Source: an uncultured Phycisphaerales bacterium
Lineage (GTDB): Bacteria; Planctomycetota; B15-G4; CAYZWU01
Assembly (NCBI GenBank): GCA_964633825.1
Contig: CAZWHE010000001.1
Span: 8,895-72,894, forward strand
Length of the DNA stretch: 64,000 nucleotides
Direction of reading: 5' to 3'
Within the stretch, counting starts at the first letter, position 1. Each line of letters opens with the position of its first letter. Below are positions 1-64,000 of this stretch, one piece after another. The notes beneath the pieces were generated by a model. The model was not told the DNA's origin and did not search any database. It saw only the letters and a list, made by a program, of their open reading frames with translations. Made by a program: the position numbers and the translations under genes.

Positions 1-774
1 CCGCGCCACCTCTTCGTCGAGGCCGGCCTCGTGGATGCGCCGCAGCCTGACCTCCTCGGTAGCGAGGCGGCTGAACCAGTTCTTGAGATCGTCGTCGGTC
101 AGGTTGTTGGAGACATATTTGCACCCCTCGTTTCCCTCCACGGGATCGCGGCCGATCACGAAGAAGGCGAAGAGCTTGTCCTCGTTGATGAGATTGTTCA
201 GTTTCTCCCGGGGATCGGGAACGGAGAGGTCGACGTCGACGCGGGCGTAGCGGCTCTTGGATAGCCCGGAGCCGTACTTCTGCGCTTCCTCGGGCGGGAG
301 AGCCTTCCACCACTCCCGGACCGATTGGTGGAACTTCTCGATTCCCTCGCGAACGGCCTCGGGAATGTCGGCTCCATCGAGCTTGGAGAATCCCTCGGGC
401 CGGGACGCCGCCGCGAAAAAGGATGCCGTCATTCTGATCTGGTCATCTTCCAATCCGGCCAGGACGGGTGCAAGCCCACGGAGCGTCTCAGGGAGAGCCT
501 CGAACTCCTTGCCTCTTTTTTCGTGCTTCTCGACCACGGCGAAGAAGACCTTCTCCAGGTCGGGGGAGGCCGCCCTCTCCTCGACCGCTTCGAGGAGCCA
601 GCCCGATTCGTCGAGAACGGCGTAAGTGCGGACATCTTTCTTCTTTTCAAGGAGCATGGGAACGGTGAACGAGAGAATGAGGATGACGGGAAAAGCCAGG
701 ATCCCGATCCAGAACGCCTTGGTGCGGATGTTTTCCATGTATTCGCGCAGGGCGACGAGATAGGTCTTACTCAT
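1..774 (-). CDS. ABC-2 type transporter permease (NatB-like), 3' end runs off the window
   Basis: Not in the ORF track. I read ATG at 774, overlapping the upstream ATPase stop: MSKTYLVALREYMENIRTKAFWIGILAFPVILILSFTVPML, the typical ABC-2 permease N-terminus. The frame appears open to base 1. Confidence 0.85.
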   Translation of the reverse strand, partial: MSKTYLVALREYMENIRTKAFWIGILAFPVILILSFTVPMLLEKKKDVRTYAVLDESGWLLEAVEERAASPDLEKVFFAVVEKHEKRGKEFEALPETLRGLAPVLAGLEDDQIRMTASFFAAASRPEGFSKLDGADIPEAVREGIEKFHQSVREWWKALPPEEAQKYGSGLSKSRYARVDVDLSVPDPREKLNNLINEDKLFAFFVIGRDPVEGNEGCKYVSNNLTDDDLKNWFSRLATEEVRLRRIHEAGLDEEVAR

Positions 775-1672
775 TGGACTCACCTCCGGCGACGCGGATA
801 AAGACCTCGTGGAGGGATGGATCCCTCAGGTCGAAGCGCCGAATTTTGACCCGCTTCACGAGCGCGGCCAGTATCTCCTGCGGGTCGGCGCCGTCATCCA
901 TGAAGAGCTCGGCCTGCTTGCCGGCGTCGCTTACGCGCCGGACGCCCGGGAGATCGCGAAGGGCCGATCCGTCTCCGTCATAGTCGAGCATGATCCCCTT
1001 GTCGCCCACCGACTTCACCTCCGTGAGCGTTCCGTCGAGGACCTTGCGCCCCTTGTGTATCATGAAGATGAAGTCGCAGATCTGCTCGGCCTGTTCCATC
1101 ACGTGGGTCGAAAAGATCACCGTGCGCCCCTCCCGCTTCATCTGGAGAATCACGTCGCGCATGACCTCCACGTTGACGGGATCGAGCCCCGAAAAGGGCT
1201 CGTCGAGGATGACGAGCTCGGGGTCGTGGATCAGCGTGCCGAGGAGCTGGACCTTTTGGCCCATCCCCTTGGAGAGAGCCTCGCACTTCTTGTCGACCCA
1301 CTCGCCGAGGCCGAAGCGGATGAGAAGGTCCCGGGCGCGTTCCTTCGCCTCGGCGGCCGCCATCCCTTTGAGCCGGCCGAAATAGGAGACGATCTCGCCC
1401 GTCTTCATCTTCTTGTAGAGCCCTTTTTCCTCGGGAAGGTAGCCGAGCCGGTCCTTGACCGCCTCGCCGTCGGGATGCCCGAGGACGGTGATGGCGCCCC
1501 TGTCCGGATAGATGATGCTCATGATCATCCGGATCGTCGTTGTTTTTCCCGCGCCGTTCGGCCCGATAAAACCGTTGATGCTGCCCGCCGGGATGTTGAG
1601 CGAAATGTCATCCACAGCCAAAACCGGACCGAAGCGCTTGGTCACGTGATCGAGAACGAGCGCGTTCGTCAT
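767..1672 (-). CDS. ABC transporter ATP-binding protein (NatA-like)
   Basis: Walker A GPNGAGKT, signature LSKGMGQK, Walker B VILDEP, H-loop FSTH; C-terminal extension ending SLHEVF. Confidence 0.95.
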   Translation of the reverse strand: MTNALVLDHVTKRFGPVLAVDDISLNIPAGSINGFIGPNGAGKTTTIRMIMSIIYPDRGAITVLGHPDGEAVKDRLGYLPEEKGLYKKMKTGEIVSYFGRLKGMAAAEAKERARDLLIRFGLGEWVDKKCEALSKGMGQKVQLLGTLIHDPELVILDEPFSGLDPVNVEVMRDVILQMKREGRTVIFSTHVMEQAEQICDFIFMIHKGRKVLDGTLTEVKSVGDKGIMLDYDGDGSALRDLPGVRRVSDAGKQAELFMDDGADPQEILAALVKRVKIRRFDLRDPSLHEVFIRVAGGESNE

Positions 1673-1843
1673 AGGTGTCGATCCTCCAGAACCGCGTATG
1701 AAAACCGTTCTTTCACGGTCAACAATGAACCTTCCGGGTTAATCGAATCAGTGTGTCACCGCGGAACGGCGGCGTCAATGGTTTTGCCCGCACTTTCCTT
1801 CAAAGGACGAAGGAAGGAAACTCCCCGGCAAGGAGGATCGAGG

Positions 1844-3928
1844 TCAGTCCTTCTTCAGGCGTTTCTCGATGATCTTCTCGGCCAGTGCGAACGGCACTGC
1901 TTCGTAGTTCTCGAAGTGCATGGTGAACTCGCCGCGGCCGCTCGTAATGGTTCTCAGTTCGGATGAGTATCCGAACATCTCCTCGAGAGAAACACGCGCA
2001 CGCAGGATAGACATGTCTCCCTTGGAATCCATCTGCACGATCTTGCCGCGCTTGCCGCACAGGCTCGACGTCACGGGACCGGTGTGGTCCGTGTGCGCCG
2101 TAACCTCCACGCCCATGATCGGCTCGAGAAGTTCCATTCCGGCTTTCTTGCAGGCGTCGCGAAACCCGATCGATGCGCAGGTGCGGAAAGCATGTTCGGA
2201 CGAGTCGACATCGTGCGCCGAGCCGTCGATCACGGCGACCTTCACGTCCACCATGGGAAAGCCCGCAAACGGTCCTTTGGTCATGGTGTCTATGATCCCG
2301 TTTTTAACGGCCGGTATGTATTCGCGCGGGATGCGGCCGCCCACGATCTTGTTCTCGAACCGAAGCCCCGAACCCGGCTCACAGGGCTCGACGTGCATGC
2401 AGACGTGCGCATACTGACCCCGGCCGCCCGTTTGCTTGACATGTTTGTACTCGTGCTCGATCGAGCCGATGATGGTCTCGCGATAGGCCACCCGGGGCTT
2501 GCCGGTCGCGACGTTCACGCTGAATTCGCGTTTCAATCGGTCGACGATGACCTCGAGATGCAGTTCACCCATTCCGGAAATGATGACCTCTTTCGTTTCG
2601 ACGTTGGTCGCCACGGTGAAGGTGGGATCCTCCTCGGAGAGCCGCGCCAGCGCCTTGGCGAGCCGATCCCCCTCGGCCCGGCTTTCGGGCGCCACGGCCA
2701 CGCCGATCACGGGCGCCGGAAACTCGATCGATTCGAGCATGATCGGGTGGTCCTCACAGCAGAGGGTGTCGCCCGTGCAGGTTTCGGCCAGCCCGACCAC
2801 TGCTCCCACGTCGCCGGCCCGCAGCTCCTTGACCGATTCCCGATTGTTTGCGTGCATTTCGAAGAGGAGGCCCACGCGCTGCTTCTTTTCTTGGATGGAG
2901 TTGTATGTGAACTCACCGGCCTTCATCACGCCCGAGTAGACGCGGACATAGGTGAGCTTGCCCAGGTGCTTGTCGGCTTGCAATTTGAATGCGAGCGCCG
3001 CCAGGGGCGCCTCGCCGCTGGGATGCCTGATGATCTCCTTGTTGGACTCGCGATGGGCGCCGATCACGGGGGGCAGGTCGACGGGCGACGGCAGGTAGTC
3101 GACAACGGCGTCGAGCAGGCGGCGCACGACCTTGTTGCGGAATGCAGCGCCGCAAAGCACGGGCGTGATGCGCTTGTCGATCGTGGCCTGCCGGATGACG
3201 CGGACGACCTCCTCCCGCTCGGGCGCCATTCCCCCAACGAATTTCTCCATCAAGCGGTCGTCCTGCTCGCTGACGCGCTCGATCATGTATTCCTCGGCCC
3301 GGCGCGCCCGCTCCATATGCTCCTCGGGGATCGCTTCCTCGCGGATTACAACCCCCTCCGGCGTCCGGTCGTAATAAACCGCCTTCATGTCGACCAGGTC
3401 GATAATACCCTCGAAGCCGGCCTCGGCGCCGATCGGGATGACCACGGGCACGGCGTTGGCGCCCAGTTCGTCGCGGATCGCCTGAACAACGCCCTCGAAG
3501 TCTGCGCCGATGCGGTCCATCTTGTTGATGAAAGCGATGCGCGGCACGCGATACTTCTCGGCCTGGCGCCAGACGGTTCTGGCCTGCGGCTGGACCCCGC
3601 CCACGGCGCAAAAGAGCATCACCGTCCCGTCCAGAACGCGCAGCGAGCGCTCCACCTCGGCCGTGAAGTCGACGTGGCCGGGCGTGTCGATGATGTTGAT
3701 CCGGTGTTCGCGCCAGTACGCGGTTGTAGCCGCCGACGTAATTGTGATGCCCCGCTCCCGCTCCTGGGCCATCCAGTCCATCGTGGCCTTGCCGTCGTGA
3801 ACCTCGCCGATCTTGTGGCTCTTTCCCGTGAAAAAAAGAATCCGCTCCGTCACCGTTGTCTTGCCCGCATCGATGTGGGCCATCAATCCGATGTTGCGGA
3901 TACGCGTGACATCAATGTTTTTGCTCAT
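1844..3928 (-). CDS. fusA: Elongation factor G (standalone copy, not in an rpsL-rpsG-fusA-tuf context)
   Basis: [39 protein letters not shown]; 694 aa. Confidence 0.97.
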
Positions 3929-4069
3929 TTGTTCCTATCTTTTCATTAAGGTGTCCGCTGCCGACGACAGCTGATAAAGGGGAAAATCCACGGTTTATAG
4001 CCTCTTTCCGGCCCGCGTGGTCATGAAAATTCCGGATCAATAAAAAGGTCCGGGAATGCCGTGCGCTTT

Positions 4070-5392
4070 TCAGGAATCACCGTTCACCCAGTCGAGCACA
4101 TCTTTGGCGCCCGTGGCCGTACTTCCGACCAGGGCTTGATGGGCCGTGTCTTGGATATCGGTGGAGAAGGGGCCTTGAATCGACGATTTCCGCCGTATGT
4201 CATCCAGCGCTTTGATCGCGACCTGCGATGCCGAATCGACGCACGCCATCATGAGGAGCAGTTCGATTACGGGCTTGGCCTGTTCCTCGCTCTTCCACGA
4301 TTCGATCTCCTTGTTCAGCTTTTTGATCGTCTCGTTGTAGTCGTACCGTGCCGATTCCGTCTGGTTTCTATCCAGGTCGATCGTTGAGCAGACATGCCAA
4401 AGCCAGAGGTGGCATGCCTTGCCTTTGGATTTATAGGAATCGCGCGCCATCTTGCGGGCTCGATAGAGCTTGTCCTTAATGACGGCATCGATAATGCCCT
4501 CAACGTCCGGTTCGTTTTCTCCAAACAGCTTTATGAGTCTATTCCTTTTTTCGCGCTCATACTCGTCGAGATAACCGTCGGCACGATCAACCCACTTCGA
4601 TTTCTCTTCCAAAAGAGCGAGGCGTTTAAAAACTTCCCCGGCTTCGTCTTTCAACCCGGAGTCCCACAGGTAGAGCCCCAACATAAAAGCGACCTCATGG
4701 CAGAGCGGGTAATCGCGGCGCGCCTTCCGCATTATATTCAAAGCCTCCTTCTCTCTCCCGCTGTCCCAGAAGGCGGCGGCCTGATCCAAGGCTTTCCTGA
4801 TGCCGTCGATTTCACTGTTTTTCTGCTTGACCTGTTCATCGACTCTTTCCATCTCGCTTTTCGGATACTCGACGAGCGCTCCGCAGTCGTACCGGACTTG
4901 AGTCGTTCGACCCATGAACAGAAAGCTGTAACGGCTCGTCGTGACCTTTTCGACATAGTACGACCTGCCCCGGGTTTTGCGAACGGACTGGTCGACCAGC
5001 GTCTTGATTATCTCTTTCAAGCTCGTCGTATCATCGTCGTTTCTAACGCTGGTCCGTTCTTCGTAGATCTGTTTCTCCAGCCAGCCGGCGATCTCTGATC
5101 GGGCTTTGTCGACGGCCCTCCGGCGGGCGTCGTCATAAGTCTTGCTCCTCTCGCTGTAACCGGTGAAGTAGATACAGGCCCCGTCCGGTTCGGGAGGATC
5201 GGATTTATACCAGGCCGGGATGGTGCGGCCCGGGGGATCGGACTCACGGATCGGTTCGATAGCGCACCCGGCCAGCCCGGCGAACAGAAGAGCCGGAAGA
5301 ACGGCTTTCCACGGCGTCGGTGCTCTTCTCAAATGCCTTCTCCTCTTTCTCCGGACTCCGTCATCGCCCGTCCGCGCGCTCCCGCCGTTCAT
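4070..5392 (-). CDS. Predicted lipoprotein, LPP20-like N-terminal domain plus TPR-like helical C-terminus
   Basis: Basic N-region, hydrophobic stretch and lipobox LAGC; FTGYS..DDARRRAVDKARSEIA resembles LPP20-type domains; TAATG overlap with the upstream gene. Confidence 0.7.
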   Translation of the reverse strand: MNGGSARTGDDGVRRKRRRHLRRAPTPWKAVLPALLFAGLAGCAIEPIRESDPPGRTIPAWYKSDPPEPDGACIYFTGYSERSKTYDDARRRAVDKARSEIAGWLEKQIYEERTSVRNDDDTTSLKEIIKTLVDQSVRKTRGRSYYVEKVTTSRYSFLFMGRTTQVRYDCGALVEYPKSEMERVDEQVKQKNSEIDGIRKALDQAAAFWDSGREKEALNIMRKARRDYPLCHEVAFMLGLYLWDSGLKDEAGEVFKRLALLEEKSKWVDRADGYLDEYEREKRNRLIKLFGENEPDVEGIIDAVIKDKLYRARKMARDSYKSKGKACHLWLWHVCSTIDLDRNQTESARYDYNETIKKLNKEIESWKSEEQAKPVIELLLMMACVDSASQVAIKALDDIRRKSSIQGPFSTDIQDTAHQALVGSTATGAKDVLDWVNGDS

Positions 5393-6690
5393 TACCTGGG
5401 CTCAAGAAGGAGATCGTGTATCTTGGAATGAACGACGTCGCACGCCTCCCGGGTTTCCGAGATGAGCATGTCCCCCTCATTCCGGGCGAACTCCGTGATG
5501 GGCCGGCCTCTTTTCCCTTTCTCGAGAGAAAGAACTCGGCTGTTGAAGATCACTTCGTTCTCGGGAAACCTGATCACCTTGTATTCGCAGTCCACCTTCA
5601 TGGAAGCCGCGGACTCAACCCTGTCACGCCAAATCCCCCATTCCCATATCCGGATGTCGATCACAGTGTTGGCCCCGAAGTGCTCGGCCAGGCCCTTGTA
5701 ATTGGGCAGGCGCCTTATTTCCTGTCCCCGGCGTTCCTTGACGACAGAGTGCTCGTCGAAGTACTTCAGTGTTTCGTCGATATCAACCACATCGAATTCC
5801 GCGCTCACGACGAGCGAGCGATGAACCCTTTCGATCAGCTCCCTGTGAATGTCGAAGCTCCGCCTGCAGAGATAACCCGAATACTCGTCTTTGACCCTGT
5901 CGTCCGATCCGGAACCGAAGAGCGTGCCGAGCTTGCCGAAAAATCTCTCGTACCCGTAGCGATTGTAGTAAACGCTCAACCCCGCGTTCCGGGTCATCCG
6001 GACACGGCCGGAATCAAGAACGCGGGAAGGCACGATCACGATCCGATCGATCTTTTCCATGTCTTCGCGCGCCATGAAGGGATGGTCATTCCCCGTCCAC
6101 TCTCTGGGAAAGTCATCGTGCATGTAATCGATAAAGAACAAACCGAGAATGAAATCGGGAATCTCCTTCAGGTGAACCTCGACACCGGCATTAGCGACCC
6201 CGGCGGTCGCCTCGGCCCCGATGCCCCAATAGTCGCGGTGGTTCATATATTTCATGTAATAGTCGTCATCGGTGTAGTTGAGGAAATTGCCGAAAGCGTT
6301 CTGGCGCTTGTAGTACTCCGTGCTGAACGGAAGGAGAGAGAATTCGGCTTTCACGTCGTTGCACAGGCCGAACCTGCGTCCGTCGAATCCCAGCCTGGAG
6401 ACCGTCGCCGCGCCGGCGCCGAACTGCAGCAGCCGTGTGGCGTGCGCGTTGACATGGACGCCGAAGCCGAAACCGAACTGAAAAGAGATGATGTCGAACA
6501 AATCAGCGATACGGTTGACCGGCCACAATGCGATCTTGGCCATCACGCCCGTCGGCTCTCCCTCGTCGCTGATCTTCCAGGTCCGGTCGTAGTCATACCA
6601 GGTGCGCTCTACATCTTTTAATGCCTTATCTGATCCGCAGCCTGTTGCCAGAAGGAGAAGCAGACAAAAAAGAGCGAGATATTTGAACAT
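5392..6690 (-). CDS. Predicted lipoprotein of unknown function
   Basis: Start moved to ATG 6690 (GGAG RBS upstream); MFKYLALFCLLLLLATGC lipobox; Gly-rich hydrophobic segment FQFGFGFGVHVNA. Confidence 0.75.
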   Translation of the reverse strand: MFKYLALFCLLLLLATGCGSDKALKDVERTWYDYDRTWKISDEGEPTGVMAKIALWPVNRIADLFDIISFQFGFGFGVHVNAHATRLLQFGAGAATVSRLGFDGRRFGLCNDVKAEFSLLPFSTEYYKRQNAFGNFLNYTDDDYYMKYMNHRDYWGIGAEATAGVANAGVEVHLKEIPDFILGLFFIDYMHDDFPREWTGNDHPFMAREDMEKIDRIVIVPSRVLDSGRVRMTRNAGLSVYYNRYGYERFFGKLGTLFGSGSDDRVKDEYSGYLCRRSFDIHRELIERVHRSLVVSAEFDVVDIDETLKYFDEHSVVKERRGQEIRRLPNYKGLAEHFGANTVIDIRIWEWGIWRDRVESAASMKVDCEYKVIRFPENEVIFNSRVLSLEKGKRGRPITEFARNEGDMLISETREACDVVHSKIHDLLLEPR

Positions 6691-6919
6691 CGCAGATTCT
6701 CCTGAAACATCAAAACACTTCACACCCATGGGTCAGACCGAATACCGGTTAAAGCCTTCAACTCCGGATATTTAAAAGACTTTCAAAAACCATGTTTTCC
6801 GCTGAAAGAAAAAAAATAACCGAATCGAGCTATAATTTCAAAAGAAATGGAGGATCTGTCCGGAGCCGGATCAGAAACTTTGCCCATTCGTCAGGGATTC
6901 CGGCACATGGACAAACGCA

Positions 6920-6950
6920 ACGAGCCACTGGCCGTAATCCAGTGGCTCGT
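6920..6950 (-). terminator. 12-bp perfect hairpin just downstream of tRNA-Gln
   Basis: ACGAGCCACTGG-N7-CCAGTGGCTCGT; the U-tract is weak (TGCGTTTGT). Confidence 0.6.
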
Positions 6951-6964
6951 ATAGTGATAAGTAT

Positions 6965-7039
6965 TGGCTGCCGGACTAGGACTCGAACCTAGACTAGCGG
7001 ATCCAGAGTCCGCCGTCCTACCGATTAGACGATCCGGCA
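6965..7039 (-). tRNA. tRNA-Gln (anticodon CTG), CCA encoded
   Basis: Acceptor stem TGCCGGA/TCCGGCA, anticodon arm GCGGA-CTCTGGA-TCCGC, T arm CTAGG-TTCGAGT-CCTAG, discriminator G then CCA. Confidence 0.97.
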
Positions 7040-7087
7040 GTTTTCGATCTGGAATACTTCGCTCCCGAAACGTTTCCGGGAGGCGGA

Positions 7088-7116
7088 AGTATAAAAACCC
7101 GGTTATAGCGAGTCAA
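7088..7116 (-). promoter_or_regulatory. Sigma70-type promoter of tRNA-Gln
   Basis: TTGACT-N17-TATACT followed by a GC-rich discriminator. Confidence 0.8.
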
Positions 7117-7152
7117 CAAGTAAAAGACCGCGGTGAACCCGCCCCTTCCCGC

Positions 7153-7743
7153 TCAATCCTCGAGCTCCACGTTCCAGTAGATATCGGAGATGAAAGCATC
7201 CCACGACCGAGGTTTCTTGAATTTCCGGGCGAAAGAGTACCACGGGGACCAGGACGGTTTCTGAGGCACAAAGCGCAGGCCCATGCCGGCCTCTTCCGGT
7301 ATCCTGTTCCCCTTACGGACATTACACACTGTGCACGCGAGAACGCAGTTTTCCCAAGTTGTTTTTCCACCTCGAGACCGGGGAAGCACGTGATCGAGCG
7401 TGAGCTCCTCCGTGCCGGGCTTGGCTCCGCAGTACTGGCACTTGAAACCGTCCCGCCTGTAGATGTTCCTGCGGGAAAAGACGACGCCCCCCTTTGGAAC
7501 CTTGTCAAATGTCCTGAGAACAACCACTTCGGGCACATCGAAAGCCCCTGACGTGCTCTGGATGATCTTTCCGTTGGTCGGTCCGCGGCGGAGCCATCTC
7601 TCGAAGGAGCAGAGCTCGTACGTTTCGACGTCGACGATCCGGACGAGGTCGACGAACGCCATGACCACGGCGCGCCGGACAGGCGTCACATTGACCGGGA
7701 TCCACGATCTATTCAGTACCAGTGTTGGTGAATTCAGCATCAT
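7153..7743 (-). CDS. HNH endonuclease (McrA-like, Zn-binding)
   Basis: RRNIYRRDGFKCQYCG, TLDHVLPRSRGG, WENCVLACTVCNVRKG. Confidence 0.9.
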   Translation of the reverse strand: MMLNSPTLVLNRSWIPVNVTPVRRAVVMAFVDLVRIVDVETYELCSFERWLRRGPTNGKIIQSTSGAFDVPEVVVLRTFDKVPKGGVVFSRRNIYRRDGFKCQYCGAKPGTEELTLDHVLPRSRGGKTTWENCVLACTVCNVRKGNRIPEEAGMGLRFVPQKPSWSPWYSFARKFKKPRSWDAFISDIYWNVELED

Positions 7744-7873
7744 GCTTTATTTTATCATGTTTTTTTGGGAAATTCTATGAGAGGTCGAATTCGCTCTTTT
7801 TGTTTATACAATACTAATCAACATAACTCAATATACCATCCGATCAAAGAACGTTTACTGGCTCGAGAAGTAA

Positions 7874-8082
7874 ACCTCAACGATGCAAAAAACATCGAGT
7901 GCAGGCGCGTCAGAGTGCGGCAGATGGGGCAAAAGAGCGATTTTTCTCAGCCGCAGCTATTTATCGATACGTGAGGGTCCGCCCCTTTGGGGCGGTAAAG
8001 AAAAATCGGTATTTTGTCCCAAATGTCATACTATGGCGCGAGGTTCGACGGTCTGAGCCGATGTTTTTTGCATCGTTGAGGT
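7874..8082. repeat. 209-bp inverted-repeat element with 24-bp perfect ends and 50-bp imperfect inner arms
   Basis: ACCTCAACGATGCAAAAAACATCG (7874-7897) is the exact reverse complement of 8059-8082; 7905-7954 vs 7992-8041 match 36/50 by hand alignment. Confidence 0.9.
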
Positions 8083-8086
8083 CAAG

Positions 8087-8965
8087 ATGAATTTCCTGGG
8101 GCTCGAAGGCGAAACAACACATTACGACAAGGCGCACGTCGTTGTTCTGCCCGTGCCCTATGAGAAAACGTGCTCCTGGAAAAGCGGGACCGCCCGCGGT
8201 CCGGCCGCCATCATCGAGGCATCGTCCAACGCAGAGTGGTACGACGAGGAATCCGGCATTGATCTCGACCGCATGGGAATCGCCACGCTTCCCGAACCCC
8301 CTCTCGCCCTTCTCGATCCGGAAGCCATGGTCGGCGACCTGGAAAAGAGGGCGGACAGAATTTTCCAAGACAACAAGATCCTGGCCGGACTCGGCGGGGA
8401 GCATACGATCACGCTCGGTTTCGTGAAAGCCGCCCTGCGCCGCCACCCCGATCTCACTCTGCTTCAGATCGACGCGCACCCCGATCTCCGGGACGAATAC
8501 GAAGGGCGAAAAATCTGTCACGCCACGGTGGGCCGCAGGATCGCCGAGCTCGCCCCCCTCGTCCAGGTCGGCGTCCGCGCCTGGTCCCGCGAAGAGCAGG
8601 ACTTCATGGCGCGCCCGAAAGCCGAACAGATCCATCCCCTGGTCACGATTCGGGCCGCAGACATGGACCGCGATACCGGATGGATCGAGAAAGCCGTGGG
8701 CTCCCTGGGCGGCAAGGTTTACATTACTTTCGACGTCGATGCCTTCGATCCCTCTGTCATGCCGGCCACGGGCACGCCCGAACCGGGAGGCCTCTCGTGG
8801 CGCCGGGCCGCCGATCTCCTTGCCCGTGTCGGGGAGACGAAATCGATCGTCGGCTTCGACGTGGTGGAGCTCTCACCGATCGAACATCTCCACCACTGCG
8901 ACTATACGGCCGCCCGTCTCGCGGCACGCCTCATCGCACTCAGCCGGGTTGACGGGCCGCACTGA
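8087..8965 (+). CDS. speB: Agmatinase (ureohydrolase family)
   Basis: GGEHTI, QIDAHPDLR, TFDVDAFDP, GTPEPGG metal-binding motifs. Confidence 0.85.
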   Translation: MNFLGLEGETTHYDKAHVVVLPVPYEKTCSWKSGTARGPAAIIEASSNAEWYDEESGIDLDRMGIATLPEPPLALLDPEAMVGDLEKRADRIFQDNKILAGLGGEHTITLGFVKAALRRHPDLTLLQIDAHPDLRDEYEGRKICHATVGRRIAELAPLVQVGVRAWSREEQDFMARPKAEQIHPLVTIRAADMDRDTGWIEKAVGSLGGKVYITFDVDAFDPSVMPATGTPEPGGLSWRRAADLLARVGETKSIVGFDVVELSPIEHLHHCDYTAARLAARLIALSRVDGPH

Positions 8966-9007
8966 ACCCGGAACAAATCTCCTCCTATCCGCTTTTCAAC
9001 GGCCCGT

Positions 9008-9892
9008 TCATGATGGAAACTGTTTCCGCTTGAACAGCATCGCGGCCGCCAGGGTAAAGACGAGCCAGAGAAGGCCAAGCACCGTCACTGAGTGGGAAAG
9101 GCTCACCTCCGCCGACCGGCTCAGCAGATCGGGGACGGGAAAGAAACCTTCGTCACCGGAGATGTTGGCCATTAGATTGCGCAGGTGATAGAGCACCGAA
9201 CAGGTGCCGATCCGGAAGGGGATGTTGGCCACAACCCCCTCGATGCAGATCGTAATGAAAAGAACCACGAGAACGGCCCGCCGGGTAATGAGGGAGAGAA
9301 GGATGCAGAAGGAACCATAAACCATGGCACCGACAACCGCGGCCGCGAGAACGGCCCAGAGAAGGGGAAGGCTGTGCAGGACCGATTCGATACCGTATCG
9401 GCTCATGCTCGTAAAATAGACCGCTCCGAGAGCGGGAATAACAATGATGAAAGTCGAGACCAGGTATGCGAGATAGGACCCGGCAAAGATCGACAACCGG
9501 GAAATGGGACAGATCAGATTGTAGATGATCGTTCGGTCATCCACGCTGTCCCCCAGCACGGAACAACCGAGAAAAATGAAAACCAGCATTTGGATGTAGT
9601 GGTAGGCGGGAACGGTGTTGATCAGAAAGAAGCGGCTTCCCCCCCCGCGGGGCGTCTCAATGATGAGGCTCGTAACGAGGAGAATGACCACGGGCATCCA
9701 CGCCAGAAGAGCGAGCGTCCAACCGCGCCGGCCCCTGAGCGGAGAGAATGCGGTATTCCTGAAGACAGCGCCGGCGGAAGCAAAGAAAGAGAGAGGATCG
9801 GGAGCACCCGGCAGTGCCGGGGCGCCCGCGGCCTCGAAGGCGCCGCCTCGATCCGGTCCCAAACTCGTTGTGTCCATTGCGCTCCCTTTCAT
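9008..9892 (-). CDS. ABC-2 type permease
   Basis: About six hydrophobic segments; DRTIIYNLICPISR motif; ATGA overlap with the ATPase (alternative start 9877). Confidence 0.8.
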   Translation of the reverse strand: MKGSAMDTTSLGPDRGGAFEAAGAPALPGAPDPLSFFASAGAVFRNTAFSPLRGRRGWTLALLAWMPVVILLVTSLIIETPRGGGSRFFLINTVPAYHYIQMLVFIFLGCSVLGDSVDDRTIIYNLICPISRLSIFAGSYLAYLVSTFIIVIPALGAVYFTSMSRYGIESVLHSLPLLWAVLAAAVVGAMVYGSFCILLSLITRRAVLVVLFITICIEGVVANIPFRIGTCSVLYHLRNLMANISGDEGFFPVPDLLSRSAEVSLSHSVTVLGLLWLVFTLAAAMLFKRKQFPS

Positions 9893-10890
9893 TTCACCAG
9901 GTAGTTGAAAACCGCCTGGAGGTTGTTGTCGGGCGAGTGAAAGCTCTCCACCTCGATCCCGTCCTCGACAACGAGCTCGCAGAGCTCGTCATAGAAGCGG
10001 TCGGGGTCGCGCGTCCTGACAAGCAGGTTTCCGTCCCCTTCATCGAGGCCGGCGCTCACCACGATTCCTCTCTCCAGGCAGCGCACGGAGAGCTTCACGG
10101 GGTCGGCCGTCTTGATCCTCACCGTGTGGGGGTGCTTGTCGATGAGGCCCCGGATATGGTCGATCGTTCCTTCGGCCACGATCCGGCCCTTGGCGATGAG
10201 GATCACCTTTGTGGTCATGGCTTCGATCTCGTAGAGGATGTGGCTCGACACGAAGATGCACCGCCCCTGCTCTCCCAGCTCCCGAATCAGGCCGATCACC
10301 TCGCGCCGCCCCATGGGGTCCATGCCGGTGAGGGGCTCGTCGAGAACGAGTATGCCGGGATCGTGAAAGAGAGCCTGTGCCAGCTTGACCCTCTGGCGCA
10401 TGCCGCGCGAATAGGCCCCGATCATCTTGTCCGCCGCCCCGGCGAGGCCGGCTCTGACCAGCACTTTCCTTGCGAGATCGGCTGTCTCTTCCGGCCGGAA
10501 ACCGCGGAAGAGGGCGCGCTTCCTGATAAATTCGAAGCCCGTCTCCCTGTCGGGAAGGACATCCATCTCGGGGACATAGCCGAGGTCTTTTTTGACTTCC
10601 CAATCGAAAAAGGGATGGCGGCCGCAGAGGGAGACGTCCCCCTGGCTCGGCAGGATCTGCCCCGTGACGAGCTTCATGATCGTCGATTTCCCGGCGCCGT
10701 TCGGACCGAGAAGGCCGGTCACGCCCGGACCGATCTCGAAGGAGACATTGTTGATTCCGATCACCTGGCCGTACCACCTGGTGACCTGGTCGAACACGAT
10801 GGGGCCCGCCGTGCCGGCTGTGCGGCTTGTTTCGCCGTTCCCGGCGGGGCCGATGCCGTCTCCCTTCCTGCTCATGACTTGACGAATCAT
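9889..10890 (-). CDS. ABC transporter ATP-binding protein
   Basis: GPNGAGKS, YSRGMRQR, LVLDEP, VSSH; start placed at the TGATG overlap with the upstream permease. Confidence 0.93.
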   Translation of the reverse strand: MIRQVMSRKGDGIGPAGNGETSRTAGTAGPIVFDQVTRWYGQVIGINNVSFEIGPGVTGLLGPNGAGKSTIMKLVTGQILPSQGDVSLCGRHPFFDWEVKKDLGYVPEMDVLPDRETGFEFIRKRALFRGFRPEETADLARKVLVRAGLAGAADKMIGAYSRGMRQRVKLAQALFHDPGILVLDEPLTGMDPMGRREVIGLIRELGEQGRCIFVSSHILYEIEAMTTKVILIAKGRIVAEGTIDHIRGLIDKHPHTVRIKTADPVKLSVRCLERGIVVSAGLDEGDGNLLVRTRDPDRFYDELCELVVEDGIEVESFHSPDNNLQAVFNYLVK

Positions 10891-11771
10891 CACTTGACGA
10901 CCTCCGTCCCCTTCACCCTTTTGAGAAGGATCACACACGCCAGAGCGTTGATCACGAGCAGGTAGAGAAGGGAAAAGACCCAGTGTAGCTGATAGTTCGT
11001 TTCGACATTCAGGATGATCCGGGCGAGATAACCCACCGACTCGCGCAGATCGATCAGCCTGAGCTCGATCAGACCGAACACCTTGGACAGAATGGCCGAG
11101 GCGATAAGGAGCGTCACGTGAAAGCCGATCCAGAGCACGGCCGCCCTCCGCCCCGTCGAGCAGAGCGAAGAGGCGGCGAGCACAACGAGGGAGGCCGTCA
11201 ACGTGATGATCAACGAGACGCCGATCATGCCCAACAGGAGAGCGGCCTCGGCAGCGAAAGTTTCGCCCTCGTCGGAGAGGAGATAATCGGACAGAAAAAG
11301 AAGCAGCCCCGGAAAGAGCGTCAGGCAGAAGAGGAAGAACGCCATGGCCGCGAACTTGCCGGTCAGGTAGTCGAGAAGCGTGATCGGCTTGGAGAAGTAG
11401 ATCTCGAGCGCGCCGGTCTTGAGATCCCGCGCGACCAGGCCGGTTCCGACGAAAAGACAGAGGAGGACGATGCCGACGAACTGGTTCAGTATGAGAAAGT
11501 TATAGTAGAAAAGCCCGTCAACGGTCGCCAAGGCGGCCAGCCCATCCGCCGCACCTCGCGGCGCACTCTTCGATAATTCGGGGACGAGGTTGTAAGCATA
11601 GATCATGCCGATCCGGACCACGAAGGGGATCATGGTCAGGCAGAAAAGAATCAAGAACTTCTTCGTCTTGAAGGACTGCCTGATCTCGTTCAGCATGATG
11701 GGGACCCAGCGGAATACTCTCCCTTCCAGGTATCCTTCCCAGTGCTTGTAGGACTGGTCGTATATGGGCAC
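10890..11771 (-). CDS. ABC-2 type permease
   Basis: GTG start at 11771 directly after the ATPase stop (MPIYDQSYKHWEG); ARDLKTGALEIYFSKPIT motif; multiple TM segments. Confidence 0.82.
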   Translation of the reverse strand: MPIYDQSYKHWEGYLEGRVFRWVPIMLNEIRQSFKTKKFLILFCLTMIPFVVRIGMIYAYNLVPELSKSAPRGAADGLAALATVDGLFYYNFLILNQFVGIVLLCLFVGTGLVARDLKTGALEIYFSKPITLLDYLTGKFAAMAFFLFCLTLFPGLLLFLSDYLLSDEGETFAAEAALLLGMIGVSLIITLTASLVVLAASSLCSTGRRAAVLWIGFHVTLLIASAILSKVFGLIELRLIDLRESVGYLARIILNVETNYQLHWVFSLLYLLVINALACVILLKRVKGTEVVK

Positions 11772-11772
11772 T

Positions 11773-12723
11773 TCAGTCCTCCACCGACCTGATAAAGAGA
11801 TCTTCGAGCGATTCTTCGGCAGGAACGAGGGAACGGAGCTGCAGCCCTTCCTCGCGCGCCATTCTGAAGATCTCGACGGTCCGGGCTTCTTTCGGAACGA
11901 AGAGCTTGCCTGCGGGACGGACCTTCTCGAAGGTAAATCGCCATCCCGCCTTGTCCGCGGCAAGGCGGAACCTGTCCCGGTCTCCCCTCACCTCCACGTC
12001 GTACACCCTCTCGGCCGACACCTTCAGCTCCGAGATCCTGCCCGCCCGGAGAACCTCTCCGTCTTTCAGAAGGACCACGTGTTCGCACGTTCTCTCCACA
12101 TCGTTCAGGAGGTGGGAAGAGAGGAGGAGGTGGATGTCCTTCCTGTGAGAGAGGTCGTAGATGAGATCGAGGACTTCCTCGCGCCCTTTCGGATCGAAGC
12201 CGTTGGTCGGCTCGTCGAGAATGACGACCTCGGGATCGTGGACAATGGCCTGGGCCAGCTTCACGCGCTGACGCATGCCCATCGAGTAGCCGTCCACGGG
12301 GCGGTAGCGCGCCTCGCCGAGGTCGACATACTCGAGAACCTCGTGGGCCCGCCGGCGGGCGTCTTTCCACGGCATCCCGACGAGCCGGCCGCAAAAAGCG
12401 ACGTATTCGAAGCCGTTCATCCCCGGAATGTGGCAGTCGTGCTCGGGTGCGTAGCCCACTTTTTTCCGAATCTCGATCCCGTCCTTCGAGATGTCCCTGC
12501 CCAGGAGCGAGCCCTTCCCGCCGGAGAGCTCCTGGAGACCGAGAAGGGCCTTGATCAGGGTCGATTTCCCCGCACCATTCGGGCCGAGAAGCCCCACGCT
12601 CCCCCCCTCCATCGAGAGGGTCAGGCCTCTCAGCGCCAGGAATGAGCCGTACGACACCTTGAGATCATCGAGACCGATCAATCGGTTCCGCTGGCTCATG
12701 TTCGTTTCCGATTCATGCATCAT
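11773..12723 (-). CDS. ABC transporter ATP-binding protein
   Basis: GPNGAGKS, YSMGMRQR, VILDEP, LSSH. Confidence 0.93.
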   Translation of the reverse strand: MMHESETNMSQRNRLIGLDDLKVSYGSFLALRGLTLSMEGGSVGLLGPNGAGKSTLIKALLGLQELSGGKGSLLGRDISKDGIEIRKKVGYAPEHDCHIPGMNGFEYVAFCGRLVGMPWKDARRRAHEVLEYVDLGEARYRPVDGYSMGMRQRVKLAQAIVHDPEVVILDEPTNGFDPKGREEVLDLIYDLSHRKDIHLLLSSHLLNDVERTCEHVVLLKDGEVLRAGRISELKVSAERVYDVEVRGDRDRFRLAADKAGWRFTFEKVRPAGKLFVPKEARTVEIFRMAREEGLQLRSLVPAEESLEDLFIRSVED

Positions 12724-12932
12724 GTAAAAGGGGTTCTAATATTCCGTTGCGGAATTGTCCAGCCGTTCAGCAGCCGGTGGTGCCGGTCCGTTGCAACGGC
12801 CCTTTTCACAACCATACCAATTATTTAGGAAACTTCTCCCTGGCTCCATGGTTTAATTCTTCGCAAAGGGAAAACATATGTTTATAGAACAACACGATTC
12901 CGGACAGCAGCTTATACGCAAGCCGAAACCGG

Positions 12933-12972
12933 TTTGGAAAAATCCCTTTGGAAAAATCCGTCTGGAGAAACC
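12933..12972. repeat. Three tandem 14-bp-period repeats in a divergent intergenic region
   Basis: TTTGGAAAAATCCC / TTTGGAAAAATCCG / TCTGGAGAAACC. Confidence 0.7.
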
Positions 12973-13008
12973 TGAACAGGCCAAACCTTTTTTATCGAGG
13001 ACAGAACC

Positions 13009-14025
13009 ATGATCCTGGAAAATTGCGCTCTCTTCCTCTGCCTTCTCATTGCCTCCCCCGGCGACGAGCCGGTCCCACAGACGGCTTCTGACAAAGCTGC
13101 GGCACGCAACGCTTTCATGGAAGCCTGGTTCGTGGAAACGCATGACAAGAAGGCCGAGGAGTCTCTTATCCTCTATAACAAAATCAGAGAGCTCTACCCG
13201 TCGAGCTCCTTTGCTCCGGAAGCCCTGGCCAGAACGATCGGACTGGAGGTCCGGCTTGGCAAGAAGGAAGCAGCCGCGCTTCATCTCGAAGAACTGGAGG
13301 CAAAACATCCTGATTGTACAGACCTTATCAGGAAGGCGCGCTGGAACCTGGAGAGAGAGCAGCGTCGAAGCAAGCGGCCCTCCCGACGGTTTCCTCCAAA
13401 AAAGCCGGAATCCGAGCAAAGCGGGATCGGGACCGAACCCGATGCCTCCGAATTCCCGCTCGTCGAAGGAAAAGGCCAACATCCCGGCAGAACCGGCGAA
13501 CCGAGCGGTGGGAATCAACCGAGGATGCGGAGGCCATCGGGAATCGACTTCTCTCTCATCGACCGCCTTCTCGACGAAGCCCGCAAGAGGGAGAAAGAGG
13601 GAGACATAAGAGGCGCCGAATTGCTGCGCGACAGGGCCGTTGATCTGATTTTGGAACAGAAGTCCGGCAGAGGTCAGCGCGCCGGATCCATCCCCCCGAA
13701 AAGAGAAAGGCTGCAGCGCGAAGCGAAAAGAATCGAAAAGAGAATCAAGGAACTGGAGGCCGAGGGGAAGCACGCAGAAGCCGAAGAGCTTCGCGCAGAG
13801 GTTGAAATCATCCGCCGGAACCTGAAATCCCTCAAAAGAAACAAGAAAACCGACAAGGATCTCAAAAGGCTCTTCCCTCCCGAAGATAATGAGAAGAAGG
13901 ACGATATCGAAATCCTCAGGAGAAAGATCGAAGCGTTGAAAAGGGAGCTCGACGAGAAGCCCGCCGAGGAAAAAACTCCTCCTCCCGAGGAGGCCGGGCC
14001 GGTAACGACCGACGACTCGGGGTGA
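13009..14025 (+). CDS. Predicted secreted protein with TPR-like helical pair and charged coiled coil
   Basis: N-terminal hydrophobic signal; YNKIRELYPSSSFAPEAL TPR-like pattern; long E/K/R heptads. Confidence 0.65.
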   Translation: MILENCALFLCLLIASPGDEPVPQTASDKAAARNAFMEAWFVETHDKKAEESLILYNKIRELYPSSSFAPEALARTIGLEVRLGKKEAAALHLEELEAKHPDCTDLIRKARWNLEREQRRSKRPSRRFPPKKPESEQSGIGTEPDASEFPLVEGKGQHPGRTGEPSGGNQPRMRRPSGIDFSLIDRLLDEARKREKEGDIRGAELLRDRAVDLILEQKSGRGQRAGSIPPKRERLQREAKRIEKRIKELEAEGKHAEAEELRAEVEIIRRNLKSLKRNKKTDKDLKRLFPPEDNEKKDDIEILRRKIEALKRELDEKPAEEKTPPPEEAGPVTTDDSG

Positions 14026-14062
14026 GAGACCGACGAATGAGACCCCGTCGGGGTCCACCCTC

Positions 14063-14605
14063 TCAGAGCTCTTCATATCGGATACCGCGGCCGCAGGCCG
14101 GTTCGATATCGCGTAAAAGCCCGTTCAGGGGGCCGTCATCCCCGGTCGTTTCGAGAAAGGAGCTCGCTTCTTTCCTTTCAGCCGCTGTTTTCAGGATCTC
14201 CCGGCGCGCTTCGAGTCTGACACGCTTCGTTTTCAGCCGCTCCAGACAGGCACGCGACGAAGCCCTTTCTCTCCTCACTTCAACGAGCTCTTTTCTGAGC
14301 TCCGCTTCACAGGCGCGGCTTATTCTCTCGATATTCAGATCGGTATATCCGGCAGAGGAGCCTGTTTTCTTTATTTCGCCGATTACTTCGTCGAGCCTCT
14401 GAAACAGGATTTTTTCCGTCCGATCCAGTCTCTGCAGAACGGACTGGACTTTAGCGATCCGCAGGTTGATCTCATTGATGCCGCTTCGCGCGGGCTCTTC
14501 TTCTTTCCGTTTTTCATTCGAACCCTCATACCCGGGAATCTCGAGCCCATCCCAGGTCACAACGAAGAGAAAGAGAGCGGCGCAGATTATGGTCGATATT
14601 TTCAT
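14063..14605 (-). CDS. Coiled-coil hairpin protein with N-terminal signal or anchor
   Basis: Start moved to ATG 14605 (MKISTIICAALFLFVV); two long amphipathic helices separated by a G/S loop. Confidence 0.6.
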   Translation of the reverse strand: MKISTIICAALFLFVVTWDGLEIPGYEGSNEKRKEEEPARSGINEINLRIAKVQSVLQRLDRTEKILFQRLDEVIGEIKKTGSSAGYTDLNIERISRACEAELRKELVEVRRERASSRACLERLKTKRVRLEARREILKTAAERKEASSFLETTGDDGPLNGLLRDIEPACGRGIRYEEL

Positions 14606-14660
14606 GTCATCCGCCTCCGGACGGAGCCGGCCGGGAGAAGCGCTCCCGGCCGGCCGTCTC

Positions 14661-15494
14661 CTAAAGATTACCTTTTTCGATCTCCTCGAAGCAGGCCTCG
14701 ATATCGGCGACCACGTCTCTGTCGGACGAGACTCCCGGTTTCGAGTAGTCGATGCCGCCCACATAGTCGCCGTTGATGCGAATCCTCTCTTCGAGAATCC
14801 GATCCTTCATATCGAGCTGCTTCTCGAAATCGGCCAACATCTTCTGGGTCTTGCCGATCTCGGTCTTGAATTCATGCGCCAGATCGACGGCGTTCACCGT
14901 TTCGGCGAAGATCTCCTTTGCCTTGTACTTCTCGAGCTCGGCCTTCAAAAACATCACCTTGGCCGTGAGCTCGACTTTCACGTTTTCGGCGTTGGTCACA
15001 TTCTCGCGGGCCATCTCGAGGGTGCCCTTCTTGGTTCTCAAAGTTTCGGCGAGATTCTCCAGGGTCTCGCCCTGGATTCTGAAGATCTTGAGCTTCTCGG
15101 CGGCATCGCGCGACACCTCGCCGTGGGAGTACTCCCGGCCGCCGATCAGGTATGCTTCCTTTCCATCGGCAAGAAGCCGCGACGCGCGCTCCAGCGTCTC
15201 GCGGAGCCTCCCCGAGGCCTCTTCCTTCTCGGCGATGATGCCTTCGAGGTACTCCACATCCACCTGGCGGCGGATCACGTCGGTCTTCAGTTTCTCGATC
15301 TCCCTTTTGAGACCGCTCACCTTGGTTTCGAGGAGAGCCAGCTTGGTTTCGAGCCCCTGGGCTTCCTCGATCTTTTCCTGAATGATGCGCTTGCCCGTCC
15401 CGGCATAGAGCTTGAGCTTCTCGGGATAGACAAGAGCACCCACGACTCCGACAACCACAACGGAAAGAATGAACAGCTTGAATATGGTCTTCAT
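14661..15494 (-). CDS. PspA/IM30 (ESCRT-III)-like coiled-coil protein with N-terminal TM anchor
   Basis: TM segment LFILSVVVVGVVGALVY; long helix ending RASRLLADGKE (compare the PspA hairpin A..AL..G.E); further long helices. The CDS is solid; the family call is inference. Confidence 0.6.
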   Translation of the reverse strand: MKTIFKLFILSVVVVGVVGALVYPEKLKLYAGTGKRIIQEKIEEAQGLETKLALLETKVSGLKREIEKLKTDVIRRQVDVEYLEGIIAEKEEASGRLRETLERASRLLADGKEAYLIGGREYSHGEVSRDAAEKLKIFRIQGETLENLAETLRTKKGTLEMARENVTNAENVKVELTAKVMFLKAELEKYKAKEIFAETVNAVDLAHEFKTEIGKTQKMLADFEKQLDMKDRILEERIRINGDYVGGIDYSKPGVSSDRDVVADIEACFEEIEKGNL

Positions 15495-15544
15495 TTTGAC
15501 CTCCTTTGAATCAAGTCCTTATGAACGTTCCGTTTCATATCCGA

Positions 15545-15982
15545 TCAATCCGCCGCACACGCCGATGGCTGCTCGGCAAAAGCGGCCTGATGATTGTTCT
15601 TATTGTGGGCCGACAGAAAAGCGTCGGCGATACCGATGAAGTATGGAATGACGAGCCAGCTCGTCACGAAGATGAGAACACCCTTGAGAATCTGGTGGTT
15701 GTAAACCTGGCCGGCGCCGGGCAGGACAGTGCTCAAGAGGGCGGCCAGCACGGGATCCTTGTAATCAGGCCGGCCGCAGCAGGGGCATTCGAGCATGCCC
15801 TTCACCGCCGCTTTGATGTGATGAGACGGCCGGCTGGGCCGGGGATTTTCTCCGAAGCGTTTCAGGCAGCACGGGCAAGCGCCGGCCCCCTTCTCGCCGA
15901 GCGAGGGAAGCCTTTCCCCGCAATACCCGCAGTATTTTTCGTCGTCCTGTGCTTCAGACTTTTTCTTTTTGAGCAGAAACAT
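15545..15982 (-). CDS. Small Zn-ribbon membrane protein with KDP..A..LS..PG.GQ.YN motif
   Basis: CGYC, CPCC and CPCC clusters, then KDPVLAALLSTVLPGAGQVYN and TM helices; GGAGG RBS. Confidence 0.75.
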   Translation of the reverse strand: MFLLKKKKSEAQDDEKYCGYCGERLPSLGEKGAGACPCCLKRFGENPRPSRPSHHIKAAVKGMLECPCCGRPDYKDPVLAALLSTVLPGAGQVYNHQILKGVLIFVTSWLVIPYFIGIADAFLSAHNKNNHQAAFAEQPSACAAD

Positions 15983-16544
15983 GATGACCTCCGCAACCCA
16001 TCATAAGCGACAAAGCAAAAGCCGCGGCAAAACCGGTCCAGATCGCCCAGGGCGGGATGACCACACCCATACCGTCGGGCAGCCAGACAAAGAGGAAGGC
16101 GAGCAGGGCGGCGGCGCCCCAGAGCATCCAGTCGCCCTCCCCGACGGTCACCCCCCGCGTCCCTTCATCGAGGCGGTTGTTCTTCTTGATCGCCGCCATG
16201 CGCGCATCCCAGGCGCAGAAGAGGAGGAGAAAGATCAAAACCGGGAGCGGCACGACATCCCTGTTGCCGAAACAGACAAGAGCGCCCGCGAGAAAGAAGA
16301 GCCCCCGAAAAACAGAACCGCAGTAGATCTGTCCCAGACCGGGCATCGCCGAGAGCATGAAAGCCAGGGTGGGCGACTTGAAATTCGCCTTTTTCTTCGG
16401 CTTTTTGAAGGGCTTTCGCCCCGGCACGCAGTCGGGGCAATAGTTTTTCGACTTGTCGAGCCTCCTGCACTCGTGGCAGACGGTCTTGCCGCAGGCCACG
16501 CAGCGCGCCGCGCCCGGTCTTTTCGTGTGTCCGCAGTTCGGCAC
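15954..16544 (-). CDS. B-box-type Zn-finger membrane protein with the same motif
   Basis: CGH..CVACGKTVCHEC..YCPDC; KSPTLAFMLSAMPGLGQIYCG; about four TM helices; GAGG RBS and GTG start. Confidence 0.8.
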   Translation of the reverse strand: MPNCGHTKRPGAARCVACGKTVCHECRRLDKSKNYCPDCVPGRKPFKKPKKKANFKSPTLAFMLSAMPGLGQIYCGSVFRGLFFLAGALVCFGNRDVVPLPVLIFLLLFCAWDARMAAIKKNNRLDEGTRGVTVGEGDWMLWGAAALLAFLFVWLPDGMGVVIPPWAIWTGFAAAFALSLMMGCGGHHVSAQKEKV

Positions 16545-16572
16545 GATACACCTCGCTTTCTTCCACGGGTTA

Positions 16573-16590
16573 TTTCAAAGGGTGTGCCCG
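16573..16590 (-). promoter_or_regulatory. Putative sigma54 (-24/-12) promoter, non-canonical -12
   Basis: CGGGCACACCCTTTGAAA = GG-N10-GA with GGCAC and TTG conserved; implied start about 16563, just upstream of the RBS at 16551-16554. Confidence 0.45.
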
Positions 16591-16787
16591 GAGATGAAAA
16601 AAACGGCGCCCATCAAAAAAACCGAGCGGCCGGATAGGCAAAATCATGCGGCAGGGACGCCTGAGCACCGCGAAGAGCCGGTTTGGAATTTCCGGAACAA
16701 ATAAAAAAAAGCGATCGGGACTCTGGCGGCACTTGGAGGGTGGAATCACATGGAGTCAAGAAAACCGACACGCCGTGTCAAAAGTCT

Positions 16788-18788
16788 TTACGCTTCCGGG
16801 CTCGCTTGTTTGTTGATTTCTTCAGCCCCGGTATGGGCCTGCCGGATTCCATAAAAATAGGGCAGAATGAGCCAAAAGGTGAGCAGAACGAGGATGCCTT
16901 TGCGGGTGTCGCCGTTATAGAACTGCCCCAGCCCGGGCAGCATGGCGGAAAGGACGGCCGCAAACACGGGATCCTTGCGGCGCGGTCCGGGCCGGAGAGA
17001 TTGCCCTTCTTCCTTCTTTTTTCTATGAAAAAGATGATGCAAAGGACCGCGGCCTTTTCCCATGTGCTTCTCTTTGGGTTTTTTCTTGGGCTTTATCTTG
17101 GCCTTTTTCCGTGCGAAATAAAAAGCGCCGGCCGCCATGTCGTGAAGGGTGCGCTTTTCAGGGCTCATGAAGAGGTACCCCACGTCGATAAGCAGCCAGG
17201 CCAGACAGATCGTTCCCAGCGTGGGAACAATTGTCGGCTGGGCCGTCTCGGAGGCCCTGGCAAGACCGTCCAGCGCGCGACAGAAAGCGTTCCCGCCCTG
17301 ATCCCACGACTCGATGAATAAAATCGGAAACTTCGCACCCATTCCGAAAAGGACGGGATAAAAGAGAAGTGTCCTGAAAAAAGCCGCCACCCAGCCAAGG
17401 TCCTCGCCGCTCGCCTTTCCCACGCGGCATCTGAAGAACGTCTTGCCCAGGGTGACTCCCCCCTTCGCATCGGAGATGAAAAAATAGAAAAAAACGAAAA
17501 GGAGAAAGACGGCATCCCACAGCCAGTATCGAAAGACCCCGCTCTCGAGGTTGTACAGAGCGGACAGAACCGCAAAATCCCCCGCCCAGGCAAGGAAGCG
17601 CCTCAAAAGCCCGGCCCGGACGAGCCGGATCTCCTCGGAAGCGGGAGCCTCCCTTTCTTCGATCACATAGCTCGGTATTCTCCTGACACCCTTTGAGCGC
17701 TGCTGATCCTTGCTCTTGTCACGGCCCCGCCCCTGTTCGGAGGAAAGAGCGGGAGCCCGCCCTGTCTTCAAGGATTCGAGGTCGGCAATGAGGGCCTCGT
17801 ATGACGTGTACCTGTCATCCTTCTTCTTGGACATCATCTTCCGGATAACGGCCGAGAGCGCAGCCGGAATCTTCGGATTGCGCGAGTCGGGCGGGGGGAG
17901 GTCATCCCTGATGTGCCTGAGGATGATGCCGACCGGGCTCTCCGCTTCGTAGGGCGGGGATCCCGTCAGGAGGTGGTAAAAGGACGCGCCCAGGGAATAG
18001 ACATCGGTTCTGTAGTCGAGGGGGCGGCTTTCGCCCTGCTCGGGCGACATGTAATAGGGCGTTCCCACGATGGCGCCCGTCAGGGTCAGGCTGCTCTGGC
18101 TCGACGCGATCCGGGCCAAACCGAAATCAGTGATTTTCAGGGTCCCCTTCTTGTCGAGAACCATGTTGGACGGCTTGACGTCCCTGTGAATCACCCCTTG
18201 GGCCGCGGCCGCCGCCAGGCCCCGGGAAGCCTGGATCATGAGGTCGATCGCCCGGTCCGGATCGAGCGGTCCCTCTCTCCTTAAAAGACGGTCGAGGTTC
18301 TCGCCGTCCACCAGCTCCATGGCATAGTAGGGGATCCCTTTCCACGTGTCCGTGTAATAGATCTGGACGATGTGAGGATTGTTCAACCGCGCCACGGAAC
18401 GGGCTTCCCTCTGAAAGCGGGCGACGAAATCTTTCTGTTCCCGCAGCTTTCCCGAGAGGATCTTGAGCGCCACGTTCCGCTGAAGCTTTTGGTCCACGGC
18501 GATGTAGACCTTTCCCATCCCGCCCTCGCCGATTACACCGGTCACGCTGTAGGGCCCCAGGGAAGAACCGATCGCAATGTCGCCGGGCCGGGGGAGTTCG
18601 AGAGTCGTTGTGACACGATCTCCGCCGGGAGAAGGACCACCCTCACGCGACGGGGGGCGGCTCGAATCTCCCGGAGGGAGGACATTGATCCTTTTGCAGG
18701 ACGGACACTCGAACTCGACGCGGTCGTCCCCCGGTTCCTTGACCAGGATCTCGCCGCAGGGACAGATGATTTCGACCGTGTCCTTCAT
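16788..18788 (-). CDS. Hanks-type Ser/Thr kinase with N-terminal Zn ribbon, RDD domain and C-terminal TM motif
   Basis: CPCG..CPSC; GEGGMGKVY, VALK, HRDVKPSN, DFGLAR, GTPYYMSPEQ; RAGLLRRFLAWAGDF..GVTLGK RDD pattern; KDPVFAAVLSAMLPGLGQFYNG. Start set at ATG 18788. Confidence 0.92.
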   Translation of the reverse strand: MKDTVEIICPCGEILVKEPGDDRVEFECPSCKRINVLPPGDSSRPPSREGGPSPGGDRVTTTLELPRPGDIAIGSSLGPYSVTGVIGEGGMGKVYIAVDQKLQRNVALKILSGKLREQKDFVARFQREARSVARLNNPHIVQIYYTDTWKGIPYYAMELVDGENLDRLLRREGPLDPDRAIDLMIQASRGLAAAAAQGVIHRDVKPSNMVLDKKGTLKITDFGLARIASSQSSLTLTGAIVGTPYYMSPEQGESRPLDYRTDVYSLGASFYHLLTGSPPYEAESPVGIILRHIRDDLPPPDSRNPKIPAALSAVIRKMMSKKKDDRYTSYEALIADLESLKTGRAPALSSEQGRGRDKSKDQQRSKGVRRIPSYVIEEREAPASEEIRLVRAGLLRRFLAWAGDFAVLSALYNLESGVFRYWLWDAVFLLFVFFYFFISDAKGGVTLGKTFFRCRVGKASGEDLGWVAAFFRTLLFYPVLFGMGAKFPILFIESWDQGGNAFCRALDGLARASETAQPTIVPTLGTICLAWLLIDVGYLFMSPEKRTLHDMAAGAFYFARKKAKIKPKKKPKEKHMGKGRGPLHHLFHRKKKEEGQSLRPGPRRKDPVFAAVLSAMLPGLGQFYNGDTRKGILVLLTFWLILPYFYGIRQAHTGAEEINKQASPEA

Positions 18789-18807
18789 GCCTCGATTCAA
18801 CGGAACC

Positions 18808-20700
18808 TTACTCCGTCTCCTTGATTCCATACAGCTTGATCTTGTCGTAAAGCGTGGGTCTGCTGATGCCAAGAATACGGGCGGCCTGTTTCTTGTTCCA
18901 CCCCGCATATCGAAGCACACTCACCACATGCGCCCGCTCTACCTCTTTGAGGGTCACTTCCGCATCGGGAGCCGCGGTCTGGGCGTCGCCGGCTCGTCCC
19001 GTCCAGTTTTCGAAAGCGAGAGGCCCCTCATCGGCCAGAATCAGCTCTCGCTCGAGAACATTTCGCAGCTCACGGACGTTTCCCGGCCACCGGTGGGCCC
19101 TGAGACGCTTCATCCCCGCGGGAGAGACCGTTCTTTCCCCATGGGCCAGTTTCTTCAGAAGATGCGAGACGAGCTCGGGTATGTCTTCGGCGTGCTCCCT
19201 GAGGGGCGGGGCTTCGATCTGGAACACGCGGAGACGGTACAAAAGATCTTCGCGGAACTCGCCCTTCGCTGTTTTATCGTCCAGGTCGGTGTTCGTGGCC
19301 GCAATGATTCTTACGTTCACATGGACCGGCGCTTCCCCGCCAACGGGGTAAAAGCTCTTTTCTTCCAGAACCCTGAGGAGCTTCACCTGAATCGGGAGAG
19401 GGAGCTCACCCACCTCGTCGAGAAAGAGCGTCCCCTCGTGGGCCAGCTCGAAGCGCCCGAGCTTCCGGTCGACGGCCCCGGTGAAAGCGCCCTTCTCGTG
19501 ACCGAAAAGCTCGCTCTCCACCATGGATTCGGGGATGGCGCCGCAGTTGATCGATACCATGGGCCTCTCACACCTCCCGGACTGTGAGTGAAGGGACGAG
19601 GCGATCACCTCCTTGCCGGTCCCGCTTTCCCCCACGATCAGGATCGTGGCGTCGGCGGTCGCTGCCTTCCGTACGAGCGTGCGGACATGCTCCATCGCCT
19701 TGGAACGACCCACCAGCTCGGTCGTGCCCGGCACCTTCGACCGCAGGATTTTGTTGTCCCTTTCGAGCCTGTTCCGGTATCCCAAGTTCTCAATAGCCAG
19801 GGCCGCCTGGGACGTGAACGCTGCCAGGACCTGCAGCTTTTCCTTTCCGAAGGACGTTTCCTTTCCGAAGGACGTTTCCTTTCCGGGCACACCGAGGGAA
19901 GAGAGGTAGACTGCGCCGGTGACCCTGCCCGCCGATCTCATGGGCGCGGCCAGGATGCGGGCTGTTCCGGCGGCGGCAATGGACCGCGCCTTGCGCAGCG
20001 CGGGGTCGTTCAAGGGATTCACGGCCACAACGGAAACGTTGCCGCCCATCACCTTGTCGAGCACCGTTCTGGAAGGTCTGTATTCCTCTACGCCGCTTCT
20101 GTTGATCTCACTAAGAATTTTTATATCCTCGCCATCATCGCCGTCCCGCAGGAAGACGCATCCCAGGTCCATTCCAAAGAGATCCATAACAATGGGCAGA
20201 AACTCGTCGAGCATTTTATCCGAGGAATCGGATGTGCCGACCAGTTCGGCCACTCGGAAAAGAGCTTCGATCGGATCTCCGCCGAGACCGGCCCGGCTGA
20301 AGACCCCGGAGTCGGGGACCTTTTCGGCTGCCGCCTTCAGGGCGACCTCAACGGTCGTATCGCCGAATACTTCCGTCTTTTTCCCTGCAGTCGATTGCAT
20401 AGGCTCCCTGTCATAGAGCAGGAGCGAGGCTTGTCCTACAACGATTATGTCTCCGGGCTTCGCAACGGCTTCGGTGACCTTGCTTCCGTTGAGATAGGTC
20501 CCGTTCGTGGAGCCGAGGTCCTTCAGGACGGCTCCACCCTTTCGGGGCTTCAGCTCGCAGTGCTCGCGTGACACACCATCGTCGTCCAGAACAACATGGC
20601 AAGAGGCGGAGCGGCCTACGCGGAGAACGCCCGTCAAGTGGTAAACCTTTTCGATGCTCCCGCGGCCTTTATAAAGTAGGAACAGGTTCTCTTTCGCCAT
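18808..20700 (-). CDS. Sigma54-dependent activator, FHA-GAF-AAA+-HTH
   Basis: FHA VGRS..VSREH..STNGTYLNG; GAF LAAPMRSAGRVTGAVYL; GESGTGKE, GAFTGA, FLDEVGE, WPGNVREL; Fis-type HTH. Start set at ATG 20700. Confidence 0.95.
   Translation of the reverse strand: MAKENLFLLYKGRGSIEKVYHLTGVLRVGRSASCHVVLDDDGVSREHCELKPRKGGAVLKDLGSTNGTYLNGSKVTEAVAKPGDIIVVGQASLLLYDREPMQSTAGKKTEVFGDTTVEVALKAAAEKVPDSGVFSRAGLGGDPIEALFRVAELVGTSDSSDKMLDEFLPIVMDLFGMDLGCVFLRDGDDGEDIKILSEINRSGVEEYRPSRTVLDKVMGGNVSVVAVNPLNDPALRKARSIAAAGTARILAAPMRSAGRVTGAVYLSSLGVPGKETSFGKETSFGKEKLQVLAAFTSQAALAIENLGYRNRLERDNKILRSKVPGTTELVGRSKAMEHVRTLVRKAATADATILIVGESGTGKEVIASSLHSQSGRCERPMVSINCGAIPESMVESELFGHEKGAFTGAVDRKLGRFELAHEGTLFLDEVGELPLPIQVKLLRVLEEKSFYPVGGEAPVHVNVRIIAATNTDLDDKTAKGEFREDLLYRLRVFQIEAPPLREHAEDIPELVSHLLKKLAHGERTVSPAGMKRLRAHRWPGNVRELRNVLERELILADEGPLAFENWTGRAGDAQTAAPDAEVTLKEVERAHVVSVLRYAGWNKKQAARILGISRPTLYDKIKLYGIKETE
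19841..19885. repeat. In-frame 18-bp tandem duplication (GKETSF x2.5) in the GAF domain
   Basis: TCCTTTCCGAAGGACGTT repeated. Confidence 0.9.
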
Positions 20701-20728
20701 GAATTCTGAAAACTCCTGTCTCTCTGTC

Positions 20729-20764
20729 AGAAGACGATTTCTTCTCCTAGAAGACGATTTCTTC
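20729..20764. repeat. Two palindromic 16-mers at 20-bp period upstream of the activator
   Basis: AGAAGACGATTTCTTC at 20729-20744 and 20749-20764. Confidence 0.8.
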
Positions 20765-23536
20765 CGTCCGGCAATCAAAGAAATCGTAACGGTAAAAGCG
20801 TTCTCTGCTCAAACCGGGAACAATGGACCGTTTCGATGAAAACCCCCCGGCCGGCATTATCCGAGAGTAATAGAGAAACCTCCGGTCATCCACGAGACCG
20901 AGCACTTTCAAGGGACAGGTTCCGGCCCAGACGACTTGTTCCGATTCGTCATCGTACCTGCGGAACAACAGGCGTGTCCCTTCCCTGTCGATAATCAGGA
21001 ACCCCTTGTCGTGATAAAAGGGAAAAAGCCCGGCCGCGTTTCCATCGTAGAGAACACAGGTCTTGTGGGCAACCGGGTCGACGAGGATGATTCTGAGCAC
21101 TCCCGTGGCATCGCTGACCGCCTTTCGCAGCGGGACCGTCTCCCAGACGATGACATCGCCCTGCGCCCTGTCGAGGCAATAGCGGATCTCCTTCCCTTCG
21201 GCGGCATAGCACGACTCCACCCGCGCCGTGGAATCACGGTACAAGAAGAGCTCCGTTCTTTTGCCTCTGCTGCCGACGAAAAAGATCCCGTCATCACATC
21301 CTTTGATATCGGTGAGCTCCACACCGTGCACGGGTATGACGTATGCCACCTTTTCCTCGGTCGAATAGAGAGCGACCCTCTCCCTGGAGCCGGGAGGCAT
21401 CACCGCCCTGACGAGGCCCCTTCCTTCGATGAACTCGAGCCTGTGAAAGATGCGGTTGAGAAAGGAGCGTTCCCTTTTTTCATCAAGGTCTTTGAGCCGG
21501 TGCTGCCAGAACGAGCCCCTCCACTCATTGATCAGGAGCTTGTCCCCCGAGGGCGAGGGGGAGAGGAGCACGTCACTTCCCAGAAATTTGATCCTCTTCC
21601 GATCCGCTTCCACGAGATACCAGCTCGACCCGAAACCTGTTTTTTCCTCCCCCGTTTCTTTGCGTCCCGTCCGGACAAGGAGCCTGTTCTCATTTAGCCA
21701 GACCAGATCGGAGACAAGTGAATCGAAATAAAATGTCCGTTTCCGGCGAAACCCGGAATCGGTCACAACGAGCGGGAAATCTCCCCTCTTCACATCACGT
21801 TCGAGAGCGGCCGCCAGCCAGTTGTTCAATGGAGAAGGAATGACGAGACGAGGCCGGATTTTGATGTAGCCCGTGTTGTTGGAGCGATCCACGTCGGGCC
21901 ATTCGTAGTCCGGGTCGATGACAACACCGACAACCCCCTCTTCCGACAGCGTTTTCTTCCAGACCGCCCGTCCCGATGAGAGCGTCACCTGGTTCGGAAT
22001 TATTTTATTGTCGGTCACAACATCGATGCCGACCTTTCCCCGGAAGTCGAGATCCCCCTGGTTTTCGATAACGACCCTGATCCGGCAGTCTTTCTTCAGA
22101 GGCTGAACGGAAAGATCAGCTACGACCAGATCGAGATCGAGACGGTTCCGGGCCCAGTCCCGGAAAAGCCAGTCGAGCCCTTCCACACCCCGCTCCTTGC
22201 AGCACCGCGACCAGAGATCTTCATTGTCGCTCCCGGGAGGGGCCCGGAGAATCTCGAGGCAAACCTCTTCGAAGGTGTCGTTCCCCACCAACCGCCGTAC
22301 GACATCGAGAAGGAACCCCCCGAATTCAACTCCTTTATCTTCCCTCCCGCTCCTTTCGCGGCCCGACACGGACAAACTCTGCCGCGGCAGGCAGGATCCC
22401 CCGGGAGAAAAGAGATCGACCCTTTTGAAAGCACAGATCCCGTCCTCCCCGCGACTCCGCCCTTGGGAAACGAAGCGGATGGCCCACCCCATAGCAATCT
22501 CTTCCCTCGAAAAGAGGCTGTTTTCCAGCGGCTTCGATCCCGCCTGCAGTTTCGGAGCCATCCAGAGGAGGCCGAAGGCGAAGGCCTGCTCATCGATCGA
22601 CAGGCTGCGGGGAACAAGAAGGGTTCCGGCGCCGTCACAGCGCAGACCGCCCGCGAAGCTTTCCGGCATGAGAATGAAATTCATCGACTCGGGGCGGACC
22701 GCGGGGAGGGATCTCTCGAAAAAACCGTACAAGACTTCGAGGTTTTCCATGAGCCCCGGCGGGCCTGCGCCGAGAGGACAGAGCGCGACCGGTATCTCTC
22801 CGACAGTCATCCTGATCGGGGCGGTTCGACATCCCGCAACCGCGAAAGCCTGAACAGGCCGGGCGAGAGACCACTCGAAACAAGTCCGGCCGGTTCCATG
22901 GGGGAACCGGTCCGGATCAGCGGGCTTGGCCGAGCTCGCCGGCGCCACGGGCATGAATCCCGAAGGAAAGGTGACCCTGAGATCCACATCCATTGCACCG
23001 TTCGAGACCCGCGGATAGTACGCGTCATCGGGATCGAGGTAGATGAGATCATGGGTTATCACGCTCTTCGAGCCCGAAATCCTGAAATCACCGCTGTAGT
23101 CGATTTCGAGAACCCCCGCTTTTTCCGAGCTCACCTCGTCGGGAAAGCCCACCCGGTAGAAAGGGCCTATCCTGCCGAATCCGAGATTCCGCCCCTCCCA
23201 TCTCACTCCGATCACTTTAAGGGCCGGATTCAATCCAAAAAAGAAACCGATCCATCCGGGATCGACGGTCATGTCGATCCTGGCGCTGCCCCTTATCCCG
23301 GCTGTTCCGGTCGCTTCTGCCGTAACGGTATCCAGATCGAGCTGAAGGTCCATTTTGCGGGGGGTCTGGTTCCCGAAGAAAAGGCCCAAGCGGCTGTCTA
23401 AAAACCGGATCGCCGCAGGCGTCCTTTCAAACAGAACAGTGATGCCGAACAGGATAAAGATCAATGCCAGGACAGCGGCCAGCGAAACCGCCATTGCCGG
23501 CTTTCCTCTGAAAAAGCGCCTGAATGATCCGGACAT
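20747..23536 (-). CDS. Membrane-anchored M1-aminopeptidase-like protein lacking HEXXH, with CARDB-like Ig domain and beta-propeller-like C-terminus
   Basis: M1-type beta domain (IYLDPDDAYYP, MDVDLRVTFPSG), VVIDPDYEWPDVDRSNN; no HEXXH anywhere in the translation. Confidence 0.6.
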   Translation of the reverse strand: MSGSFRRFFRGKPAMAVSLAAVLALIFILFGITVLFERTPAAIRFLDSRLGLFFGNQTPRKMDLQLDLDTVTAEATGTAGIRGSARIDMTVDPGWIGFFFGLNPALKVIGVRWEGRNLGFGRIGPFYRVGFPDEVSSEKAGVLEIDYSGDFRISGSKSVITHDLIYLDPDDAYYPRVSNGAMDVDLRVTFPSGFMPVAPASSAKPADPDRFPHGTGRTCFEWSLARPVQAFAVAGCRTAPIRMTVGEIPVALCPLGAGPPGLMENLEVLYGFFERSLPAVRPESMNFILMPESFAGGLRCDGAGTLLVPRSLSIDEQAFAFGLLWMAPKLQAGSKPLENSLFSREEIAMGWAIRFVSQGRSRGEDGICAFKRVDLFSPGGSCLPRQSLSVSGRERSGREDKGVEFGGFLLDVVRRLVGNDTFEEVCLEILRAPPGSDNEDLWSRCCKERGVEGLDWLFRDWARNRLDLDLVVADLSVQPLKKDCRIRVVIENQGDLDFRGKVGIDVVTDNKIIPNQVTLSSGRAVWKKTLSEEGVVGVVIDPDYEWPDVDRSNNTGYIKIRPRLVIPSPLNNWLAAALERDVKRGDFPLVVTDSGFRRKRTFYFDSLVSDLVWLNENRLLVRTGRKETGEEKTGFGSSWYLVEADRKRIKFLGSDVLLSPSPSGDKLLINEWRGSFWQHRLKDLDEKRERSFLNRIFHRLEFIEGRGLVRAVMPPGSRERVALYSTEEKVAYVIPVHGVELTDIKGCDDGIFFVGSRGKRTELFLYRDSTARVESCYAAEGKEIRYCLDRAQGDVIVWETVPLRKAVSDATGVLRIILVDPVAHKTCVLYDGNAAGLFPFYHDKGFLIIDREGTRLLFRRYDDESEQVVWAGTCPLKVLGLVDDRRFLYYSRIMPAGGFSSKRSIVPGLSRERFYRYDFFDCRTEEIVF

Positions 23537-23650
23537 GCCCTCGATGATTCACTCTCCTTTTGGCAGAAACATTGATGCAATGTTTCAATCTATCTTAGCC
23601 TCAAAGCGCTGATGATTTCGAGCAGAAACGATCGGGAGGGCGCCGCCCGG

Positions 23651-26600
23651 TCAAGCGGGCCGCAACGGATCAATCCCCGAGGCCGCTCCGTGGAGACGGA
23701 GGGTTTCCTTTTCCAGCTTTGTTCCGCGCCTCGTTTCTCCCAAAATCCGGATCGACATCCGAGTGATGGCCAGCGCGCTTCTCGCTTTCCCCATTTCAAG
23801 AAAAACCGTGGCCAGCGCGTTGAGAGAGTAGACCTGCTCCCGGTTCGCCAGAGAAGCGCTGCGCGTTTCAGCGACGGCCCGACGGGATTCCTTCAGAGCC
23901 CGCTCTATATTTCTTGACCCCGCACCGGGTCGGCACATAAGGCGGGCCCGCGTGGCCAGCGTCCTTGCGATGAGACGCTTGTCTGCGCCGTCTTCGGCAA
24001 GGTGAAACGCTTCATCGAGAATGTCCGCGGCCTCTTCGAAATTCTTTTTTTCCAGAAGACATTCACCCAAATCGGTGAGGGATCGGGCCCTCAAAAAGAA
24101 ACGCCCCAGCCTGTGCGCGATCTCGGCGGCGCGGCGGAGAGCTTTTTCGGCAAAATCCTGCTTTCCCGATTCCAGGTGGAGCTTGCCGACTCCGATCAGC
24201 ACTTCGGCGATCCCTTCGTCGTTCCGGGCCTTTCTGAAAATAGAAAGGGATTCGCGAAAAGCCTCCCGGGCAAGGCTCCTTTCACCGCGTTCCAGGTGGA
24301 TCAATCCCATGCTCGTGAGGATCCGGGCCTGACCGATTCTGTCTCCGAGATTCCGCCTGAGCTCCCGCGCTTCCTCGAGATGCTTCACCGAGTCCGCGTT
24401 CTCGCCGATATCAGCCAGAATACCGGCAAGGGTCTGGTGCGCATCCGCCTCTCCGGTCATGTCACGGGCTCGCCGCATGCCGTTCAGGGCCGCCTCCACA
24501 CAGTGGAGAGCGCTGACAAAACGAGACACGGCATAGTAGTGCTGTCCCATTCTGAGCGACACGAGGGATCTCAGCCTTTGATTGCCGGCTGCGGCGAAAG
24601 CCCTGCGCAGAGCCCGGAACTCGACGTCTCTCTTCCCCAGGTAAGCGGCTATTCTGGCCTCCCGGAGATTGATCCGGCATTCGAGCCCCCTGTCGAAATC
24701 CTGTCCGGCCTCCCTGAGCACGGCCACATGGTTGACGGCATTCTTGGCCAGGGCCAGAGCGCTTTCGTGGGCATTCCTGAAGAGCAGGTAGTCCTGGGCT
24801 TGGAAAAAATACCTGAGAGCTCCGGCGTGATTCCCGGCCCTGGAAAAGTGGACGGCCGTTTTAAGAATCTCTCTCCCCGTAAGAGAGCGCGTTGTCGACA
24901 TTTTTTCGAAATAGAGTCCGGCCCGCTCGTGGCAGGCCCTGCGCTCCTCGTCTCCGAGAGAGTCGAGGATCATTTCCCGGATCAGAACGTGGTCGAAACG
25001 ATGCCTTTTTCCCACAGTCGGCCTGATGAGCGAAGAGCGGCTCTCGAGTTTCGAAACAATGCCGACCGCGTCGGCCAGGTCCATCCCGAGCGCGCCGACA
25101 ACGTCCTCAACACGAAAGCGCACCCCGAACACAGAGGCCTGTTCGAGGAAGCGCCGCTCTTCAACGGCGAGCCTGAAGAGCCTCCTGTAAAAAACATCCT
25201 GAATCGTTGCCGGAACGTAGCGGAGGAGCTCGAGCCAGTCGGGGTTCTCGTCGTTCAAGACGCCTTTGTCGAGAAGGAGCCGGGCAACCTCGAGCACGAA
25301 GTAGGGATTTCCCTCGGTGACCCCGAAGACGCGGCTCCCCACTCTGTCCTTGACAACGGGAGCGGGGAAACCCAATTCCTCGAGCATGCCCTTGACGTCT
25401 TTTTCATCGAGGCGCGACAGCCTGAAAAAACGGGTTCCCTTCTCCCGGTCGAGCTCTTCGAGGAATCCCACCAGATCGCTCTCCTCTCCGGAGAGAGGCT
25501 CACCCGAACGGGCCGTCAGGATCATCATCACCCGCATTCCGCCGATGTGCCGGGCAATCTCGAGAAGAACGTCCCGTGCGGGCTTTCCCATGCCCTGGAT
25601 ATTCTCGACAACGAGAATGAGAAGCTTCTTTTTCGACAGGAGGGTGAAGAATTCCTTGAAGAGCTGGGCCGCTGTTTCCGGCGAAGGGACACCCGCTTTC
25701 GGTCCGGACGAGGTTGCGACGAGAAAATCGGCGAATGCATCGGCGGTTTGCGGGCGGTCAAGAAACAGATCAGCGAGCTTTTCTCGAAGGCGGCTCTGAA
25801 GAAGATCTCTATCCGGCTCCTTGAGATCGAGAGCCGCCAGCACCGCTGAAATGAGAGCCGAATAGGGAACCCTCACCTCGCTCTGGATTCCCTGGACCAT
25901 AACGAGGTCCCCCTCCTGCTGATCCATGTCCATTCTTTCGAGCAGCCTGTCAAGGAGGCGCGTCTTCCCCACGCCGGCCTCCCCTTCGATCACGGCGACG
26001 CGCCCCCCCTTCCCGCCCCTCGCTTCGCCGATGAGTTTTTCAAGGCCCGCGATTTCCCTCTCCCGGCCGTAAAAAGAGGTTTTTCTCGAAATATGAAGAG
26101 CGGCCCTTCTCCTGTCCACGAACTCGGGAAAAATCTCGGACCGGACACTCCTCCACCACGGATCGGCTTCGCCCCCTTCGAGAATCCGCCTCAGGCGGGC
26201 CCCGGGACCGAGGCGTTTCTTTGGATCCTTCTCCAACAGGGCCATGATGAGAGCGCTCATGAAGGGCGATACGAGGACGCCCAATGACGCCGGCGGTTCG
26301 GGCGTGAGGCCGATGTGGTTCGAAATCGTAGAAATCAGGTCTGATCCGAGAAAGGGGTTTTCGCCCACAGCCAATTCGTAGAGGACGACTCCCAGCGAGT
26401 AGAGGTCGGACGTTGTTCCGACCCGCGCCGGACCGAACCGCTCCGGAGCCGCATAGGCCACGGTTCCATAAAACCCGCTGTCAATGGATTCGCCCGTACG
26501 CCAGATCTTCCTGGAGAAACCGAAATCCCCTATCTTGACCACACCCTTTTTCTCGAGGAATATGTTCTCGGGCTTGAGGTCGCGATGAATGATGCCGCGT

Positions 26601-27010
26601 CTGTGAATGACGGCCAGCGTCTCCGACACCTGGACGGCGATTTTGCGAAGCATGTCATCGCTCAAGGAACCGCTCTCCTCGAGGACCGATTTGAGGGTCA
26701 TGCCCCGCAGATATTCCATGACGATGAAGTAAAAGGTGTCGCCGCCCAAACGCTCCGAGCCCACATGGTGAATCCGAACGACGCCGGGGTGCTTCAGCGC
26801 CATGCCGAGACCGGCTTCAAATTTGAAACGCGACCTGATTCCGTGATCCCGGGCGAAGCGGGGATGAAGGACCTTAACGGCCACAGCGCTTCCCGCCGCG
26901 AGACCGCGCCGGGTCCTTGTCACCTTCCCGAGATAGACGGTTCCCATACCGCCTGAACCGAGGGGACGGACCAGCCTGATACCACGAAGCTCCCGCCCTG
27001 CCAGGCTCAC
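23651..27010 (-). CDS. Ser/Thr kinase - STAND-type AAA ATPase - TPR fusion
   Basis: LGSGGMGTVY, HRDLKPEN, DFG, APE; FYGRERE, GEAGVGKT, GNPYFVLE; several TPRs; GTGA overlap with rbfA. Confidence 0.92.
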   Translation of the reverse strand: MSLAGRELRGIRLVRPLGSGGMGTVYLGKVTRTRRGLAAGSAVAVKVLHPRFARDHGIRSRFKFEAGLGMALKHPGVVRIHHVGSERLGGDTFYFIVMEYLRGMTLKSVLEESGSLSDDMLRKIAVQVSETLAVIHRRGIIHRDLKPENIFLEKKGVVKIGDFGFSRKIWRTGESIDSGFYGTVAYAAPERFGPARVGTTSDLYSLGVVLYELAVGENPFLGSDLISTISNHIGLTPEPPASLGVLVSPFMSALIMALLEKDPKKRLGPGARLRRILEGGEADPWWRSVRSEIFPEFVDRRRAALHISRKTSFYGREREIAGLEKLIGEARGGKGGRVAVIEGEAGVGKTRLLDRLLERMDMDQQEGDLVMVQGIQSEVRVPYSALISAVLAALDLKEPDRDLLQSRLREKLADLFLDRPQTADAFADFLVATSSGPKAGVPSPETAAQLFKEFFTLLSKKKLLILVVENIQGMGKPARDVLLEIARHIGGMRVMMILTARSGEPLSGEESDLVGFLEELDREKGTRFFRLSRLDEKDVKGMLEELGFPAPVVKDRVGSRVFGVTEGNPYFVLEVARLLLDKGVLNDENPDWLELLRYVPATIQDVFYRRLFRLAVEERRFLEQASVFGVRFRVEDVVGALGMDLADAVGIVSKLESRSSLIRPTVGKRHRFDHVLIREMILDSLGDEERRACHERAGLYFEKMSTTRSLTGREILKTAVHFSRAGNHAGALRYFFQAQDYLLFRNAHESALALAKNAVNHVAVLREAGQDFDRGLECRINLREARIAAYLGKRDVEFRALRRAFAAAGNQRLRSLVSLRMGQHYYAVSRFVSALHCVEAALNGMRRARDMTGEADAHQTLAGILADIGENADSVKHLEEARELRRNLGDRIGQARILTSMGLIHLERGERSLAREAFRESLSIFRKARNDEGIAEVLIGVGKLHLESGKQDFAEKALRRAAEIAHRLGRFFLRARSLTDLGECLLEKKNFEEAADILDEAFHLAEDGADKRLIARTLATRARLMCRPGAGSRNIERALKESRRAVAETRSASLANREQVYSLNALATVFLEMGKARSALAITRMSIRILGETRRGTKLEKETLRLHGAASGIDPLRPA

Positions 27011-27405
27011 CTTTCCTCGTCCTCCGGGCGGGCCGCCTCGTCGCTGTCGCCGTTGTTTTCTTTTTCGGTCTCGATCTCTTTCAAGATCCGGAAAACGCGG
27101 TCCGCCTTGTCCATGCCCTCGTCGAATATGAACCGAACCTGGGGAACGGTTTTTGTTCTGAGGGCCTTGGCTATCTCGGACTGGATATATCCCTTCGCGG
27201 CTTCAAGGGCGTGAGAGGTTTTTGACTTCTCTCCTTCTTTTCCGAAAACCGAATAATAGACCGAACATGTTTTGAGATCCCGCGACAGCTCGACACGCGT
27301 CACGGTCACGAAACCGATCCTGGGATCCTTGAGACGATAGAGGATGATCGTCGTCAGCTTCTCCCTGACAAGCGAGACCAGTTTTTCGAATTTGTCCCAG
27401 TTCAT
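27007..27405 (-). CDS. rbfA: Ribosome-binding factor A
   Basis: LKDPRIGFVTVTRVELSRDL, VPQVRFIFD; position after infB. Confidence 0.95.
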   Translation of the reverse strand: MNWDKFEKLVSLVREKLTTIILYRLKDPRIGFVTVTRVELSRDLKTCSVYYSVFGKEGEKSKTSHALEAAKGYIQSEIAKALRTKTVPQVRFIFDEGMDKADRVFRILKEIETEKENNGDSDEAARPEDEER

Positions 27406-27433
27406 TTTATCTCTGCTCCAAGCCTCTACCGGC

Positions 27434-27736
27434 TCATAGAATTTCCAGGCTGTGATCCACCAGCTCGGCCGAGGGGTGGACCCGCAGCTGGTCCAGGATT
27501 TTCATCAAGGCCGACTCGACATGCCTTCTGTCGCTTCCGGCCATGGCGACGGCCATGGTCCCCTTGTTGACTATGTTCTGATCCTCGACCTCGGCAACGG
27601 ATACGTTGTAACGGCCCCGAAGCCTGTCCTTCAGAGAACGCACGACCCTGCGCTTCTCCTTGAGCGATCGTGAACCGCGGACCAGAAACGAAAACTGAAG
27701 AACTCCCAGCGCAGCAGCCAATTCAAAAACCCTCAC
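27434..27736 (-). CDS. DUF503 (YlxP-like) protein
   Basis: SRSLKEKRRVVRSLKDRLRGRYNVSVAEV; the true start may be TTG at 27721. Confidence 0.88.
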   Translation of the reverse strand: MRVFELAAALGVLQFSFLVRGSRSLKEKRRVVRSLKDRLRGRYNVSVAEVEDQNIVNKGTMAVAMAGSDRRHVESALMKILDQLRVHPSAELVDHSLEIL

Positions 27737-27874
27737 TGTCGACAGGAGAGCGGAAACAACCTAACAGTATGATAACCCGCGATTTCGGGCGCGCTGTCCG
27801 TTAACGAAAGGCGAGGTCAAAATCACGGCAGGGTGGCGAGTGGTTCGTATAACAAAGACGAACAATTAAGGCAG

Positions 27875-30667
27875 TTAGGGAGGAAGAGGCGTGTCCTCGG
27901 TGTCCTTCTCCGGCTTTTTCTCAGCGGTTCCTCCGGCCTCCTGGCTCAGGGTTCTCTTTTCCTTGACGATTTCAAAACTCTCGATCACATCGCCCGTTTT
28001 GATGTCGTTGTATCCTTTGATCTTCACCCCGCACTCATAACCCTCTTTGATCTCGCGCCTGTCATCCTGGATGTGTCTGAGGCTTTCGATCTCTCCTTCG
28101 TAAATAACAACCCCTTCTCTTACGAGGCGCACCCCGTTGCTGCGGCGAATCGTGCCGTCCGTCACATAGCAGCCCGCAATGTTGCCGAGCCGGGATGATT
28201 TAAAAACCTGGCGGATCTCGATATGAGCGGTGACACGCTCCTTTTCGATCGGTTTGAGAGCTCCCTCCATGGCCAGGCGGACATCCTCGAGGAGCTTGTA
28301 AATAACCCGGTAAGTCCTGAGATCGATCCTGTTTTCTTCGATCAATTTCCGGGCCTTCGTGTCCGGGATGACACGGAAGCCGATAATGATCGCATCGGAA
28401 GCCACCGCAAGCAGGACGTCCTCTTCGGTAATGGCTCCCACTCCGCTCCTGACGATCTTGATCTTCACCTCTTCGTGCTTCATCTCTTCGAAGGATTTCA
28501 AGAGCACCTCGAGAGAGCCCTTGACATCGGCCTTGACGACGATCCTGATCTCGGCCACCTTGCCCGCTTCAATCGATTCGAAGAGGTTTTCCAGCGTGAT
28601 GGCGCTTCTGTCGGGCGCGAGACGATCGGCGCGCTCCTTGTCCCGTCGGATTTTTGCGATTTCCCTGGCCTCATCGATATCTTCGACGCACACAAATCTT
28701 TCGCCGGCGTTGGGTAGGGTTTCGAATCCCTGCACATTGATGGGCAAGGCAGGACCGGCGGACTCGATCTTTTTACCCTTGTCGTCGATGATGTTCCTCG
28801 CGCGGCAGATCGAATCACCGGCCAGAATGTTATCGCGCAGGCGAACGGTGCCATCCGTCACGAGAAGGGTGACCACGTTGCCGATCACGTCGTCTTTTCT
28901 CGATTCGATCACGACCCCTCTGCCCCGGCTGTCGGGATGGGATCCGATCTCGAGCATTTCGGCTTCCAGAGCGAGGCGGTCGAGCAAATCATCCAGGCCC
29001 TGCCCGGTTTGAGCCGACACCTCGACACAACCCACCTCGCCTCCCCAGTCCTCGGTCATGACCCCCTGTCCGGCGAGCTGCTGCTTGACCTTCTGGGCAT
29101 TGGCGTCCGGCTTGTCCATCTTGTTGACGGCGACCACGATCGGGACACCGGCCGCTTGGGCGTGCTGGATCGCCTCCTCGGTCTGGGGCATGACTCCATC
29201 GTCTCCGGCAACGACGAGAATGACGATATCGGTGACATTGGCGCCGCGAGCTCTCATCTCGGTGAAGGCCTTGTGCCCGGGCGTATCGAGGAACGTGATC
29301 GACTTGCCCGAGGAAGGGGTCACCATGTATGCGCTGATGTGCTGGGTGATGCCTCCTTCTTCGGTGGCCACCACATCGGTTTTCCGTATGGTGTCGAGAA
29401 GGGACGTCTTGCCATGGTCCACATGACCGAGCAGCGTGACGATGGGCGGACGGGAAACGTTTCCCTTCTGCCGGGTCTCTTCGGTAAAACCTTCTTTCAT
29501 GAAGAACTCGTTTTCCAGATCCTTTTCCTCCAGAACCTCCACTTCTTTATTGAAATCAAGGGCGAGCTGGATGACATCTTCCTCCTCCAGCACCGAATTG
29601 ATGTGGGCCATCTCCCCTTTCTTCATAAGAGAGATAAGGATCTGCTGCGCTCTGATCCCGAGGAGATGGGAAAGTTCTTTCACGGTGACGGGGAGCTGGA
29701 CATCCACCTTCTTGTCAGGCAGCGGCGCAACGGTTTTTTTAACCGCTTTCTTTGTTCGCGAACCCCGAAAGACGGGGCGCCTCGTTTTGTAGCGTCTGTC
29801 CCAGTGGCCGATCCGGATATCCTGGAGAATCGGATCGTCGGCGTCGACATAGATGGTGCTCTGCTTGGGCTTGATGACCTTCTGGACCTTGTCATCCTGG
29901 AAACCTTCGCTTTTAGTTTCAGGTTCGAATTCTTTTTTGAACGTTCGATCCACCCCGGTCTTGCCGCCCAACATCTGGTCGAGATCCAGCTTGGGCCCGG
30001 ACTTTTCAGCAACCTTTTTGCCGGGTTCAGCCGGTTTATCTTTGCGCTTGCGCTCCTTCGCTTTTTTGTGAGCCTCGATCGTGGCGGCATCCAAATTGAT
30101 TCTTCCCAGAATCGTGGCGCTCGGTCTCCTTTTAGCGATCTTCTTGAGTTTTCTCTTACCGGTTGAGGTTTCTTTTTTCGTTTTTGGAATATCTTCTTCA
30201 ACAGAAGGTTTTTCTTTATCGGCAACGGCTACGGATTCTTCGCTCTTTTCTGCAGCAGTTCCGGGTTTCTCTTCTCCCACATGCTCATCCTCGGGAGCTT
30301 CCGCAACAGCGACCGCACCCTCGGCTTCGTCGATGATTTCCTCATCGCCGGCTGATTTCTTTTCTGTTTTCTTTGTGGTCTTTTTGGCCGCTTTCTTGGT
30401 CATCTTGGCCGCAGCTTTTTTCTTTGTTGTCTTTTTCTTGGCCGCTTTCTTCTTGGTTGTTTTTTTCTTCGCCTTCTCAGCCGCCTTCTTCTCTTCTTTA
30501 GCCTTCTTTTCCTCCAGGATTTCCTTCATGGCATACTGGAGAAGGGCCACCTCGCCTGCTTCAAGGTTCGAGGAGTGGCTCTTGATGTTCAAGCCGATCT
30601 CCTTGACCACAGCAAGCAGTTCCTTGCTGGAGACCTCCATCTCTTTCGCCAGTTCATGAAGCCTCAA
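27875..30667 (-). CDS. infB: Translation initiation factor IF-2
   Basis: [34 protein letters not shown]; TTG start; Lys/Ala/Thr-rich N-terminal linker. Confidence 0.98.
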
Positions 30668-30731
30668 CGTTCCCGAACCTCCTGGATCTCAACTCAGATC
30701 ATCAATTTCCTTTTACTGCGCCGACCGTCAT

Positions 30732-31943
30732 TCACCCCGTCTTTTCAGCTTCTTCGGCAGTGCCGGCATCTTCGGCGGTGCCGGCGTCTTCGGTTTCGCC
30801 GGCGTCTTCGGCAGTGCCGGCATCTTCGGCAGTGCCGGCATCTTCGGCAGTGCCGACATCTTCCTCCGAAGCGGAGATTTCCTCTTCTTTGGAAGATATT
30901 TTCTCATCCTTTTCCACCGCCGGTTCAGAATCGGACTCTCCAAGAAGGACCTTCCTGACCGCAGCGACTTCGGGGTCATCATCTTCAACCCCGGCATCCG
31001 ATTTCAGCTTATCAGTGACACCCTGAATCTTGATCTCCCAATCGGTCAATCTGCTGGCCAGCCTGACATTCTGCCCTTTGCGTCCGATAGCCAGTGACAG
31101 CTGGTCATCGGGAACAAGGACCTGAGCGATCTTCTCCCCTTCGACGAGAGTCATCGAATCGATCTGGGCCGGTCGGAGCGCGTTGATGATCAGGACCTCT
31201 AACGAATCGTTCCAGCGAATGATGTCTATACGTTCGTCGTTGAGCTCATCGGTGATCGATTTGATGCGTGTTCCCCTGATCCCGACGCAGGCACCGATGC
31301 AATCAACCCGCATGTCATAAGAAGAAACAGCGACCTTGGTCCTGAATCCGGCTTCCCGGGCGATTTTTTTGATCTCAATAATACCTTCGCCGATCTCGGG
31401 AACCTCGAGCTCAAAGAGCTTGGCGACAAAATCGGGGCTGGCTCTGGTCAGCAGGATCCTCACCCTCGGACCGGCTTTCTGCACATCGAATATCAAGGCC
31501 TTGATTCTCTCGCCGGGCTGATAGGTTTCACCCCGAATTCTCTCCAAACGGGGAAGAATTCCCTCGGTCCGCCCCAGGTTGACAATAACGTCGCCCCTCT
31601 CGATGCGCTGGACGGTTCCATTGACAAGATCGCCGACTTTGCTTTCGTACTCGCCGTAGACGACTTCACTCTCGGCTTCCCGGATCTTCTGGATGATCAC
31701 CTGTTTTGCAGTCTGGGCTTGAATCCGCCCCATATCCGGGTATTCAGCCTGGTACTCACCCTCGTAAACCTCTATTTCACCGGTCTCTCTGTCGATACGA
31801 ATCTCGATCTCACCTTCGGTTTCATGGCGTTTCATGATCGCAGACGCAATGGCGCCTTCGACGGCCTCAAAGAGGACCTCCTTGTCGATATCCTTTTCTT
31901 TATGAAGGACTTCTATCAATCTGACGAGTTCCGGACCATTCAT
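30732..31943 (-). CDS. nusA: Transcription termination/antitermination factor NusA with acidic repeat tail
   Basis: GRIQAQTAKQVI, AREAGFRTKVAV, ACVGIRGTRI, SLAIGRKGQNVRLA. Confidence 0.97.
   Translation of the reverse strand: MNGPELVRLIEVLHKEKDIDKEVLFEAVEGAIASAIMKRHETEGEIEIRIDRETGEIEVYEGEYQAEYPDMGRIQAQTAKQVIIQKIREAESEVVYGEYESKVGDLVNGTVQRIERGDVIVNLGRTEGILPRLERIRGETYQPGERIKALIFDVQKAGPRVRILLTRASPDFVAKLFELEVPEIGEGIIEIKKIAREAGFRTKVAVSSYDMRVDCIGACVGIRGTRIKSITDELNDERIDIIRWNDSLEVLIINALRPAQIDSMTLVEGEKIAQVLVPDDQLSLAIGRKGQNVRLASRLTDWEIKIQGVTDKLKSDAGVEDDDPEVAAVRKVLLGESDSEPAVEKDEKISSKEEEISASEEDVGTAEDAGTAEDAGTAEDAGETEDAGTAEDAGTAEEAEKTG
30751..30863. repeat. About six 18-bp in-frame repeats (AEDAGT) at the nusA 3' end
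   Basis: TCTTCGGCAGTGCCGGCA units with small variations. Confidence 0.9.
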
Positions 31944-32046
31944 GGCTTAACCCCACTCTAGACACCGCTGAGAATAACGGAATTCAATAGACCCAAATCA
32001 CATTACATTCCGCCGTAAATACGGTGCGGTCCATGCCACTTGTTCC

Positions 32047-32073
32047 AAAAGAAAAAGGGGGTCAAATGACCCC
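32047..32073 (-). terminator. Intrinsic terminator inside the nusA leader
   Basis: GGGGTC-ATTT-GACCCC then CTTTTTCTTTT, between the promoter (32109-32137) and the nusA ATG. Confidence 0.6.
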
Positions 32074-32108
32074 GCTTTGATTCTGACAAGCGGTCTAATT
32101 CATTTATT

Positions 32109-32137
32109 ATGCTAAGAAGGCTTTAAAAATCCGTCAA
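32109..32137 (-). promoter_or_regulatory. Sigma70-type promoter of the nusA-infB operon
   Basis: TTGACG-N17-TAGCAT with an AT-rich upstream region. Confidence 0.6.
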
Positions 32138-32311
32138 GGCTTATTATTAAATAAATAAGGGAGCTTCTCCAAATCGATTTATCTTCTTCATTCGATGAAA
32201 ATATCTGATCAAGACCCAAAGATGAAGCTCCTGCTGGATATCGGTACATCATCTTGTTAAAACAGATGTTAGGTACAGATATCAGCCGGTTGACCAGGAC
32301 AAAACAAAACC

Positions 32312-34465
32312 ATGAGATTTTTCTTCTACACAATCCGGAAAAATACGCTCAAGCGGATTTTTCACCCACTTATCGTGACAGTCGTGATCTCGGCCGCAGG
32401 CCCGGCACACGAATCGACTCAAAAAGGGAATAGGGTTGAAACAACACCCCTTATTCAAGATTTAGGCTCGCCTTTTTTCATCGTCAGGGACCGGGCCGGT
32501 AAAAAAGTTCGTGAAATGAACACAAAGGCCGTTCCGCTCCTGCTCGAAGGGCTCGAGAACAGCGATCCCCTTGTCCGCAGGAACTGTATCACACTCCTCA
32601 ACGATATCATTCCCCACACTCTCATTAACGACCGAATCGAGGTTTTTCTCGATCAAAGCGACCAGGCTGCGGCCCTGGAAGCGGTCCGTTTTCTGGCAGC
32701 CCATCCCATTCCCGGCGAAAAAGAGTACAAGAGATGGGTCCGCGATACGCTCAGCAAGGGAACAACGTCGATCAGATCGGCTTTTCTCTCCGGAATAAGG
32801 TGGCCGGCTCTCCCATGCCAAACCGGCTTGATCGTCGAAGCCCTCCCCGAGCTCCCCTCCCGCCTCCGCCCGGTAGCGATCCGGGCCCTTTCGAAGGGAG
32901 AGCGCGCGGACGCCGCGCTCCGCCTGAAAGAGTGCTTTCTTCTGATCCGGAAAGGGCTCCTCGAAGAGCACCACCTGCCCGTCCTCCTCGAAAGCTTGGA
33001 AGATTGCGTTACGCCCGATTCGATCGACGTCATTGCCCAATGCATTCCGGCCACCTCGCTCCTTGTCGGCGAAAAGGCCTGGAAAGCGCTTTCAGCCCTG
33101 AGAATCCACTTGTTCCGATTGAGAGACTTCGAAGGATTGATCAGCCTCAACAAAACCCTTTGCCGGCTCTTTCCCGAGGAAACGGAATACACCCTCGACC
33201 TGGCCGACTCGATCCTGCTTTATCGAAAAGATCCAATCGAAGCCGTGACGCTTCTCGAAAAATTGAAGAACCGGCTGGAAGGGAATTCCTCCACAAAGTC
33301 GGTCCTGCAGCTGACCGAAGCCCACCAGGGGCTGGCCATTGCCGCGTTCAGGGCCGGCGGCGATTGGAAGCCTCATCTCCAAACTCTCCCCGCCGGCTTG
33401 GAGAAGACGCCCGGCGATTACTGCGCTTGGGGTTTGGCTCGAGCCATCCTTCTCAGGGGGACCCTCCTCGCCGTGGAAGGAGAGAACGCCGTCACCGTCC
33501 TCGAACAGGCTGTCGACATCGCGCCGTTCGAACAGGACAAGGTTGCCATTGATTCCTGCTTGTCGGGAAGGTTCGGCGTGTCGGGCCTTCTCTGGAGACT
33601 CAGCCGGGATGGACGGCTGCACCGCTGCCATGTCGTTCACTCGCAGCTCATCGCGGCGGTGCGGAAGGACAAATCCCGAGCCCGGTCCCGCATCCCCTTC
33701 GATTCCGCGGCGTTCACAAGATACGATTACGGAGAACCCGCTTTTGCCGCCAGACTGCTCAGAACCTTCATCAAGAGAGTCGAGGAATCGGGAGTGTGGA
33801 ACAGCCTCGACCTGGCGGGACAAGCCTGTTTCGTTCTCGGCGCAGCGGAAATGGACATCAGGGACTTTGCGCGCGCACGTGACAGCATCGGCAAAGGAAT
33901 CAGAATATACGAAGGGCTCCTGGCAGAGTACAGGGCGGAAAGCAAGAAGAATCCTCGTGAAGCCTTCGACGACCTCATCAGGACAGCCAACCGCCGGAAA
34001 GCCCTGGGCCTGCTTCAGATGGCCACTCTCAACACTATTGAAGAAAAAGACGCCTCTCTCGCGGGAGAAGATGCCTCTCTCGCGAGAGAAGATGCCTCCC
34101 TAACGGGAGAAGACGCCTCCCCGAAAACGGCCGGCCTGGTGAGGGCGGCCGCCTTCCTGGCCCCTGAGCTCGTGGAAGTGCGGATGGCCCGGGCTCTCGT
34201 GCTGGCAAGGGCCGGACAGGCCGTCCCGGCCGAAAGGATCGCGAATGCTGTTGAGGAATATGCGGAACAGTATTATAATAAAGCATGTCTTTTTGCCCTC
34301 ATCGGAAAGAAAGACAAGGCCTTTAAGTACCTCTCCCGTCATTTCGGAGAGCACGTTCGGCCCGCGAGGATGCACCTGGCCCGCAATTATGCCCTGGCTG
34401 ATCCCGATCTGGCCGCGCTGCGGCAGAACCGGCGTTTTCTCGAGCTAGTTGGAGCCGTGAAATGA
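32312..34465 (+). CDS. HEAT-repeat plus TPR protein (start uncertain)
   Basis: AVPLLLEGLENSDPLVRRNC HEAT motif; C-terminal YYNKACLFALIG..A..DPDLAAL TPR cap. Confidence 0.75.
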   Translation: MRFFFYTIRKNTLKRIFHPLIVTVVISAAGPAHESTQKGNRVETTPLIQDLGSPFFIVRDRAGKKVREMNTKAVPLLLEGLENSDPLVRRNCITLLNDIIPHTLINDRIEVFLDQSDQAAALEAVRFLAAHPIPGEKEYKRWVRDTLSKGTTSIRSAFLSGIRWPALPCQTGLIVEALPELPSRLRPVAIRALSKGERADAALRLKECFLLIRKGLLEEHHLPVLLESLEDCVTPDSIDVIAQCIPATSLLVGEKAWKALSALRIHLFRLRDFEGLISLNKTLCRLFPEETEYTLDLADSILLYRKDPIEAVTLLEKLKNRLEGNSSTKSVLQLTEAHQGLAIAAFRAGGDWKPHLQTLPAGLEKTPGDYCAWGLARAILLRGTLLAVEGENAVTVLEQAVDIAPFEQDKVAIDSCLSGRFGVSGLLWRLSRDGRLHRCHVVHSQLIAAVRKDKSRARSRIPFDSAAFTRYDYGEPAFAARLLRTFIKRVEESGVWNSLDLAGQACFVLGAAEMDIRDFARARDSIGKGIRIYEGLLAEYRAESKKNPREAFDDLIRTANRRKALGLLQMATLNTIEEKDASLAGEDASLAREDASLTGEDASPKTAGLVRAAAFLAPELVEVRMARALVLARAGQAVPAERIANAVEEYAEQYYNKACLFALIGKKDKAFKYLSRHFGEHVRPARMHLARNYALADPDLAALRQNRRFLELVGAVK
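34049..34120. repeat. In-frame 21-bp tandem repeat (DASLAGE-like, about 3.5 copies)
   Basis: GACGCCTCTCTCGCGGGAGAA and variants. Confidence 0.85.
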
Positions 34466-34668
34466 CCATCTCCGTCATGGTAAACGGAAAAAAAACGAAG
34501 CTGGATGGAGAAATAACCGTGCGTGAGCTTCTCGATCATCTCGAGATCGCTTCCCCGGCTCTGGCCGTAGAGATCAACCAGAAGATCATAAAGAAAAAAG
34601 ACCACGACACGGTCGCCGTCAGTGACGGCGACAGGATCGAAATCGTCACTTTTGTAGGAGGAGGATAG
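34462..34668 (+). CDS. thiS: Sulfur carrier protein ThiS
   Basis: 68 aa ubiquitin-like protein ending [10 protein letters not shown]; adjacent to thiG. Confidence 0.95.
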
Positions 34669-34672
34669 CGCC

Positions 34673-35452
34673 ATGGAGGACAAGCCTCTTCGGATCGGCA
34701 AGCACACTTTCCAATCGCGCCTCTTCGTAGGCACGGGCAAATACGAAACCTTTCCCCTCATGGCCGACGCCCTCGAAGCCTCGGGCACCGAAGTCGTCAC
34801 CGTGGCGGTGCGGCGCGTCAACCTGGACGGTTCCGGCGAAAGCCTCCTCGACTATGTGGACAGGGACAAATACACGATCCTGCCGAACACGGCCGGATGC
34901 TTCACGGCCGACGATGCCGTTCGCACGGCTTTCATGGCCCGCGAGGCCGGGCTGTCGGACCTGGTCAAGCTCGAGGTGCTGGGCGACAAGATCTCGCTCA
35001 TGCCCGACATCGTCGCCACGATCGAAGCGACGGAGATCCTCGTCAAGGAGGGTTTCACCGTCCTTGTTTACACCAACGACGACCCGATCACGGCCCTCCG
35101 GATCGAGGACGCCGGCGCGGCGGCCGTCATGCCCCTCGGCTCACCGATCGGTTCGGGGCAGGGGATCCTCAACTCGATCAACATCAGCCTCATCGTTCAA
35201 AACGTGAAGGCGCCCGTAATCGTGGACGCCGGGGTCGGAACGGCCTCGGACGTTTCCGTCGCCATGGAGCTCGGCGCGGACGGCGTGCTCCTCAACACCG
35301 GGATCGCTCTCGCCGAAAATCCCGTGCTCATGGCGAGCGCCATGAACCACGCCTGCGTTTCGGGGCGCCGGGCCTTTCTCGCGGGACGGATTCCGAAGAA
35401 GGATTTCGGCGCGCCGTCGTCGCCCGCGACCGGAATCGCAACAGATTCGTGA
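34673..35452 (+). CDS. thiG: Thiazole synthase ThiG
   Basis: [31 protein letters not shown]. Confidence 0.97.
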
Positions 35453-35467
35453 TCCGGACACCGACCG

Positions 35468-36673
35468 ATGTATGACACCGACGAGAACGAAAAAGAACCC
35501 TGCCCGGAATGCGCCTGCCCGGCCTGTTTCGACGGAGAGCTTTCCGAATCCGGAATGCTCGACACCAAGGGGCTCGACAGGGTGACACGCTTTGCGTCCC
35601 TTGAAGAAACAACATACGCCGACGTGGAAACGGCATTCCGTGAATCGGGCGCCGGAGATTTCCGACCCTCCCCCTCGGTGAAACACGACCCCCGCTCTGG
35701 CATCCGCATATCCTATTCAGAAGCGCGGAGATCGAGGCCGCTCTCCCGTGAAAAGGCCGCGGAAAAGGGCGGCACGGCGGTTCCGGAAGACGGCCGGGAA
35801 GCCCCGGAAGACGGCCGGGAAGCCTTGGGCTGTATCGTCTGCGAGGGCCGCCTCACTCCCGTCATCGACAGGGCCCCTCTCTCCGAGGGTGAAACCTTCA
35901 TCAACCCGAATCTTTTTCCGCTCGTTTATCCTTTCAAAGAAAACAACGGCCGGAACCTTGGCATGCATTTCCTCCAGTGGTGCTCCACTCTTCACGATGT
36001 GGACATTCACAACATGTTCCCCAAGGACCTCGAAGCCGTTCTCAGGAGACTCGCCGTGCTCGAAGAATTTCTCCTCCACGGCGGAGCGAAATCATTTCCC
36101 GAATCAGGAGGCGGCCACAGGGGCTATGCCGTGATCATGAAGAACCGCGGATTCAAAGTCGGCGGGTCGGTGGAGCACGGACACCAGCAGATCGCCCACG
36201 TTTCCCACATGCCGCGATCCATCGCTGCGGACAGCGACTTTCTCGAGAGGGAGGGGAAAACCTACGCGTCGCACATTCGCTGGGCCGCCGGCGCCGCTGG
36301 GCTCACGGCGGCCGAGTACCCCGGCAATGTGTCGGCCGTGATCCCGCCCGCCATGCGGCGCCCCCTCGAAGCCGCGATCATTCCGCCCGACGGCGGCGGC
36401 GAATACCTACACCATCTCGAGGAGGAGGTTCTCATTGGTTTGGCCCGGGCGCTCCGGGAGATGACGGGCGCGCTTTATCTCCTCATGACCTCCCGGAACC
36501 TGACCTTTGATTACAACCTCGCTTTTCACACGGGGCCGCTGGGCCTGCTCTACATCGAAATTCTTCCTTGGACCCAGCCCTACGGCGGATTCGAACATCT
36601 CGGACATTTCCTCTGCCAGGAAGAACCCGAAACAACGGCCCGCTGCTATAGAGAAGTGCTCGGATTCGAATAA
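35468..36673 (+). CDS. GalT-like (HIT superfamily) nucleotidyltransferase
   Basis: ARRSRP, CIVC, INPNLFP, GGSVEHGHQQ (HxHxQ). Confidence 0.75.
   Translation: MYDTDENEKEPCPECACPACFDGELSESGMLDTKGLDRVTRFASLEETTYADVETAFRESGAGDFRPSPSVKHDPRSGIRISYSEARRSRPLSREKAAEKGGTAVPEDGREAPEDGREALGCIVCEGRLTPVIDRAPLSEGETFINPNLFPLVYPFKENNGRNLGMHFLQWCSTLHDVDIHNMFPKDLEAVLRRLAVLEEFLLHGGAKSFPESGGGHRGYAVIMKNRGFKVGGSVEHGHQQIAHVSHMPRSIAADSDFLEREGKTYASHIRWAAGAAGLTAAEYPGNVSAVIPPAMRRPLEAAIIPPDGGGEYLHHLEEEVLIGLARALREMTGALYLLMTSRNLTFDYNLAFHTGPLGLLYIEILPWTQPYGGFEHLGHFLCQEEPETTARCYREVLGFE
35783..35824. repeat. Perfect in-frame 21-bp duplication (PEDGREA x2)
   Basis: CCGGAAGACGGCCGGGAAGCC twice. Confidence 0.9.
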
Positions 36674-36682
36674 GGAGTCAAC

Positions 36683-38701
36683 ATGGACATCATCAGGATA
36701 ATCATCAAATCGACTGTGAAAACACTTCTTCTCTTTACTCTTCCGTCGTGCCTTTTCCTGGCGGCGGCGCCGGCGCACGGTGAAATCATCGCCGGCCCCT
36801 GGCTTCAAAAAGCGGGGCCCGATCGGATCACGGTCATGTGGGAAACGGACACAGCGGGAGAGAGCTATGTCGATTACGGACCCGATGACACATACGGACT
36901 CACCGCCGGGTCGCCCACGCCGGTCCTGATCCACGAAGTGGAAATCACGGGCCTTCAGACGGACTACGAATACCACTACCGCGTGCGCACCGGCGCCGCA
37001 ACGAGCGCGGACAACGTGTTCCGCACGGCTCCCCCAAAAGGGAGCTCGGGATTCCGTTTCATCGCCTACGGCGACAGCCGGACCAACGAATGGATTCACA
37101 CCGAGGTCGCACTGGCCATGGACGGGATCTCGGACAGGGCTTTCATCCTGAGCTCGGGCGACATCGTTCCCAGCTCCGGATCGGGGGCCGACAAGTTCCG
37201 CGAAGACTTCTTCGGACCGCTTGCCGGCGTGATCTGCGAAACGCCGATCTATGTGGCACGGGGCAACCACGAGGGCACAAACCCGCTCTTCGTACAGTAT
37301 TTCGCCCATCCCTCGGCCGGATCGGGAAGCGAAGACTACTTCTCGTTCGACTACGGAAACGTCCACGTGATCGCCCTCGACACGAACCAGGCCTACGGCA
37401 CGGGAAGCGCGCAGAGGACCTGGCTCGAGAGCGACCTGATCGCGTCATCGACGGACCCGGACGTGGACTGGATCATCGCCGTCTTCCACCACCCTCCCTA
37501 CTCGACGGGGAGCCACGGATCGTCCACAAGCGTCCGCAGTGCGCTCTGCCCGCTTTTCGAGACCTATGGAGTGAACGTCGTCTTCAACGGCCACGACCAT
37601 GATTACGAACGAGTCGAGGAGCAGAACGGCGTTGTCTACATCGTGACCGGCGGAGGAGGCGCCGGCCTCCGAGACCAGGGGACGCCGCTGTCGTGGAGCG
37701 TTTGCTTCCACAAGCTCCATAATTTCGTCACCGTGGACGTGACCGAGACGGAGCTCACCATCGTTGCGAGAGGCGTTCAAAATCCCGGCCATCCCGACGG
37801 CGATCTCATCGACTCCGTCGTCATCACGAAGGACCCGGTCTGGTCTCCCACGGCACTGGCCGGACCGGACCAGACCGCTGACCTTGGTACCGTGGTCACC
37901 CTCGACGGAACAGGGTCCTACGACGGCGAGGGCGATCTTTTTACTTTTTCCTGGAGCCAGGTCGGAGGACCGAGGACAGCGCTTGTAAATTCCGGCGCTG
38001 ACCAGCCTTCTTTCGTGCCCCGCTTGCCGGGCATTTACGAGTTCCAACTCCTTTGCACCGAAGCGGGCAGCGTGGACAGCGCCCCCGACAGGGTCCGTGC
38101 GGGAATCAAAAACCCCGAAACCGGCGGGGACGCGATTGCCAAAACCGCGGCGGACACGTGGATCGATTCGGTCAATCCGGACACGAACTACGGTTCTTCG
38201 GCCACACTCGAGGTGGACGCCTCCCCTTATAAACTGATTTATATCCGCTTCGATATTCCCGCCCTGAACGGAGCCCTTGTCAGCGCGAAACTCCGTTTTT
38301 ACTGCTCGAACAGCTCCGGCTTCGGCGGATATGTCCGGGTTTTCTCGGACACGGCATGGAACGAGAACACGCCGACATGGAACAATCCCCTCGTTCTCGA
38401 CGGACCGGCCGTGGCTATTTTCGACGCCGTGAGCTTCGGATCCTGGGCGGAAACCGATATCACGGCCGCTCTCCCCAATTTCTGGAAGACGCCGGGTCCT
38501 CTCTCGCTGGCAATCTGTCCGGCCGCAACGGACGGCGCCGACTACCACTCGAAAGAAGGCGCGAACAGCCCGGAGCTTGTTTTGACCTATTCGGGAAAAT
38601 CCTTTCCCCTTCATCCCGAAGGGGGACCGATGCAAGAATCGAAAGGACCCTCCGAACAAGAGGCGCCGGCTCCGGGCAACCTGAAGCCGCCCGGATATTG
38701 A
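36683..38701 (+). CDS. Secreted purple-acid-phosphatase-like metallophosphoesterase with FN3, PKD-like and DNRLRE/CBM96-like domains
   Basis: Signal peptide; GDSR, GDIV, GNHE, HHP, GHDH motifs; AGPDQT..VTLDGTGS; AADTWID..PDTNYG..IYIRFD. Confidence 0.85.
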   Translation: MDIIRIIIKSTVKTLLLFTLPSCLFLAAAPAHGEIIAGPWLQKAGPDRITVMWETDTAGESYVDYGPDDTYGLTAGSPTPVLIHEVEITGLQTDYEYHYRVRTGAATSADNVFRTAPPKGSSGFRFIAYGDSRTNEWIHTEVALAMDGISDRAFILSSGDIVPSSGSGADKFREDFFGPLAGVICETPIYVARGNHEGTNPLFVQYFAHPSAGSGSEDYFSFDYGNVHVIALDTNQAYGTGSAQRTWLESDLIASSTDPDVDWIIAVFHHPPYSTGSHGSSTSVRSALCPLFETYGVNVVFNGHDHDYERVEEQNGVVYIVTGGGGAGLRDQGTPLSWSVCFHKLHNFVTVDVTETELTIVARGVQNPGHPDGDLIDSVVITKDPVWSPTALAGPDQTADLGTVVTLDGTGSYDGEGDLFTFSWSQVGGPRTALVNSGADQPSFVPRLPGIYEFQLLCTEAGSVDSAPDRVRAGIKNPETGGDAIAKTAADTWIDSVNPDTNYGSSATLEVDASPYKLIYIRFDIPALNGALVSAKLRFYCSNSSGFGGYVRVFSDTAWNENTPTWNNPLVLDGPAVAIFDAVSFGSWAETDITAALPNFWKTPGPLSLAICPAATDGADYHSKEGANSPELVLTYSGKSFPLHPEGGPMQESKGPSEQEAPAPGNLKPPGY

Positions 38702-38734
38702 CCCGGTTAATCGCGGTCCGCAATAAATTTCGGA

Positions 38735-40150
38735 TTACAGATAACCGAGGGCCTGAAGCTGTCTCTTGATCGCTTCTTCATCGGCTTCCTGATCAACCGC
38801 GATTTCAATCCTCTCCAGGTAGTCCTCGAAGGATCTCACCTGCCTGACAGGATGTTTTTCCAGGTATGCGGGATCGATGATTTCTGTCAGGACATCCCCC
38901 TCCATCTCTCCCGAAACAGGCAGCCCCATCAATGCCAAGATCGTCGGCGCCACATCGTAGATATCGGCCTTCACAACGGCGCCCTTTCTGATCGGCGGCC
39001 CGCAGGCAATGAATATTCCGTCCATCTGGTGGCAGCCCGACTGACCCACGGTCACCTTGTCATCGTTCATCCTTTCGGCGTCGAGGTAGTCGAATTCGCC
39101 GATCGATTTTTCCTGCGGGAGCTTCCCGGAAGACTGGAACCCGTGATCGGAAACAATGATCACCACCGTGTCCTCATCGACCTTGTCGAGAAGCTTAGAG
39201 AGATACCGGTCGTTGTGTTCGTAAAAATCGGGAATGAGCGGACCGAAGCGCGCCGCCTTTTCCGAATCGATCCCGTCGAAATCCTCGGGTTTGTAAAAAT
39301 GCCAAAAGGTATGACAGATGGCGTCGTTTGCTATCAGAAAGACGCCGGTCAAAGCCGGCTGCTCCCTCTCCAGCATGTGGAGCGCCGTCCTCTCGTAAGT
39401 CCGCTGCGCACAGTAGGCGAACTTCAGGACGCTGAATGCATGGCCGTAAATGGGAACCTCGAGCTCCCCGAACTCCTCCAGTTCTTCCTTCGAAAACCTG
39501 ACAAGCCGTTTCAGCTCATCCATCGGGGGTTCGGCCGGATCGATGATGAGGGGCTTGATCTCCTCGATCAGCTTGTCCGGGTAGGTCAATTTCCGGGCGC
39601 TCACGTCCCCCGTCCATTCGGTCCACCTGCTCCGTATGACGCGGTCGGAAATGATCCACCCCTTGACGGGCTCCGCCGGCCAGGAAGCCCACCACCCCTG
39701 AAACCCGACCGTCTTTTCGAAAAGGGAGATCCAGTTCCAGAGCGCGGCGACCCTGCGGTCGTTCGAGCCGACGAGAGGATCCTCGTCGCTTCTTCGGTCC
39801 TCGTCGCTTCGAACGACAAAATCTTCCACACCGTGGTCCTCGCGGTCCCGGCCGGTCACGATCGTTGTCCAGATGGCGGGGGAAAGCATGGGCTTCTCGG
39901 ACTTCAAAACACCGTGGGCCCCGTTCTCGATGAGCGACTTGAACCGCGTCAGCCTGCCCTTCTCGATCATGGGCTTGATGATGGAAAATGTTCCGCCGTC
40001 GATGCCGATGAGAAGGATTTTCACTCCCGAAGGCTTGCACTGCGCCGCGATCTCGTCGAGCGATCCGGTCAGTTCTTCGTACTTGGAACAGCCCGCACCG
40101 AATAGAAAAACCAACGAAAAGAGACATGCGGTGATTCTTGTCAGACTCAA
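38735..40150 (-). CDS. Alkaline phosphatase superfamily (type I phosphodiesterase/nucleotide pyrophosphatase-like) lipoprotein
   Basis: Lipobox GAGC; IGIDG, SPAIWTTIVTG, DAICH, SDHGF, DVAPTILALMG. Confidence 0.85.
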   Translation of the reverse strand: MSLTRITACLFSLVFLFGAGCSKYEELTGSLDEIAAQCKPSGVKILLIGIDGGTFSIIKPMIEKGRLTRFKSLIENGAHGVLKSEKPMLSPAIWTTIVTGRDREDHGVEDFVVRSDEDRRSDEDPLVGSNDRRVAALWNWISLFEKTVGFQGWWASWPAEPVKGWIISDRVIRSRWTEWTGDVSARKLTYPDKLIEEIKPLIIDPAEPPMDELKRLVRFSKEELEEFGELEVPIYGHAFSVLKFAYCAQRTYERTALHMLEREQPALTGVFLIANDAICHTFWHFYKPEDFDGIDSEKAARFGPLIPDFYEHNDRYLSKLLDKVDEDTVVIIVSDHGFQSSGKLPQEKSIGEFDYLDAERMNDDKVTVGQSGCHQMDGIFIACGPPIRKGAVVKADIYDVAPTILALMGLPVSGEMEGDVLTEIIDPAYLEKHPVRQVRSFEDYLERIEIAVDQEADEEAIKRQLQALGYL

Positions 40151-40160
40151 AGTCCGCTCC

Positions 40161-41294
40161 TCAACGCTGAAAGATCGGCAGATACCCGAAGGGAATCTGG
40201 AGTGTGAGTGTGGTCATTGCCGTTGCATAGACAGGGCCGTATGAACTGTTCGGGAAGGATCCGTCCTCGCGCTGCTGTTCCCGTGAAGCCTCGTCGACGA
40301 GCATGGGAAACCAGCGTTCGAACTTGCTCCTGTCTCTGCACTGATAATAAGCCTGGGACGCGTAAAAGCGCGCGTACCGCGGATACTGGTCCTTGTAAGA
40401 CGAAACGAAATTGAGAACCGGATCCTTTCTGAGCATGTACTCCATCGCCTTGTCGATGGCTTTCGAGTCGTAGTCGCCGGTTGCGTTCAGCGTCGCCACC
40501 GCAGCGGCGGTCAGGGCATAGGAGGTGTGATCGTCGTTCAGGCGGTACCGGAATGAACCGTCCTCCTTTTTCTGGGACTTGCGAACATACTGAACGGCCT
40601 TGTCGATAACCGACTTGTCCACATGAATACCGGAGTTCCTGGCCGCTCTGAGCCCCTGGATGATGCAGATCGTGATCGATCCCTCGTGATCGGAAGTCTT
40701 GCGCGTCTCGTAATACCATCCCCCGATTTCGGTCTGGATTCCGCTGACGAGCTCCACGCTTTTCTTGAGAATTTTCTCCAACCTTTTCCGGTCCACCGAT
40801 CTATCGCTGATCCCGAACATGCCGTATGCCTCGGCGAGGGCCAGAATGGCGAATCCCTGGCCGTGCATCTTCGAGGTCGTGTCCCTGTCATCCACGAACT
40901 CACCCTTGTCGTTGCAGGCCTTGCAGAGGTAGGAGAGGCCGTCACGAAGCTCGCGGTTGTACCTGCCCCGCTCGGGGGTGTTGCCGCCCGCCATGAATGA
41001 AAGACAGGTGAGCGCCGTCACCGCAATGGGAGCGCTCGCCGTGGAATAATCGGGATCGGTTGAAAACGAGCCGTCCCTGTTCTGGCGCGAGGCGAGGTAG
41101 GCGTGTCCTCGCTCGACGATTCCGTGGATCATCTTCGTGGCCTTGCTCAAGCGGTCGGCCGTTTTCTCGTCGTTCGTATCGATAACGGTCTTCAGCCCGA
41201 CGGGAGCTTTCGAGACAACGGCCGGGATGGAGGAGGCGGCCGTCACACAGATGACAAGAACGATCAACCCTGGCATTGGGGCGTGCTCTCTCAT
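40161..41294 (-). CDS. Prenyltransferase/squalene-oxidase-repeat protein (copy 2)
   Basis: YLASRQNRDGSF, QTEIGGWYY, QKKEDGSFRY QW-like repeats; start set at the TAATG overlap (41294). Confidence 0.85.
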   Translation of the reverse strand: MREHAPMPGLIVLVICVTAASSIPAVVSKAPVGLKTVIDTNDEKTADRLSKATKMIHGIVERGHAYLASRQNRDGSFSTDPDYSTASAPIAVTALTCLSFMAGGNTPERGRYNRELRDGLSYLCKACNDKGEFVDDRDTTSKMHGQGFAILALAEAYGMFGISDRSVDRKRLEKILKKSVELVSGIQTEIGGWYYETRKTSDHEGSITICIIQGLRAARNSGIHVDKSVIDKAVQYVRKSQKKEDGSFRYRLNDDHTSYALTAAAVATLNATGDYDSKAIDKAMEYMLRKDPVLNFVSSYKDQYPRYARFYASQAYYQCRDRSKFERWFPMLVDEASREQQREDGSFPNSSYGPVYATAMTTLTLQIPFGYLPIFQR

Positions 41295-41965
41295 TATTTT
41301 CCGGTCCTGCCTGTCCGCCTGTAATACTCTTCGAGCCATTTCCGGTACTTCTGAGGAAAATCTTCCACATTGGAGTTGAGAATCTCCTCCTGGACTTTGG
41401 GGGGAAGCAGCCCCCAACGACCCGAGACGCGTGGATGATTTGCATCTTCACTGCCCTGCTCCGGGGGGGGGGTCCGGGATCTTTTCTGCCGGCCCTTGTC
41501 GGCCGCGGGATCCCGATCTTCAGGAGATTCCCCCTTCTGCCGGTCCAGGTTCTTTTTCAATTCGTCGTCCCCGGGGTTTTCGCTGCGGGGCTCTTGCTTC
41601 TTTTTATCCTGATCTTGAGGCTGCCGCTCACGCTCGCCTCCCCCTCCGCCGGGGGATTTCTGGACCTTGATGCTTCGGATCAGCTCGTTGATGTCATCGA
41701 TGATTTTTCTCTGCTTCCTGCGCGTCTCGTCGAGAAGAAAACCGAGGTCCTCCCGCTTTTCGCTCCCCCCCATTCTGGCCGCAGAGTCGAGGTTGCGATC
41801 GACCGTCTCCAAACCCTTGCGGATCCTCTGAACCAGTTCGGCCATTTTCATCTCGTCATCGCTCGGCACGGGCGGGCCGGCATCCTGTCCCTTCGCGACC
41901 CCGGAAAGAGATCCGAGAAGAACCAGGACTGCAACAACCCTCACGGCCGGTTTTCTTTCGACCAT
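41294..41965 (-). CDS. Predicted secreted coiled-coil protein with low-complexity linker and WG.LPP motif
   Basis: AGGAG RBS, ATG 41965, signal peptide ending AKG; GRWGLLPPKVQEE..FPQKYRKWLEEYY tail. Confidence 0.7.
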   Translation of the reverse strand: MVERKPAVRVVAVLVLLGSLSGVAKGQDAGPPVPSDDEMKMAELVQRIRKGLETVDRNLDSAARMGGSEKREDLGFLLDETRRKQRKIIDDINELIRSIKVQKSPGGGGGERERQPQDQDKKKQEPRSENPGDDELKKNLDRQKGESPEDRDPAADKGRQKRSRTPPPEQGSEDANHPRVSGRWGLLPPKVQEEILNSNVEDFPQKYRKWLEEYYRRTGRTGK

Positions 41966-41969
41966 TTTG

Positions 41970-44588
41970 TTACTTCTCCTTACTCCGATCGCCCGCTTGC
42001 TCGAGTATTTTGTCGAACAGCTCGGTGATGTCGGCATGCTCGCTCGCCATGCGCCGGATCAGCTCTCGCCGAACCGGATCGGCTTTGTTCTCCCGAAGAG
42101 CGGGATCCCGGGCGATCAATTCTTCGAGCCGCATCAACGCCCCTTCCTCCATGGTCCTGATCATGATCAGCTCCGCCACAGGCGGAACGAGGGGCGGCGG
42201 CTGTTTACGATCGGGTTTTTTTCCGCTCGTTCCGGACGCCTCCATCCGCCTCTTGAGCTCTTCCCTGAGGGCGGACAGCAGTTCGTCGAAGCGCCTGCTG
42301 ATTCCTTTTTGAATAGCCTGTACCATCCTGCCCGTTCTCTTCCTTTTCAGCGAATCGATCACCTCGTCCAGGTCGTCCCGGTTGCGATCGAGAACCCAGG
42401 AAAAGACCGTGGCGCCGTCCTCCTCTATTTTGCCCTTCACAGCGATCACTCTCTCTCTGATCCCGGTTTCTCTTTCAGCCATATCGAGAAGGTTCTTTCT
42501 CTGAGAGCGCCTGAGCTCAACCCCTTCTTCGCGCTCCATGTCGAAAGCCTTTGTTTTCCTGTTGATTTCGTCCTGTTCGCTCTTGAGCGTCTCGAGCTCC
42601 TGCTTGACCCGGAAGAGGACTTCCTGCTGGCGGATATCTTGATATTTTTGCTCCTCCCTCTTCATTTCCTTGAGCGCTTTCTTCAGATATCCGGCCGCGT
42701 CTTCTTCGTCCGTCTCCGCCTGTTCGCCATGCCGACCTCCGAGGTTTCGAGCCGCCGAACCCATCTTCTGAGCCGCGTCCGAAAGATGGCCGAGCGGTTT
42801 CTTGTACGGCAGATCCCTGAGCCGCCGCATGAGGTCGCGCGCCTTGTCCTCGAGCTCCTTCTGTCTATCGGCCAGCTCTTTGTACTTTTTTCCCTTTTCC
42901 TCGCTGCTGAGTCCTTCGTTTCCCTCCTTCCCGATCCGGTCCGCCCTTTCTGCGAGGACATCCAGAAGCCGGCCCAGCTTCTCCCGCGCCCGCGTCTGAG
43001 GCTCCCTCGCGCGCGAAGCCGCACCGCTCCTCAGGTTCTCGACCGCCTCGAACATTTCGCCGGCGATTTCGGCCGCAAGGCCGGCGGCTTCGGCCTCCTG
43101 GCCGGCGGCTTCGGCCTCCTGGCCGGCGGCTTCGGCCTCCTGGCCGGCGATTTCGGTTGCTTCCAGGATCTTTTCAACCTCACCCGTTTCGTTCGCCAGA
43201 AAGCCCTGCTCGACCGCGGATGCATCGATCGAGTTCTTCCTCCCGCCCTGCCCGTTCTCCCAGGCCCGCTGCAGAAACCGCGCCGCTTCCTGCATCAAAA
43301 AAGCCGCTTCTTCCTCGTGAACAAGCGCACTGCCGTCGTCGCCCCCGCGCAGACTGCCGGCCGCTTCATCGGCCGAAGCCGCAGCGTTCGTTCCGGCTGC
43401 AGACGCCTTTTTCACGGCATCCGCCGCCGGTCCGGCATGGCGAAGACTCCCGATCTTTTCGAGAACGTCTTTCAAGTCGCCGACGATCCCCTCCTGTTCC
43501 GATGTGAGGCCGCCGTCGCCGCCCTTTCCGATCTCCCGTTCCAATGACCCTATGGCGGCGGCCGTTTTCCGGGCTTCTTCCGCCGCCCGGGCGAGCCCTC
43601 CCTTCCCCAGCTCTCTCCCAATCCCGGCGATTCCGTCCTCGATCTCTTTCAATACCCGCACAAAATCGTCGCGCCCGGTTTCTTCCAAAAGAGCGGACGC
43701 TGCATGTAAGGATTCCCCGATCTCGATCTGCCTCCGCAGGAATTCGCTTGTATCCGCCCGAACATCCCCCTCTTCCTTCACGGCCGCTTTCCCGATCCGG
43801 CGCGCCAAAGCTTCCTGCCCCTTCCGGGCTTCCGAGAGCACGCCCGGAAGCTTGCCGCAGCGTTCGGCGAGAGCGTCGGATGTTTTTCGCGCGAGCGCAT
43901 CTTCCCTTTCGGCCAGCTCCTCGAGATTTCGAGCCAGCTCGAGAAGATGCGCCGCCGCTTTTTCCTCTTGCGAAGCTTCTTCGGTTTTTTCGTTCAGAAC
44001 ATCCTGCCTGTTAATGATCGCCCGCACTTTCTCGAGAGCCAGGCGCACCATGTCCTCCTCGCTGTAGATAAGATCGCGGGTTTCCCTCAGGATTTCGTTC
44101 TGTTCGTTCACCAGTTCCTGTGTGCCGGCCAGCCCATCGGCCAGGGCGGACAACATATCCTCGAGCCTCTCGAGATCGCTCCGGTCCTGGAGAATGGCGA
44201 AGATGTCTTCCAGATCACGGCTGAGCTTCTCCTGGGATTCGATGATCTGCAGGCGCGACTCGCGCACCATTTCTTCGAGCTGTTCGATCCTGACGTAAAT
44301 GTTGCGTTCTTTCAGTTCGGTGCGTGCTTTCCGGATGAGGTCGGCGTTGCGCATGTTGCCGTCGGCTTCGTATTTCCGGACAAGCCGCTCCATCATTTCC
44401 TCGATCCGGTCCAGCCGTATCCTGATCATCTTTTGATCGCGCAGAATCTTCTCCTTGCTCTTGGATCGATCCTGAGCCGACGCAAAGCCCGAAAACAGAA
44501 CCAACACGGCCAGAGCGATCGCGGCGATCTTTTGCGGCAGGCCCGAAGCGGGCCGCATCTCTGATAGGCTCATCACTTTTTGATCCAT
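41970..44588 (-). CDS. Large predicted secreted coiled-coil protein (DUF4175-like)
   Basis: Signal peptide ending ASA; long Q/E heptad helices; PPLVPPVAELIMIR near the C-terminus. Confidence 0.7.
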   Translation of the reverse strand: MDQKVMSLSEMRPASGLPQKIAAIALAVLVLFSGFASAQDRSKSKEKILRDQKMIRIRLDRIEEMMERLVRKYEADGNMRNADLIRKARTELKERNIYVRIEQLEEMVRESRLQIIESQEKLSRDLEDIFAILQDRSDLERLEDMLSALADGLAGTQELVNEQNEILRETRDLIYSEEDMVRLALEKVRAIINRQDVLNEKTEEASQEEKAAAHLLELARNLEELAEREDALARKTSDALAERCGKLPGVLSEARKGQEALARRIGKAAVKEEGDVRADTSEFLRRQIEIGESLHAASALLEETGRDDFVRVLKEIEDGIAGIGRELGKGGLARAAEEARKTAAAIGSLEREIGKGGDGGLTSEQEGIVGDLKDVLEKIGSLRHAGPAADAVKKASAAGTNAAASADEAAGSLRGGDDGSALVHEEEAAFLMQEAARFLQRAWENGQGGRKNSIDASAVEQGFLANETGEVEKILEATEIAGQEAEAAGQEAEAAGQEAEAAGLAAEIAGEMFEAVENLRSGAASRAREPQTRAREKLGRLLDVLAERADRIGKEGNEGLSSEEKGKKYKELADRQKELEDKARDLMRRLRDLPYKKPLGHLSDAAQKMGSAARNLGGRHGEQAETDEEDAAGYLKKALKEMKREEQKYQDIRQQEVLFRVKQELETLKSEQDEINRKTKAFDMEREEGVELRRSQRKNLLDMAERETGIRERVIAVKGKIEEDGATVFSWVLDRNRDDLDEVIDSLKRKRTGRMVQAIQKGISRRFDELLSALREELKRRMEASGTSGKKPDRKQPPPLVPPVAELIMIRTMEEGALMRLEELIARDPALRENKADPVRRELIRRMASEHADITELFDKILEQAGDRSKEK
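43079..43149. repeat. Three perfect in-frame 21-bp repeats (AGQEAEA)
   Basis: GGCCGGCGGCTTCGGCCTCCT x3 plus a partial copy. Confidence 0.92.
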
Positions 44589-47014
44589 TCTCTCGTTCTC
44601 GTGTTGAGACGCTCCTGGTCATCCACGATGTCGCGCATCATCTGGAGCAGTTCCTGAAAATCCTCCCATTCGGACATCTTTTCCAAGAGCAGCTCGAGCG
44701 CTTTTATGATTTTCGACTGCGTCTCCAAGGCATCCCGGATGAGAGCGGGCTTCTCTTCTTCGCTGCTGCAGACAACGGCGCGGGAAAGACTCCCGGCCGC
44801 CCGGGGAGAGAGGTCGCTCGAGACGACCAGCGACAAGCCGAGCATGCCGAGAAGGCGCGACATGGCGTCCATCTCACCGAATTCTCCCCCGGCGGATGCG
44901 GTGACAAGGGCCGCGTAGTGCGCGGGGTCGAAGACATCGCCCCCGGGGCCGGCGCCGTCGGCCAGCGATGTGGATTCGATTGAAAGCGCTCTTTCGAGAA
45001 GCGCCGCCGCCCCCGAGGTTTTGTCGAGACGATTGAAAAGGTACTCATCGAACAAAACAGCGAACTCGCGGGCGACCCTCTTTCCGCGCATTGTAATCTG
45101 GTTCTGGCCTATTTCGAGAGAGAGCAGAGCTTGCTCGCCGGGGAGCCCGCCCTCCTCTTCCGCGTCGGACATAACTTCACGAACCCGTTCCCTCTTTTCC
45201 TGTTGATATGCCAGGAGATTCCTTACGTCCTCCCGCAGGCGGATCTGGCGTTCCGTGAGAAGCCGGATTTTTTCGCTGCCTGTCACAACATTGATCACGG
45301 CCGATTCGGTCAGGACCTTTCCGCCCTCATCCCCCGGCCGCGAATCGATGGCGAAAAGAGAATAGATCAGCGAGTCACGGGGGCTCAACCTGTGATAATC
45401 CACAGCGGCATCCCCCTCCTTGGCGGCATCGCCGTCCTTCGGATCGACGCCGGTCGAAGCGGTTCTTTCGACAAAGGGAAAGCGCCGCAATTCCAGGTCC
45501 ATGACGTGGCGCCCCACGAGGCGCTTCGAGCCAAAGGGCTCTTCCACGTCGCGGGCCGTAAAGTCGAGAACTTCCTCTTTCCCCGGACCGACAACACGAT
45601 AGGCTATGCCCATGCGCGCTACGCCGTGGTCATCTTCCGCCGTGGCCCGAAAGGGTATCACGGCTTCGGGGGTGACATCGAGCTCGCGCCTGCGCGGCCG
45701 AAGGAGCTTGATGCGCGGGTCCTGATCTTTCCTGCAGATAACGGGGTAAACTGGATTGTCGAGATCCCCGAATCCCCTGTCGTTCCAGAGCTCGACGCGA
45801 TAGTGGCCCGAAGCCCGAACCTCCATAGAATGGCGGAGGATCAAGGGATTCTCCATGTCCGCAGCAAGATCGACGCTCGCTTCCTCTCCACCGAGGTTTT
45901 TCCTCAAAACCGCTCTCGCCGCCGGGCAGGAGAGAGTAAAGACCATGTCCACAAGCGTCCCCTCGGGCGCCTCGACCTCGGCTGATTCGCGCGTCTCGTC
46001 CTCTTTTTCAAGGTATTCCGGATAGCGATAGGTAACCCGCGTTGCGCCAACCATGGGGAGCGGGATCACGGTGACATCCACCTCCCGTCCCCGCCCGTCG
46101 TCATCACCGCCCCTCGCGCGCAATGTCATGGGAACCCTGATGTCGCGCACCAGGCACCGGTACTCCCCGTCTGTGCGCCTCTTCGCGGCGGAAAGAAGAA
46201 ACCGGCCCCTTTTCGGCGACTGGACGACTTCGACTTCGCCGGGATCCCGCCCCTCCACGTCGATGCGGAGCGGAAGAGACGCCCCTTCCGCCACGACGAC
46301 CGACTGCCTGCCCGCCGGGTCGGCTTCTCCCTCGATCAGGAACTGCGCCGCTCGGTCTTCCCGGCCGTCTTCTTCGATGGTGACCAGGAGAGTGGTTCTG
46401 CGCGGCCACTCCACGCTTCCTCCGAACATACGCTCCACCCCGACGCCGGCCATGCCCGGCTGCCACGCACCGAACGCGGCGATACTAACAACGAGTAAAA
46501 CGGACAAAAGACCGATCCGTTTGACGCTCGTCGTGCTGAACACCCCATCCCACGTCTCGGCAGCCGCCGCCCGGCGCGCTTCCTCCACGGCGGCCCGCAT
46601 CAGGGAGGGAGAAGAGCCGCCGTGCTCTTGTGAATCCGTGCCGGGCCTCGCCCGGGCCAGGCCCTCCATCTGAACGACTCCGATCAGCCGGCCGTCGAGC
46701 TTGGGATAGCGGCTCTCCACGGCCAGCGCCATGTCCTCCACCGTGACCGTCCGCGTCAGGGGATAGACGAAAAACCTGTAGGCGGAATAGAAAATATAAG
46801 CCAGCGCTATCAGGCCGAGCACGACACGGACAGGAAGAGGAAGGATAAACACGACGTCGAGCATGAAAAGCAGGACAGCCGCGAGGGAAACGCGCAAGCA
46901 GAGATGAACAGCGCCGTTGGCGAGGTAAAGCCTTTTGAGCCTCCCGAGAAGGCTCTCGAGTCTCGCCGATATTTCGCGCCCGATCCGTTCCGTTTCCAAA
47001 GCCTCTCTCCTCAC
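44573..47014 (-). CDS. Membrane protein with three TM helices, Ig-like beta domains and C-terminal coiled coil (DUF4175-like)
   Basis: TM block at the N-terminus, VESRYPKLDGRL, GGDD, A.DDHGV; GTGA overlap with the upstream gene. Confidence 0.72.
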   Translation of the reverse strand: MRREALETERIGREISARLESLLGRLKRLYLANGAVHLCLRVSLAAVLLFMLDVVFILPLPVRVVLGLIALAYIFYSAYRFFVYPLTRTVTVEDMALAVESRYPKLDGRLIGVVQMEGLARARPGTDSQEHGGSSPSLMRAAVEEARRAAAAETWDGVFSTTSVKRIGLLSVLLVVSIAAFGAWQPGMAGVGVERMFGGSVEWPRRTTLLVTIEEDGREDRAAQFLIEGEADPAGRQSVVVAEGASLPLRIDVEGRDPGEVEVVQSPKRGRFLLSAAKRRTDGEYRCLVRDIRVPMTLRARGGDDDGRGREVDVTVIPLPMVGATRVTYRYPEYLEKEDETRESAEVEAPEGTLVDMVFTLSCPAARAVLRKNLGGEEASVDLAADMENPLILRHSMEVRASGHYRVELWNDRGFGDLDNPVYPVICRKDQDPRIKLLRPRRRELDVTPEAVIPFRATAEDDHGVARMGIAYRVVGPGKEEVLDFTARDVEEPFGSKRLVGRHVMDLELRRFPFVERTASTGVDPKDGDAAKEGDAAVDYHRLSPRDSLIYSLFAIDSRPGDEGGKVLTESAVINVVTGSEKIRLLTERQIRLREDVRNLLAYQQEKRERVREVMSDAEEEGGLPGEQALLSLEIGQNQITMRGKRVAREFAVLFDEYLFNRLDKTSGAAALLERALSIESTSLADGAGPGGDVFDPAHYAALVTASAGGEFGEMDAMSRLLGMLGLSLVVSSDLSPRAAGSLSRAVVCSSEEEKPALIRDALETQSKIIKALELLLEKMSEWEDFQELLQMMRDIVDDQERLNTRTREWIKK

Positions 47015-48144
47015 CTTTCAAAGATCGGAAGATATCCCTTCGGCAGCTGCAGGATAACGGCGGCCACTGCCGTCGAGAAATACTCTCCCGGTCCCGTAAA
47101 ATTGTCCCAGTGCCCGTCTGAACGCTGGTCATCGAGCAGCTCGGTGCAGATCATCTCGTAGTAACGGCTCCACCAGGGCTCGCCCGCCGTGTACATCGCC
47201 TGGACCGCGTAGTAATTGCCGTACCAGTAGAAATAGTGCCCCCGGTAGTCCCTGGAAACAGTATGAAAATTATCCATGAGATACTGGAGGCTGTAATCGA
47301 GCTCTTTTTCCGAATACTCTCCCGCGTTGAACAGGGAGGTGACTCCGGCCGCTGTGAGCGAAAAGGACGATCTGTATCCGCTCGGCGAGCCGTTCCGGTA
47401 GATCTGGTAGAGAAACGCGCCCCGGTCCACCCTGTAGTAAGGATCCATCATGACAAAGGGATAGCGGCGGCGGCGCGCCTCGGTCTCGTCCACATAGGAA
47501 TTGCGCACGTAGCGGACCGCGCGGTCGATCGTGGATTTGGGCACCTTGATCCCCACGTTCCGGGCCGCACGAAGAGCCATGAGCTGGCAGACGGTGACGG
47601 ACATGTCCGATTCGGGCGCAAAAGGCTTGTACCTCCAGGAACCGGAGCTGTTCTGGCACTTCACGACGAGCGTCACGGCTTCCTGGAGGTTCTTTTTCAC
47701 GTCCGACCGGTGAGTCATGCCGTAGACCTCGGCCAGAAAGAGGGTGGCGAAGGCGTGGCTGTACATCCGTGTGCCGCTCGCCGTGATGTAGCCCTCGTCG
47801 TTGACGCAGGAGAGGACGAAATTGATCGCTCCCGACACGGCCTTGCCGTATCGTCCGCGCTCGGGGAGATGCCCCCCCGACAGATAGGCGATCCCGGCCA
47901 GCGCGGTCACCCCGGGATGGGGCCGGGAGAACCGGATCACTTCGTAGTTCTCGTTCAGCTTGAAGCCGATGTCGCCGTCCCACGATCCGTCCCTGTTCTG
48001 ATGATCTCTCAGAAAATCGAGACCCCGCTGCGCGGCGCCATGAATCTTCTCGGATGTGATGGATGCTTCCTGCACGAATGCTTCCTGCACGAGATCTTCA
48101 TCCGCGTTTCCGACGAGAGCAAGCATTGCGAACAAAAGGATCAC
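47011..48144 (-). CDS. Prenyltransferase/squalene-oxidase-repeat protein (copy 1)
   Basis: FLRDHQNRDGSW, MYSHAFATLFLAEVYG, QNSSGSWRY, QRSDGHW; GTGA overlap. Confidence 0.88.
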   Translation of the reverse strand: MILLFAMLALVGNADEDLVQEAFVQEASITSEKIHGAAQRGLDFLRDHQNRDGSWDGDIGFKLNENYEVIRFSRPHPGVTALAGIAYLSGGHLPERGRYGKAVSGAINFVLSCVNDEGYITASGTRMYSHAFATLFLAEVYGMTHRSDVKKNLQEAVTLVVKCQNSSGSWRYKPFAPESDMSVTVCQLMALRAARNVGIKVPKSTIDRAVRYVRNSYVDETEARRRRYPFVMMDPYYRVDRGAFLYQIYRNGSPSGYRSSFSLTAAGVTSLFNAGEYSEKELDYSLQYLMDNFHTVSRDYRGHYFYWYGNYYAVQAMYTAGEPWWSRYYEMICTELLDDQRSDGHWDNFTGPGEYFSTAVAAVILQLPKGYLPIFER

Positions 48145-51100
48145 TTTCTTTCCTCTCGGAGGCAGATCAGGCGCGAATCCGCCAGAATGAGCAGAGCGCC
48201 CTCACGGAGCCGAACAACAAGCGGGCGGTAACCCGGAAGGATGTTTCCCGCACCTCCCGGTTCGAGAACATCCTTGCTAAAAGTAACGTCTCCCCCAGCG
48301 CCGTCTACAAAGAATATCCTCCCTCTCAGGGCATCGACGTCGCGTCGCGCGGGATCATAGTCCACGACTACGATCAGACCGTCCCCGGCGACAATGCCTT
48401 CCTGGATCGTGGGATGCCTTCCCCCCCTGCCCAGGATATTGAGAAGCATCCCCTCGAACCGGACCTCGCCCGTGTCGAGCTCTAGGGCCGAGACAGGAAC
48501 CTCCCGCCCAAACCGGTAGGGCCGGACAAAAACGGTCCGGCTCGGAAAAACATGCCCCCCGCAGAAAATCCATTCCGACGGAGCCAGTTCGATCGATTTT
48601 TCAACCTGCCCTGTTTTGGAATCGAGGACAAGGAGCGTCATCCGCCGGCGGTTGCCCCGCAGGCTGCCCGACAGAGCCAGAAGCCCGTCCGGGATTTTCA
48701 CGGCGCTGGCGGGGAGAAGGGTTCTCGAGCCGAGAGGACAGGTCCAGACTTCCTTTCCTGTTCGTGAATCGACGGCGAGAAGAAGGTTTCTCCTCAAGCC
48801 GGAATGGGGAGACCTCCTCCCGATCCTGAGAAGAAGGAGCCCTTGCGGAGATTCAAAGAGAAAAGGGCTCGCAAACGTGACATCGAGAGGAAGGCGGACC
48901 CGTTCCGCACCGGAGAGGGGATCGAGCACGAGAAGGGATCTCGAATTGACGATAACGGCAAAGGAATCGATGGCGGGAACGATCTGCACGTCTCTGCATT
49001 TCTCGATCCTTTTTCTCCAGAGCACGCTGCCAGTCACGGGATTGACGCACTCGGCCGTCATCGTATCGTCACGGTCGCCTTCGAATGTGGCCACAACCAT
49101 CCCGAGGAGCCCGTTCGAAGATCCCACATCGACGAGAAGGCCGTGGAACTCGCGTTCCCAGCAGCGGCGCCCGGACGCGATGTCGAATCCCACGCTGAAC
49201 CGGTCAAAACAGAGAACGAGAACTTCACCGGCGACGAGGAAGTGCCGGATATCCCCCCGGGCGGCCGGGCGCCCCCTGTCCTCCCAGACCACGGCGTCTT
49301 CGACGTAATCATAGAGAAGAATCCGCTCTGGCGACGTCAAACGAAGGAGAACTTTGTTTTTCATTCCAGGCGGCAGGGGACCGCTCGGCTCGGGCATTTC
49401 AACAAAGGGAGAAGCAAATAATCTTTCCTTCTCCACAAAAGTACCCTGGGGAAGATTCGGTGCGGTTCTCTCACGGGAGATCTCTCCTTCGTGGGGGATG
49501 AGCTCGCCGTAGGTCGTGCCCTCTTTTCCGAAAGCGGGCACGGAAGCGTAATCCCCCCGGACTTTCATAAAAAGAAAGCGGGCTGCCTGGTCGTTTCCGC
49601 CTTCTCTCAGGGCGCACGCCATCAGGAAGTAAGCATGGGAGAGGATCTCTTCACCGGTCTCTCTCGACAGCAGTTCTGAAAGAACACGATAAGCATCGGC
49701 GGGACGGCCCTCGGCAAGAATGTATCGCGCCTGTTCAAGCACGGCCCGTCCCCCCACTTCTGAATTGGGAAATCTCCGAGCCACGGAACCGAGCTTGTCG
49801 GGGTTTCGCGCAGAGAGCGCTTTGGCGAACTCGGCCTTGGCCTCCGTCTCGAATGGTTCGTATATGGAGCGCCCCTCTTTCCGGACGAGGGCGGCGATCT
49901 CGCCTGCAGACCAGTCCCAGGCTTTTTTTCCGCCATAGGTCTCTTCGGGATAATTTTCCAGGATGCCGCGGAGAGAAGCGAGGACCGAAGGGGCGTTCCC
50001 TTTCTCCAACAGATTCTTGTAGCCCGCAAGGGCCGTAAAGAAACCGGCGCGACACCGGCCGAGATCGAAGCGCCCTTCGAAATCGAAAACCCTGTCCCGG
50101 GCTTCCCTGTCGATCGAACGGAGAACATCCGCCAAAGCATCGTCGTCATCGGTCTCGAAGTAGAGAAAGGCGAGCTCGACGGAAGCCCTGACGAACTGGG
50201 TCGGGCCGGGCGCCGACTCGGCAGCCGAGCGCAGCTCACGGGCCGCTTCATCAAACCGCCCCTGCCTCATGGCGAGGAGGCCTTTTTCGAGGCAGACGCC
50301 GTACAGCCCGGTCCGGATTCTCTTCAGCCCCGACGGTCCGACATCCCGCCCCATTGCGAGGGCTTTCTTGTAAAATCCCGCCGCCTTTTCGAGATCGTTC
50401 TCCAGCCTGTACATGTCGCCCACAAAAAGGAGATCCCAGAGGAGCTCGGCGTCCGATCCCGTTCTCCGAGCCGTATCGATGCGGGCCAGAGCGCGCTCCA
50501 ACATGCCCGGCGCGTTGAAACAGACGCCGACCGTCTCGCTCGTCGCAAAGGCGGCCACATCCCCCATGAGAAAAAGATTCATGGGCCCCGCCGGCTCGCT
50601 CTCCTCGTCAAGGCTTCCGGCGGGTTTGTCGAAATCATCGACGATCCGGCCGGATTCCGTATCCACGGCCATGAACCGCCCCTCGAGCTCGAAGTGGAGA
50701 CGGTCTTCGGTGAGAGCGCCCCGCCCGGCGCAGGCCCTCTCTTCGTAAGAGGGAGGGGTGCGCCAGAGGAGATCGCCTCCCCTGATATCGAGCGCCGCCG
50801 CGCCGCCGCTGCCGGCGAGGATGATCTTTCCACCGCGGATCCCCATGAGACGGCGGCAGTCGCCTGGCCAGAGCCTCTCGCCGTGAAAGACCCAGAGCAT
50901 CTTTCCCGTGTGACGGTCGAAAGCCGCTGCATACTCGGAGTCGAGGGGCGTCGCCACAACAACACCGTCCGAGACGAGCGGGGGTTCGTTGTGCCACCAA
51001 ACCCGGCGCGGCGGAGGATCGGTGAAATGGCTCACCTGCGACATTTCGATCGCATCGTACTCGGTGATCCAGCGGATCTGGCCGGACAGGGCATCGACGG

Positions 51101-52643
51101 CGGCGACGAAACCGAGGTTGGAGCAGTAGTAGAGCGTGCCGTCCGACAAGGTCACGGGAGTTGTCGTGAACTCCTTGAAGTTCATGTTGAACATGGTGAG
51201 CTCCTGCTGGCCGACGCCGATAGGCGTTTTCCAGAGCAGGTCGCCGGTGTTGAGATCGAAACAAAGGAGGAAACACCTGATCCCGCCTTCGATGAGACAG
51301 CCTTCACAAAAGACCCTGTTGCCCGTCACGGCGGGCGGCGTGGAGATGCTGAGACGGTTCAGGAAGGAATCGAATCCGCCCCCCCCCTGCTTCCAGAGAA
51401 GCCTCCCTTCGTCGAGAGAGAACGCATAAAGAGACCGGACCGGTATCGGCTTGTTGATCACGTCCCTGTAAAGACGCTTCTGCTTCCGCCTGGGCCGGGC
51501 GGACTGGAGGTTGGTGAGAAGGACGCCGTTGTGGACCGTTCCGCCCGCTATGATCCTGCCGCTGATCGTCCCCGCCTGCCTCCTGTATGCCCGATCGGTA
51601 TACTCTCTCAGTTTGAAAAAACTAACCGCGTCGAGATCGCCCGCAAGGGGACCGGGAAACTCCCAGAGGCGCTCACCGGAATAGATCGAGAAGGCTTTCA
51701 CAGAAACGGAGTCGTTGACAACGAGCAGATCCCCCTCGCGAACGAGGCGAAAAGGGAGGCGGCACCCCCCCATTTCCCGGAAAGGATTCTCGTCCCTCAT
51801 GGATTCACCGAACAGGCTTCCTTCCCACGTGAGCGGCGAAAAAGAGGCGCCGGCCAGAAAGGGCATGGGACGGTTGCGGTCGTTGGCGCCTCCCATCGTG
51901 CTCCATCTCAACTCGGAGAGCGGGCGCCGGCCCGAACCCGAGCTTTCGTTGGGCCGGGTGCGGGCCAGGCGCGCTTCAACGGCCTCACCGATCCGCCCCG
52001 AATAGAGGATCTGTTTTTTCAAATAGAGCTCGGCGAGCCCGGGCTCGCCCCGTTCGAGGTAGTAATCACCCATAAAACGGAGCGCCCTGAGTCCGAAAGA
52101 AGCAGAGGACCAGGTCCGGGCGATTTTTTCCATCCGAGGGAGATCGAAATTCGCCTTCGCCTCCCTGAAATCGTCGAGAGTTTTCTTTCCGGCATACGCC
52201 TCCCAGGCTTTCCGGCCTTCCTCGGGCATCCGGGAGAGAAGATAGCGCGCCAGCTCGGCGGCGCCCACAAACCGGGCACAGCTCCTGCCCAGACCCCGGA
52301 CGCTTTCTCTCCCGGCCTGGAAGACTTTATCGCCGTACAGGGTGACGACCTCGAACAGATCCGCCGCAGCGGCTGCATGATTCCGGACCTTCATGTTTTC
52401 GCCGGCCCTGTGAATCAACTGCTCGGCCTCGGACGATTCGGGGACGCGAAAAGAGCGAAGCACCTGGCGGTCGGGGTTGCGCTTGAAAGAGGGATCAACG
52501 ACGAGGTCCCAGTTGTCGTAGTTGTGGTCCTGCGCCTCGAGGGACCCGCCCGAGAGGATTCCCACGATCACGGCGAGGACCAAGCCCATTCCAACGGGGC
52601 GGATGGAATCCGTGCGCGTGAAATCCGTTCTCCATATCGTCAT
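48141..52643 (-). CDS. 1500-aa predicted secreted PQQ-type beta-propeller plus TPR protein
   Basis: Repeated A.D..TG..LW motifs in two blocks separated by TPR-like helices; N-terminal signal. Confidence 0.85.
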   Translation of the reverse strand: MTIWRTDFTRTDSIRPVGMGLVLAVIVGILSGGSLEAQDHNYDNWDLVVDPSFKRNPDRQVLRSFRVPESSEAEQLIHRAGENMKVRNHAAAAADLFEVVTLYGDKVFQAGRESVRGLGRSCARFVGAAELARYLLSRMPEEGRKAWEAYAGKKTLDDFREAKANFDLPRMEKIARTWSSASFGLRALRFMGDYYLERGEPGLAELYLKKQILYSGRIGEAVEARLARTRPNESSGSGRRPLSELRWSTMGGANDRNRPMPFLAGASFSPLTWEGSLFGESMRDENPFREMGGCRLPFRLVREGDLLVVNDSVSVKAFSIYSGERLWEFPGPLAGDLDAVSFFKLREYTDRAYRRQAGTISGRIIAGGTVHNGVLLTNLQSARPRRKQKRLYRDVINKPIPVRSLYAFSLDEGRLLWKQGGGGFDSFLNRLSISTPPAVTGNRVFCEGCLIEGGIRCFLLCFDLNTGDLLWKTPIGVGQQELTMFNMNFKEFTTTPVTLSDGTLYYCSNLGFVAAVDALSGQIRWITEYDAIEMSQVSHFTDPPPRRVWWHNEPPLVSDGVVVATPLDSEYAAAFDRHTGKMLWVFHGERLWPGDCRRLMGIRGGKIILAGSGGAAALDIRGGDLLWRTPPSYEERACAGRGALTEDRLHFELEGRFMAVDTESGRIVDDFDKPAGSLDEESEPAGPMNLFLMGDVAAFATSETVGVCFNAPGMLERALARIDTARRTGSDAELLWDLLFVGDMYRLENDLEKAAGFYKKALAMGRDVGPSGLKRIRTGLYGVCLEKGLLAMRQGRFDEAARELRSAAESAPGPTQFVRASVELAFLYFETDDDDALADVLRSIDREARDRVFDFEGRFDLGRCRAGFFTALAGYKNLLEKGNAPSVLASLRGILENYPEETYGGKKAWDWSAGEIAALVRKEGRSIYEPFETEAKAEFAKALSARNPDKLGSVARRFPNSEVGGRAVLEQARYILAEGRPADAYRVLSELLSRETGEEILSHAYFLMACALREGGNDQAARFLFMKVRGDYASVPAFGKEGTTYGELIPHEGEISRERTAPNLPQGTFVEKERLFASPFVEMPEPSGPLPPGMKNKVLLRLTSPERILLYDYVEDAVVWEDRGRPAARGDIRHFLVAGEVLVLCFDRFSVGFDIASGRRCWEREFHGLLVDVGSSNGLLGMVVATFEGDRDDTMTAECVNPVTGSVLWRKRIEKCRDVQIVPAIDSFAVIVNSRSLLVLDPLSGAERVRLPLDVTFASPFLFESPQGLLLLRIGRRSPHSGLRRNLLLAVDSRTGKEVWTCPLGSRTLLPASAVKIPDGLLALSGSLRGNRRRMTLLVLDSKTGQVEKSIELAPSEWIFCGGHVFPSRTVFVRPYRFGREVPVSALELDTGEVRFEGMLLNILGRGGRHPTIQEGIVAGDGLIVVVDYDPARRDVDALRGRIFFVDGAGGDVTFSKDVLEPGGAGNILPGYRPLVVRLREGALLILADSRLICLREERK

Positions 52644-52762
52644 TGCGTTCAGCCGCTTCCTTCCGGCGTATGAGATTCGAACAGCGCCTCTCTCGCCGGA
52701 TTCTCTTCAATTAATATACGAAGAATCACTCCGGTAACGACACTGAAACCGGAAGAGCCGCC

Positions 52763-52799
52763 AAAAAACAGGCCGCCCGCACTGTCAGGCGCGGGCGGC
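52763..52799 (-). terminator. Intrinsic terminator after the C25 protease pair
   Basis: 9-bp GC stem (GCCGCCCGC/GCGGGCGGC) followed by CTGTTTTTT on the minus strand. Confidence 0.7.
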
Positions 52800-52829
52800 T
52801 GGCTTGATGCGGATGATACGCCGCAAGAA

Positions 52830-54953
52830 TCAATAGACCTGGACGGTTACCGTATCGCTGAACGTCGCCTCGTGGTTTCCGTTCAGCGCATCGACATCGA
52901 AACTGAATTCGTACCACCCCACGGGGGCTTTCCCGTTCGCCACGCTGTAGTTGCTGAAATTGACAAGGCCGCCGTCGTGGGCCCGGATCGGAGTGGCGGA
53001 CAGGGTCCAGTTGTTCGGCGGTGTCCACCAGTACGTCTTGGACCAATCCCTCTCGACGAAGATCCACCAGTCATGGGCCTCGCCTGTGTGGTCGCCGGGA
53101 TCGAGCGAGATCGTGATGTTGAGGTTCGTCGTGTGGGGGATGGTGAGGGGGCCGTCGTCGCCGTTCACCTTGATGTCGGGAACGGGATCGGCGCCCGAAC
53201 CGCCGGTGATCACCTCCATGGCGGGATCGCCCATCAGGTTGTACATTTCATAATAGGAGCGCTTGAAAGAATTGCCGCCGCTCATGTTGAGGTAGAGCTC
53301 GTACTGGCCGTAGTCGACCATGGCGCCGACACGCACGTGTCCATAGTCGAACAGGCCGTTGAAGCACTTTTTGTAGAGACTGTTGTTCTCCGTCGTGTAT
53401 GAAACGACCGAAGCACCGAGAAAAGAGGTCGCGCCGTGATCGTCGCGCACCCAGGCTTCACCGAAACACTCAGTGATAGAATATTTTCCGGTGAGGCAGG
53501 AGAAGCTCCAGATCGACGGGTAGACCGTATTCGTCAGGGATTGGACGTTGCTCTTGCTGAAGGGAGGGCCGTCCGCCCAGGACGTCGTGCTGCCGTGTCC
53601 CCTGTAACATCCGAAGGTCCGGCCGTCGTTGAAGGCATTCTTCACCTGGGTCGTCGTGGCGTTGTAGGTGTGGCAGTAGAGCTTGTCCGAGGTCCAGCCG
53701 TTCGGATCGAAATGATTGCTGATCACGGTGTTGTGTGCCGACTCCCACCAGGACCAGTAGTCGTTTCCGGCCAGGCACGCGACCTTCTCGTTCGTGCCGC
53801 TGCTCATCATGGCGATGATCTTGTCGCACAGGCGGGTCAGATGGGTGGTCGTCCTCACGGGGAACCGCCCGCGCATCACGTCGGGAATATAGTCGCTCCC
53901 GTCGAGGCAGGCGTAATCCAGATCGGTCGCCGGGTTGTCGCTGCCCTGGCCCGTCCAGTGGGGAATGGTGTTCGTGTCGCCGATCAGGAGGATGTACTCG
54001 GGGGCCGGGTTCCACGTATCATAGGCGGTTTGGATATAATTCTTGATGCTCGTGTTGGATGTGCCGGTTGTGTTCGTGTCCACGAGCGTCACGTCGAAGC
54101 CCTCGGCCTCCCTTCTGCCGATCAGGGAGAGCAGGCTCGCGTTTCCCGTGAAAGCAGGATCAGCGATCATCAGGTAGCCCGTGGCTCTCGATGAACCTTT
54201 TCTCAAGCCCATCGCACCGGCCTCGAAAGACCTGCCGTTCAGAACGGTGTCGTACACCACCCCGTCGAAAGTGGCCGTCGAATATCGGGCGAGCGCCTCC
54301 CGGGTCCGGGCGGCATCGCCATCGAGAAAGGTCATGCTGATTTTCGCCGACGTGAGCACCCGAACCACGCCGGACTGCGGCTTGTAGTTGACGGGCTGGA
54401 TCTTGAGAACGACCAGGCTCCGGCCTCTTAGGATCACTTTTTCCGCGAGAAGGGCCGTTTCCGCCAGAACGAATTCGTCCGACGCATAAACGGCATGGTC
54501 CATCACGAAAGGGGCGGCTTCGGCCGCACCCGCCTGATCGGGCACGGGCGCCTGGGTCGGAACGATCCTGTTCCCGATCCCGAGCTCGGCGAGAGTGCGT
54601 TCAACGTAAACCTCTTCGGACAGTTCCAGCACGCAGCGCGCCCCATGGGGGATCTCGATGAATTCGCAGATCACGGGAAGGCTCGGGCCGCCCAGCCTGG
54701 AAGTGAAACCATAGTCCCCGAGAGAGAGCGTGTTGAAGGGTCCGCCCTTCGTTTCGACGATCGCGCTGTCCAATGTCCGGACGGAAAGACTCAATTCAGT
54801 ACCGTCCATATCGGAGCGGTCGACGGACAGGATGGGAGCGTTCGAACCAGGACCGAAATGAACCGGCGTTTGGCCCCATGCGAAACCGGCCAAACCGAGA
54901 CATCCAAGAAAAGCGATGAGAAAGATACGAGTCATTCTGGCTTGATGAGACAT
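52830..54953 (-). CDS. Peptidase C25 (gingipain-like) with propeptide, paralog A
   Basis: Signal peptide; propeptide GGPSLPVICEFIEIP; EYILLIGD, TDLDYACLDG, RGRFP, catalytic YRGHG and SFSCLTG, YNLMGDP. Confidence 0.9.
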   Translation of the reverse strand: MSHQARMTRIFLIAFLGCLGLAGFAWGQTPVHFGPGSNAPILSVDRSDMDGTELSLSVRTLDSAIVETKGGPFNTLSLGDYGFTSRLGGPSLPVICEFIEIPHGARCVLELSEEVYVERTLAELGIGNRIVPTQAPVPDQAGAAEAAPFVMDHAVYASDEFVLAETALLAEKVILRGRSLVVLKIQPVNYKPQSGVVRVLTSAKISMTFLDGDAARTREALARYSTATFDGVVYDTVLNGRSFEAGAMGLRKGSSRATGYLMIADPAFTGNASLLSLIGRREAEGFDVTLVDTNTTGTSNTSIKNYIQTAYDTWNPAPEYILLIGDTNTIPHWTGQGSDNPATDLDYACLDGSDYIPDVMRGRFPVRTTTHLTRLCDKIIAMMSSGTNEKVACLAGNDYWSWWESAHNTVISNHFDPNGWTSDKLYCHTYNATTTQVKNAFNDGRTFGCYRGHGSTTSWADGPPFSKSNVQSLTNTVYPSIWSFSCLTGKYSITECFGEAWVRDDHGATSFLGASVVSYTTENNSLYKKCFNGLFDYGHVRVGAMVDYGQYELYLNMSGGNSFKRSYYEMYNLMGDPAMEVITGGSGADPVPDIKVNGDDGPLTIPHTTNLNITISLDPGDHTGEAHDWWIFVERDWSKTYWWTPPNNWTLSATPIRAHDGGLVNFSNYSVANGKAPVGWYEFSFDVDALNGNHEATFSDTVTVQVY

Positions 54954-54974
54954 ACCGACACCTCTCTTTCATGA

Positions 54975-55005
54975 ACCGATCCGGGACGGAAAGCCCCGGA
55001 TCGGT
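54975..55005. other. 11-bp perfect hairpin between the C25 paralogs, no U-tract
   Basis: ACCGATCCGGG-N9-CCCGGATCGGT. Confidence 0.6.
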
Positions 55006-55017
55006 CGAGGACGGGAA

Positions 55018-57138
55018 TCAATAGACCTGGACGGTTACCGTATCGCTGAATGTCCCCTCGTGGTTTCCGTTCAGCGTATCGATATCGAAACTGAAATCGT
55101 ACCATCCGATGGGGGCCTGTCCGTTCGCCACGCTGTAGTTGCTGAAGCTGACGAGAGCGCCGTCGTGCGCCCGGATCGGAGTGGCGGACAGGGTCCAGTT
55201 GTTCGGCGGGGTCCACCAGTACGTCTTGTTGAAATCCCTCACCACGAATATCCACCAGTCGTGGGCCACACCGGCCTGGTCTCCCGGATCGAGAGAGATC
55301 GTCACGTTGAGAGCCGTTGTATGGGGAATGGAGAGAGGGCCGTCCTGGCCGTTCACCTTGATGTCGGGAACGGGATCGCTCGTACCGCTGTCGTCGATCA
55401 CCTTCATGGCGGGATCGCCCATCAGGTTGTACATCTCGTAGTACATGCGCTTCCAGGAGTTGCTGCCGCCCATGGTGAGATAGGTCTCGTACTGGCCATA
55501 GTCGATCATGCCGCCGATCTCTTCGTGCCCCTGGTTGTAGCCCCCGTGGAAGACCTGCTTCTCGAGAATATCGTCCTCTGTCCAGTAGGAGGATTCGGAC
55601 GAGCCGAAGAAGGATGTGGCGGCGTGGTCGTCGCGCACCCATGTTTCGCAGAAGCCCTCGGTGACACCGTAATCCCCCGTACTGCAGGAATAACTCTGAA
55701 CAAAGGGGTAAACAGTGTTGGTGAGAGCGCGAACGTTGCTTTGCGAGAAGTACGGGCCGTCCGCCCAGGACGAACTGCTTCCATGACCGGAGAAGCAGCC
55801 GTGGCTCCGCCCGTCGTTGAAGGCGTTCGTCACCTGGTTCGTCGTGGCGTTGTAGGTGTGGCAGTAGAGCTTGTCCGAGGTCCAGCCGTCGGGAGTGAGA
55901 TAATTCGAGATCACAAAGTTATGAGTCCCCTCGGAGATCCAGTAGTTATCTTCTGAAGCCATGAACACGGCCTTCTTCACCTGGTTCGAAGCCATGGCCA
56001 AGATCTTGTCGCACATGTTGGTCAGGTCGGAGCTGCTCCTCACCGGGAAGCGGCCCCGCCCCACATCGGGAATATAGTCGCTGCCGTCCACGCAGGCGTA
56101 GTTCAGGTCGGTGGCCGGGCTGTACGAACCCGAGCCCGTCCATTTCGGAATGGTGTTCGTGTCGCCGATCAGGAGGATGTACTCGGGAGCCGGGTTCCAC
56201 GTGTTGTATGCCGTCTGGATGTAGTTCTTGATGCTCGTCGTGCTCGTGCCCGTTGTGTTCGTGTCAACGAGGGTCACGTCGTAACCCTGGGACGTTCTCA
56301 GGCTGATCAAGGACTGGAGGCTCGAGTTGCCCGTAAAGGCCGGGGCCGAGATCATCAGGTAGCCCACGGCTTTCGCCGATCTCTTCCCTTTGCCCAGAAC
56401 CGAGGCTTCGAAAGCGGCGCCGTTCAGCACGACGCTGCGGATCAACCGGCTCGTGGCGGTCGAGAAATGACGGTCGAGCTTGCTTTGAGTTTTCGCCCTG
56501 TCGGCGCCGCTGAAACGAAGGCTGATCCTGGCCGAGGTGAGCACCCGGATTGCCTCGGCCTTGGGATTGTAATCGAGGGGGCTGATCTCGGCGACGATCA
56601 AGCGGTGGCCTTTCATGATGACCTGATCGACCACGCGAATCCTGTCCGCAGGAAGCCAGGAGTCGGACCCGTAGACAGCGCTGTCGATCACGAAAGAAGC
56701 AGCTTCACGGGCGCCCTGTATCTTGGGAACGGGCGCCTGAACCGGAACGATGCTGTTCGTGATTCCGAGGTCGGCGAGCTTTATTTCCTTGTAAACCTCA
56801 TCGGAGAGAACGAGCTCATAGCCCGCTCCATACGGAATTTCTATGAACTCCCGGATCAAGGGGAGACTGGGCTCTCCCACATCGCCCGAGAAACCGTATT
56901 CTCCAAGAGAGAGGAGGTTGAAGGGGCCGCCCTTTGTTTCGACAAGGGTGTTGTCCAGGCTCTGAACGGAAAGCCCGATCTCAACACTCTCCATGTCGGA
57001 TCGCTCTACAGAAAGGACGGGAAGATCCGATCCGGGGCCGAGCTGAATCTGCGTCTGGCTCCAACCGGAACCCCCCAGGAAGAGACAGCCAAAAACAACA
57101 AGAAGAGAGAAAATGGAATTCCTGCATTTCGGTGACAT
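55018..57138 (-). CDS. Peptidase C25 (gingipain-like) with propeptide, paralog B
   Basis: Same architecture as paralog A; catalytic FSGHG and SYSCSTG. Confidence 0.9.
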   Translation of the reverse strand: MSPKCRNSIFSLLVVFGCLFLGGSGWSQTQIQLGPGSDLPVLSVERSDMESVEIGLSVQSLDNTLVETKGGPFNLLSLGEYGFSGDVGEPSLPLIREFIEIPYGAGYELVLSDEVYKEIKLADLGITNSIVPVQAPVPKIQGAREAASFVIDSAVYGSDSWLPADRIRVVDQVIMKGHRLIVAEISPLDYNPKAEAIRVLTSARISLRFSGADRAKTQSKLDRHFSTATSRLIRSVVLNGAAFEASVLGKGKRSAKAVGYLMISAPAFTGNSSLQSLISLRTSQGYDVTLVDTNTTGTSTTSIKNYIQTAYNTWNPAPEYILLIGDTNTIPKWTGSGSYSPATDLNYACVDGSDYIPDVGRGRFPVRSSSDLTNMCDKILAMASNQVKKAVFMASEDNYWISEGTHNFVISNYLTPDGWTSDKLYCHTYNATTNQVTNAFNDGRSHGCFSGHGSSSSWADGPYFSQSNVRALTNTVYPFVQSYSCSTGDYGVTEGFCETWVRDDHAATSFFGSSESSYWTEDDILEKQVFHGGYNQGHEEIGGMIDYGQYETYLTMGGSNSWKRMYYEMYNLMGDPAMKVIDDSGTSDPVPDIKVNGQDGPLSIPHTTALNVTISLDPGDQAGVAHDWWIFVVRDFNKTYWWTPPNNWTLSATPIRAHDGALVSFSNYSVANGQAPIGWYDFSFDIDTLNGNHEGTFSDTVTVQVY

Positions 57139-57345
57139 AATCGGACCTCCTCAAGAAGAATACTGGCTAAAAAATTGCTTCATTTACTAGGCGGTAAGAA
57201 AAGTAGAGAAACTTCTTTACGAAATAACTATTTTATATGAATCAGTCTGAAAAAACAAAGGATATTCTCATAAATGCCGGTCTCGAGCTTCTGACAGGGA
57301 TTGAACGAGGCTAAACCCCTGCAGAAACTCGGCTGCCTTCGTAGA

Positions 57346-59850
57346 TCAAAGCAGGTTGTTCCTCTTACGGAGGATCCATTCTGCGGCAAAAAGAGCGACA
57401 AAGAGAAGGAGCGTCCACCAGGAGCTCCAGAGATCGCGGCGCTCCGGATCGCTGATACGCCGCACCCGCTCTTCATCGTTGAGAACATGAAGAAGGCCCG
57501 CGCTGTCGCAGAGATCGCGGTACGTCCCGCCCGAGATGCGGGACACGTCCTGTAGAAGCATTCGGTCGAGAACAGGATTTTCCGTCTCGAGACGGGGGAC
57601 GTTGACCGTGATCGACGTGAGAGCATGCCGGGCTTCAACTCCCCCCGCCTCACCCGGAATCCAGAGCTGGTAGACGCCCGGTTCCGACCGGACAATGGAG
57701 CGGCTGTATTCCCCTTCCCCGATCCTGTTGAGAAGAAGATCTTCCACAGCGTCTTCGGGATCCATGATCTTCACTGTCCGGACCGGATCGCGGCTGAGCC
57801 TGTAGTCAACGTCCCTCACCCGGGCCGTGACCTGGATGCGCTCGTTGATATCGTAAAGAGAGCGGTCCGTGTAGAGCTCGTACCGGTAATCCTTCCTCCT
57901 GAGCTTGTTCTGTGCGAGATACCGGACCATTCCCCTCCAGAATTTCTCCATGTATCTGTCCCCATAGGGGAAACGCCATCTCCATGTGGAGTCAACGGCG
58001 AGGAAGATCGTTCTCCCTGCGGGATGATACCGCGTCGCCAGGATGACGTGATTCCCGTGACGGTTTCCTCCAGCGGGGTGCCGCGCCAGAACCTCGGTCC
58101 CGGGCTTGGCCCTCTCCACGGGCAGATACCAGAGAAAACCGGGAAGCCCGTATTCTGGGTCTTCCCAGAGCCTCCTGTTTTTCGCCTTGTCCTTCTCGAG
58201 AAGCAGGATCTCGTGGGGATTCAGATAATTCTCCAGCTTCGGCCGGAAGAGACCGCCCTCATCGCCGGCCGGCCTCTGTTCTTCGATGTTTCCGATCACC
58301 ACGGGAAGAATATCGGCCACTGGCGTCTCTCTGTAGGACGAAGGGCTGTGCAGTTCCCCGGCCTGCATTAAAAAACCGCCGCCCGCTTCGACAAAATTCT
58401 TGAGCGCTTTCAGAATCGCCCGGGATTCCTCCCAGTTCTCTCCCAGAACAGTGGGGTCCACGTCTCCAAAGACGATCACGTGGTATTCCATCAGTTCCTT
58501 CAGATCTTTGGGCACGCGGACCAGGGGCGGCACATTCTCCGAAGATTCCTGGATGAAATCGAGATCAGCGGACTGAAGCACCACCTGGACCTCGAAATTT
58601 TCAGCGCGGAGAAGAATGTTTTTCAGGAACCGATACTCCCATCGGGGATATCCCTCGACGTAAAGCACGCGGATATGCGCCGACTCGATGCGGATCACGT
58701 GAGTGAGGACGTTGTCATCCTCGTCCTGCTCTCCGGGCAGGGGCGGGATCGAGAGGCGAAGCGTAAAATCGCCCTCGATCTCGGGTCTCCAGTAGAGCTG
58801 TTCCTGCTGCTCCCCGCCTCCTTCCTTCAGAATGAAATCCCTCGAGGCGAGAACATCGCCGGCACGCTCCCCGCCTTCTCTCAGGGTGAGAACCACGGGA
58901 CGTCCTTCGTATCCGCGGGACCGTATATTGACCCGGAAGGTGACCTCGTCGCCGGTGAGGGCTACCGTCGGAGCGTTCACGCCCGTAAGCTCAACGTTTC
59001 TGGGCTCCGAGGGATCACCCACTCCGACGGTGTGCACCGGAATCTGCCGGTTCGAGGCGAGGCGAGCCGCGTCGCGGGGGTCGCGCCCTCTGTTGGAACG
59101 CCCGTCCGAAACGAGGACAAGCGCAGAAAGATCACGCCCCCGGAAATCCTCCACCGCGCCGGCCAGGGCGTCTCCCAGCCGTGTGCTCTCCCCTTCCGCC
59201 CTTAAGCCATCGAGGCCGCCGATGCGGTTCAGGGAGGATCCGAATGCATAGATCCTGAGGTCGTAGCGTTCCTCGATCGTTCCAAGGATGTTCGTCTCCG
59301 GATTGGAAAAGATGCGCTCCACGAGCTCGCGCCTCGTGAACGATCCCACCAGGCCGGGCGAGGCGAGGCCGGCGGCTTCGGCCATCCGGCCGGCGGCTTC
59401 GGCTACCCTGCCGGCGGCTTCGGCCACCAGGCCGGCGGCTTCGGCCACCAGGCCGGCGGCTTCTTTCTTCGCCCCTTCTCCGGAAGGATCCGCCCTTTCC
59501 GCATAGGTATCGCGCTCGCGCATGCTGGCCGAGTCATCGAGTAGAAGCAGGGCCGTCGGTTTCTCCACGACGATACGGCTCTTCAGGAGAACGGGCCTGA
59601 AAAGAAAGAGCACGATCAGAACAAACAGGAGGCTTCTCAAAACAACGAGCACGGTTCTGACCGCGGGGCGCACCTCGGATTTTTCCTTCCTGTAAAGCCA
59701 AGCGGTGAAGAACACGATCGCCGGCAGGATGAGGAGGAAAAAGACCCACGGCTCGGGGCTGTCCTGAAAGCTGAAGGAAGTCTCGGTCCGGACATCTTCA
59801 GCAGTCTGAAGGAAGACAAAGGGGAGTGCTGCTGTAATAAAAACCGCCAT
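57346..59850 (-). CDS. Membrane-anchored vWA plus Ig-like plus class I glutamine-amidotransferase-like domain protein
   Basis: MIDAS DDSASM, SDGRSN; VLYVEGYPRWEYRFLKN; FVEAGGG; C-terminal TM EWILRKRNNLL; TAATG overlap. Confidence 0.85.
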   Translation of the reverse strand: MAVFITAALPFVFLQTAEDVRTETSFSFQDSPEPWVFFLLILPAIVFFTAWLYRKEKSEVRPAVRTVLVVLRSLLFVLIVLFLFRPVLLKSRIVVEKPTALLLLDDSASMRERDTYAERADPSGEGAKKEAAGLVAEAAGLVAEAAGRVAEAAGRMAEAAGLASPGLVGSFTRRELVERIFSNPETNILGTIEERYDLRIYAFGSSLNRIGGLDGLRAEGESTRLGDALAGAVEDFRGRDLSALVLVSDGRSNRGRDPRDAARLASNRQIPVHTVGVGDPSEPRNVELTGVNAPTVALTGDEVTFRVNIRSRGYEGRPVVLTLREGGERAGDVLASRDFILKEGGGEQQEQLYWRPEIEGDFTLRLSIPPLPGEQDEDDNVLTHVIRIESAHIRVLYVEGYPRWEYRFLKNILLRAENFEVQVVLQSADLDFIQESSENVPPLVRVPKDLKELMEYHVIVFGDVDPTVLGENWEESRAILKALKNFVEAGGGFLMQAGELHSPSSYRETPVADILPVVIGNIEEQRPAGDEGGLFRPKLENYLNPHEILLLEKDKAKNRRLWEDPEYGLPGFLWYLPVERAKPGTEVLARHPAGGNRHGNHVILATRYHPAGRTIFLAVDSTWRWRFPYGDRYMEKFWRGMVRYLAQNKLRRKDYRYELYTDRSLYDINERIQVTARVRDVDYRLSRDPVRTVKIMDPEDAVEDLLLNRIGEGEYSRSIVRSEPGVYQLWIPGEAGGVEARHALTSITVNVPRLETENPVLDRMLLQDVSRISGGTYRDLCDSAGLLHVLNDEERVRRISDPERRDLWSSWWTLLLFVALFAAEWILRKRNNLL
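59366..59463. repeat. In-frame 21-bp tandem repeat (AGLVAEA-like, about 4.5 copies) inside the vWA domain
   Basis: GGCCGGCGGCTTCGGCCACCA and variants. Confidence 0.88.
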
Positions 59851-62126
59851 TAGTTGTAGTCCCCGAACTTCCAGGACAGGAAAAGCTCGATCGCCACAAA
59901 CCCGAGCACGGCCCAGAGCAAGGTTTTCCAGAGATCTCCTCCCCCCCCGCCGTGGTTCTCCTCTTCATCGTCGGGCACCCCGTCGCTCCGGAGGATCTCC
60001 ACACCGGGGAAGAGGCCTTGCAGAACCGACGGGTCGGCCTTATTCAGGTCTCCTTCCATGGGATCGACGTTGGCGGTATAACAATCGCGGAGGCGCTTTC
60101 CGGACACGCTCGAATCGACGTTCAACGTGTATGCGCCGGGCCGGTCGAGAGGAAGGTGGCCCAGGGGAAGAAGATAGCGGCCGAACTCCTTTCTCTCCAC
60201 CGGTTCCGACACGGTGCGGACCTCGCCCCCGGGGCCGGCCAGCGCGATCCGATCGGGGAACTCCACTACGGACCGGATGATGGCGCCGCCCAGGCCGAGG
60301 TTATACCGGCCGGGATCATGGGCCGTCAGATAATGGAGGGTTTCGTGTATGAGAGGAAGAAAGGTTTTGGGGCTCTCGGGAATGAGCGTCCACGACGGAT
60401 CGGCCGAAGTGGTGAAAAGCATGACGCGCCCGCTCCCCACTGCGGACTCCACGATAGCGGGCCGGCGCTCACCAAGGGCGTCTGAGAACCAGGCCACGAT
60501 ATCGGCCCCCTCGGCGGTTTCGCCCGTCGCCATGAAACGGAAGACGGGAACATCGAGCAGCACTTTGAGCTTGGGATCGTCAAAAAGCCGGAGAACAGGA
60601 TGGTCGAACCCCGGTGCGGTCAGCCTGAAAAAAGACGCGGCGCCGTCCGATCCGTCCGTTCCAACAACATTGTCGAGCCGCGCAGGCAGAATCCTTACCG
60701 TTTCATCATCAAAGAGCCTGAAGTTCCAGGCGCCCGGATCGACTCTCTCTCCCATGAAGAGAACCAGCCTGCCGCCGCTCGACAGGTAGTCGAAAAGGGC
60801 GCCGGCCCCGGCGGCCGAAAGGCCTTCCACGTCGGCCAGAATCACGCAATCATAGAGACCGGGGCTTTCACGGCCGGCGTTGAATGATTTTGCATCCACC
60901 GTAACGGGGTTGAAGATCGTCCCCTTCTCCCCGCCGTCCGTCCCCCCCCCTATCCGGGCCGGGTTCAACATCATGCCGAGCAGGCCCGTTGCCGATTTAT
61001 AGGGATCATAATCGAACGTCCCGTCAACGAGGAGCACATCGATCGTGTCGCGGACCTGAAACGCAAAAAAACGCTCGTTATCGATGGGCAGGCCGTCCCG
61101 TTCCAGCCGGAAGGAGAGGATGTGAAACCCGCTTTCCCTGAAACTCGCCATCAACTCGACAGCAGTGCGCCCCTGCCCGCGCACGTTGAATATGCGTTTT
61201 TCGGCTGGTTTCCCGTCGAGCATAAAGGTTCCCGTCACCCCCTCCAGGTCTTCCTCGCCGTAGTTGCTGACCGTGACATCGAACATGGCGGGAGTGACCG
61301 TCGATATGTTCGGATCGAGGGAAGCGATCTGTGTCACAGAGAGGTTGGGGCGTGTTCCCTCGGCGTCGCTCACATCGACAAAACGGATCCGGGCGCCCCG
61401 TTCGATCGCTTTCGCGATAAGAGCGGACGTTCCGGCTTTGGGCCCGGCGGTGGGGACACCGAAAAGACGCGCCTGCATGTCGGTAAAGATATAAACCTCG
61501 ATCTCGCCCCCTGCTTTTTCAGTCACCTCTCCGGCAAGAAGCGCCGCCAGGGCCGGGAAATCAGCGGCACGGGGGGATGGTCCCTTGATGCCGTTCATCT
61601 TGACGAGGGCTTCGTCTGGGATCGAGTTGAGCGGAACGGGAAACTCGATAACCTCCCCCATGACGATCACCGATACGGTGTCCCCCCGGCTCCCGTCGAG
61701 ACGGCGAATCAGATCGATCGCTCCGGAGAGGGCGCGCTCGAAGCAGGTCTGGTTCGCATCGCCCGCGTCTTTGGCGGAGCCGGAGATGCCGAAATCGGAT
61801 TTGTATCCCATGCTGTATGAATTATCGAGGACGAGGACCACGTTCCGGCGCTCCTGCGAGATAGCGGCCAGTGCGCTTCCCGAGGTCGCGAAGGGCCGGG
61901 CCATGGCCATGGCAAGGAGAATCACAATGAGGCACCGCACCATAAGGAGAAGAATGTTCTCGAAACGGAGACGCCGCTTTCGTTTCTTGTACGCGGCAAG
62001 GAGAAAGCTCATGGCGGCCCAGGCTCTGACCGTATACCTCCGGCGGTTCAGGAGATGGATGAGAAGGGGAACGGTGAAGAGCAATCCCCCGAAAAGCATG
62101 GCCGGGCTGGCGAAATCGAAACCCAT
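59850..62126 (-). CDS. BatA-type N-terminal double-TM plus vWA domain protein
   Basis: Start set at the TGATG overlap (62126); PLLIHLLNRRR..WAAMSFL; MIDAS DNSYSM; CARDB-like and GATase-like segments; C-terminal TM. Confidence 0.87.
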   Translation of the reverse strand: MGFDFASPAMLFGGLLFTVPLLIHLLNRRRYTVRAWAAMSFLLAAYKKRKRRLRFENILLLMVRCLIVILLAMAMARPFATSGSALAAISQERRNVVLVLDNSYSMGYKSDFGISGSAKDAGDANQTCFERALSGAIDLIRRLDGSRGDTVSVIVMGEVIEFPVPLNSIPDEALVKMNGIKGPSPRAADFPALAALLAGEVTEKAGGEIEVYIFTDMQARLFGVPTAGPKAGTSALIAKAIERGARIRFVDVSDAEGTRPNLSVTQIASLDPNISTVTPAMFDVTVSNYGEEDLEGVTGTFMLDGKPAEKRIFNVRGQGRTAVELMASFRESGFHILSFRLERDGLPIDNERFFAFQVRDTIDVLLVDGTFDYDPYKSATGLLGMMLNPARIGGGTDGGEKGTIFNPVTVDAKSFNAGRESPGLYDCVILADVEGLSAAGAGALFDYLSSGGRLVLFMGERVDPGAWNFRLFDDETVRILPARLDNVVGTDGSDGAASFFRLTAPGFDHPVLRLFDDPKLKVLLDVPVFRFMATGETAEGADIVAWFSDALGERRPAIVESAVGSGRVMLFTTSADPSWTLIPESPKTFLPLIHETLHYLTAHDPGRYNLGLGGAIIRSVVEFPDRIALAGPGGEVRTVSEPVERKEFGRYLLPLGHLPLDRPGAYTLNVDSSVSGKRLRDCYTANVDPMEGDLNKADPSVLQGLFPGVEILRSDGVPDDEEENHGGGGGDLWKTLLWAVLGFVAIELFLSWKFGDYN

Positions 62127-63073
62127 CAGGTGCCCCGCTCCTTTCTTCCGCGGCCCGACAGGGGCTGCCTTCTGCCGAGCGATGACCCCGAGCGGGTGGC
62201 GAGAAAAGCGGTCAGGGCCACGCCGAGACTCCGGCTCGTGTCGAGAAGAACGTAGTCCACGTCCTGGCCGCGGCACCCTTTCCTGAGTCTCCCGGCATAT
62301 TCGTTGAAAACCTCCAGATAGGTCGCCCGGAGCGCCCGGGGATCGGCCGTCAGCCTGAGAAGGTCCTCCATCCCCTCGAAGCGGTACATCTTCTGAAAGG
62401 GAAAGTCGATCTCGTCGTGATCGAGAACGTGAAAGACGATCACGTCCTGTTTCTTCGTGCGGAGCTTCCTCAATCCCCGGAGGACTTCATCGGGATCGTC
62501 GAGGAGGTCGGAAATGAGAACAACCATTCCCCGCCGATTGACTCGGGAGGCGACATCGGCAAGCACCCGGCCGACGCCGGTCTTCTCCTCGGGCGACGCC
62601 TCTGAAAGGGCCTCCACGATGGCCATGAGATGGGCCGGATTATTGGTGGCCGGAAGAAAGGACCGAACCTCCCTGTCGAAGAGGGCCATCCCGGCAAAGT
62701 CCTGCTGTTTGAGGACGAGACAGGCCAGAGAGGCTGCGACCGTTGAGGCGTAGTCGAACTTGGACATGCGCCCCCCGCCCGAATATCGCATCGATCGGGA
62801 TGCATCCACGACCAGCGTGCAGGTGAGGCTCGTTTCTTCCTCGTACCGTTTGATGAAATAGCGGTCCGATCTCCCCAGGACCCTCCAGTCGAGGTGCCTG
62901 AGATCGTCGCCCGGAACGTACTCCCTGTGCTCGGTGAATTCCACGGACACCCCGTGGTAAGGCGAACGGTGCCTCCCGGACAGAAACCCTTCCACCACGA
63001 GCCGGGCGCGCAGTTCCAGGCGGGTGATCGTGTCGAGGACTTTAGGATCCAAGTACCTTAGGGAGCTTTTCAT
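62126..63073 (-). CDS. DUF58 (vWA-like) protein
   Basis: [39 protein letters not shown]. Confidence 0.92.
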
Positions 63074-64000
63074 CGGAGAGGGTCTCGCTTCTCGAGGCCG
63101 GCACGGTCTCGACGATCTTGTCGATGATCCCGTCGGTGGTGATTCCTTCGGCCTCGGCGGTAAAGGTTGTGATCAAACGGTGGCGCAGAACGGGATGGGC
63201 CATGGCTCGGATGTCCTCACCGGCCGCGGAAAGGCGGCCCCTGATCACGGCCCGGGCTTTGGCCCCCAGGATCAGGTACTGCGTGGCGCGCGGCCCAGCG
63301 CCCCAGGCGATGTTGTCCCGGATGAAATCGGGAGCTCCGTCACCCTTGAGGCGCGTGATCTTCACGATCTCCATGGCGTACCTGATCAGGTGCTCCGAAA
63401 TGGGAACGCGCCGCACCAGATCCTGAAGCTTATGGATTTCCTCTCCGGAAAGCACATGCCCGGGCTCCTCCTCCTCCCCAGCCGTTGTTTTGACCATGAT
63501 CTCGTACTCTTCGTCATCCGTGGGATAGTCGATCAGGATATTGAACATGAACCGGTCGAGCTGGGCCTCGGGAAGAGGATAAGTTCCCTCCTGTTCAATC
63601 GGGTTCTGCGTGGCGAGAACGAAGAAGGGCTTCTCGATGGGGTAACGCTTCCCGCCGCACGTCACCTGGTATTCCTGCATCGCTTCGAGCAACGCGGCCT
63701 GCGTCTTGGGCGGGGTCCTGTTGATCTCATCGGCGAGCACCATGTTGGCGAAAACCGGCCCGTGGACGAAGACGAGCTCCCTCTGGCCCGTGCTCCTGTT
63801 TTCCTGAATGATCTCCGTTCCCGTGATGTCCGACGGCATGAGGTCCGGCGTGAACTGGACCCTGTTGAAGGTGAGAGAGAGGGTTTTCGCCAGGGAGCTC
63901 ACCATGAGCGTCTTGGCCAGGCCGGGCACGCCCGTGATGATGCAGTGCCCGCGGCTGAAGAGGGCGACGAGAAGCTCTTCGACCACCTGTTCCTGGCCCA
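63042..64000 (-). CDS. MoxR-family AAA+ ATPase, 5' end outside the window
   Basis: [56 protein letters not shown]. Confidence 0.95.

Follow-up and report, generated by a model that had tools for sequence, protein, structure and literature searches.

The characterised PspA, Vipp1 and ESCRT-III proteins, to our knowledge, all act from the cytoplasmic or stromal side of the membrane via an amphipathic helix. Planctomycetes possess an unusually invaginated membrane, and little is understood of how their membranes are organised and how they divide. The polymers of ESCRT-III and Vipp1 are defined by an interface between helix alpha5 and the hairpin tip, known as Interface 1 (PMC8281802). In a survey of about 2,500 PspA homologues, more than 98% consisted of a bare PspA_IM30 domain, and zinc-ribbon membrane partners are already known from PSP contexts (PMC11237479).

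A gene encoding a hairpin protein (the target) was identified in the window, which is the whole stretch of 64,000 nucleotides of planctomycete DNA analysed here. The target represents a previously undescribed planctomycete protein family with the look of remote kin of the membrane-repair protein PspA/Vipp1, and it may be a PspA-like protein at work on the outer face of the cell membrane, with Ser/Thr-kinase regulators always adjacent. The target and its parts are as follows.

14661..15494, minus strand: PspA-like hairpin protein P0001, 277 aa (ORF list), with 21 close homologues and 186 representatives at 50% identity.
15426..15476, minus strand: N-terminal hydrophobic segment, residues 7-23, Sec-type signal or signal-anchor (hydrophobicity 0.8, moment <0.1, family-wide pattern).
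15360..15425, minus strand: possible alpha0 equivalent, residues 24-45, a basic helix of moderate amphipathicity (AF2 helix; moment 0.33-0.39).
15168..15353, minus strand: alpha1-like hairpin arm, residues 48-109 (AF2 pLDDT >90; hhalign onto PspA alpha1; covariation register).
15117..15155, minus strand: conserved beta-hairpin insert AYLIGGREYSHGE, residues 114-126, at the hairpin tip (AF2 strands 114-117 and 120-123).
14895..15116, minus strand: alpha2/alpha3-like returning arm, residues 127-200 (AF2 helix 124-200; sub-threshold PspA_IM30 matches in relatives).
14775..14858, minus strand: alpha4-like helix, residues 213-240, beyond a low-confidence linker (AF2; collinear hhalign).
14745..14759, minus strand: GGIDY motif within a disordered linker, residues 246-250 (no variation among the 21 close homologues).
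14667..14714, minus strand: alpha5-like acidic C-terminal helix, residues 261-276 (AF2; covariation with tip-proximal residues).

The family comprises at least 186 clusters at 50% identity, and its named members all belong to the Planctomycetota. The subfamily of the target is joined to the large family by an hhalign probability of 100% (E 3e-42). Sub-threshold matches aside, no Pfam or NCBIfam model matched the family. Some sources name homologues "chromosome segregation ATPase", and one uses "CwlO-like". An SMC identity was rejected, because the 277-aa target has no ATPase domain and TIGR02169 matched at E 0.01 with 13.5 bits against a cutoff of 729 bits. A literature search found no paper on the family, on a signal-bearing PspA or on the kinase/FHA/ECF neighbourhood, and a search of sequencing runs for transcripts of the region returned only DNA runs, from marine metagenome.

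The structure of the target was predicted in two AF2 runs, the better model having a pLDDT of 81.9. The model contains helices at residues 48-109, 124-200, 213-240 and 261-276, with a linker between the second and the third, and is all-helical save for a 10-residue hairpin at the tip. The number, order and lengths of these helices agree with alpha1-alpha5; the predicted model also has the ESCRT-III layout of an alpha1/alpha2-3 hairpin, elbow linker, alpha4 and alpha5. A periplasmic adaptor of the HlyD/MFP type was rejected on the grounds that no HlyD-family Pfam match was obtained and the all-helical model has no lipoyl or beta-barrel domain.

The beta-hairpin-like insert that had been placed at the tip of the helical hairpin was recovered with a pLDDT >90 in both runs. 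Reverse-complementing the DNA confirmed that AYLIGGREYSHGE directly follows ...RASRLLADGKE. The core of the beta-hairpin, AYLIGGREYS, is highly conserved. The tip motif Y-x-I-G-x-R-x-Y is among the best-conserved parts of the 21 close homologues, with I117 and Y122 invariant, and Y-x3-G-x2-Y is kept in the 128-sequence family alignment. Because of this strong conservation the beta-hairpin is not a chance feature. It aligns by hhalign as an insertion at about position 84 of PspA, and some genuine PspA proteins carry a 14-aa insertion at the corresponding tip position. The counterpart of GGIDY in distant members is GGIPI or similar.

Direct assignment of the target by Pfam, NCBIfam and PDB sequence searches was rejected, as the protein and the family profiles gave just weak generic coiled-coil matches. 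Pfam showed no match of PF04012 or Snf7 to the target even at E<=1. Within the family, PF04012 is the commonest Pfam match, found in 10 of 128 members and always below the gathering score of 33.9 bits. The best of these matches (P0136, 24.7 bits, E 2e-5) pairs residues 27-237 with profile positions 5-183. Four of the matches have one common register, and the sub-threshold PspA_IM30 matches of relatives consistently set family residues ~128-134 on profile positions 86-91. PspA and Vipp1 were absent from the matches listed in HMM searches against PDB sequences (all 19; the best 60 of 90), and the searches with the family HMMs were headed by coiled coils of phage tail-needle, GCN4 and RipA.

Profile-to-profile comparison was carried out by hhalign against 88 diverse PspA/Vipp1 sequences, including 6 from viral contigs and 80 from metagenome contigs (30-39% identity). 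The matches listed by a homologue search from E. coli PspA and by a scan of genome contigs were all enterobacterial and added little diversity, and three diverse hits listed by tblastn against plasmids were left out of the profile. The family matched this profile with probabilities of 79.4% (local) and 85.2% (global), both below the usual 95% level, and with P values of 1.5e-5 and 7e-7. Family columns 60-275 are collinear with PspA 29-230, covering alpha1-alpha5. The probability rose from 46% to 79% as the PspA profile grew from 8 to 88 sequences. Reversed-profile controls gave 1-2%, a real unrelated coiled-coil family (the partner protein described below) gave 2%, and of the heptad-block-shuffled decoys, matched in composition and periodicity, one scored as high as the real profile among 180 trials and none among 150. 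The subfamily of the target alone gave just 0.5-6% against PspA, and the PspA link is therefore transitive, via the distant family.

In Foldseek searches with the better AF2 model, the nine best PDB matches were all Vipp1 (E 0.0017-0.013), and Synechocystis PspA ranked 11 and 21. No PDB match was obtained at E<=1e-3. Generic hairpins, among them a chemoreceptor, lie close behind Vipp1; V-ATPase D, Smc5/6 and YscO are less than one order of magnitude away, with equally good superposition. The preliminary description had held that best matches to generic coiled coils would count against it, and this turned out to be half the case, Vipp1 coming first with the generic hairpins close behind. The PspA likeness that it claimed is thus carried by the profile probabilities of 79-85% and the Vipp1 folds; it does not extend to a PF04012 match or to a place among the listed PDB sequence matches. 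The likeness is moderately supported and lies below standard thresholds.

These results also bear on a different reading, that the target is an exported or anchored coiled-coil hairpin and not a PspA homologue. Such a protein would be a periplasmic strut, adaptor or ligand with a sensor or feedback role in a Ser/Thr-kinase pathway, as CpxP has for CpxA, rather than a remodelling polymer, and its conserved beta-hairpin tip would contact a partner, for example the extracytoplasmic part of the kinase, the cell wall or the secreted 180-aa protein. The PspA evidence is sub-threshold throughout, generic coiled coils stand above PspA in the HMM-to-sequence searches, the signal-like N-terminus and the secreted partner next door suit a periplasmic protein-protein role, and kinase linkage is common to all loci examined. 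The collinear similarity to PspA, however, exceeds that of the decoys and of the coiled-coil control; the nine top fold ranks are held by Vipp1, the helices agree with alpha1-alpha5, and the covariation between tip and C-terminus resembles Interface 1. We regard this reading as rather doubtful. Even if the target proved to be an unrelated coiled coil, the conserved module in which it lies would remain a new regulatory unit worth annotating. As for the assignment itself, we hold the chances to be evenly balanced that the target belongs, as a divergent protein, to the PspA/Vipp1 (IM30) branch within the ESCRT-III superfamily or is at any rate a near structural analogue of that branch.

Covariation was calculated as simple mutual information with APC correction on about 160-185 effective sequences. 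The register of the hairpin was recovered, accounting for 8-10 of the top 40 long-range pairs where 2.6 would be expected, and the arms' antiparallel register is supported by covarying pairs whose i+j is about 235. The next strongest signal between regions links the C-terminus (241-276) to the tip (100-142), which falls in the top 1-3% of window placements for the top 40 pairs and in the top 4-5% for the top 100. Y250 covaries with tip residues 104, 107, 117 and 131; the pairs 104-250, 107-250 and 117-250 rank 1, 3 and 4, and 3, 19 and 21 without the close subfamily. Residues 261-269 covary with the tip-proximal residues 105 and 131-135, and the pairs 105-266, 135-268 and 131-269 are also in the top 40. 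In this small alignment, the predicted contact of C-terminus and tip would match Interface 1 of ESCRT-III/Vipp1, be it as a closed form or as a domain-swapped polymer. A mean-field DCA of 222 sequences was uninformative, being dominated by gap artefacts near the N-terminus, and was discarded.

The target begins with MKTIFK followed by LFILSVVVVGVVGALVY. For residues 5-24 the Eisenberg hydrophobicity averages 0.80-0.84 and the hydrophobic moment is 0.05-0.09, compared with 0.3 and 0.42-0.49 for helix alpha0 of E. coli PspA and about -0.06 and 0.57-0.61 for that of Vipp1. By this comparison residues 5-24 do not form an amphipathic alpha0 as in PspA/Vipp1. Their high hydrophobicity and low moment mark them as a TM/signal-type segment, which bears out the earlier observation of a hydrophobic N-terminus. 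The companion statement, that this segment replaces helix 0, is doubtful. A separate basic helix, 24-45, follows and may be the alpha0 equivalent, so the segment may be an addition and not a substitution. Residues 24-45 were aligned with PspA alpha0 solely within the low-confidence part of the hhalign alignment.

The N-terminal pattern is family-wide and consists of an MxKK n-region and an h-region of 17-24 uncharged residues. About half of the members close the segment with G-x-x-[AVSTIL]-x-[SAG] followed by [YHF], a pattern compatible with signal peptidase I cleavage between the two. At the corresponding -1 position the target carries Leu, and this speaks for an uncleaved anchor; cleavage between VGA and L is an alternative. 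The proposal of a true TM anchor is favoured by this Leu, and weakened by the alternative site and by the signal peptidase I-like site in about half of the family. Lipoprotein variants were looked for across the family, and just four badly placed lipobox-like strings were found. Three longer homologues (P0076, P0132 and P0133) were considered as domain fusions that would fix the topology and were rejected, as their N-terminal extensions have no Pfam domain and resemble miscalled starts.

The target protein is probably exported, as predicted from an N-terminus that resembles a Sec signal or anchor. The n-h-c layout of the family suggests that the cytoplasmic or stromal location without an export signal, a trait of PspA/Vipp1, does not apply. 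The periplasmic orientation put forward in the preliminary description is plausible though not secure; the short MxKK N-tail fits an N-in insertion, but the flank after the segment is also basic (+3 after it versus +2 before it in the target). This flank, with about 2.5 Lys/Arg on average across the family, is also what an opposite orientation would call for, in which a PspA-like protein lies N-out/C-in and a reverse signal-anchor permanently tethers a cytoplasmic body to the inner face of the membrane, where phosphorylation by the kinase and reading by FHA would be possible. The cytoplasm is where canonical PspA, FHA domains and kinase domains are located, the subfamily of the target has no good signal-peptidase site at the conserved position of the family, and T144, T151 and T154 are invariant in the close subfamily. 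These threonines, however, are not kept in the wider family, and an N-tail of 4-6 residues with two Lys/Arg is a poor candidate for translocation. In addition, the N-flank is the more positive one in 55% of members and the less positive in just 23%, the canonical n-h-c signal-peptide layout is present in about half of the family, and the operon partner is clearly secreted. The N-out/C-in arrangement is therefore considered unlikely. The target is probably a new, exported variant of the PspA/ESCRT-III kind.

The target is located in a gene cluster with the following features.

14063..14605, minus strand: partner gene downstream of the target, for a secreted coiled-coil protein of 180 aa (seen in each of the 6 close-family loci that reach it).
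15545..15982, minus strand: small membrane protein with an N-terminal zinc ribbon and a DUF5683/TM2-like module (Pfam DUF5683 1.9e-6; position kept in 7/7 loci).
15954..16544, minus strand: small membrane protein with a zinc ribbon and membrane segments, first of the presumed operon (weak Pfam DZR and DUF5683; 7/7 loci).
16574..16589, minus strand: candidate sigma54 (-24/-12) promoter GGGCAC-ACCCT-TTGAA, 29 nt upstream of a GTG start.
16788..18920, minus strand: Ser/Thr kinase carrying an RDD membrane domain and, at its C-terminus, a DUF5683/TM2-like module (Pfam Pkinase 1.3e-49, RDD 8.7e-15).
18808..20778, minus strand: FHA-GAF-sigma54 activator (enhancer-binding protein) with a Fis-type HTH (Sigma54_activat 5.8e-69, FHA 1.2e-19, GAF_2 3e-8, HTH_8 3.3e-13).
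20747..23536, minus strand: conserved 929-aa protein at the head of the cluster (no Pfam match).
9008..12723, minus strand: two ABC ATPase/permease gene pairs, accessory and not core (Pfam).

The gene order in the close family, observed in 7/7 loci, is FHA-GAF-sigma54 activator, Ser/Thr kinase, two zinc-ribbon membrane proteins, promoter-like element and target. The secreted coiled-coil partner follows in all 6 loci that extend past the target. Its orthologues have a clean signal peptide, and a GIDY-like C-terminus is present in 3 of the 6. The partner was rejected as a paralogue of the target or of PspA, hhalign giving just 0.3-5% and 2%, respectively. Pfam found no PspB or PspC domains in the two small membrane proteins, the matches being DUF5683, TM2 and DZR. 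An ORF of about 900 aa heads the cluster in 5 of 6 related loci, and the sequence of L183 ends before that point.

An element GG(C/T)A(C/T)-N5-(T/G)(T/C)G was found at the equivalent place in the window and in all 6 orthologous loci (7/7). In the four loci where the distance was taken, it precedes the first operon gene by 29-44 nt. The -12 element lacks the canonical C in all seven loci. The same search pattern recovered the known pspA promoter region in enterobacterial loci.

In the distant family, a Ser/Thr kinase and an ECF sigma factor gene are found just downstream of the homologue in 5/5 loci. The homologue and the kinase are separated by an FHA protein in three of these loci and by an unannotated 190-aa protein in one, and nothing lies between them in the remaining one. 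Linkage to a kinase is the only feature that all 12 examined loci share.

Of the 6 close-family loci that extend far enough, 5 have the two ABC pairs after the partner gene. The first permease matches ABC-2, and the second (9008-9892) has no Pfam match. The target might then be a coiled-coil coupler of the EnvC/PcsB/CwlO kind, the hairpin binding the outer domain of a permease and relaying ATP-driven movements. PcsB and EnvC occur among the weak fold matches of the first model (E 0.06-0.16), and the "CwlO-like" name given to one homologue points the same way. These two proteins, however, disappear from the top 50 with the better AF2 model. Domains of the LytM, CHAP or NlpC/P60 type are missing from the target, the permeases are of ABC-2 type and not FtsX, and neither L001 nor any of the five distant-family loci contains the ABC genes. 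A coupling role of this kind is highly improbable.

On the preferred, PspA-like reading, polymerisation and export are what we infer from the observed fold layout and family. The N-in insertion would bring the helical body to the cytoplasmic membrane's periplasmic face, tethered in the subfamily of the target and possibly freed by signal peptidase in other subfamilies. The subunits would self-associate by packing their hairpins side by side, and the GGIDY strand and the last helix would attach to the hairpin tip, either within one subunit or on its neighbour. Docking of GGIDY and the last helix on the beta-hairpin would be the counterpart of Interface 1 of ESCRT-III.

From the observed gene order and promoter-like element we infer a regulatory logic in which the sigma54-type promoter before the two zinc-ribbon membrane-protein genes would direct expression of the operon. 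The adjacent FHA-GAF enhancer-binding protein would drive this promoter and would itself be set by the neighbouring membrane Ser/Thr kinase. Given such sigma54/FHA-GAF/kinase control, the module would be an envelope-stress or membrane-maintenance system analogous to PspF-PspABC. In its fullest form the proposal is tentative and has less than an even chance of being correct: a phylum-wide exported planctomycete protein belonging to the ESCRT-III/PspA superfamily would form a polymer on the periplasmic face, with beta-hairpin/GGIDY strand exchange replacing the helical alpha5-to-tip contact and a Ser/Thr-kinase/FHA switch acting via sigma54 or ECF, and would repair or shape the invaginated membrane from outside. 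The relevance to planctomycete membrane invaginations that the preliminary description suggested is speculative.

The same helical plan combined with an export-type N-terminus would take the superfamily to the opposite face of the membrane, and the tip beta-hairpin would be a new assembly element in it. The tie to Ser/Thr kinase and FHA at every locus offers a testable handle on the control of envelope stress in planctomycetes. The module is made up of the kinase and the activator, a pair of zinc-ribbon membrane proteins, two exported coiled-coil proteins (the target by prediction) and the conserved sigma54-like promoter.

Several known systems resemble the target in part. Prefoldin beta and V-ATPase D likewise have two long antiparallel helices joined by a short beta-hairpin, and they appeared among the weak fold matches (2zdi_C at E 0.21 with the first model; V-ATPase D at ~0.02-0.05 with the better one). 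These proteins are cytosolic and shorter, have no alpha4/alpha5-like extension, and show no sequence signal and an unrelated gene context. EnvC, PcsB and CwlO share with the target a long antiparallel coiled coil outside the membrane (by prediction for the target), the proximity of ABC transporter genes and weak fold matches, whereas the target has no hydrolase/LytM domain and its ABC genes are neither FtsEX nor conserved family-wide. The likeness to CpxP and Spy would be one of logic only, these being exported helical hairpins that are induced by an envelope-stress kinase and feed back on it. CpxP and Spy are proteins of about 140 aa with LTxxQ motifs and are paired with a histidine kinase, not a Ser/Thr kinase, and no sequence or fold match of either to the target was obtained.

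The closest resemblance is to PspA, Vipp1 and LiaH, with which the target shares a hairpin of about 60 + 75 residues, a linker, alpha4-like and alpha5-like helices and a total length of about 270 aa, in addition to the collinear, sub-threshold profile similarity, the best PDB folds (Vipp1) and the C-terminus/tip covariation. Unlike PspA/Vipp1, the target falls below the Pfam threshold, has a uniformly hydrophobic N-terminus rather than an amphipathic alpha0, carries a tip beta-hairpin of 10-13 residues and an invariant GGIDY, lacks the KAEDPxK motif and is predicted to lie outside the cytoplasm. The locus resembles the proteobacterial Psp regulon in its adjacent sigma54 enhancer-binding protein, its -24/-12-like element and its two small membrane proteins. 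It differs from that regulon in that the activator has FHA and GAF input domains, which PspF lacks, the module includes a Ser/Thr kinase, the membrane proteins are zinc-ribbon/TM2-like and not PspB/PspC, the -12 element departs from the usual form, and in distant relatives the sigma54 activator is replaced by an ECF sigma factor.

The open reading frame at 14661-15494 on the minus strand encodes a 277-aa PspA-like protein (the target) whose translation begins MKTIFK-LFILSVVVVGVVGALVY-PEK. Residues 5-24 are hydrophobic throughout (mean hydrophobicity 0.80-0.84, hydrophobic moment 0.05-0.09), whereas the alpha0 helices of E. coli PspA and Synechocystis Vipp1 are strongly amphipathic (moments 0.42-0.61), which bears out the preliminary description of a hydrophobic rather than amphipathic N-terminus. 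Residues 103-134 read ...RASRLLADGKE-AYLIGGREYSHGE-VSRDAAEK, and the tip insert was checked on the DNA as the reverse complement of nt 15117-15155. The target was modelled twice by AlphaFold2, with alignments of 21 sequences (pLDDT 71.5) and 128 sequences (pLDDT 81.9, pTM 0.61), and the layout was identical in both runs.

Layout of the target predicted by AlphaFold2 (residues)
2-22, helix of the hydrophobic segment
24-45, helix
48-109, helix
114-117 and 120-123, beta strands
124-200, helix
between 124-200 and 213-240, weak linker
213-240, helix
between 213-240 and 261-276, disordered stretch with GGIDY (246-250)
261-276, helix

The helical hairpin and its beta tip had pLDDT >90. The DNA check and both models thus confirmed the proposed beta-hairpin inserted after RASRLLADGKE at the tip, and the helices at 213-240 and 261-276 confirmed the further helices expected after the hairpin.

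Among the positions conserved in 21 close homologues (mostly 53-71% identity) are the tip motif and GGIDY; these homologues form a close subfamily with the target. An exhaustive search at E<=1e-3 yielded 186 cluster representatives, nearly all of 260-300 aa and aligned end to end. Homology between the close subfamily and this large family is beyond question in profile comparison (hhalign probability 100%, E 3e-42). Named members belong to Pirellulaceae, Lacipirellulaceae, Bremerella cremea and 'Planctomycetes bacterium'; the DNA of the window originates in a marine metagenome. No Pfam model by which the family could be named was matched above threshold by the target or by 127 of the 128 relatives scanned. 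Members are variously called 'hypothetical', 'chromosome segregation ATPase', 'CwlO-like' and, once, 'phage shock protein A' in databases, and no description of the family was found in the literature searched.

No PF04012 or Snf7 match for the target was found in Pfam at E<=1, and PspA/Vipp1 was absent among the matches listed for the family HMMs against PDB sequences, which were coiled coils such as P22 tail needle, GCN4 fusions and RipA. These matches favour the main rival explanation, in which the target would be an exported coiled-coil protein not homologous to PspA that serves the kinase pathway as a sensor or adaptor. The profile comparisons count against it. A PspA/Vipp1 profile of eight sequences (E. 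coli PspA, a second enterobacterial PspA from locus L087, Synechocystis Vipp1 as given in a PDB alignment, and five diverse viral-contig homologues) matched the family in hhalign with a probability of 46% (score 34.4). With 80 metagenomic PspA homologues of 30-39% identity added, the probability was 79.4% in local (P 1.5e-5) and 85.2% in global alignment (P 7e-7). PspA residues 29-230 aligned with family columns 60-275, alpha1 to alpha5 in order, and the beta-hairpin was inserted precisely where the PspA hairpin has its tip. Reversed profiles scored 18.5-21 (probability 1-2%). Decoys with shuffled column blocks of 7, 14 or 28, which retain composition and heptad periodicity, had mean scores of 17-23 (SD 3-4), and the real score was attained by 1/180 and 0/150 of them. 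The family of the partner, a secreted coiled-coil protein encoded downstream of the target, served as an unrelated coiled-coil control; its probability was 2% with PspA and 5% with the target family.

Profile-to-sequence comparison gave a faint signal above the null, with at least 15 bits in five real sequences and in none of the reversed or block-shuffled ones. PspA_IM30 was the commonest sub-threshold Pfam match in relatives (10/128); the best (24.7 bits) was near full-length and collinear, residues 27-237 against profile positions 5-183, and the partial matches all aligned family residues ~128-134 with profile positions 86-91, where alpha2 begins. When the better model was compared with PDB folds, Vipp1 chains took all of the top nine places (E 1.7e-3 to 1.3e-2), with Synechocystis PspA at ranks 11 and 21. 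Close behind came V-ATPase subunit D, Smc5/6 arms, a chemoreceptor and YscO; no PDB structure matched at 1e-3 or better, and simple hairpins superposed on the model as well as Vipp1. The likeness to PspA put forward earlier is supported below threshold by the collinear alignment and the ranking of folds, but not by a PF04012 or Snf7 match, nor by a fold match set apart from generic hairpins. Since the target's subfamily alone is not significant against PspA (0.5-6%), the link to PspA is transitive. Remote homology of the family to PspA is probable but unproven, on sub-threshold statistics calibrated with decoys built for this analysis. The full explanation of the target as a PspA/Vipp1 variant has about an even chance.

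Bona fide PspA homologues with a ~14-residue insertion at the same tip position were present on very large viral contigs (IMG/VR, 94-360 kb; L091-L094); the PspA tip site thus tolerates insertions.

Covariation was calculated as mutual information with APC correction from 222 family sequences (~185 effective); mean-field DCA was discarded as useless at the alignment depth available. The antiparallel hairpin was recovered, with i+j = 226-246 in 8-10 of the 40 best long-range pairs (2.6 expected). The next strongest inter-region signal joined the tip to the C-terminus: pairs 104-250, 107-250 and 117-250 ranked 1, 3 and 4 (3, 19 and 21 without the close subfamily), and the top 40 also held 105-266, 135-268 and 131-269. 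Among 10,295 window placements, the tip-by-C-terminus window lay in the top 1-3% (top 40 pairs) or top 4-5% (top 100 pairs), and only windows covering the hairpin itself contained more top pairs. For Vipp1/ESCRT-III, Interface 1 is described as the contact that defines the polymer: alpha5 binds across the tip of a hairpin, either its own or that of an adjacent subunit, and co-evolution revealed this contact as well (PMC8281802). The tip beta-hairpin and GGIDY are the two best conserved elements of the family and are candidates for a contact of this type, so beta-strand addition may replace the helical alpha5-tip contact.

Throughout the family, the N-terminus opens with a tail of 4-6 residues, about two of them Lys/Arg, and runs on into 17-24 uncharged residues. 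The hydrophobic segment of the distant subfamily ends in Gly (107/120) and then x-x-[A/L/V]-x-Ser|Tyr, by its pattern a textbook signal-peptidase I c-region; a relaxed c-region occurs in 112/222 family sequences. Because Leu or Val stands at the corresponding -1 position in the target's subfamily, an uncleaved N-in anchor is more likely there, with an alternative cleavage site possible in the target at VGA|L (residues 18-20). The transmembrane anchor and periplasmic body proposed earlier agree with the MxKK-type tail and with the flank charges: the N-flank carries the higher positive charge in 55% of members, ties with the C-flank in 23% and falls below it in 23%. The basic 15 residues after the target's segment (net +3 vs +2 for the N-flank) count against this simple reading. 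No lipoprotein variants or fusions fixing the topology were found among the family sequences. A signal peptide is clear-cut in the partner, with cleavage at sites like AHG|E and SSA|E. Judged from sequence, the body of the target is rather likely to be exported.

The same gene order was found in the window and six independent metagenomic loci.

Gene order of the close subfamily (window coordinates where given)
Gene 1, 20747-23536 (-), ~900-aa protein without known domain
Gene 2, FHA-GAF-sigma54 activator with Fis-type HTH
Gene 3, 16788-18920 (-), Ser/Thr kinase fused to RDD membrane domain
Gene 4, 15954-16544 (-), zinc-ribbon membrane protein
Gene 5, 15545-15982 (-), second zinc-ribbon protein, DUF5683/TM2-like module
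Gene 6, 14661-15494 (-), target
Gene 7, 14063-14605 (-), partner, secreted coiled-coil protein (176-204 aa; 180 aa in the window)

The cluster is not fully spanned in two loci, L181 stopping just past the target and L183 starting within the kinase gene; the partner and the ~900-aa gene were each seen in six loci, the latter count including the window. Gene 1 of the window (929 aa) has no Pfam match, and all related loci extending there have a ~900-aa frame in this place, upstream of the sigma54 activator. Two ABC ATPase/permease gene pairs lie downstream in 5/6 loci reaching that far. The kinase and both zinc-ribbon proteins end in a common DUF5683/TM2-like membrane module (P-x-L-A-x-x-L-S-x-x-P-G-x-G-Q-x-Y), which suggests that the three may assemble into one membrane complex.

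The partner, with no detectable homology to the target, ends in G-I-R-Y-E-E-L; endings such as DGIDYEIF or GGDLYAQEF, resembling GGIDY, occur in only 3/6 orthologues. Between the partner and the ABC genes, only the window contains a 338-aa frame (13009-14025, plus strand) with a hydrophobic N-terminus, a weak TPR match and a highly charged C-terminal half, where relatives have ~250 nt; an overlapping 407-aa minus-strand frame looks spurious. A second large kinase (23651-27010, minus strand, 1119 aa, Pkinase, AAA_16 and TPR) lies immediately upstream of the cluster.

A -24/-12-like element was identified ~30-44 nt upstream of the first zinc-ribbon gene in 7/7 close-subfamily loci, within spacers that have otherwise diverged.

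Candidate sigma54 elements
Window, 16574-16589 (-), GGGCAC-ACCCT-TTGAA
L183, TGGCAC-ACCCT-TTGTT
L182, TGGTAT-GCCCT-TTGTT
L181, CGGCAC-AGGCC-TTGTT
L006, CGGCAT-GGCGC-TTGTG
L005, CGGCAC-GCCTT-TCGAT
L001, TGGCAC-GCGGA-GTGAT

With the relaxed pattern expected about once in 10 kb of strand, chance does not account for seven copies at one position, and a pattern of the same kind detects the stretch in front of enterobacterial pspA. None of the seven keeps the canonical C of the -12 GC; A or T follows the G instead. Should the element prove functional, sigma54 promoters of planctomycetes may deviate from the usual -12 consensus.

Downstream of the homologue, 5/5 distant loci (within L095-L100) encode a Ser/Thr kinase (~700 aa; 423 aa in L099), one or two proteins of unknown type and an ECF sigma factor. 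Between homologue and kinase lies an FHA-domain protein in three loci, a 190-aa protein without annotated domain in one and nothing in one. The proteins of 215-551 aa between the kinase and the ECF gene have no recorded Pfam domain, two having been scanned a second time, and may act as anti-sigma factors or couplers. What stays the same across the family is its linkage to Ser/Thr-kinase signalling, accompanied in most loci by FHA domains, whereas the transcription output differs (sigma54 vs ECF).

PspA/Vipp1 is the closest known kind to this family. The target departs from PspA/Vipp1 in its hydrophobic N-terminus of export type, in the conserved beta-hairpin that caps the helical hairpin, in the GGIDY motif and in the loss of KAEDPxK, and it lies in a locus presumably controlled by a Ser/Thr kinase and FHA domains. 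More than 98% of ~2,500 PspA homologues surveyed consist of the bare domain only, and membrane partners with zinc ribbons are already on record from PSP neighbourhoods (PMC11237479). The PspB and PspC domains of the PSP system are absent from the target loci, whose arrangement is parallel in logic to PspF/sigma54/pspABC.

Follow-up and report, generated by a model that had tools for sequence, protein, structure and literature searches.

A TM2/DUF5683-like membrane hairpin shared by three proteins of a conserved kinase and sigma-54 cassette in Planctomycetota

In a window of 64,000 nucleotides from an uncultured Phycisphaerales bacterium, which is the whole stretch of DNA analysed here, three consecutive and otherwise unrelated proteins appear to repeat one membrane motif, which raises the question of whether this motif assembles a membrane Ser/Thr kinase with the two small proteins encoded after it. 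Three proteins with one module in a compact, conserved cassette are a tractable test of a role in helix-helix assembly, with obvious readouts in kinase activity and the sigma-54 promoter; without interaction between the hairpins, the locus would come down to a conserved operon of an ordinary kind, its membrane proteins having a domain in common. To our knowledge, signalling in Planctomycetota is almost unexplored.

The repeated hairpin and its superfamily

The three motif copies described in an initial annotation are real and lie in consecutive proteins on the minus strand, where the window translation places KDPVFAAVLSAMLPGLGQFYNG at residues 649-670 of the 710-residue open reading frame of the kinase KIN (16911-16976), KSPTLAFMLSAMPGLGQIYCG at residues 56-76 of the 196 in MID (16317-16379) and KDPVLAALLSTVLPGAGQVYN at residues 75-95 of the 145 in ZNR (15698-15760), each peptide exactly where it had been read. 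The module is longer than the quoted motif, spanning about 60 residues in KIN, MID and ZNR, with 17 columns invariant among the three and the consensus K-[DS]-P..A..LS..PGxGQxYxG...[KR]G...P...DA...A. It comprises a helix 1 kinked at PGxGQ, a YNGxxx[KR]G loop and a helix 2 with a central proline, whose end passes into an amphipathic DA...A...N helix. Hydropathy segments agree with a pair of hydrophobic helices, the first of them kinked at a glycine-rich stretch, and the inter-helix loops of the three window proteins read YNGDTRKG, YCGSVFRG and YNHQILKG.

Regular-expression and HMM scans of the six-frame open reading frames (ORFs) of the 4.2-Mb genome found only three strong copies, in consecutive genes, so the motif is more than a chance occurrence; the HMM gave these three E values of 4e-24 to 9e-21 and the next hit 0.28, and Pfam scans of the genome had the same outcome. 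In pairwise BLASTP with every ORF of the genome, ZNR matches KIN at E = 3e-14, while the similarity of MID is marginal (E 0.03 to ZNR and 0.28 to KIN); ZNR ranks first and KIN third among the non-self hits of MID, and MID ranks second for ZNR, after KIN.

The repeated motif is a two-helix membrane module of the TM2/DUF5683/DUF6677 superfamily (Pfam PF05154, PF18935 and PF20382; COG2314 'YozV'), which is already known, widespread and promiscuous. Members are found in bacteria, archaea and animals, and those of animals include the Alzheimer-linked TM2D3. The likeness to TM2/DUF5683 hairpins that had been proposed is borne out by Pfam, where DUF5683, TM2 and DUF6677 match all or some of the three. 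Against the DUF5683 gathering cut-off of 26.7 bits, ZNR scores above it at 28.4 and KIN and MID below it at 23.0 and 15.3 (30.6, 25.1 and 15.1 bits for the three copies in the genome scan), ZNR alone thus passing the curated cut-off, and all three align to positions 3-40 only of the 151 in the model, which indicates that only its N-terminal hairpin signature is shared. The TM2 gathering cut-off (27.9 bits, 51-position model) is reached by none of the three, with 20.5 bits for KIN (positions 2-45), 16.6 bits for ZNR (positions 3-51) and no PF05154 match for MID in the Pfam scan. In the classic TM2 domain the two helices are joined by a loop with a conserved DRF motif (PMC8714088), which is absent from all three window modules, where YNGxxx[KR]G stands instead. 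Homologues of ZNR, of which 41 were found, are mostly PF18935 proteins, some of them named 'TM2 domain-containing membrane protein YozV' (JGI).

A profile of the module and a listing of its partner domains, which the initial annotation had proposed as a check, recovered 5,368 clusters at E<=1e-3 from a library of 1.84 billion proteins, with the module joined to many partner domains. Among the 140 closest library relatives, DUF5683 is matched by 110 and TM2 (E<=1e-3) by 57, the MID-type architecture occurs in 37 and zf-B_box (PF00643) matches 11. The distinctive feature of the locus is its cassette, the combinations of a Zn ribbon or a B-box with the module being already common. Tandem modules, with two or three per chain at 60-120 residues from one another, occur in 47 of these 140 relatives, which hints, in the manner of gene fusions, that modules function in groups, and tandem TM2 domains have also been noted in the literature (PMC3861447). 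A natural two-module protein, P0051, was tried as a proxy for module packing and set aside, its single-sequence AF2 model being unreadable (pLDDT 59.7, pTM 0.27). Library proteins that join an RDD domain to the module mostly resemble fragments of kinase orthologues and so provide no independent evidence. No solved structure containing the module was found by sequence (best E 0.59), and in the literature searched no study addressed the function of a bacterial DUF5683 or TM2 protein.

The cassette and its sigma-54-type promoter

The order of the cassette is an FHA-GAF-sigma54 activator (EBP), KIN, a spacer, MID, ZNR and the coiled-coil protein CC1. EBP lies at 18808-20700 on the minus strand, in an ORF that is open to 20778; its likely start is M27 at 20700, and orthologue alignments begin at residue 27. 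Pfam assigns it FHA (1.2e-19), GAF_2 (3e-08), Sigma54_activat (5.8e-69) and HTH_8 (3.3e-13), and in the translation the GAFTGA motif is intact and the FHA residues G-R / S-x-x-H / N-G are present, so that it combines the AAA+ sigma-54 domain with GAFTGA and the DNA-binding, Fis-type HTH of an enhancer-binding protein.

The called start of KIN, at 18800, is 7 nt past the EBP stop, and the kinase gene (16788-18800, minus strand, ORF open to 18920; the 670-residue form is P0042) is predicted to be co-transcribed with the activator gene. KIN is a membrane Hanks-type Ser/Thr kinase, with Pfam matches to Pkinase (1.3e-49, 124-377), RDD (8.7e-15, 436-598), DUF5683 (8.7e-05) and TM2 (5.4e-04), and its translation holds all the motifs of an active kinase (GEGGMGKV, VALK, HRDVKPSN, DFG and GTPYYMSPE). 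Its layout runs from an N-terminal Zn ribbon through the kinase and RDD domains to the module, without a sizeable extracytoplasmic domain. The Zn ribbon (CPCG-x15-CPSC, 18696-18764, minus strand) is kept in orthologues, 15 of 15 having CxCG-x15-19-CPxC ahead of the P-loop. The C-terminal hairpin (residues 647-705; 16806-16982, minus strand), which is preceded by a Lys/Arg-rich linker, is kept in all kinases examined, in a degenerate form (PGIGLMY) at locus L025. Directly after the kinase stop lies a palindrome, GACACGGCGTGTC (16767-16779, minus strand), a candidate activator-binding site, and palindromes occupy the equivalent place in relatives, of the TGTCG/CGACA type in family f1 and the GTTCG/CGAAC type in family f2.

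The 243-bp spacer also holds a sigma-54-type -24/-12 element, GGGCACACCCTTTGAA, at 16574-16589 on the minus strand, 28 nt before the MID start. Judged against GG at -24 and GC at -12 with a fixed 10-nt spacing (TGGCAC-N5-TTGC), its -12 element is non-canonical, with TTGA and not TTGC, and this lone site is not significant by itself. When the spacers were scanned with the conserved MID start as anchor, a GG[CT]A[CT]-N5-[TGA]TG element ending 28-53 nt ahead of that start was found in 13 of the 13 cassettes analysed, where 0.0036 chance occurrences per 45 nt are expected; all 13 keep GG and the G of -12 at the correct distance, and only 4 have the C that completes GC. The earlier reading, that the two small proteins stand behind a putative sigma-54 promoter, is supported; both the position and the core of the element are kept. 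The genome has rpoN and encodes 11 sigma-54 activators, and EBP is linked to the spacer promoter by adjacency alone.

Downstream of this promoter, MID (15954-16544, minus strand) consists of a B-box-like Zn finger (16428-16535), a long module (16170-16385) and two more membrane helices; its finger is matched in Pfam only by DZR (0.0056) and ANCHR-like_BBOX (0.65), and its eight B-box-like ligands are kept in 13 of 13 orthologues. ZNR (15545-15982, minus strand) has a Zn ribbon (15866-15931) and a short module (15590-15766), and its C18, C21, C36 and C39 are invariant among 39 sequences; a second Cys cluster (ECPCC) is not conserved among the homologues compared. An AF2 model of ZNR from these 39 sequences is mediocre (pLDDT 66.5) and is read for secondary structure only, with helices at 77-86, 90-93 and 98-136. 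A different Cys-rich Zn module had been assigned to each of the three proteins, and these are real and conserved (KIN 15/15, MID 13/13, ZNR in the 39 sequences). The start of ZNR overlaps the end of MID by 29 nt, and the genes also overlap in the 12 loci with tabulated ends, as expected of co-assembling subunits.

CC1 (14661-15494, minus strand), a coiled coil with an N-terminal membrane helix, begins 50 nt downstream of ZNR and is probably the last conserved gene of the sigma-54 unit; CC2, a second anchored coiled-coil protein (14063-14605, minus strand), is conserved in family f1 only. CC1 was considered as a PspA homologue and found no support at profile level; its 11 orthologues gave no Pfam hit at E<=10, and hhalign against eight planctomycete PspA sequences returned a probability of 0.9%. 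A Pfam scan found no match to PF04012 (PspA/IM30) anywhere in the genome, and a PDB profile search with CC1 gave coiled-coil noise only.

The full arrangement from EBP to CC1, with all three modules, is present in all 16 of the relatives' loci that were read, and an FHA-sigma54 activator and a kinase lie directly upstream in every locus reaching that far. When presence was judged by marker genes, ZNR and CC1 were single-copy and adjacent in 26 of 26 genomes from families f1, f2, f3 and f5 of one Planctomycetota order, and absent from 15 of 15 genomes of f4, a fifth family of that order. Across genomes, modules of the same type are 0.40-0.53 identical and modules of different types 0.31-0.38, whether within or between genomes; with same-type identity above cross-type identity and no excess within a genome, the three are old, separate lineages under selection, and recent duplication or gene conversion is ruled out. 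In each protein conservation peaks at helix 1 of the module, with mean pairwise identities of 0.54, 0.65 and 0.69, as compared with 0.57 for the kinase domain, 0.42-0.60 for the zinc fingers, which the module exceeds in all three proteins, and 0.19-0.38 for the other membrane helices of the three. The module helices of ZNR are conserved on all sides, with a conservation moment of 0.08-0.11 and without a variable lipid face. As to length, KIN has a short module in family f1 and a long one in the aligned f2 relatives (f5 copies lie outside the alignment), while the module of MID is always long and that of ZNR always short, so there is no obvious co-variation with KIN.

What the hairpins may do

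With this cassette, a complete circuit of Hanks kinase, FHA activator and sigma-54 is documented in Planctomycetota, and we put at about an even chance the proposal that this circuit includes a MID-ZNR-KIN membrane unit assembled through the modules. In this proposal, KIN would make phosphothreonine, which the FHA domain of the activator would read, and the activator would then fire the conserved promoter in the spacer, which would drive MID, ZNR and the anchored CC1. MID and ZNR would most likely dock by their modules onto that of KIN and onto each other, and the resulting hetero-oligomeric intramembrane unit would set kinase activity as a feedback, couple the kinase to CC1, or both. Strict co-conservation, the constraint on helix 1, the tandem copies and the precedent of animal TM2D1-3 speak indirectly for contact between the hairpins and make hairpin-hairpin assembly and feedback plausible, and an activator and kinase directly upstream of the promoter-led MID and ZNR make a regulatory loop architecturally plausible. 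The conservation of the trio over four families, read from sequence, suggests that the hairpins may hold the proteins in one signalling complex. MID and ZNR may be regulators of the kinase, as they had been called, and we infer likewise the contact between modules, the direction of phospho-signalling, the use of the promoter by the activator, the sign of the feedback and the stimulus.

A more specific form of this proposal, which we offer tentatively and consider rather doubtful, is that the modules form a defined hetero-oligomeric sensor, where the C-terminal hairpin of KIN would dock two sigma-54-induced zinc-finger subunits, and where subunit composition and the output of the kinase to the FHA-sigma54 activator would shift during the response. 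If true, heteromeric assembly would be the first function assigned to the TM2/DUF5683 module of bacteria.

It is possible, if somewhat improbable, that the three modules instead act in parallel as sensors or anchors, each alone or as a homo-oligomer, responding to a common property of the membrane (candidates are its potential, its curvature, lipid packing or a lipid-linked intermediate) or targeting the same region, with no contact between the modules of different proteins; the three would then have the module in common because all serve one pathway. This would suit the promiscuity of the module, which is joined to signal peptidase I in 18 of the 140 relatives and elsewhere to DUF7544, YidD, HEAT, TPR and TPM domains, as well as its usual occurrence as a single copy. 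Of 80 loci from other phyla, 77 have one module gene, and in each of three further genomic contexts the module is single-copy, which indicates that it needs no neighbouring partners in general and that hetero-partners are no general requirement of the family. Strong sequence constraint would be expected equally of a module that binds a ligand or lipid and of one that makes protein contacts; the all-round conservation of the ZNR helices and the frequent tandems, however, fit module packing better than a lone hairpin, and the strict three-fold co-retention in 16 of 16 cassettes examined is not something that parallel sensors would require.

The fingers could also be what makes the contact, with MID and ZNR acting on the kinase or the FHA activator through them, as substrates, as anti-sigma-like membrane tethers that sequester the activator or as thiol/zinc sensors, while the module merely keeps them in the plane of the membrane. 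Each of the three proteins has a conserved cytoplasmic finger of the Cys4 type, well conserved at the identities given above, and two or more CxxC motifs precede the module in 49 of its 140 relatives; against this, it is the module and not the finger that ranks first in conservation in each protein, and the cytoplasmic parts of MID and ZNR show, in the alignments read, no conserved Thr as a potential ligand of the FHA domain. We regard contact by the fingers as unlikely to be the main explanation, and it is compatible with module-driven assembly rather than exclusive of it. A trivial origin, by chance hydrophobic resemblance or by recent local duplication or gene conversion without function, has the marginal pairwise similarity of MID in its favour and is highly improbable in the face of strong profile and family evidence, three ancient lineages that are each conserved and an arrangement kept over four families.

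Comparison with known systems

The modules of the window share the helix-PGxGQxY-loop-helix-DA signature with TM2/DUF5683/DUF6677 modules in general, among which a Zn ribbon or B-box is a common companion. The closest precedent for co-operation among such proteins is in animals, where TM2D1, TM2D2 and TM2D3 (Drosophila biscotti, amaretto and almondex) are likewise three paralogues with a two-helix TM2 beside divergent soluble parts. Their knock-out phenotypes are identical and non-additive and the proteins co-immunoprecipitate, genetics and co-IP/MS together suggesting that they act as one complex (PMC8714088). The animal proteins differ in belonging to the eukaryotic secretory pathway, with links to Notch and gamma-secretase and with no kinase and no zinc fingers; their orientation is opposite, the N-terminus being extracellular in animal TM2D proteins and cytoplasmic in the window proteins, and the sequence relationship is remote.

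For the activator and kinase, Jelsbak and co-workers reportedly described in 2005, in Myxococcus xanthus, a pairing of Ser/Thr kinases with sigma-54 enhancer-binding proteins that bear FHA domains. As in that organism, the NtrC-type activator has an FHA domain where a receiver domain would otherwise stand, and a Hanks kinase is thereby implied as its input; in contrast to it, the window system belongs to another phylum, its kinase is encoded directly downstream of the activator, its cassette contains the target promoter and its activator also has a GAF domain.

Like the cassette, the LiaFSR-LiaIH system of Bacillus and the PspF-PspABC system of enterobacteria lead from an intramembrane-sensing kinase or a sigma-54 activator to an operon of small membrane proteins and a coiled-coil effector, and in both the sensor receives feedback from the membrane proteins once these are induced. 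The cassette differs in that its kinase is of the Hanks Ser/Thr type, with an FHA domain as its reader, and not a histidine kinase, and in being without LiaF, PspB or PspC domains, its CC1 having no detectable relationship to PspA. The logic proposed for it nevertheless resembles that of LiaF/LiaI or PspB/PspC in envelope-stress systems, and the sensor, if it exists in the form outlined above, would make this a new kind of envelope-stress-like circuit, one in which Planctomycetota rely on Ser/Thr phosphorylation.

The repeated membrane hairpin

The window's minus strand consecutively encodes KIN, a membrane Hanks-type Ser/Thr kinase (16788-18920; ORF 710 aa, called product P0042 670 aa), MID, a B-box-like protein (15954-16544; 196 aa), and ZNR, a Zn-ribbon protein (15545-15982; 145 aa). 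The initial annotation had described one TM2/DUF5683-like membrane motif repeated in these three consecutive proteins, each with a different Cys-rich zinc module, and all of this proved real: the three quoted peptides lie at precisely the coordinates given there, and alignment extends the shared stretch beyond them to about 60 residues, 17 columns being invariant. The N-terminal part of this module reads [KR]-[DS]-P-x2-A-x2-LS-x2-3-PGxGQxYxG-x3-[KR]G, and in the C-terminal part hydrophobic residues around a conserved Pro are followed by DA-x3-A-x3-N. When every six-frame ORF of the 4.2-Mb assembly (310 contigs) was scanned by regex and HMM, the only strong copies were those of KIN, MID and ZNR (E 4e-24 to 9e-21; next match 0.28), and Pfam scans of the genome concurred. 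BLASTP searches of the genome's complete ORF set pair ZNR with KIN at E = 3e-14; MID is weaker (E 0.03 and 0.28 to ZNR and KIN), with ZNR first and KIN third among its non-self matches. Two remote superfamily members, both outside the cassette and on other contigs, occur at C129:7474-7860 (LVFPGLGQIVL...) and C72:9847-10266 (LVPGGGHIYIG...), each ending in a W...DAY-like helix.

The segment is matched by three related Pfam models, DUF5683, TM2 and DUF6677. With DUF5683, ZNR scores 28.4 bits (cut-off 26.7), and KIN (23.0) and MID (15.3) fall below the cut-off, as do the TM2 matches of KIN and ZNR. In a collection of 5.8 billion proteins, ZNR homologues are almost all pre-annotated PF18935, several being named by JGI 'TM2 domain-containing membrane protein YozV' (COG2314). 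A profile built from the modules of KIN, MID and ZNR was searched against 1.84 billion representative proteins, with the partner listing that the initial annotation had proposed, and matched 5,368 clusters at E<=1e-3, of which 253 reach E<=1e-10. Among the best 140 matches, DUF5683 is found in 110, TM2 in 57 and DUF6677 in 49, and the many partner domains include signal peptidase I (18), B-box (11 by Pfam, 37 by ligand pattern), RDD (6), DUF7544 (4), kinases (2), zinc ribbons, TPR, HEAT, TPM and YidD. As a membrane element the module is thus already known, widespread and promiscuous, and the 'B-box + module' and 'Zn ribbon + module' architectures are common in its family.

DUF7544 is a second recurring partner: proteins of other organisms (P0050, P0073, P0135) join it to one or two modules, and at L112 4907-6771 its gene overlaps the start of a B-box-module gene. 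The signal peptidase I (Peptidase_S26) fusions place one or two modules N-terminally (P0053, P0054, P0171 and 15 others), and fusions to YidD, HEAT, TPR or TPM domains also occur in other bacteria.

No PDB chain carries the module by sequence. Hydropathy and the AF2 model of ZNR (pLDDT 66.5; helices 77-86, 90-93 and 98-136) concur on a PG-kinked helix 1, a short loop and a long helix 2 continuing into DA...A...N; the module of MID and of the family f2 kinases is longer, with a polar insert ahead of the conserved Pro. The kinase domain and the zinc fingers have to face the cytoplasm, and helix 1 follows Lys/Arg-rich stretches, so the topology is likely in-out-in.

The cassette and its putative spacer promoter

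The relatives belong to Planctomycetota, and in 16/16 loci read the gene order is identical: an activator with FHA-GAF-sigma54-HTH domain order, KIN, a spacer of 100-350 nt, MID, ZNR overlapping the end of MID, and CC1, an anchored coiled-coil protein. Each of these loci holds all three modules, one kinase copy being degenerate (PGIGLMY). Among 41 genomes from the order, the 26 of families f1, f2, f3 and f5 each have one copy of ZNR and one of CC1, side by side, and the 15 of f4 have neither; a 301-genome sample of the phylum yielded no full-length ZNR elsewhere. In a survey of 80 motif-bearing loci aimed at other phyla, 77 held one module gene, one held two and two held three, the last two being orthologous Planctomycetota cassettes; the triple arrangement is thus lineage-specific and vertically inherited, not a habit of the family. 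The single locus with two adjacent module genes, which is non-planctomycete (L088 5764-6991; 291 and 116 aa), reads PGTGEHY in its 116-aa protein. Upstream of the cassette, in f1 only, a 929-aa protein without a Pfam match is conserved (20747-23536, minus strand, in the window), ending 46 nt short of where the activator probably starts.

The window's only candidate sigma-54-type element, GGGCACACCCTTTGAA (16574-16589, minus strand), is unremarkable alone, two-mismatch sites in the window numbering 9 vs 17 expected. Because several first-ATG ORFs are over-extended, loci were compared from the conserved MID start, and GG[CT]A[CT]-N5-[TGA]TG was found in 13/13 cassettes analysed, ending 28-53 nt before the MID start codon; the pattern's genome-wide frequency is 8e-5 per position, so that 0.0036 is expected per 45 nt. 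Although the pattern was defined post hoc from the same data, chance does not explain a GG-N10-G spacing that is invariant across at least seven genera; of the -12 GC, the C is retained in 4/13 cassettes only. MID and ZNR thus lie downstream of the putative promoter, as the initial annotation had proposed.

The genome encodes one rpoN and 11 sigma-54 activators. Palindromes immediately follow the kinase stop and lie 130-250 nt upstream of the -24/-12 element, in the window (GACACGGCGTGTC, 16767-16779, minus strand) and in the equivalent spacers of L018-L029. In f1 their type is GACAC-N3-GTGTC or TGTCG/CGACA, and in f2 it is GTTCG-N1-5-CGAAC, which is often repeated. These lineage-specific palindromes are candidate activator-binding sites and, together with cassette conservation, suggest that the adjacent activator may be the one acting at the spacer promoter.

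Possible assembly through the hairpins

Whether the modules of KIN, MID and ZNR hetero-assemble is an evenly balanced question. Strict threefold co-retention, the overlap of the MID and ZNR genes and the exceptional, all-round constraint on the module count indirectly in favour. In each protein, helix 1 of the module is conserved best (mean identity in the same 12 genomes 0.54 in KIN, 0.65 in MID and 0.69 in ZNR), about level with or above the kinase catalytic domain (0.57), and other membrane helices are far lower (RDD 0.19-0.38, MID TM4/5 0.25-0.33, CC1 anchor 0.36). In 39 ZNR sequences both helices are conserved on every side (moment 0.08-0.11), and no variable face towards the lipid is visible. 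Constraint of this kind argues against a generic anchor. Tandem modules, two or three per chain and 60-120 residues apart, occur in 47 of the best 140 relatives, which, as a classical fusion hint, points to modules working in multiples; tandem TM2 domains have also been noted (PMC3861447). The animal proteins TM2D1-3, which co-immunoprecipitate and whose null phenotypes are identical and non-additive (PMC8714088), are counted on the same side.

Against hetero-assembly stand the family's habit of mostly one gene per locus, the lack of co-variation between the short or long state of the kinase module and its partners, and weak structure models. Each module might instead sense or target independently, a reading that is unlikely yet the strongest of the rivals. 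It is more doubtful still that contacts are made by the zinc fingers, which are themselves conserved: CxCG-x15-19-CPxC ahead of the kinase domain in KIN (15/15 orthologues), eight B-box-like ligands in MID (13/13) and four invariant Cys in ZNR (39 sequences). A trivial origin of the shared motif is scarcely credible: same-type modules share 0.40-0.53 identity between genomes vs 0.31-0.38 for different types within one genome, and cross-type identity is no higher within a genome than between genomes, so the three copies are old, separate lineages without gene conversion. If the modules are indeed a heteromeric assembly device, this would be the first function for a very large domain family.

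Circuit logic and the Lia/Psp comparison

The activator has the phosphothreonine-binding residues of its FHA domain and GAFTGA, KIN has every catalytic motif of an active Hanks kinase, and the KIN start lies 7 nt downstream of the activator stop. With this gene arrangement, a loop in which the kinase would act on the activator, the activator on the promoter, and the resulting MID and ZNR back on the kinase is architecturally sound, each arrow in it being inferred. The cassette is real, conserved and built from known parts, and apparently undescribed so far; the motif itself was already known, and what is new is its threefold use around a Hanks kinase/FHA-activator/sigma-54 circuit.

CC1 (14661-15494, minus strand) has about 280 aa, a membrane helix at its N-terminus and, close to the C-terminus, a conserved GGIDY motif; it belongs to no Pfam family, and 11 orthologues have no PspA_IM30 match at E<=10. 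Canonical PspA (PF04012, E<=10) was not found in the 82%-complete genome or in two others of the order, and occurs in 15/61 sampled planctomycete genomes. A fold-level relationship between CC1 and PspA is possible; hhalign against eight planctomycete PspA sequences gave a probability of 0.9%. As the PspA profile tests are negative, the cassette is not claimed as a member of the Lia/Psp systems, and its likeness to them would be an analogy of circuit logic only.
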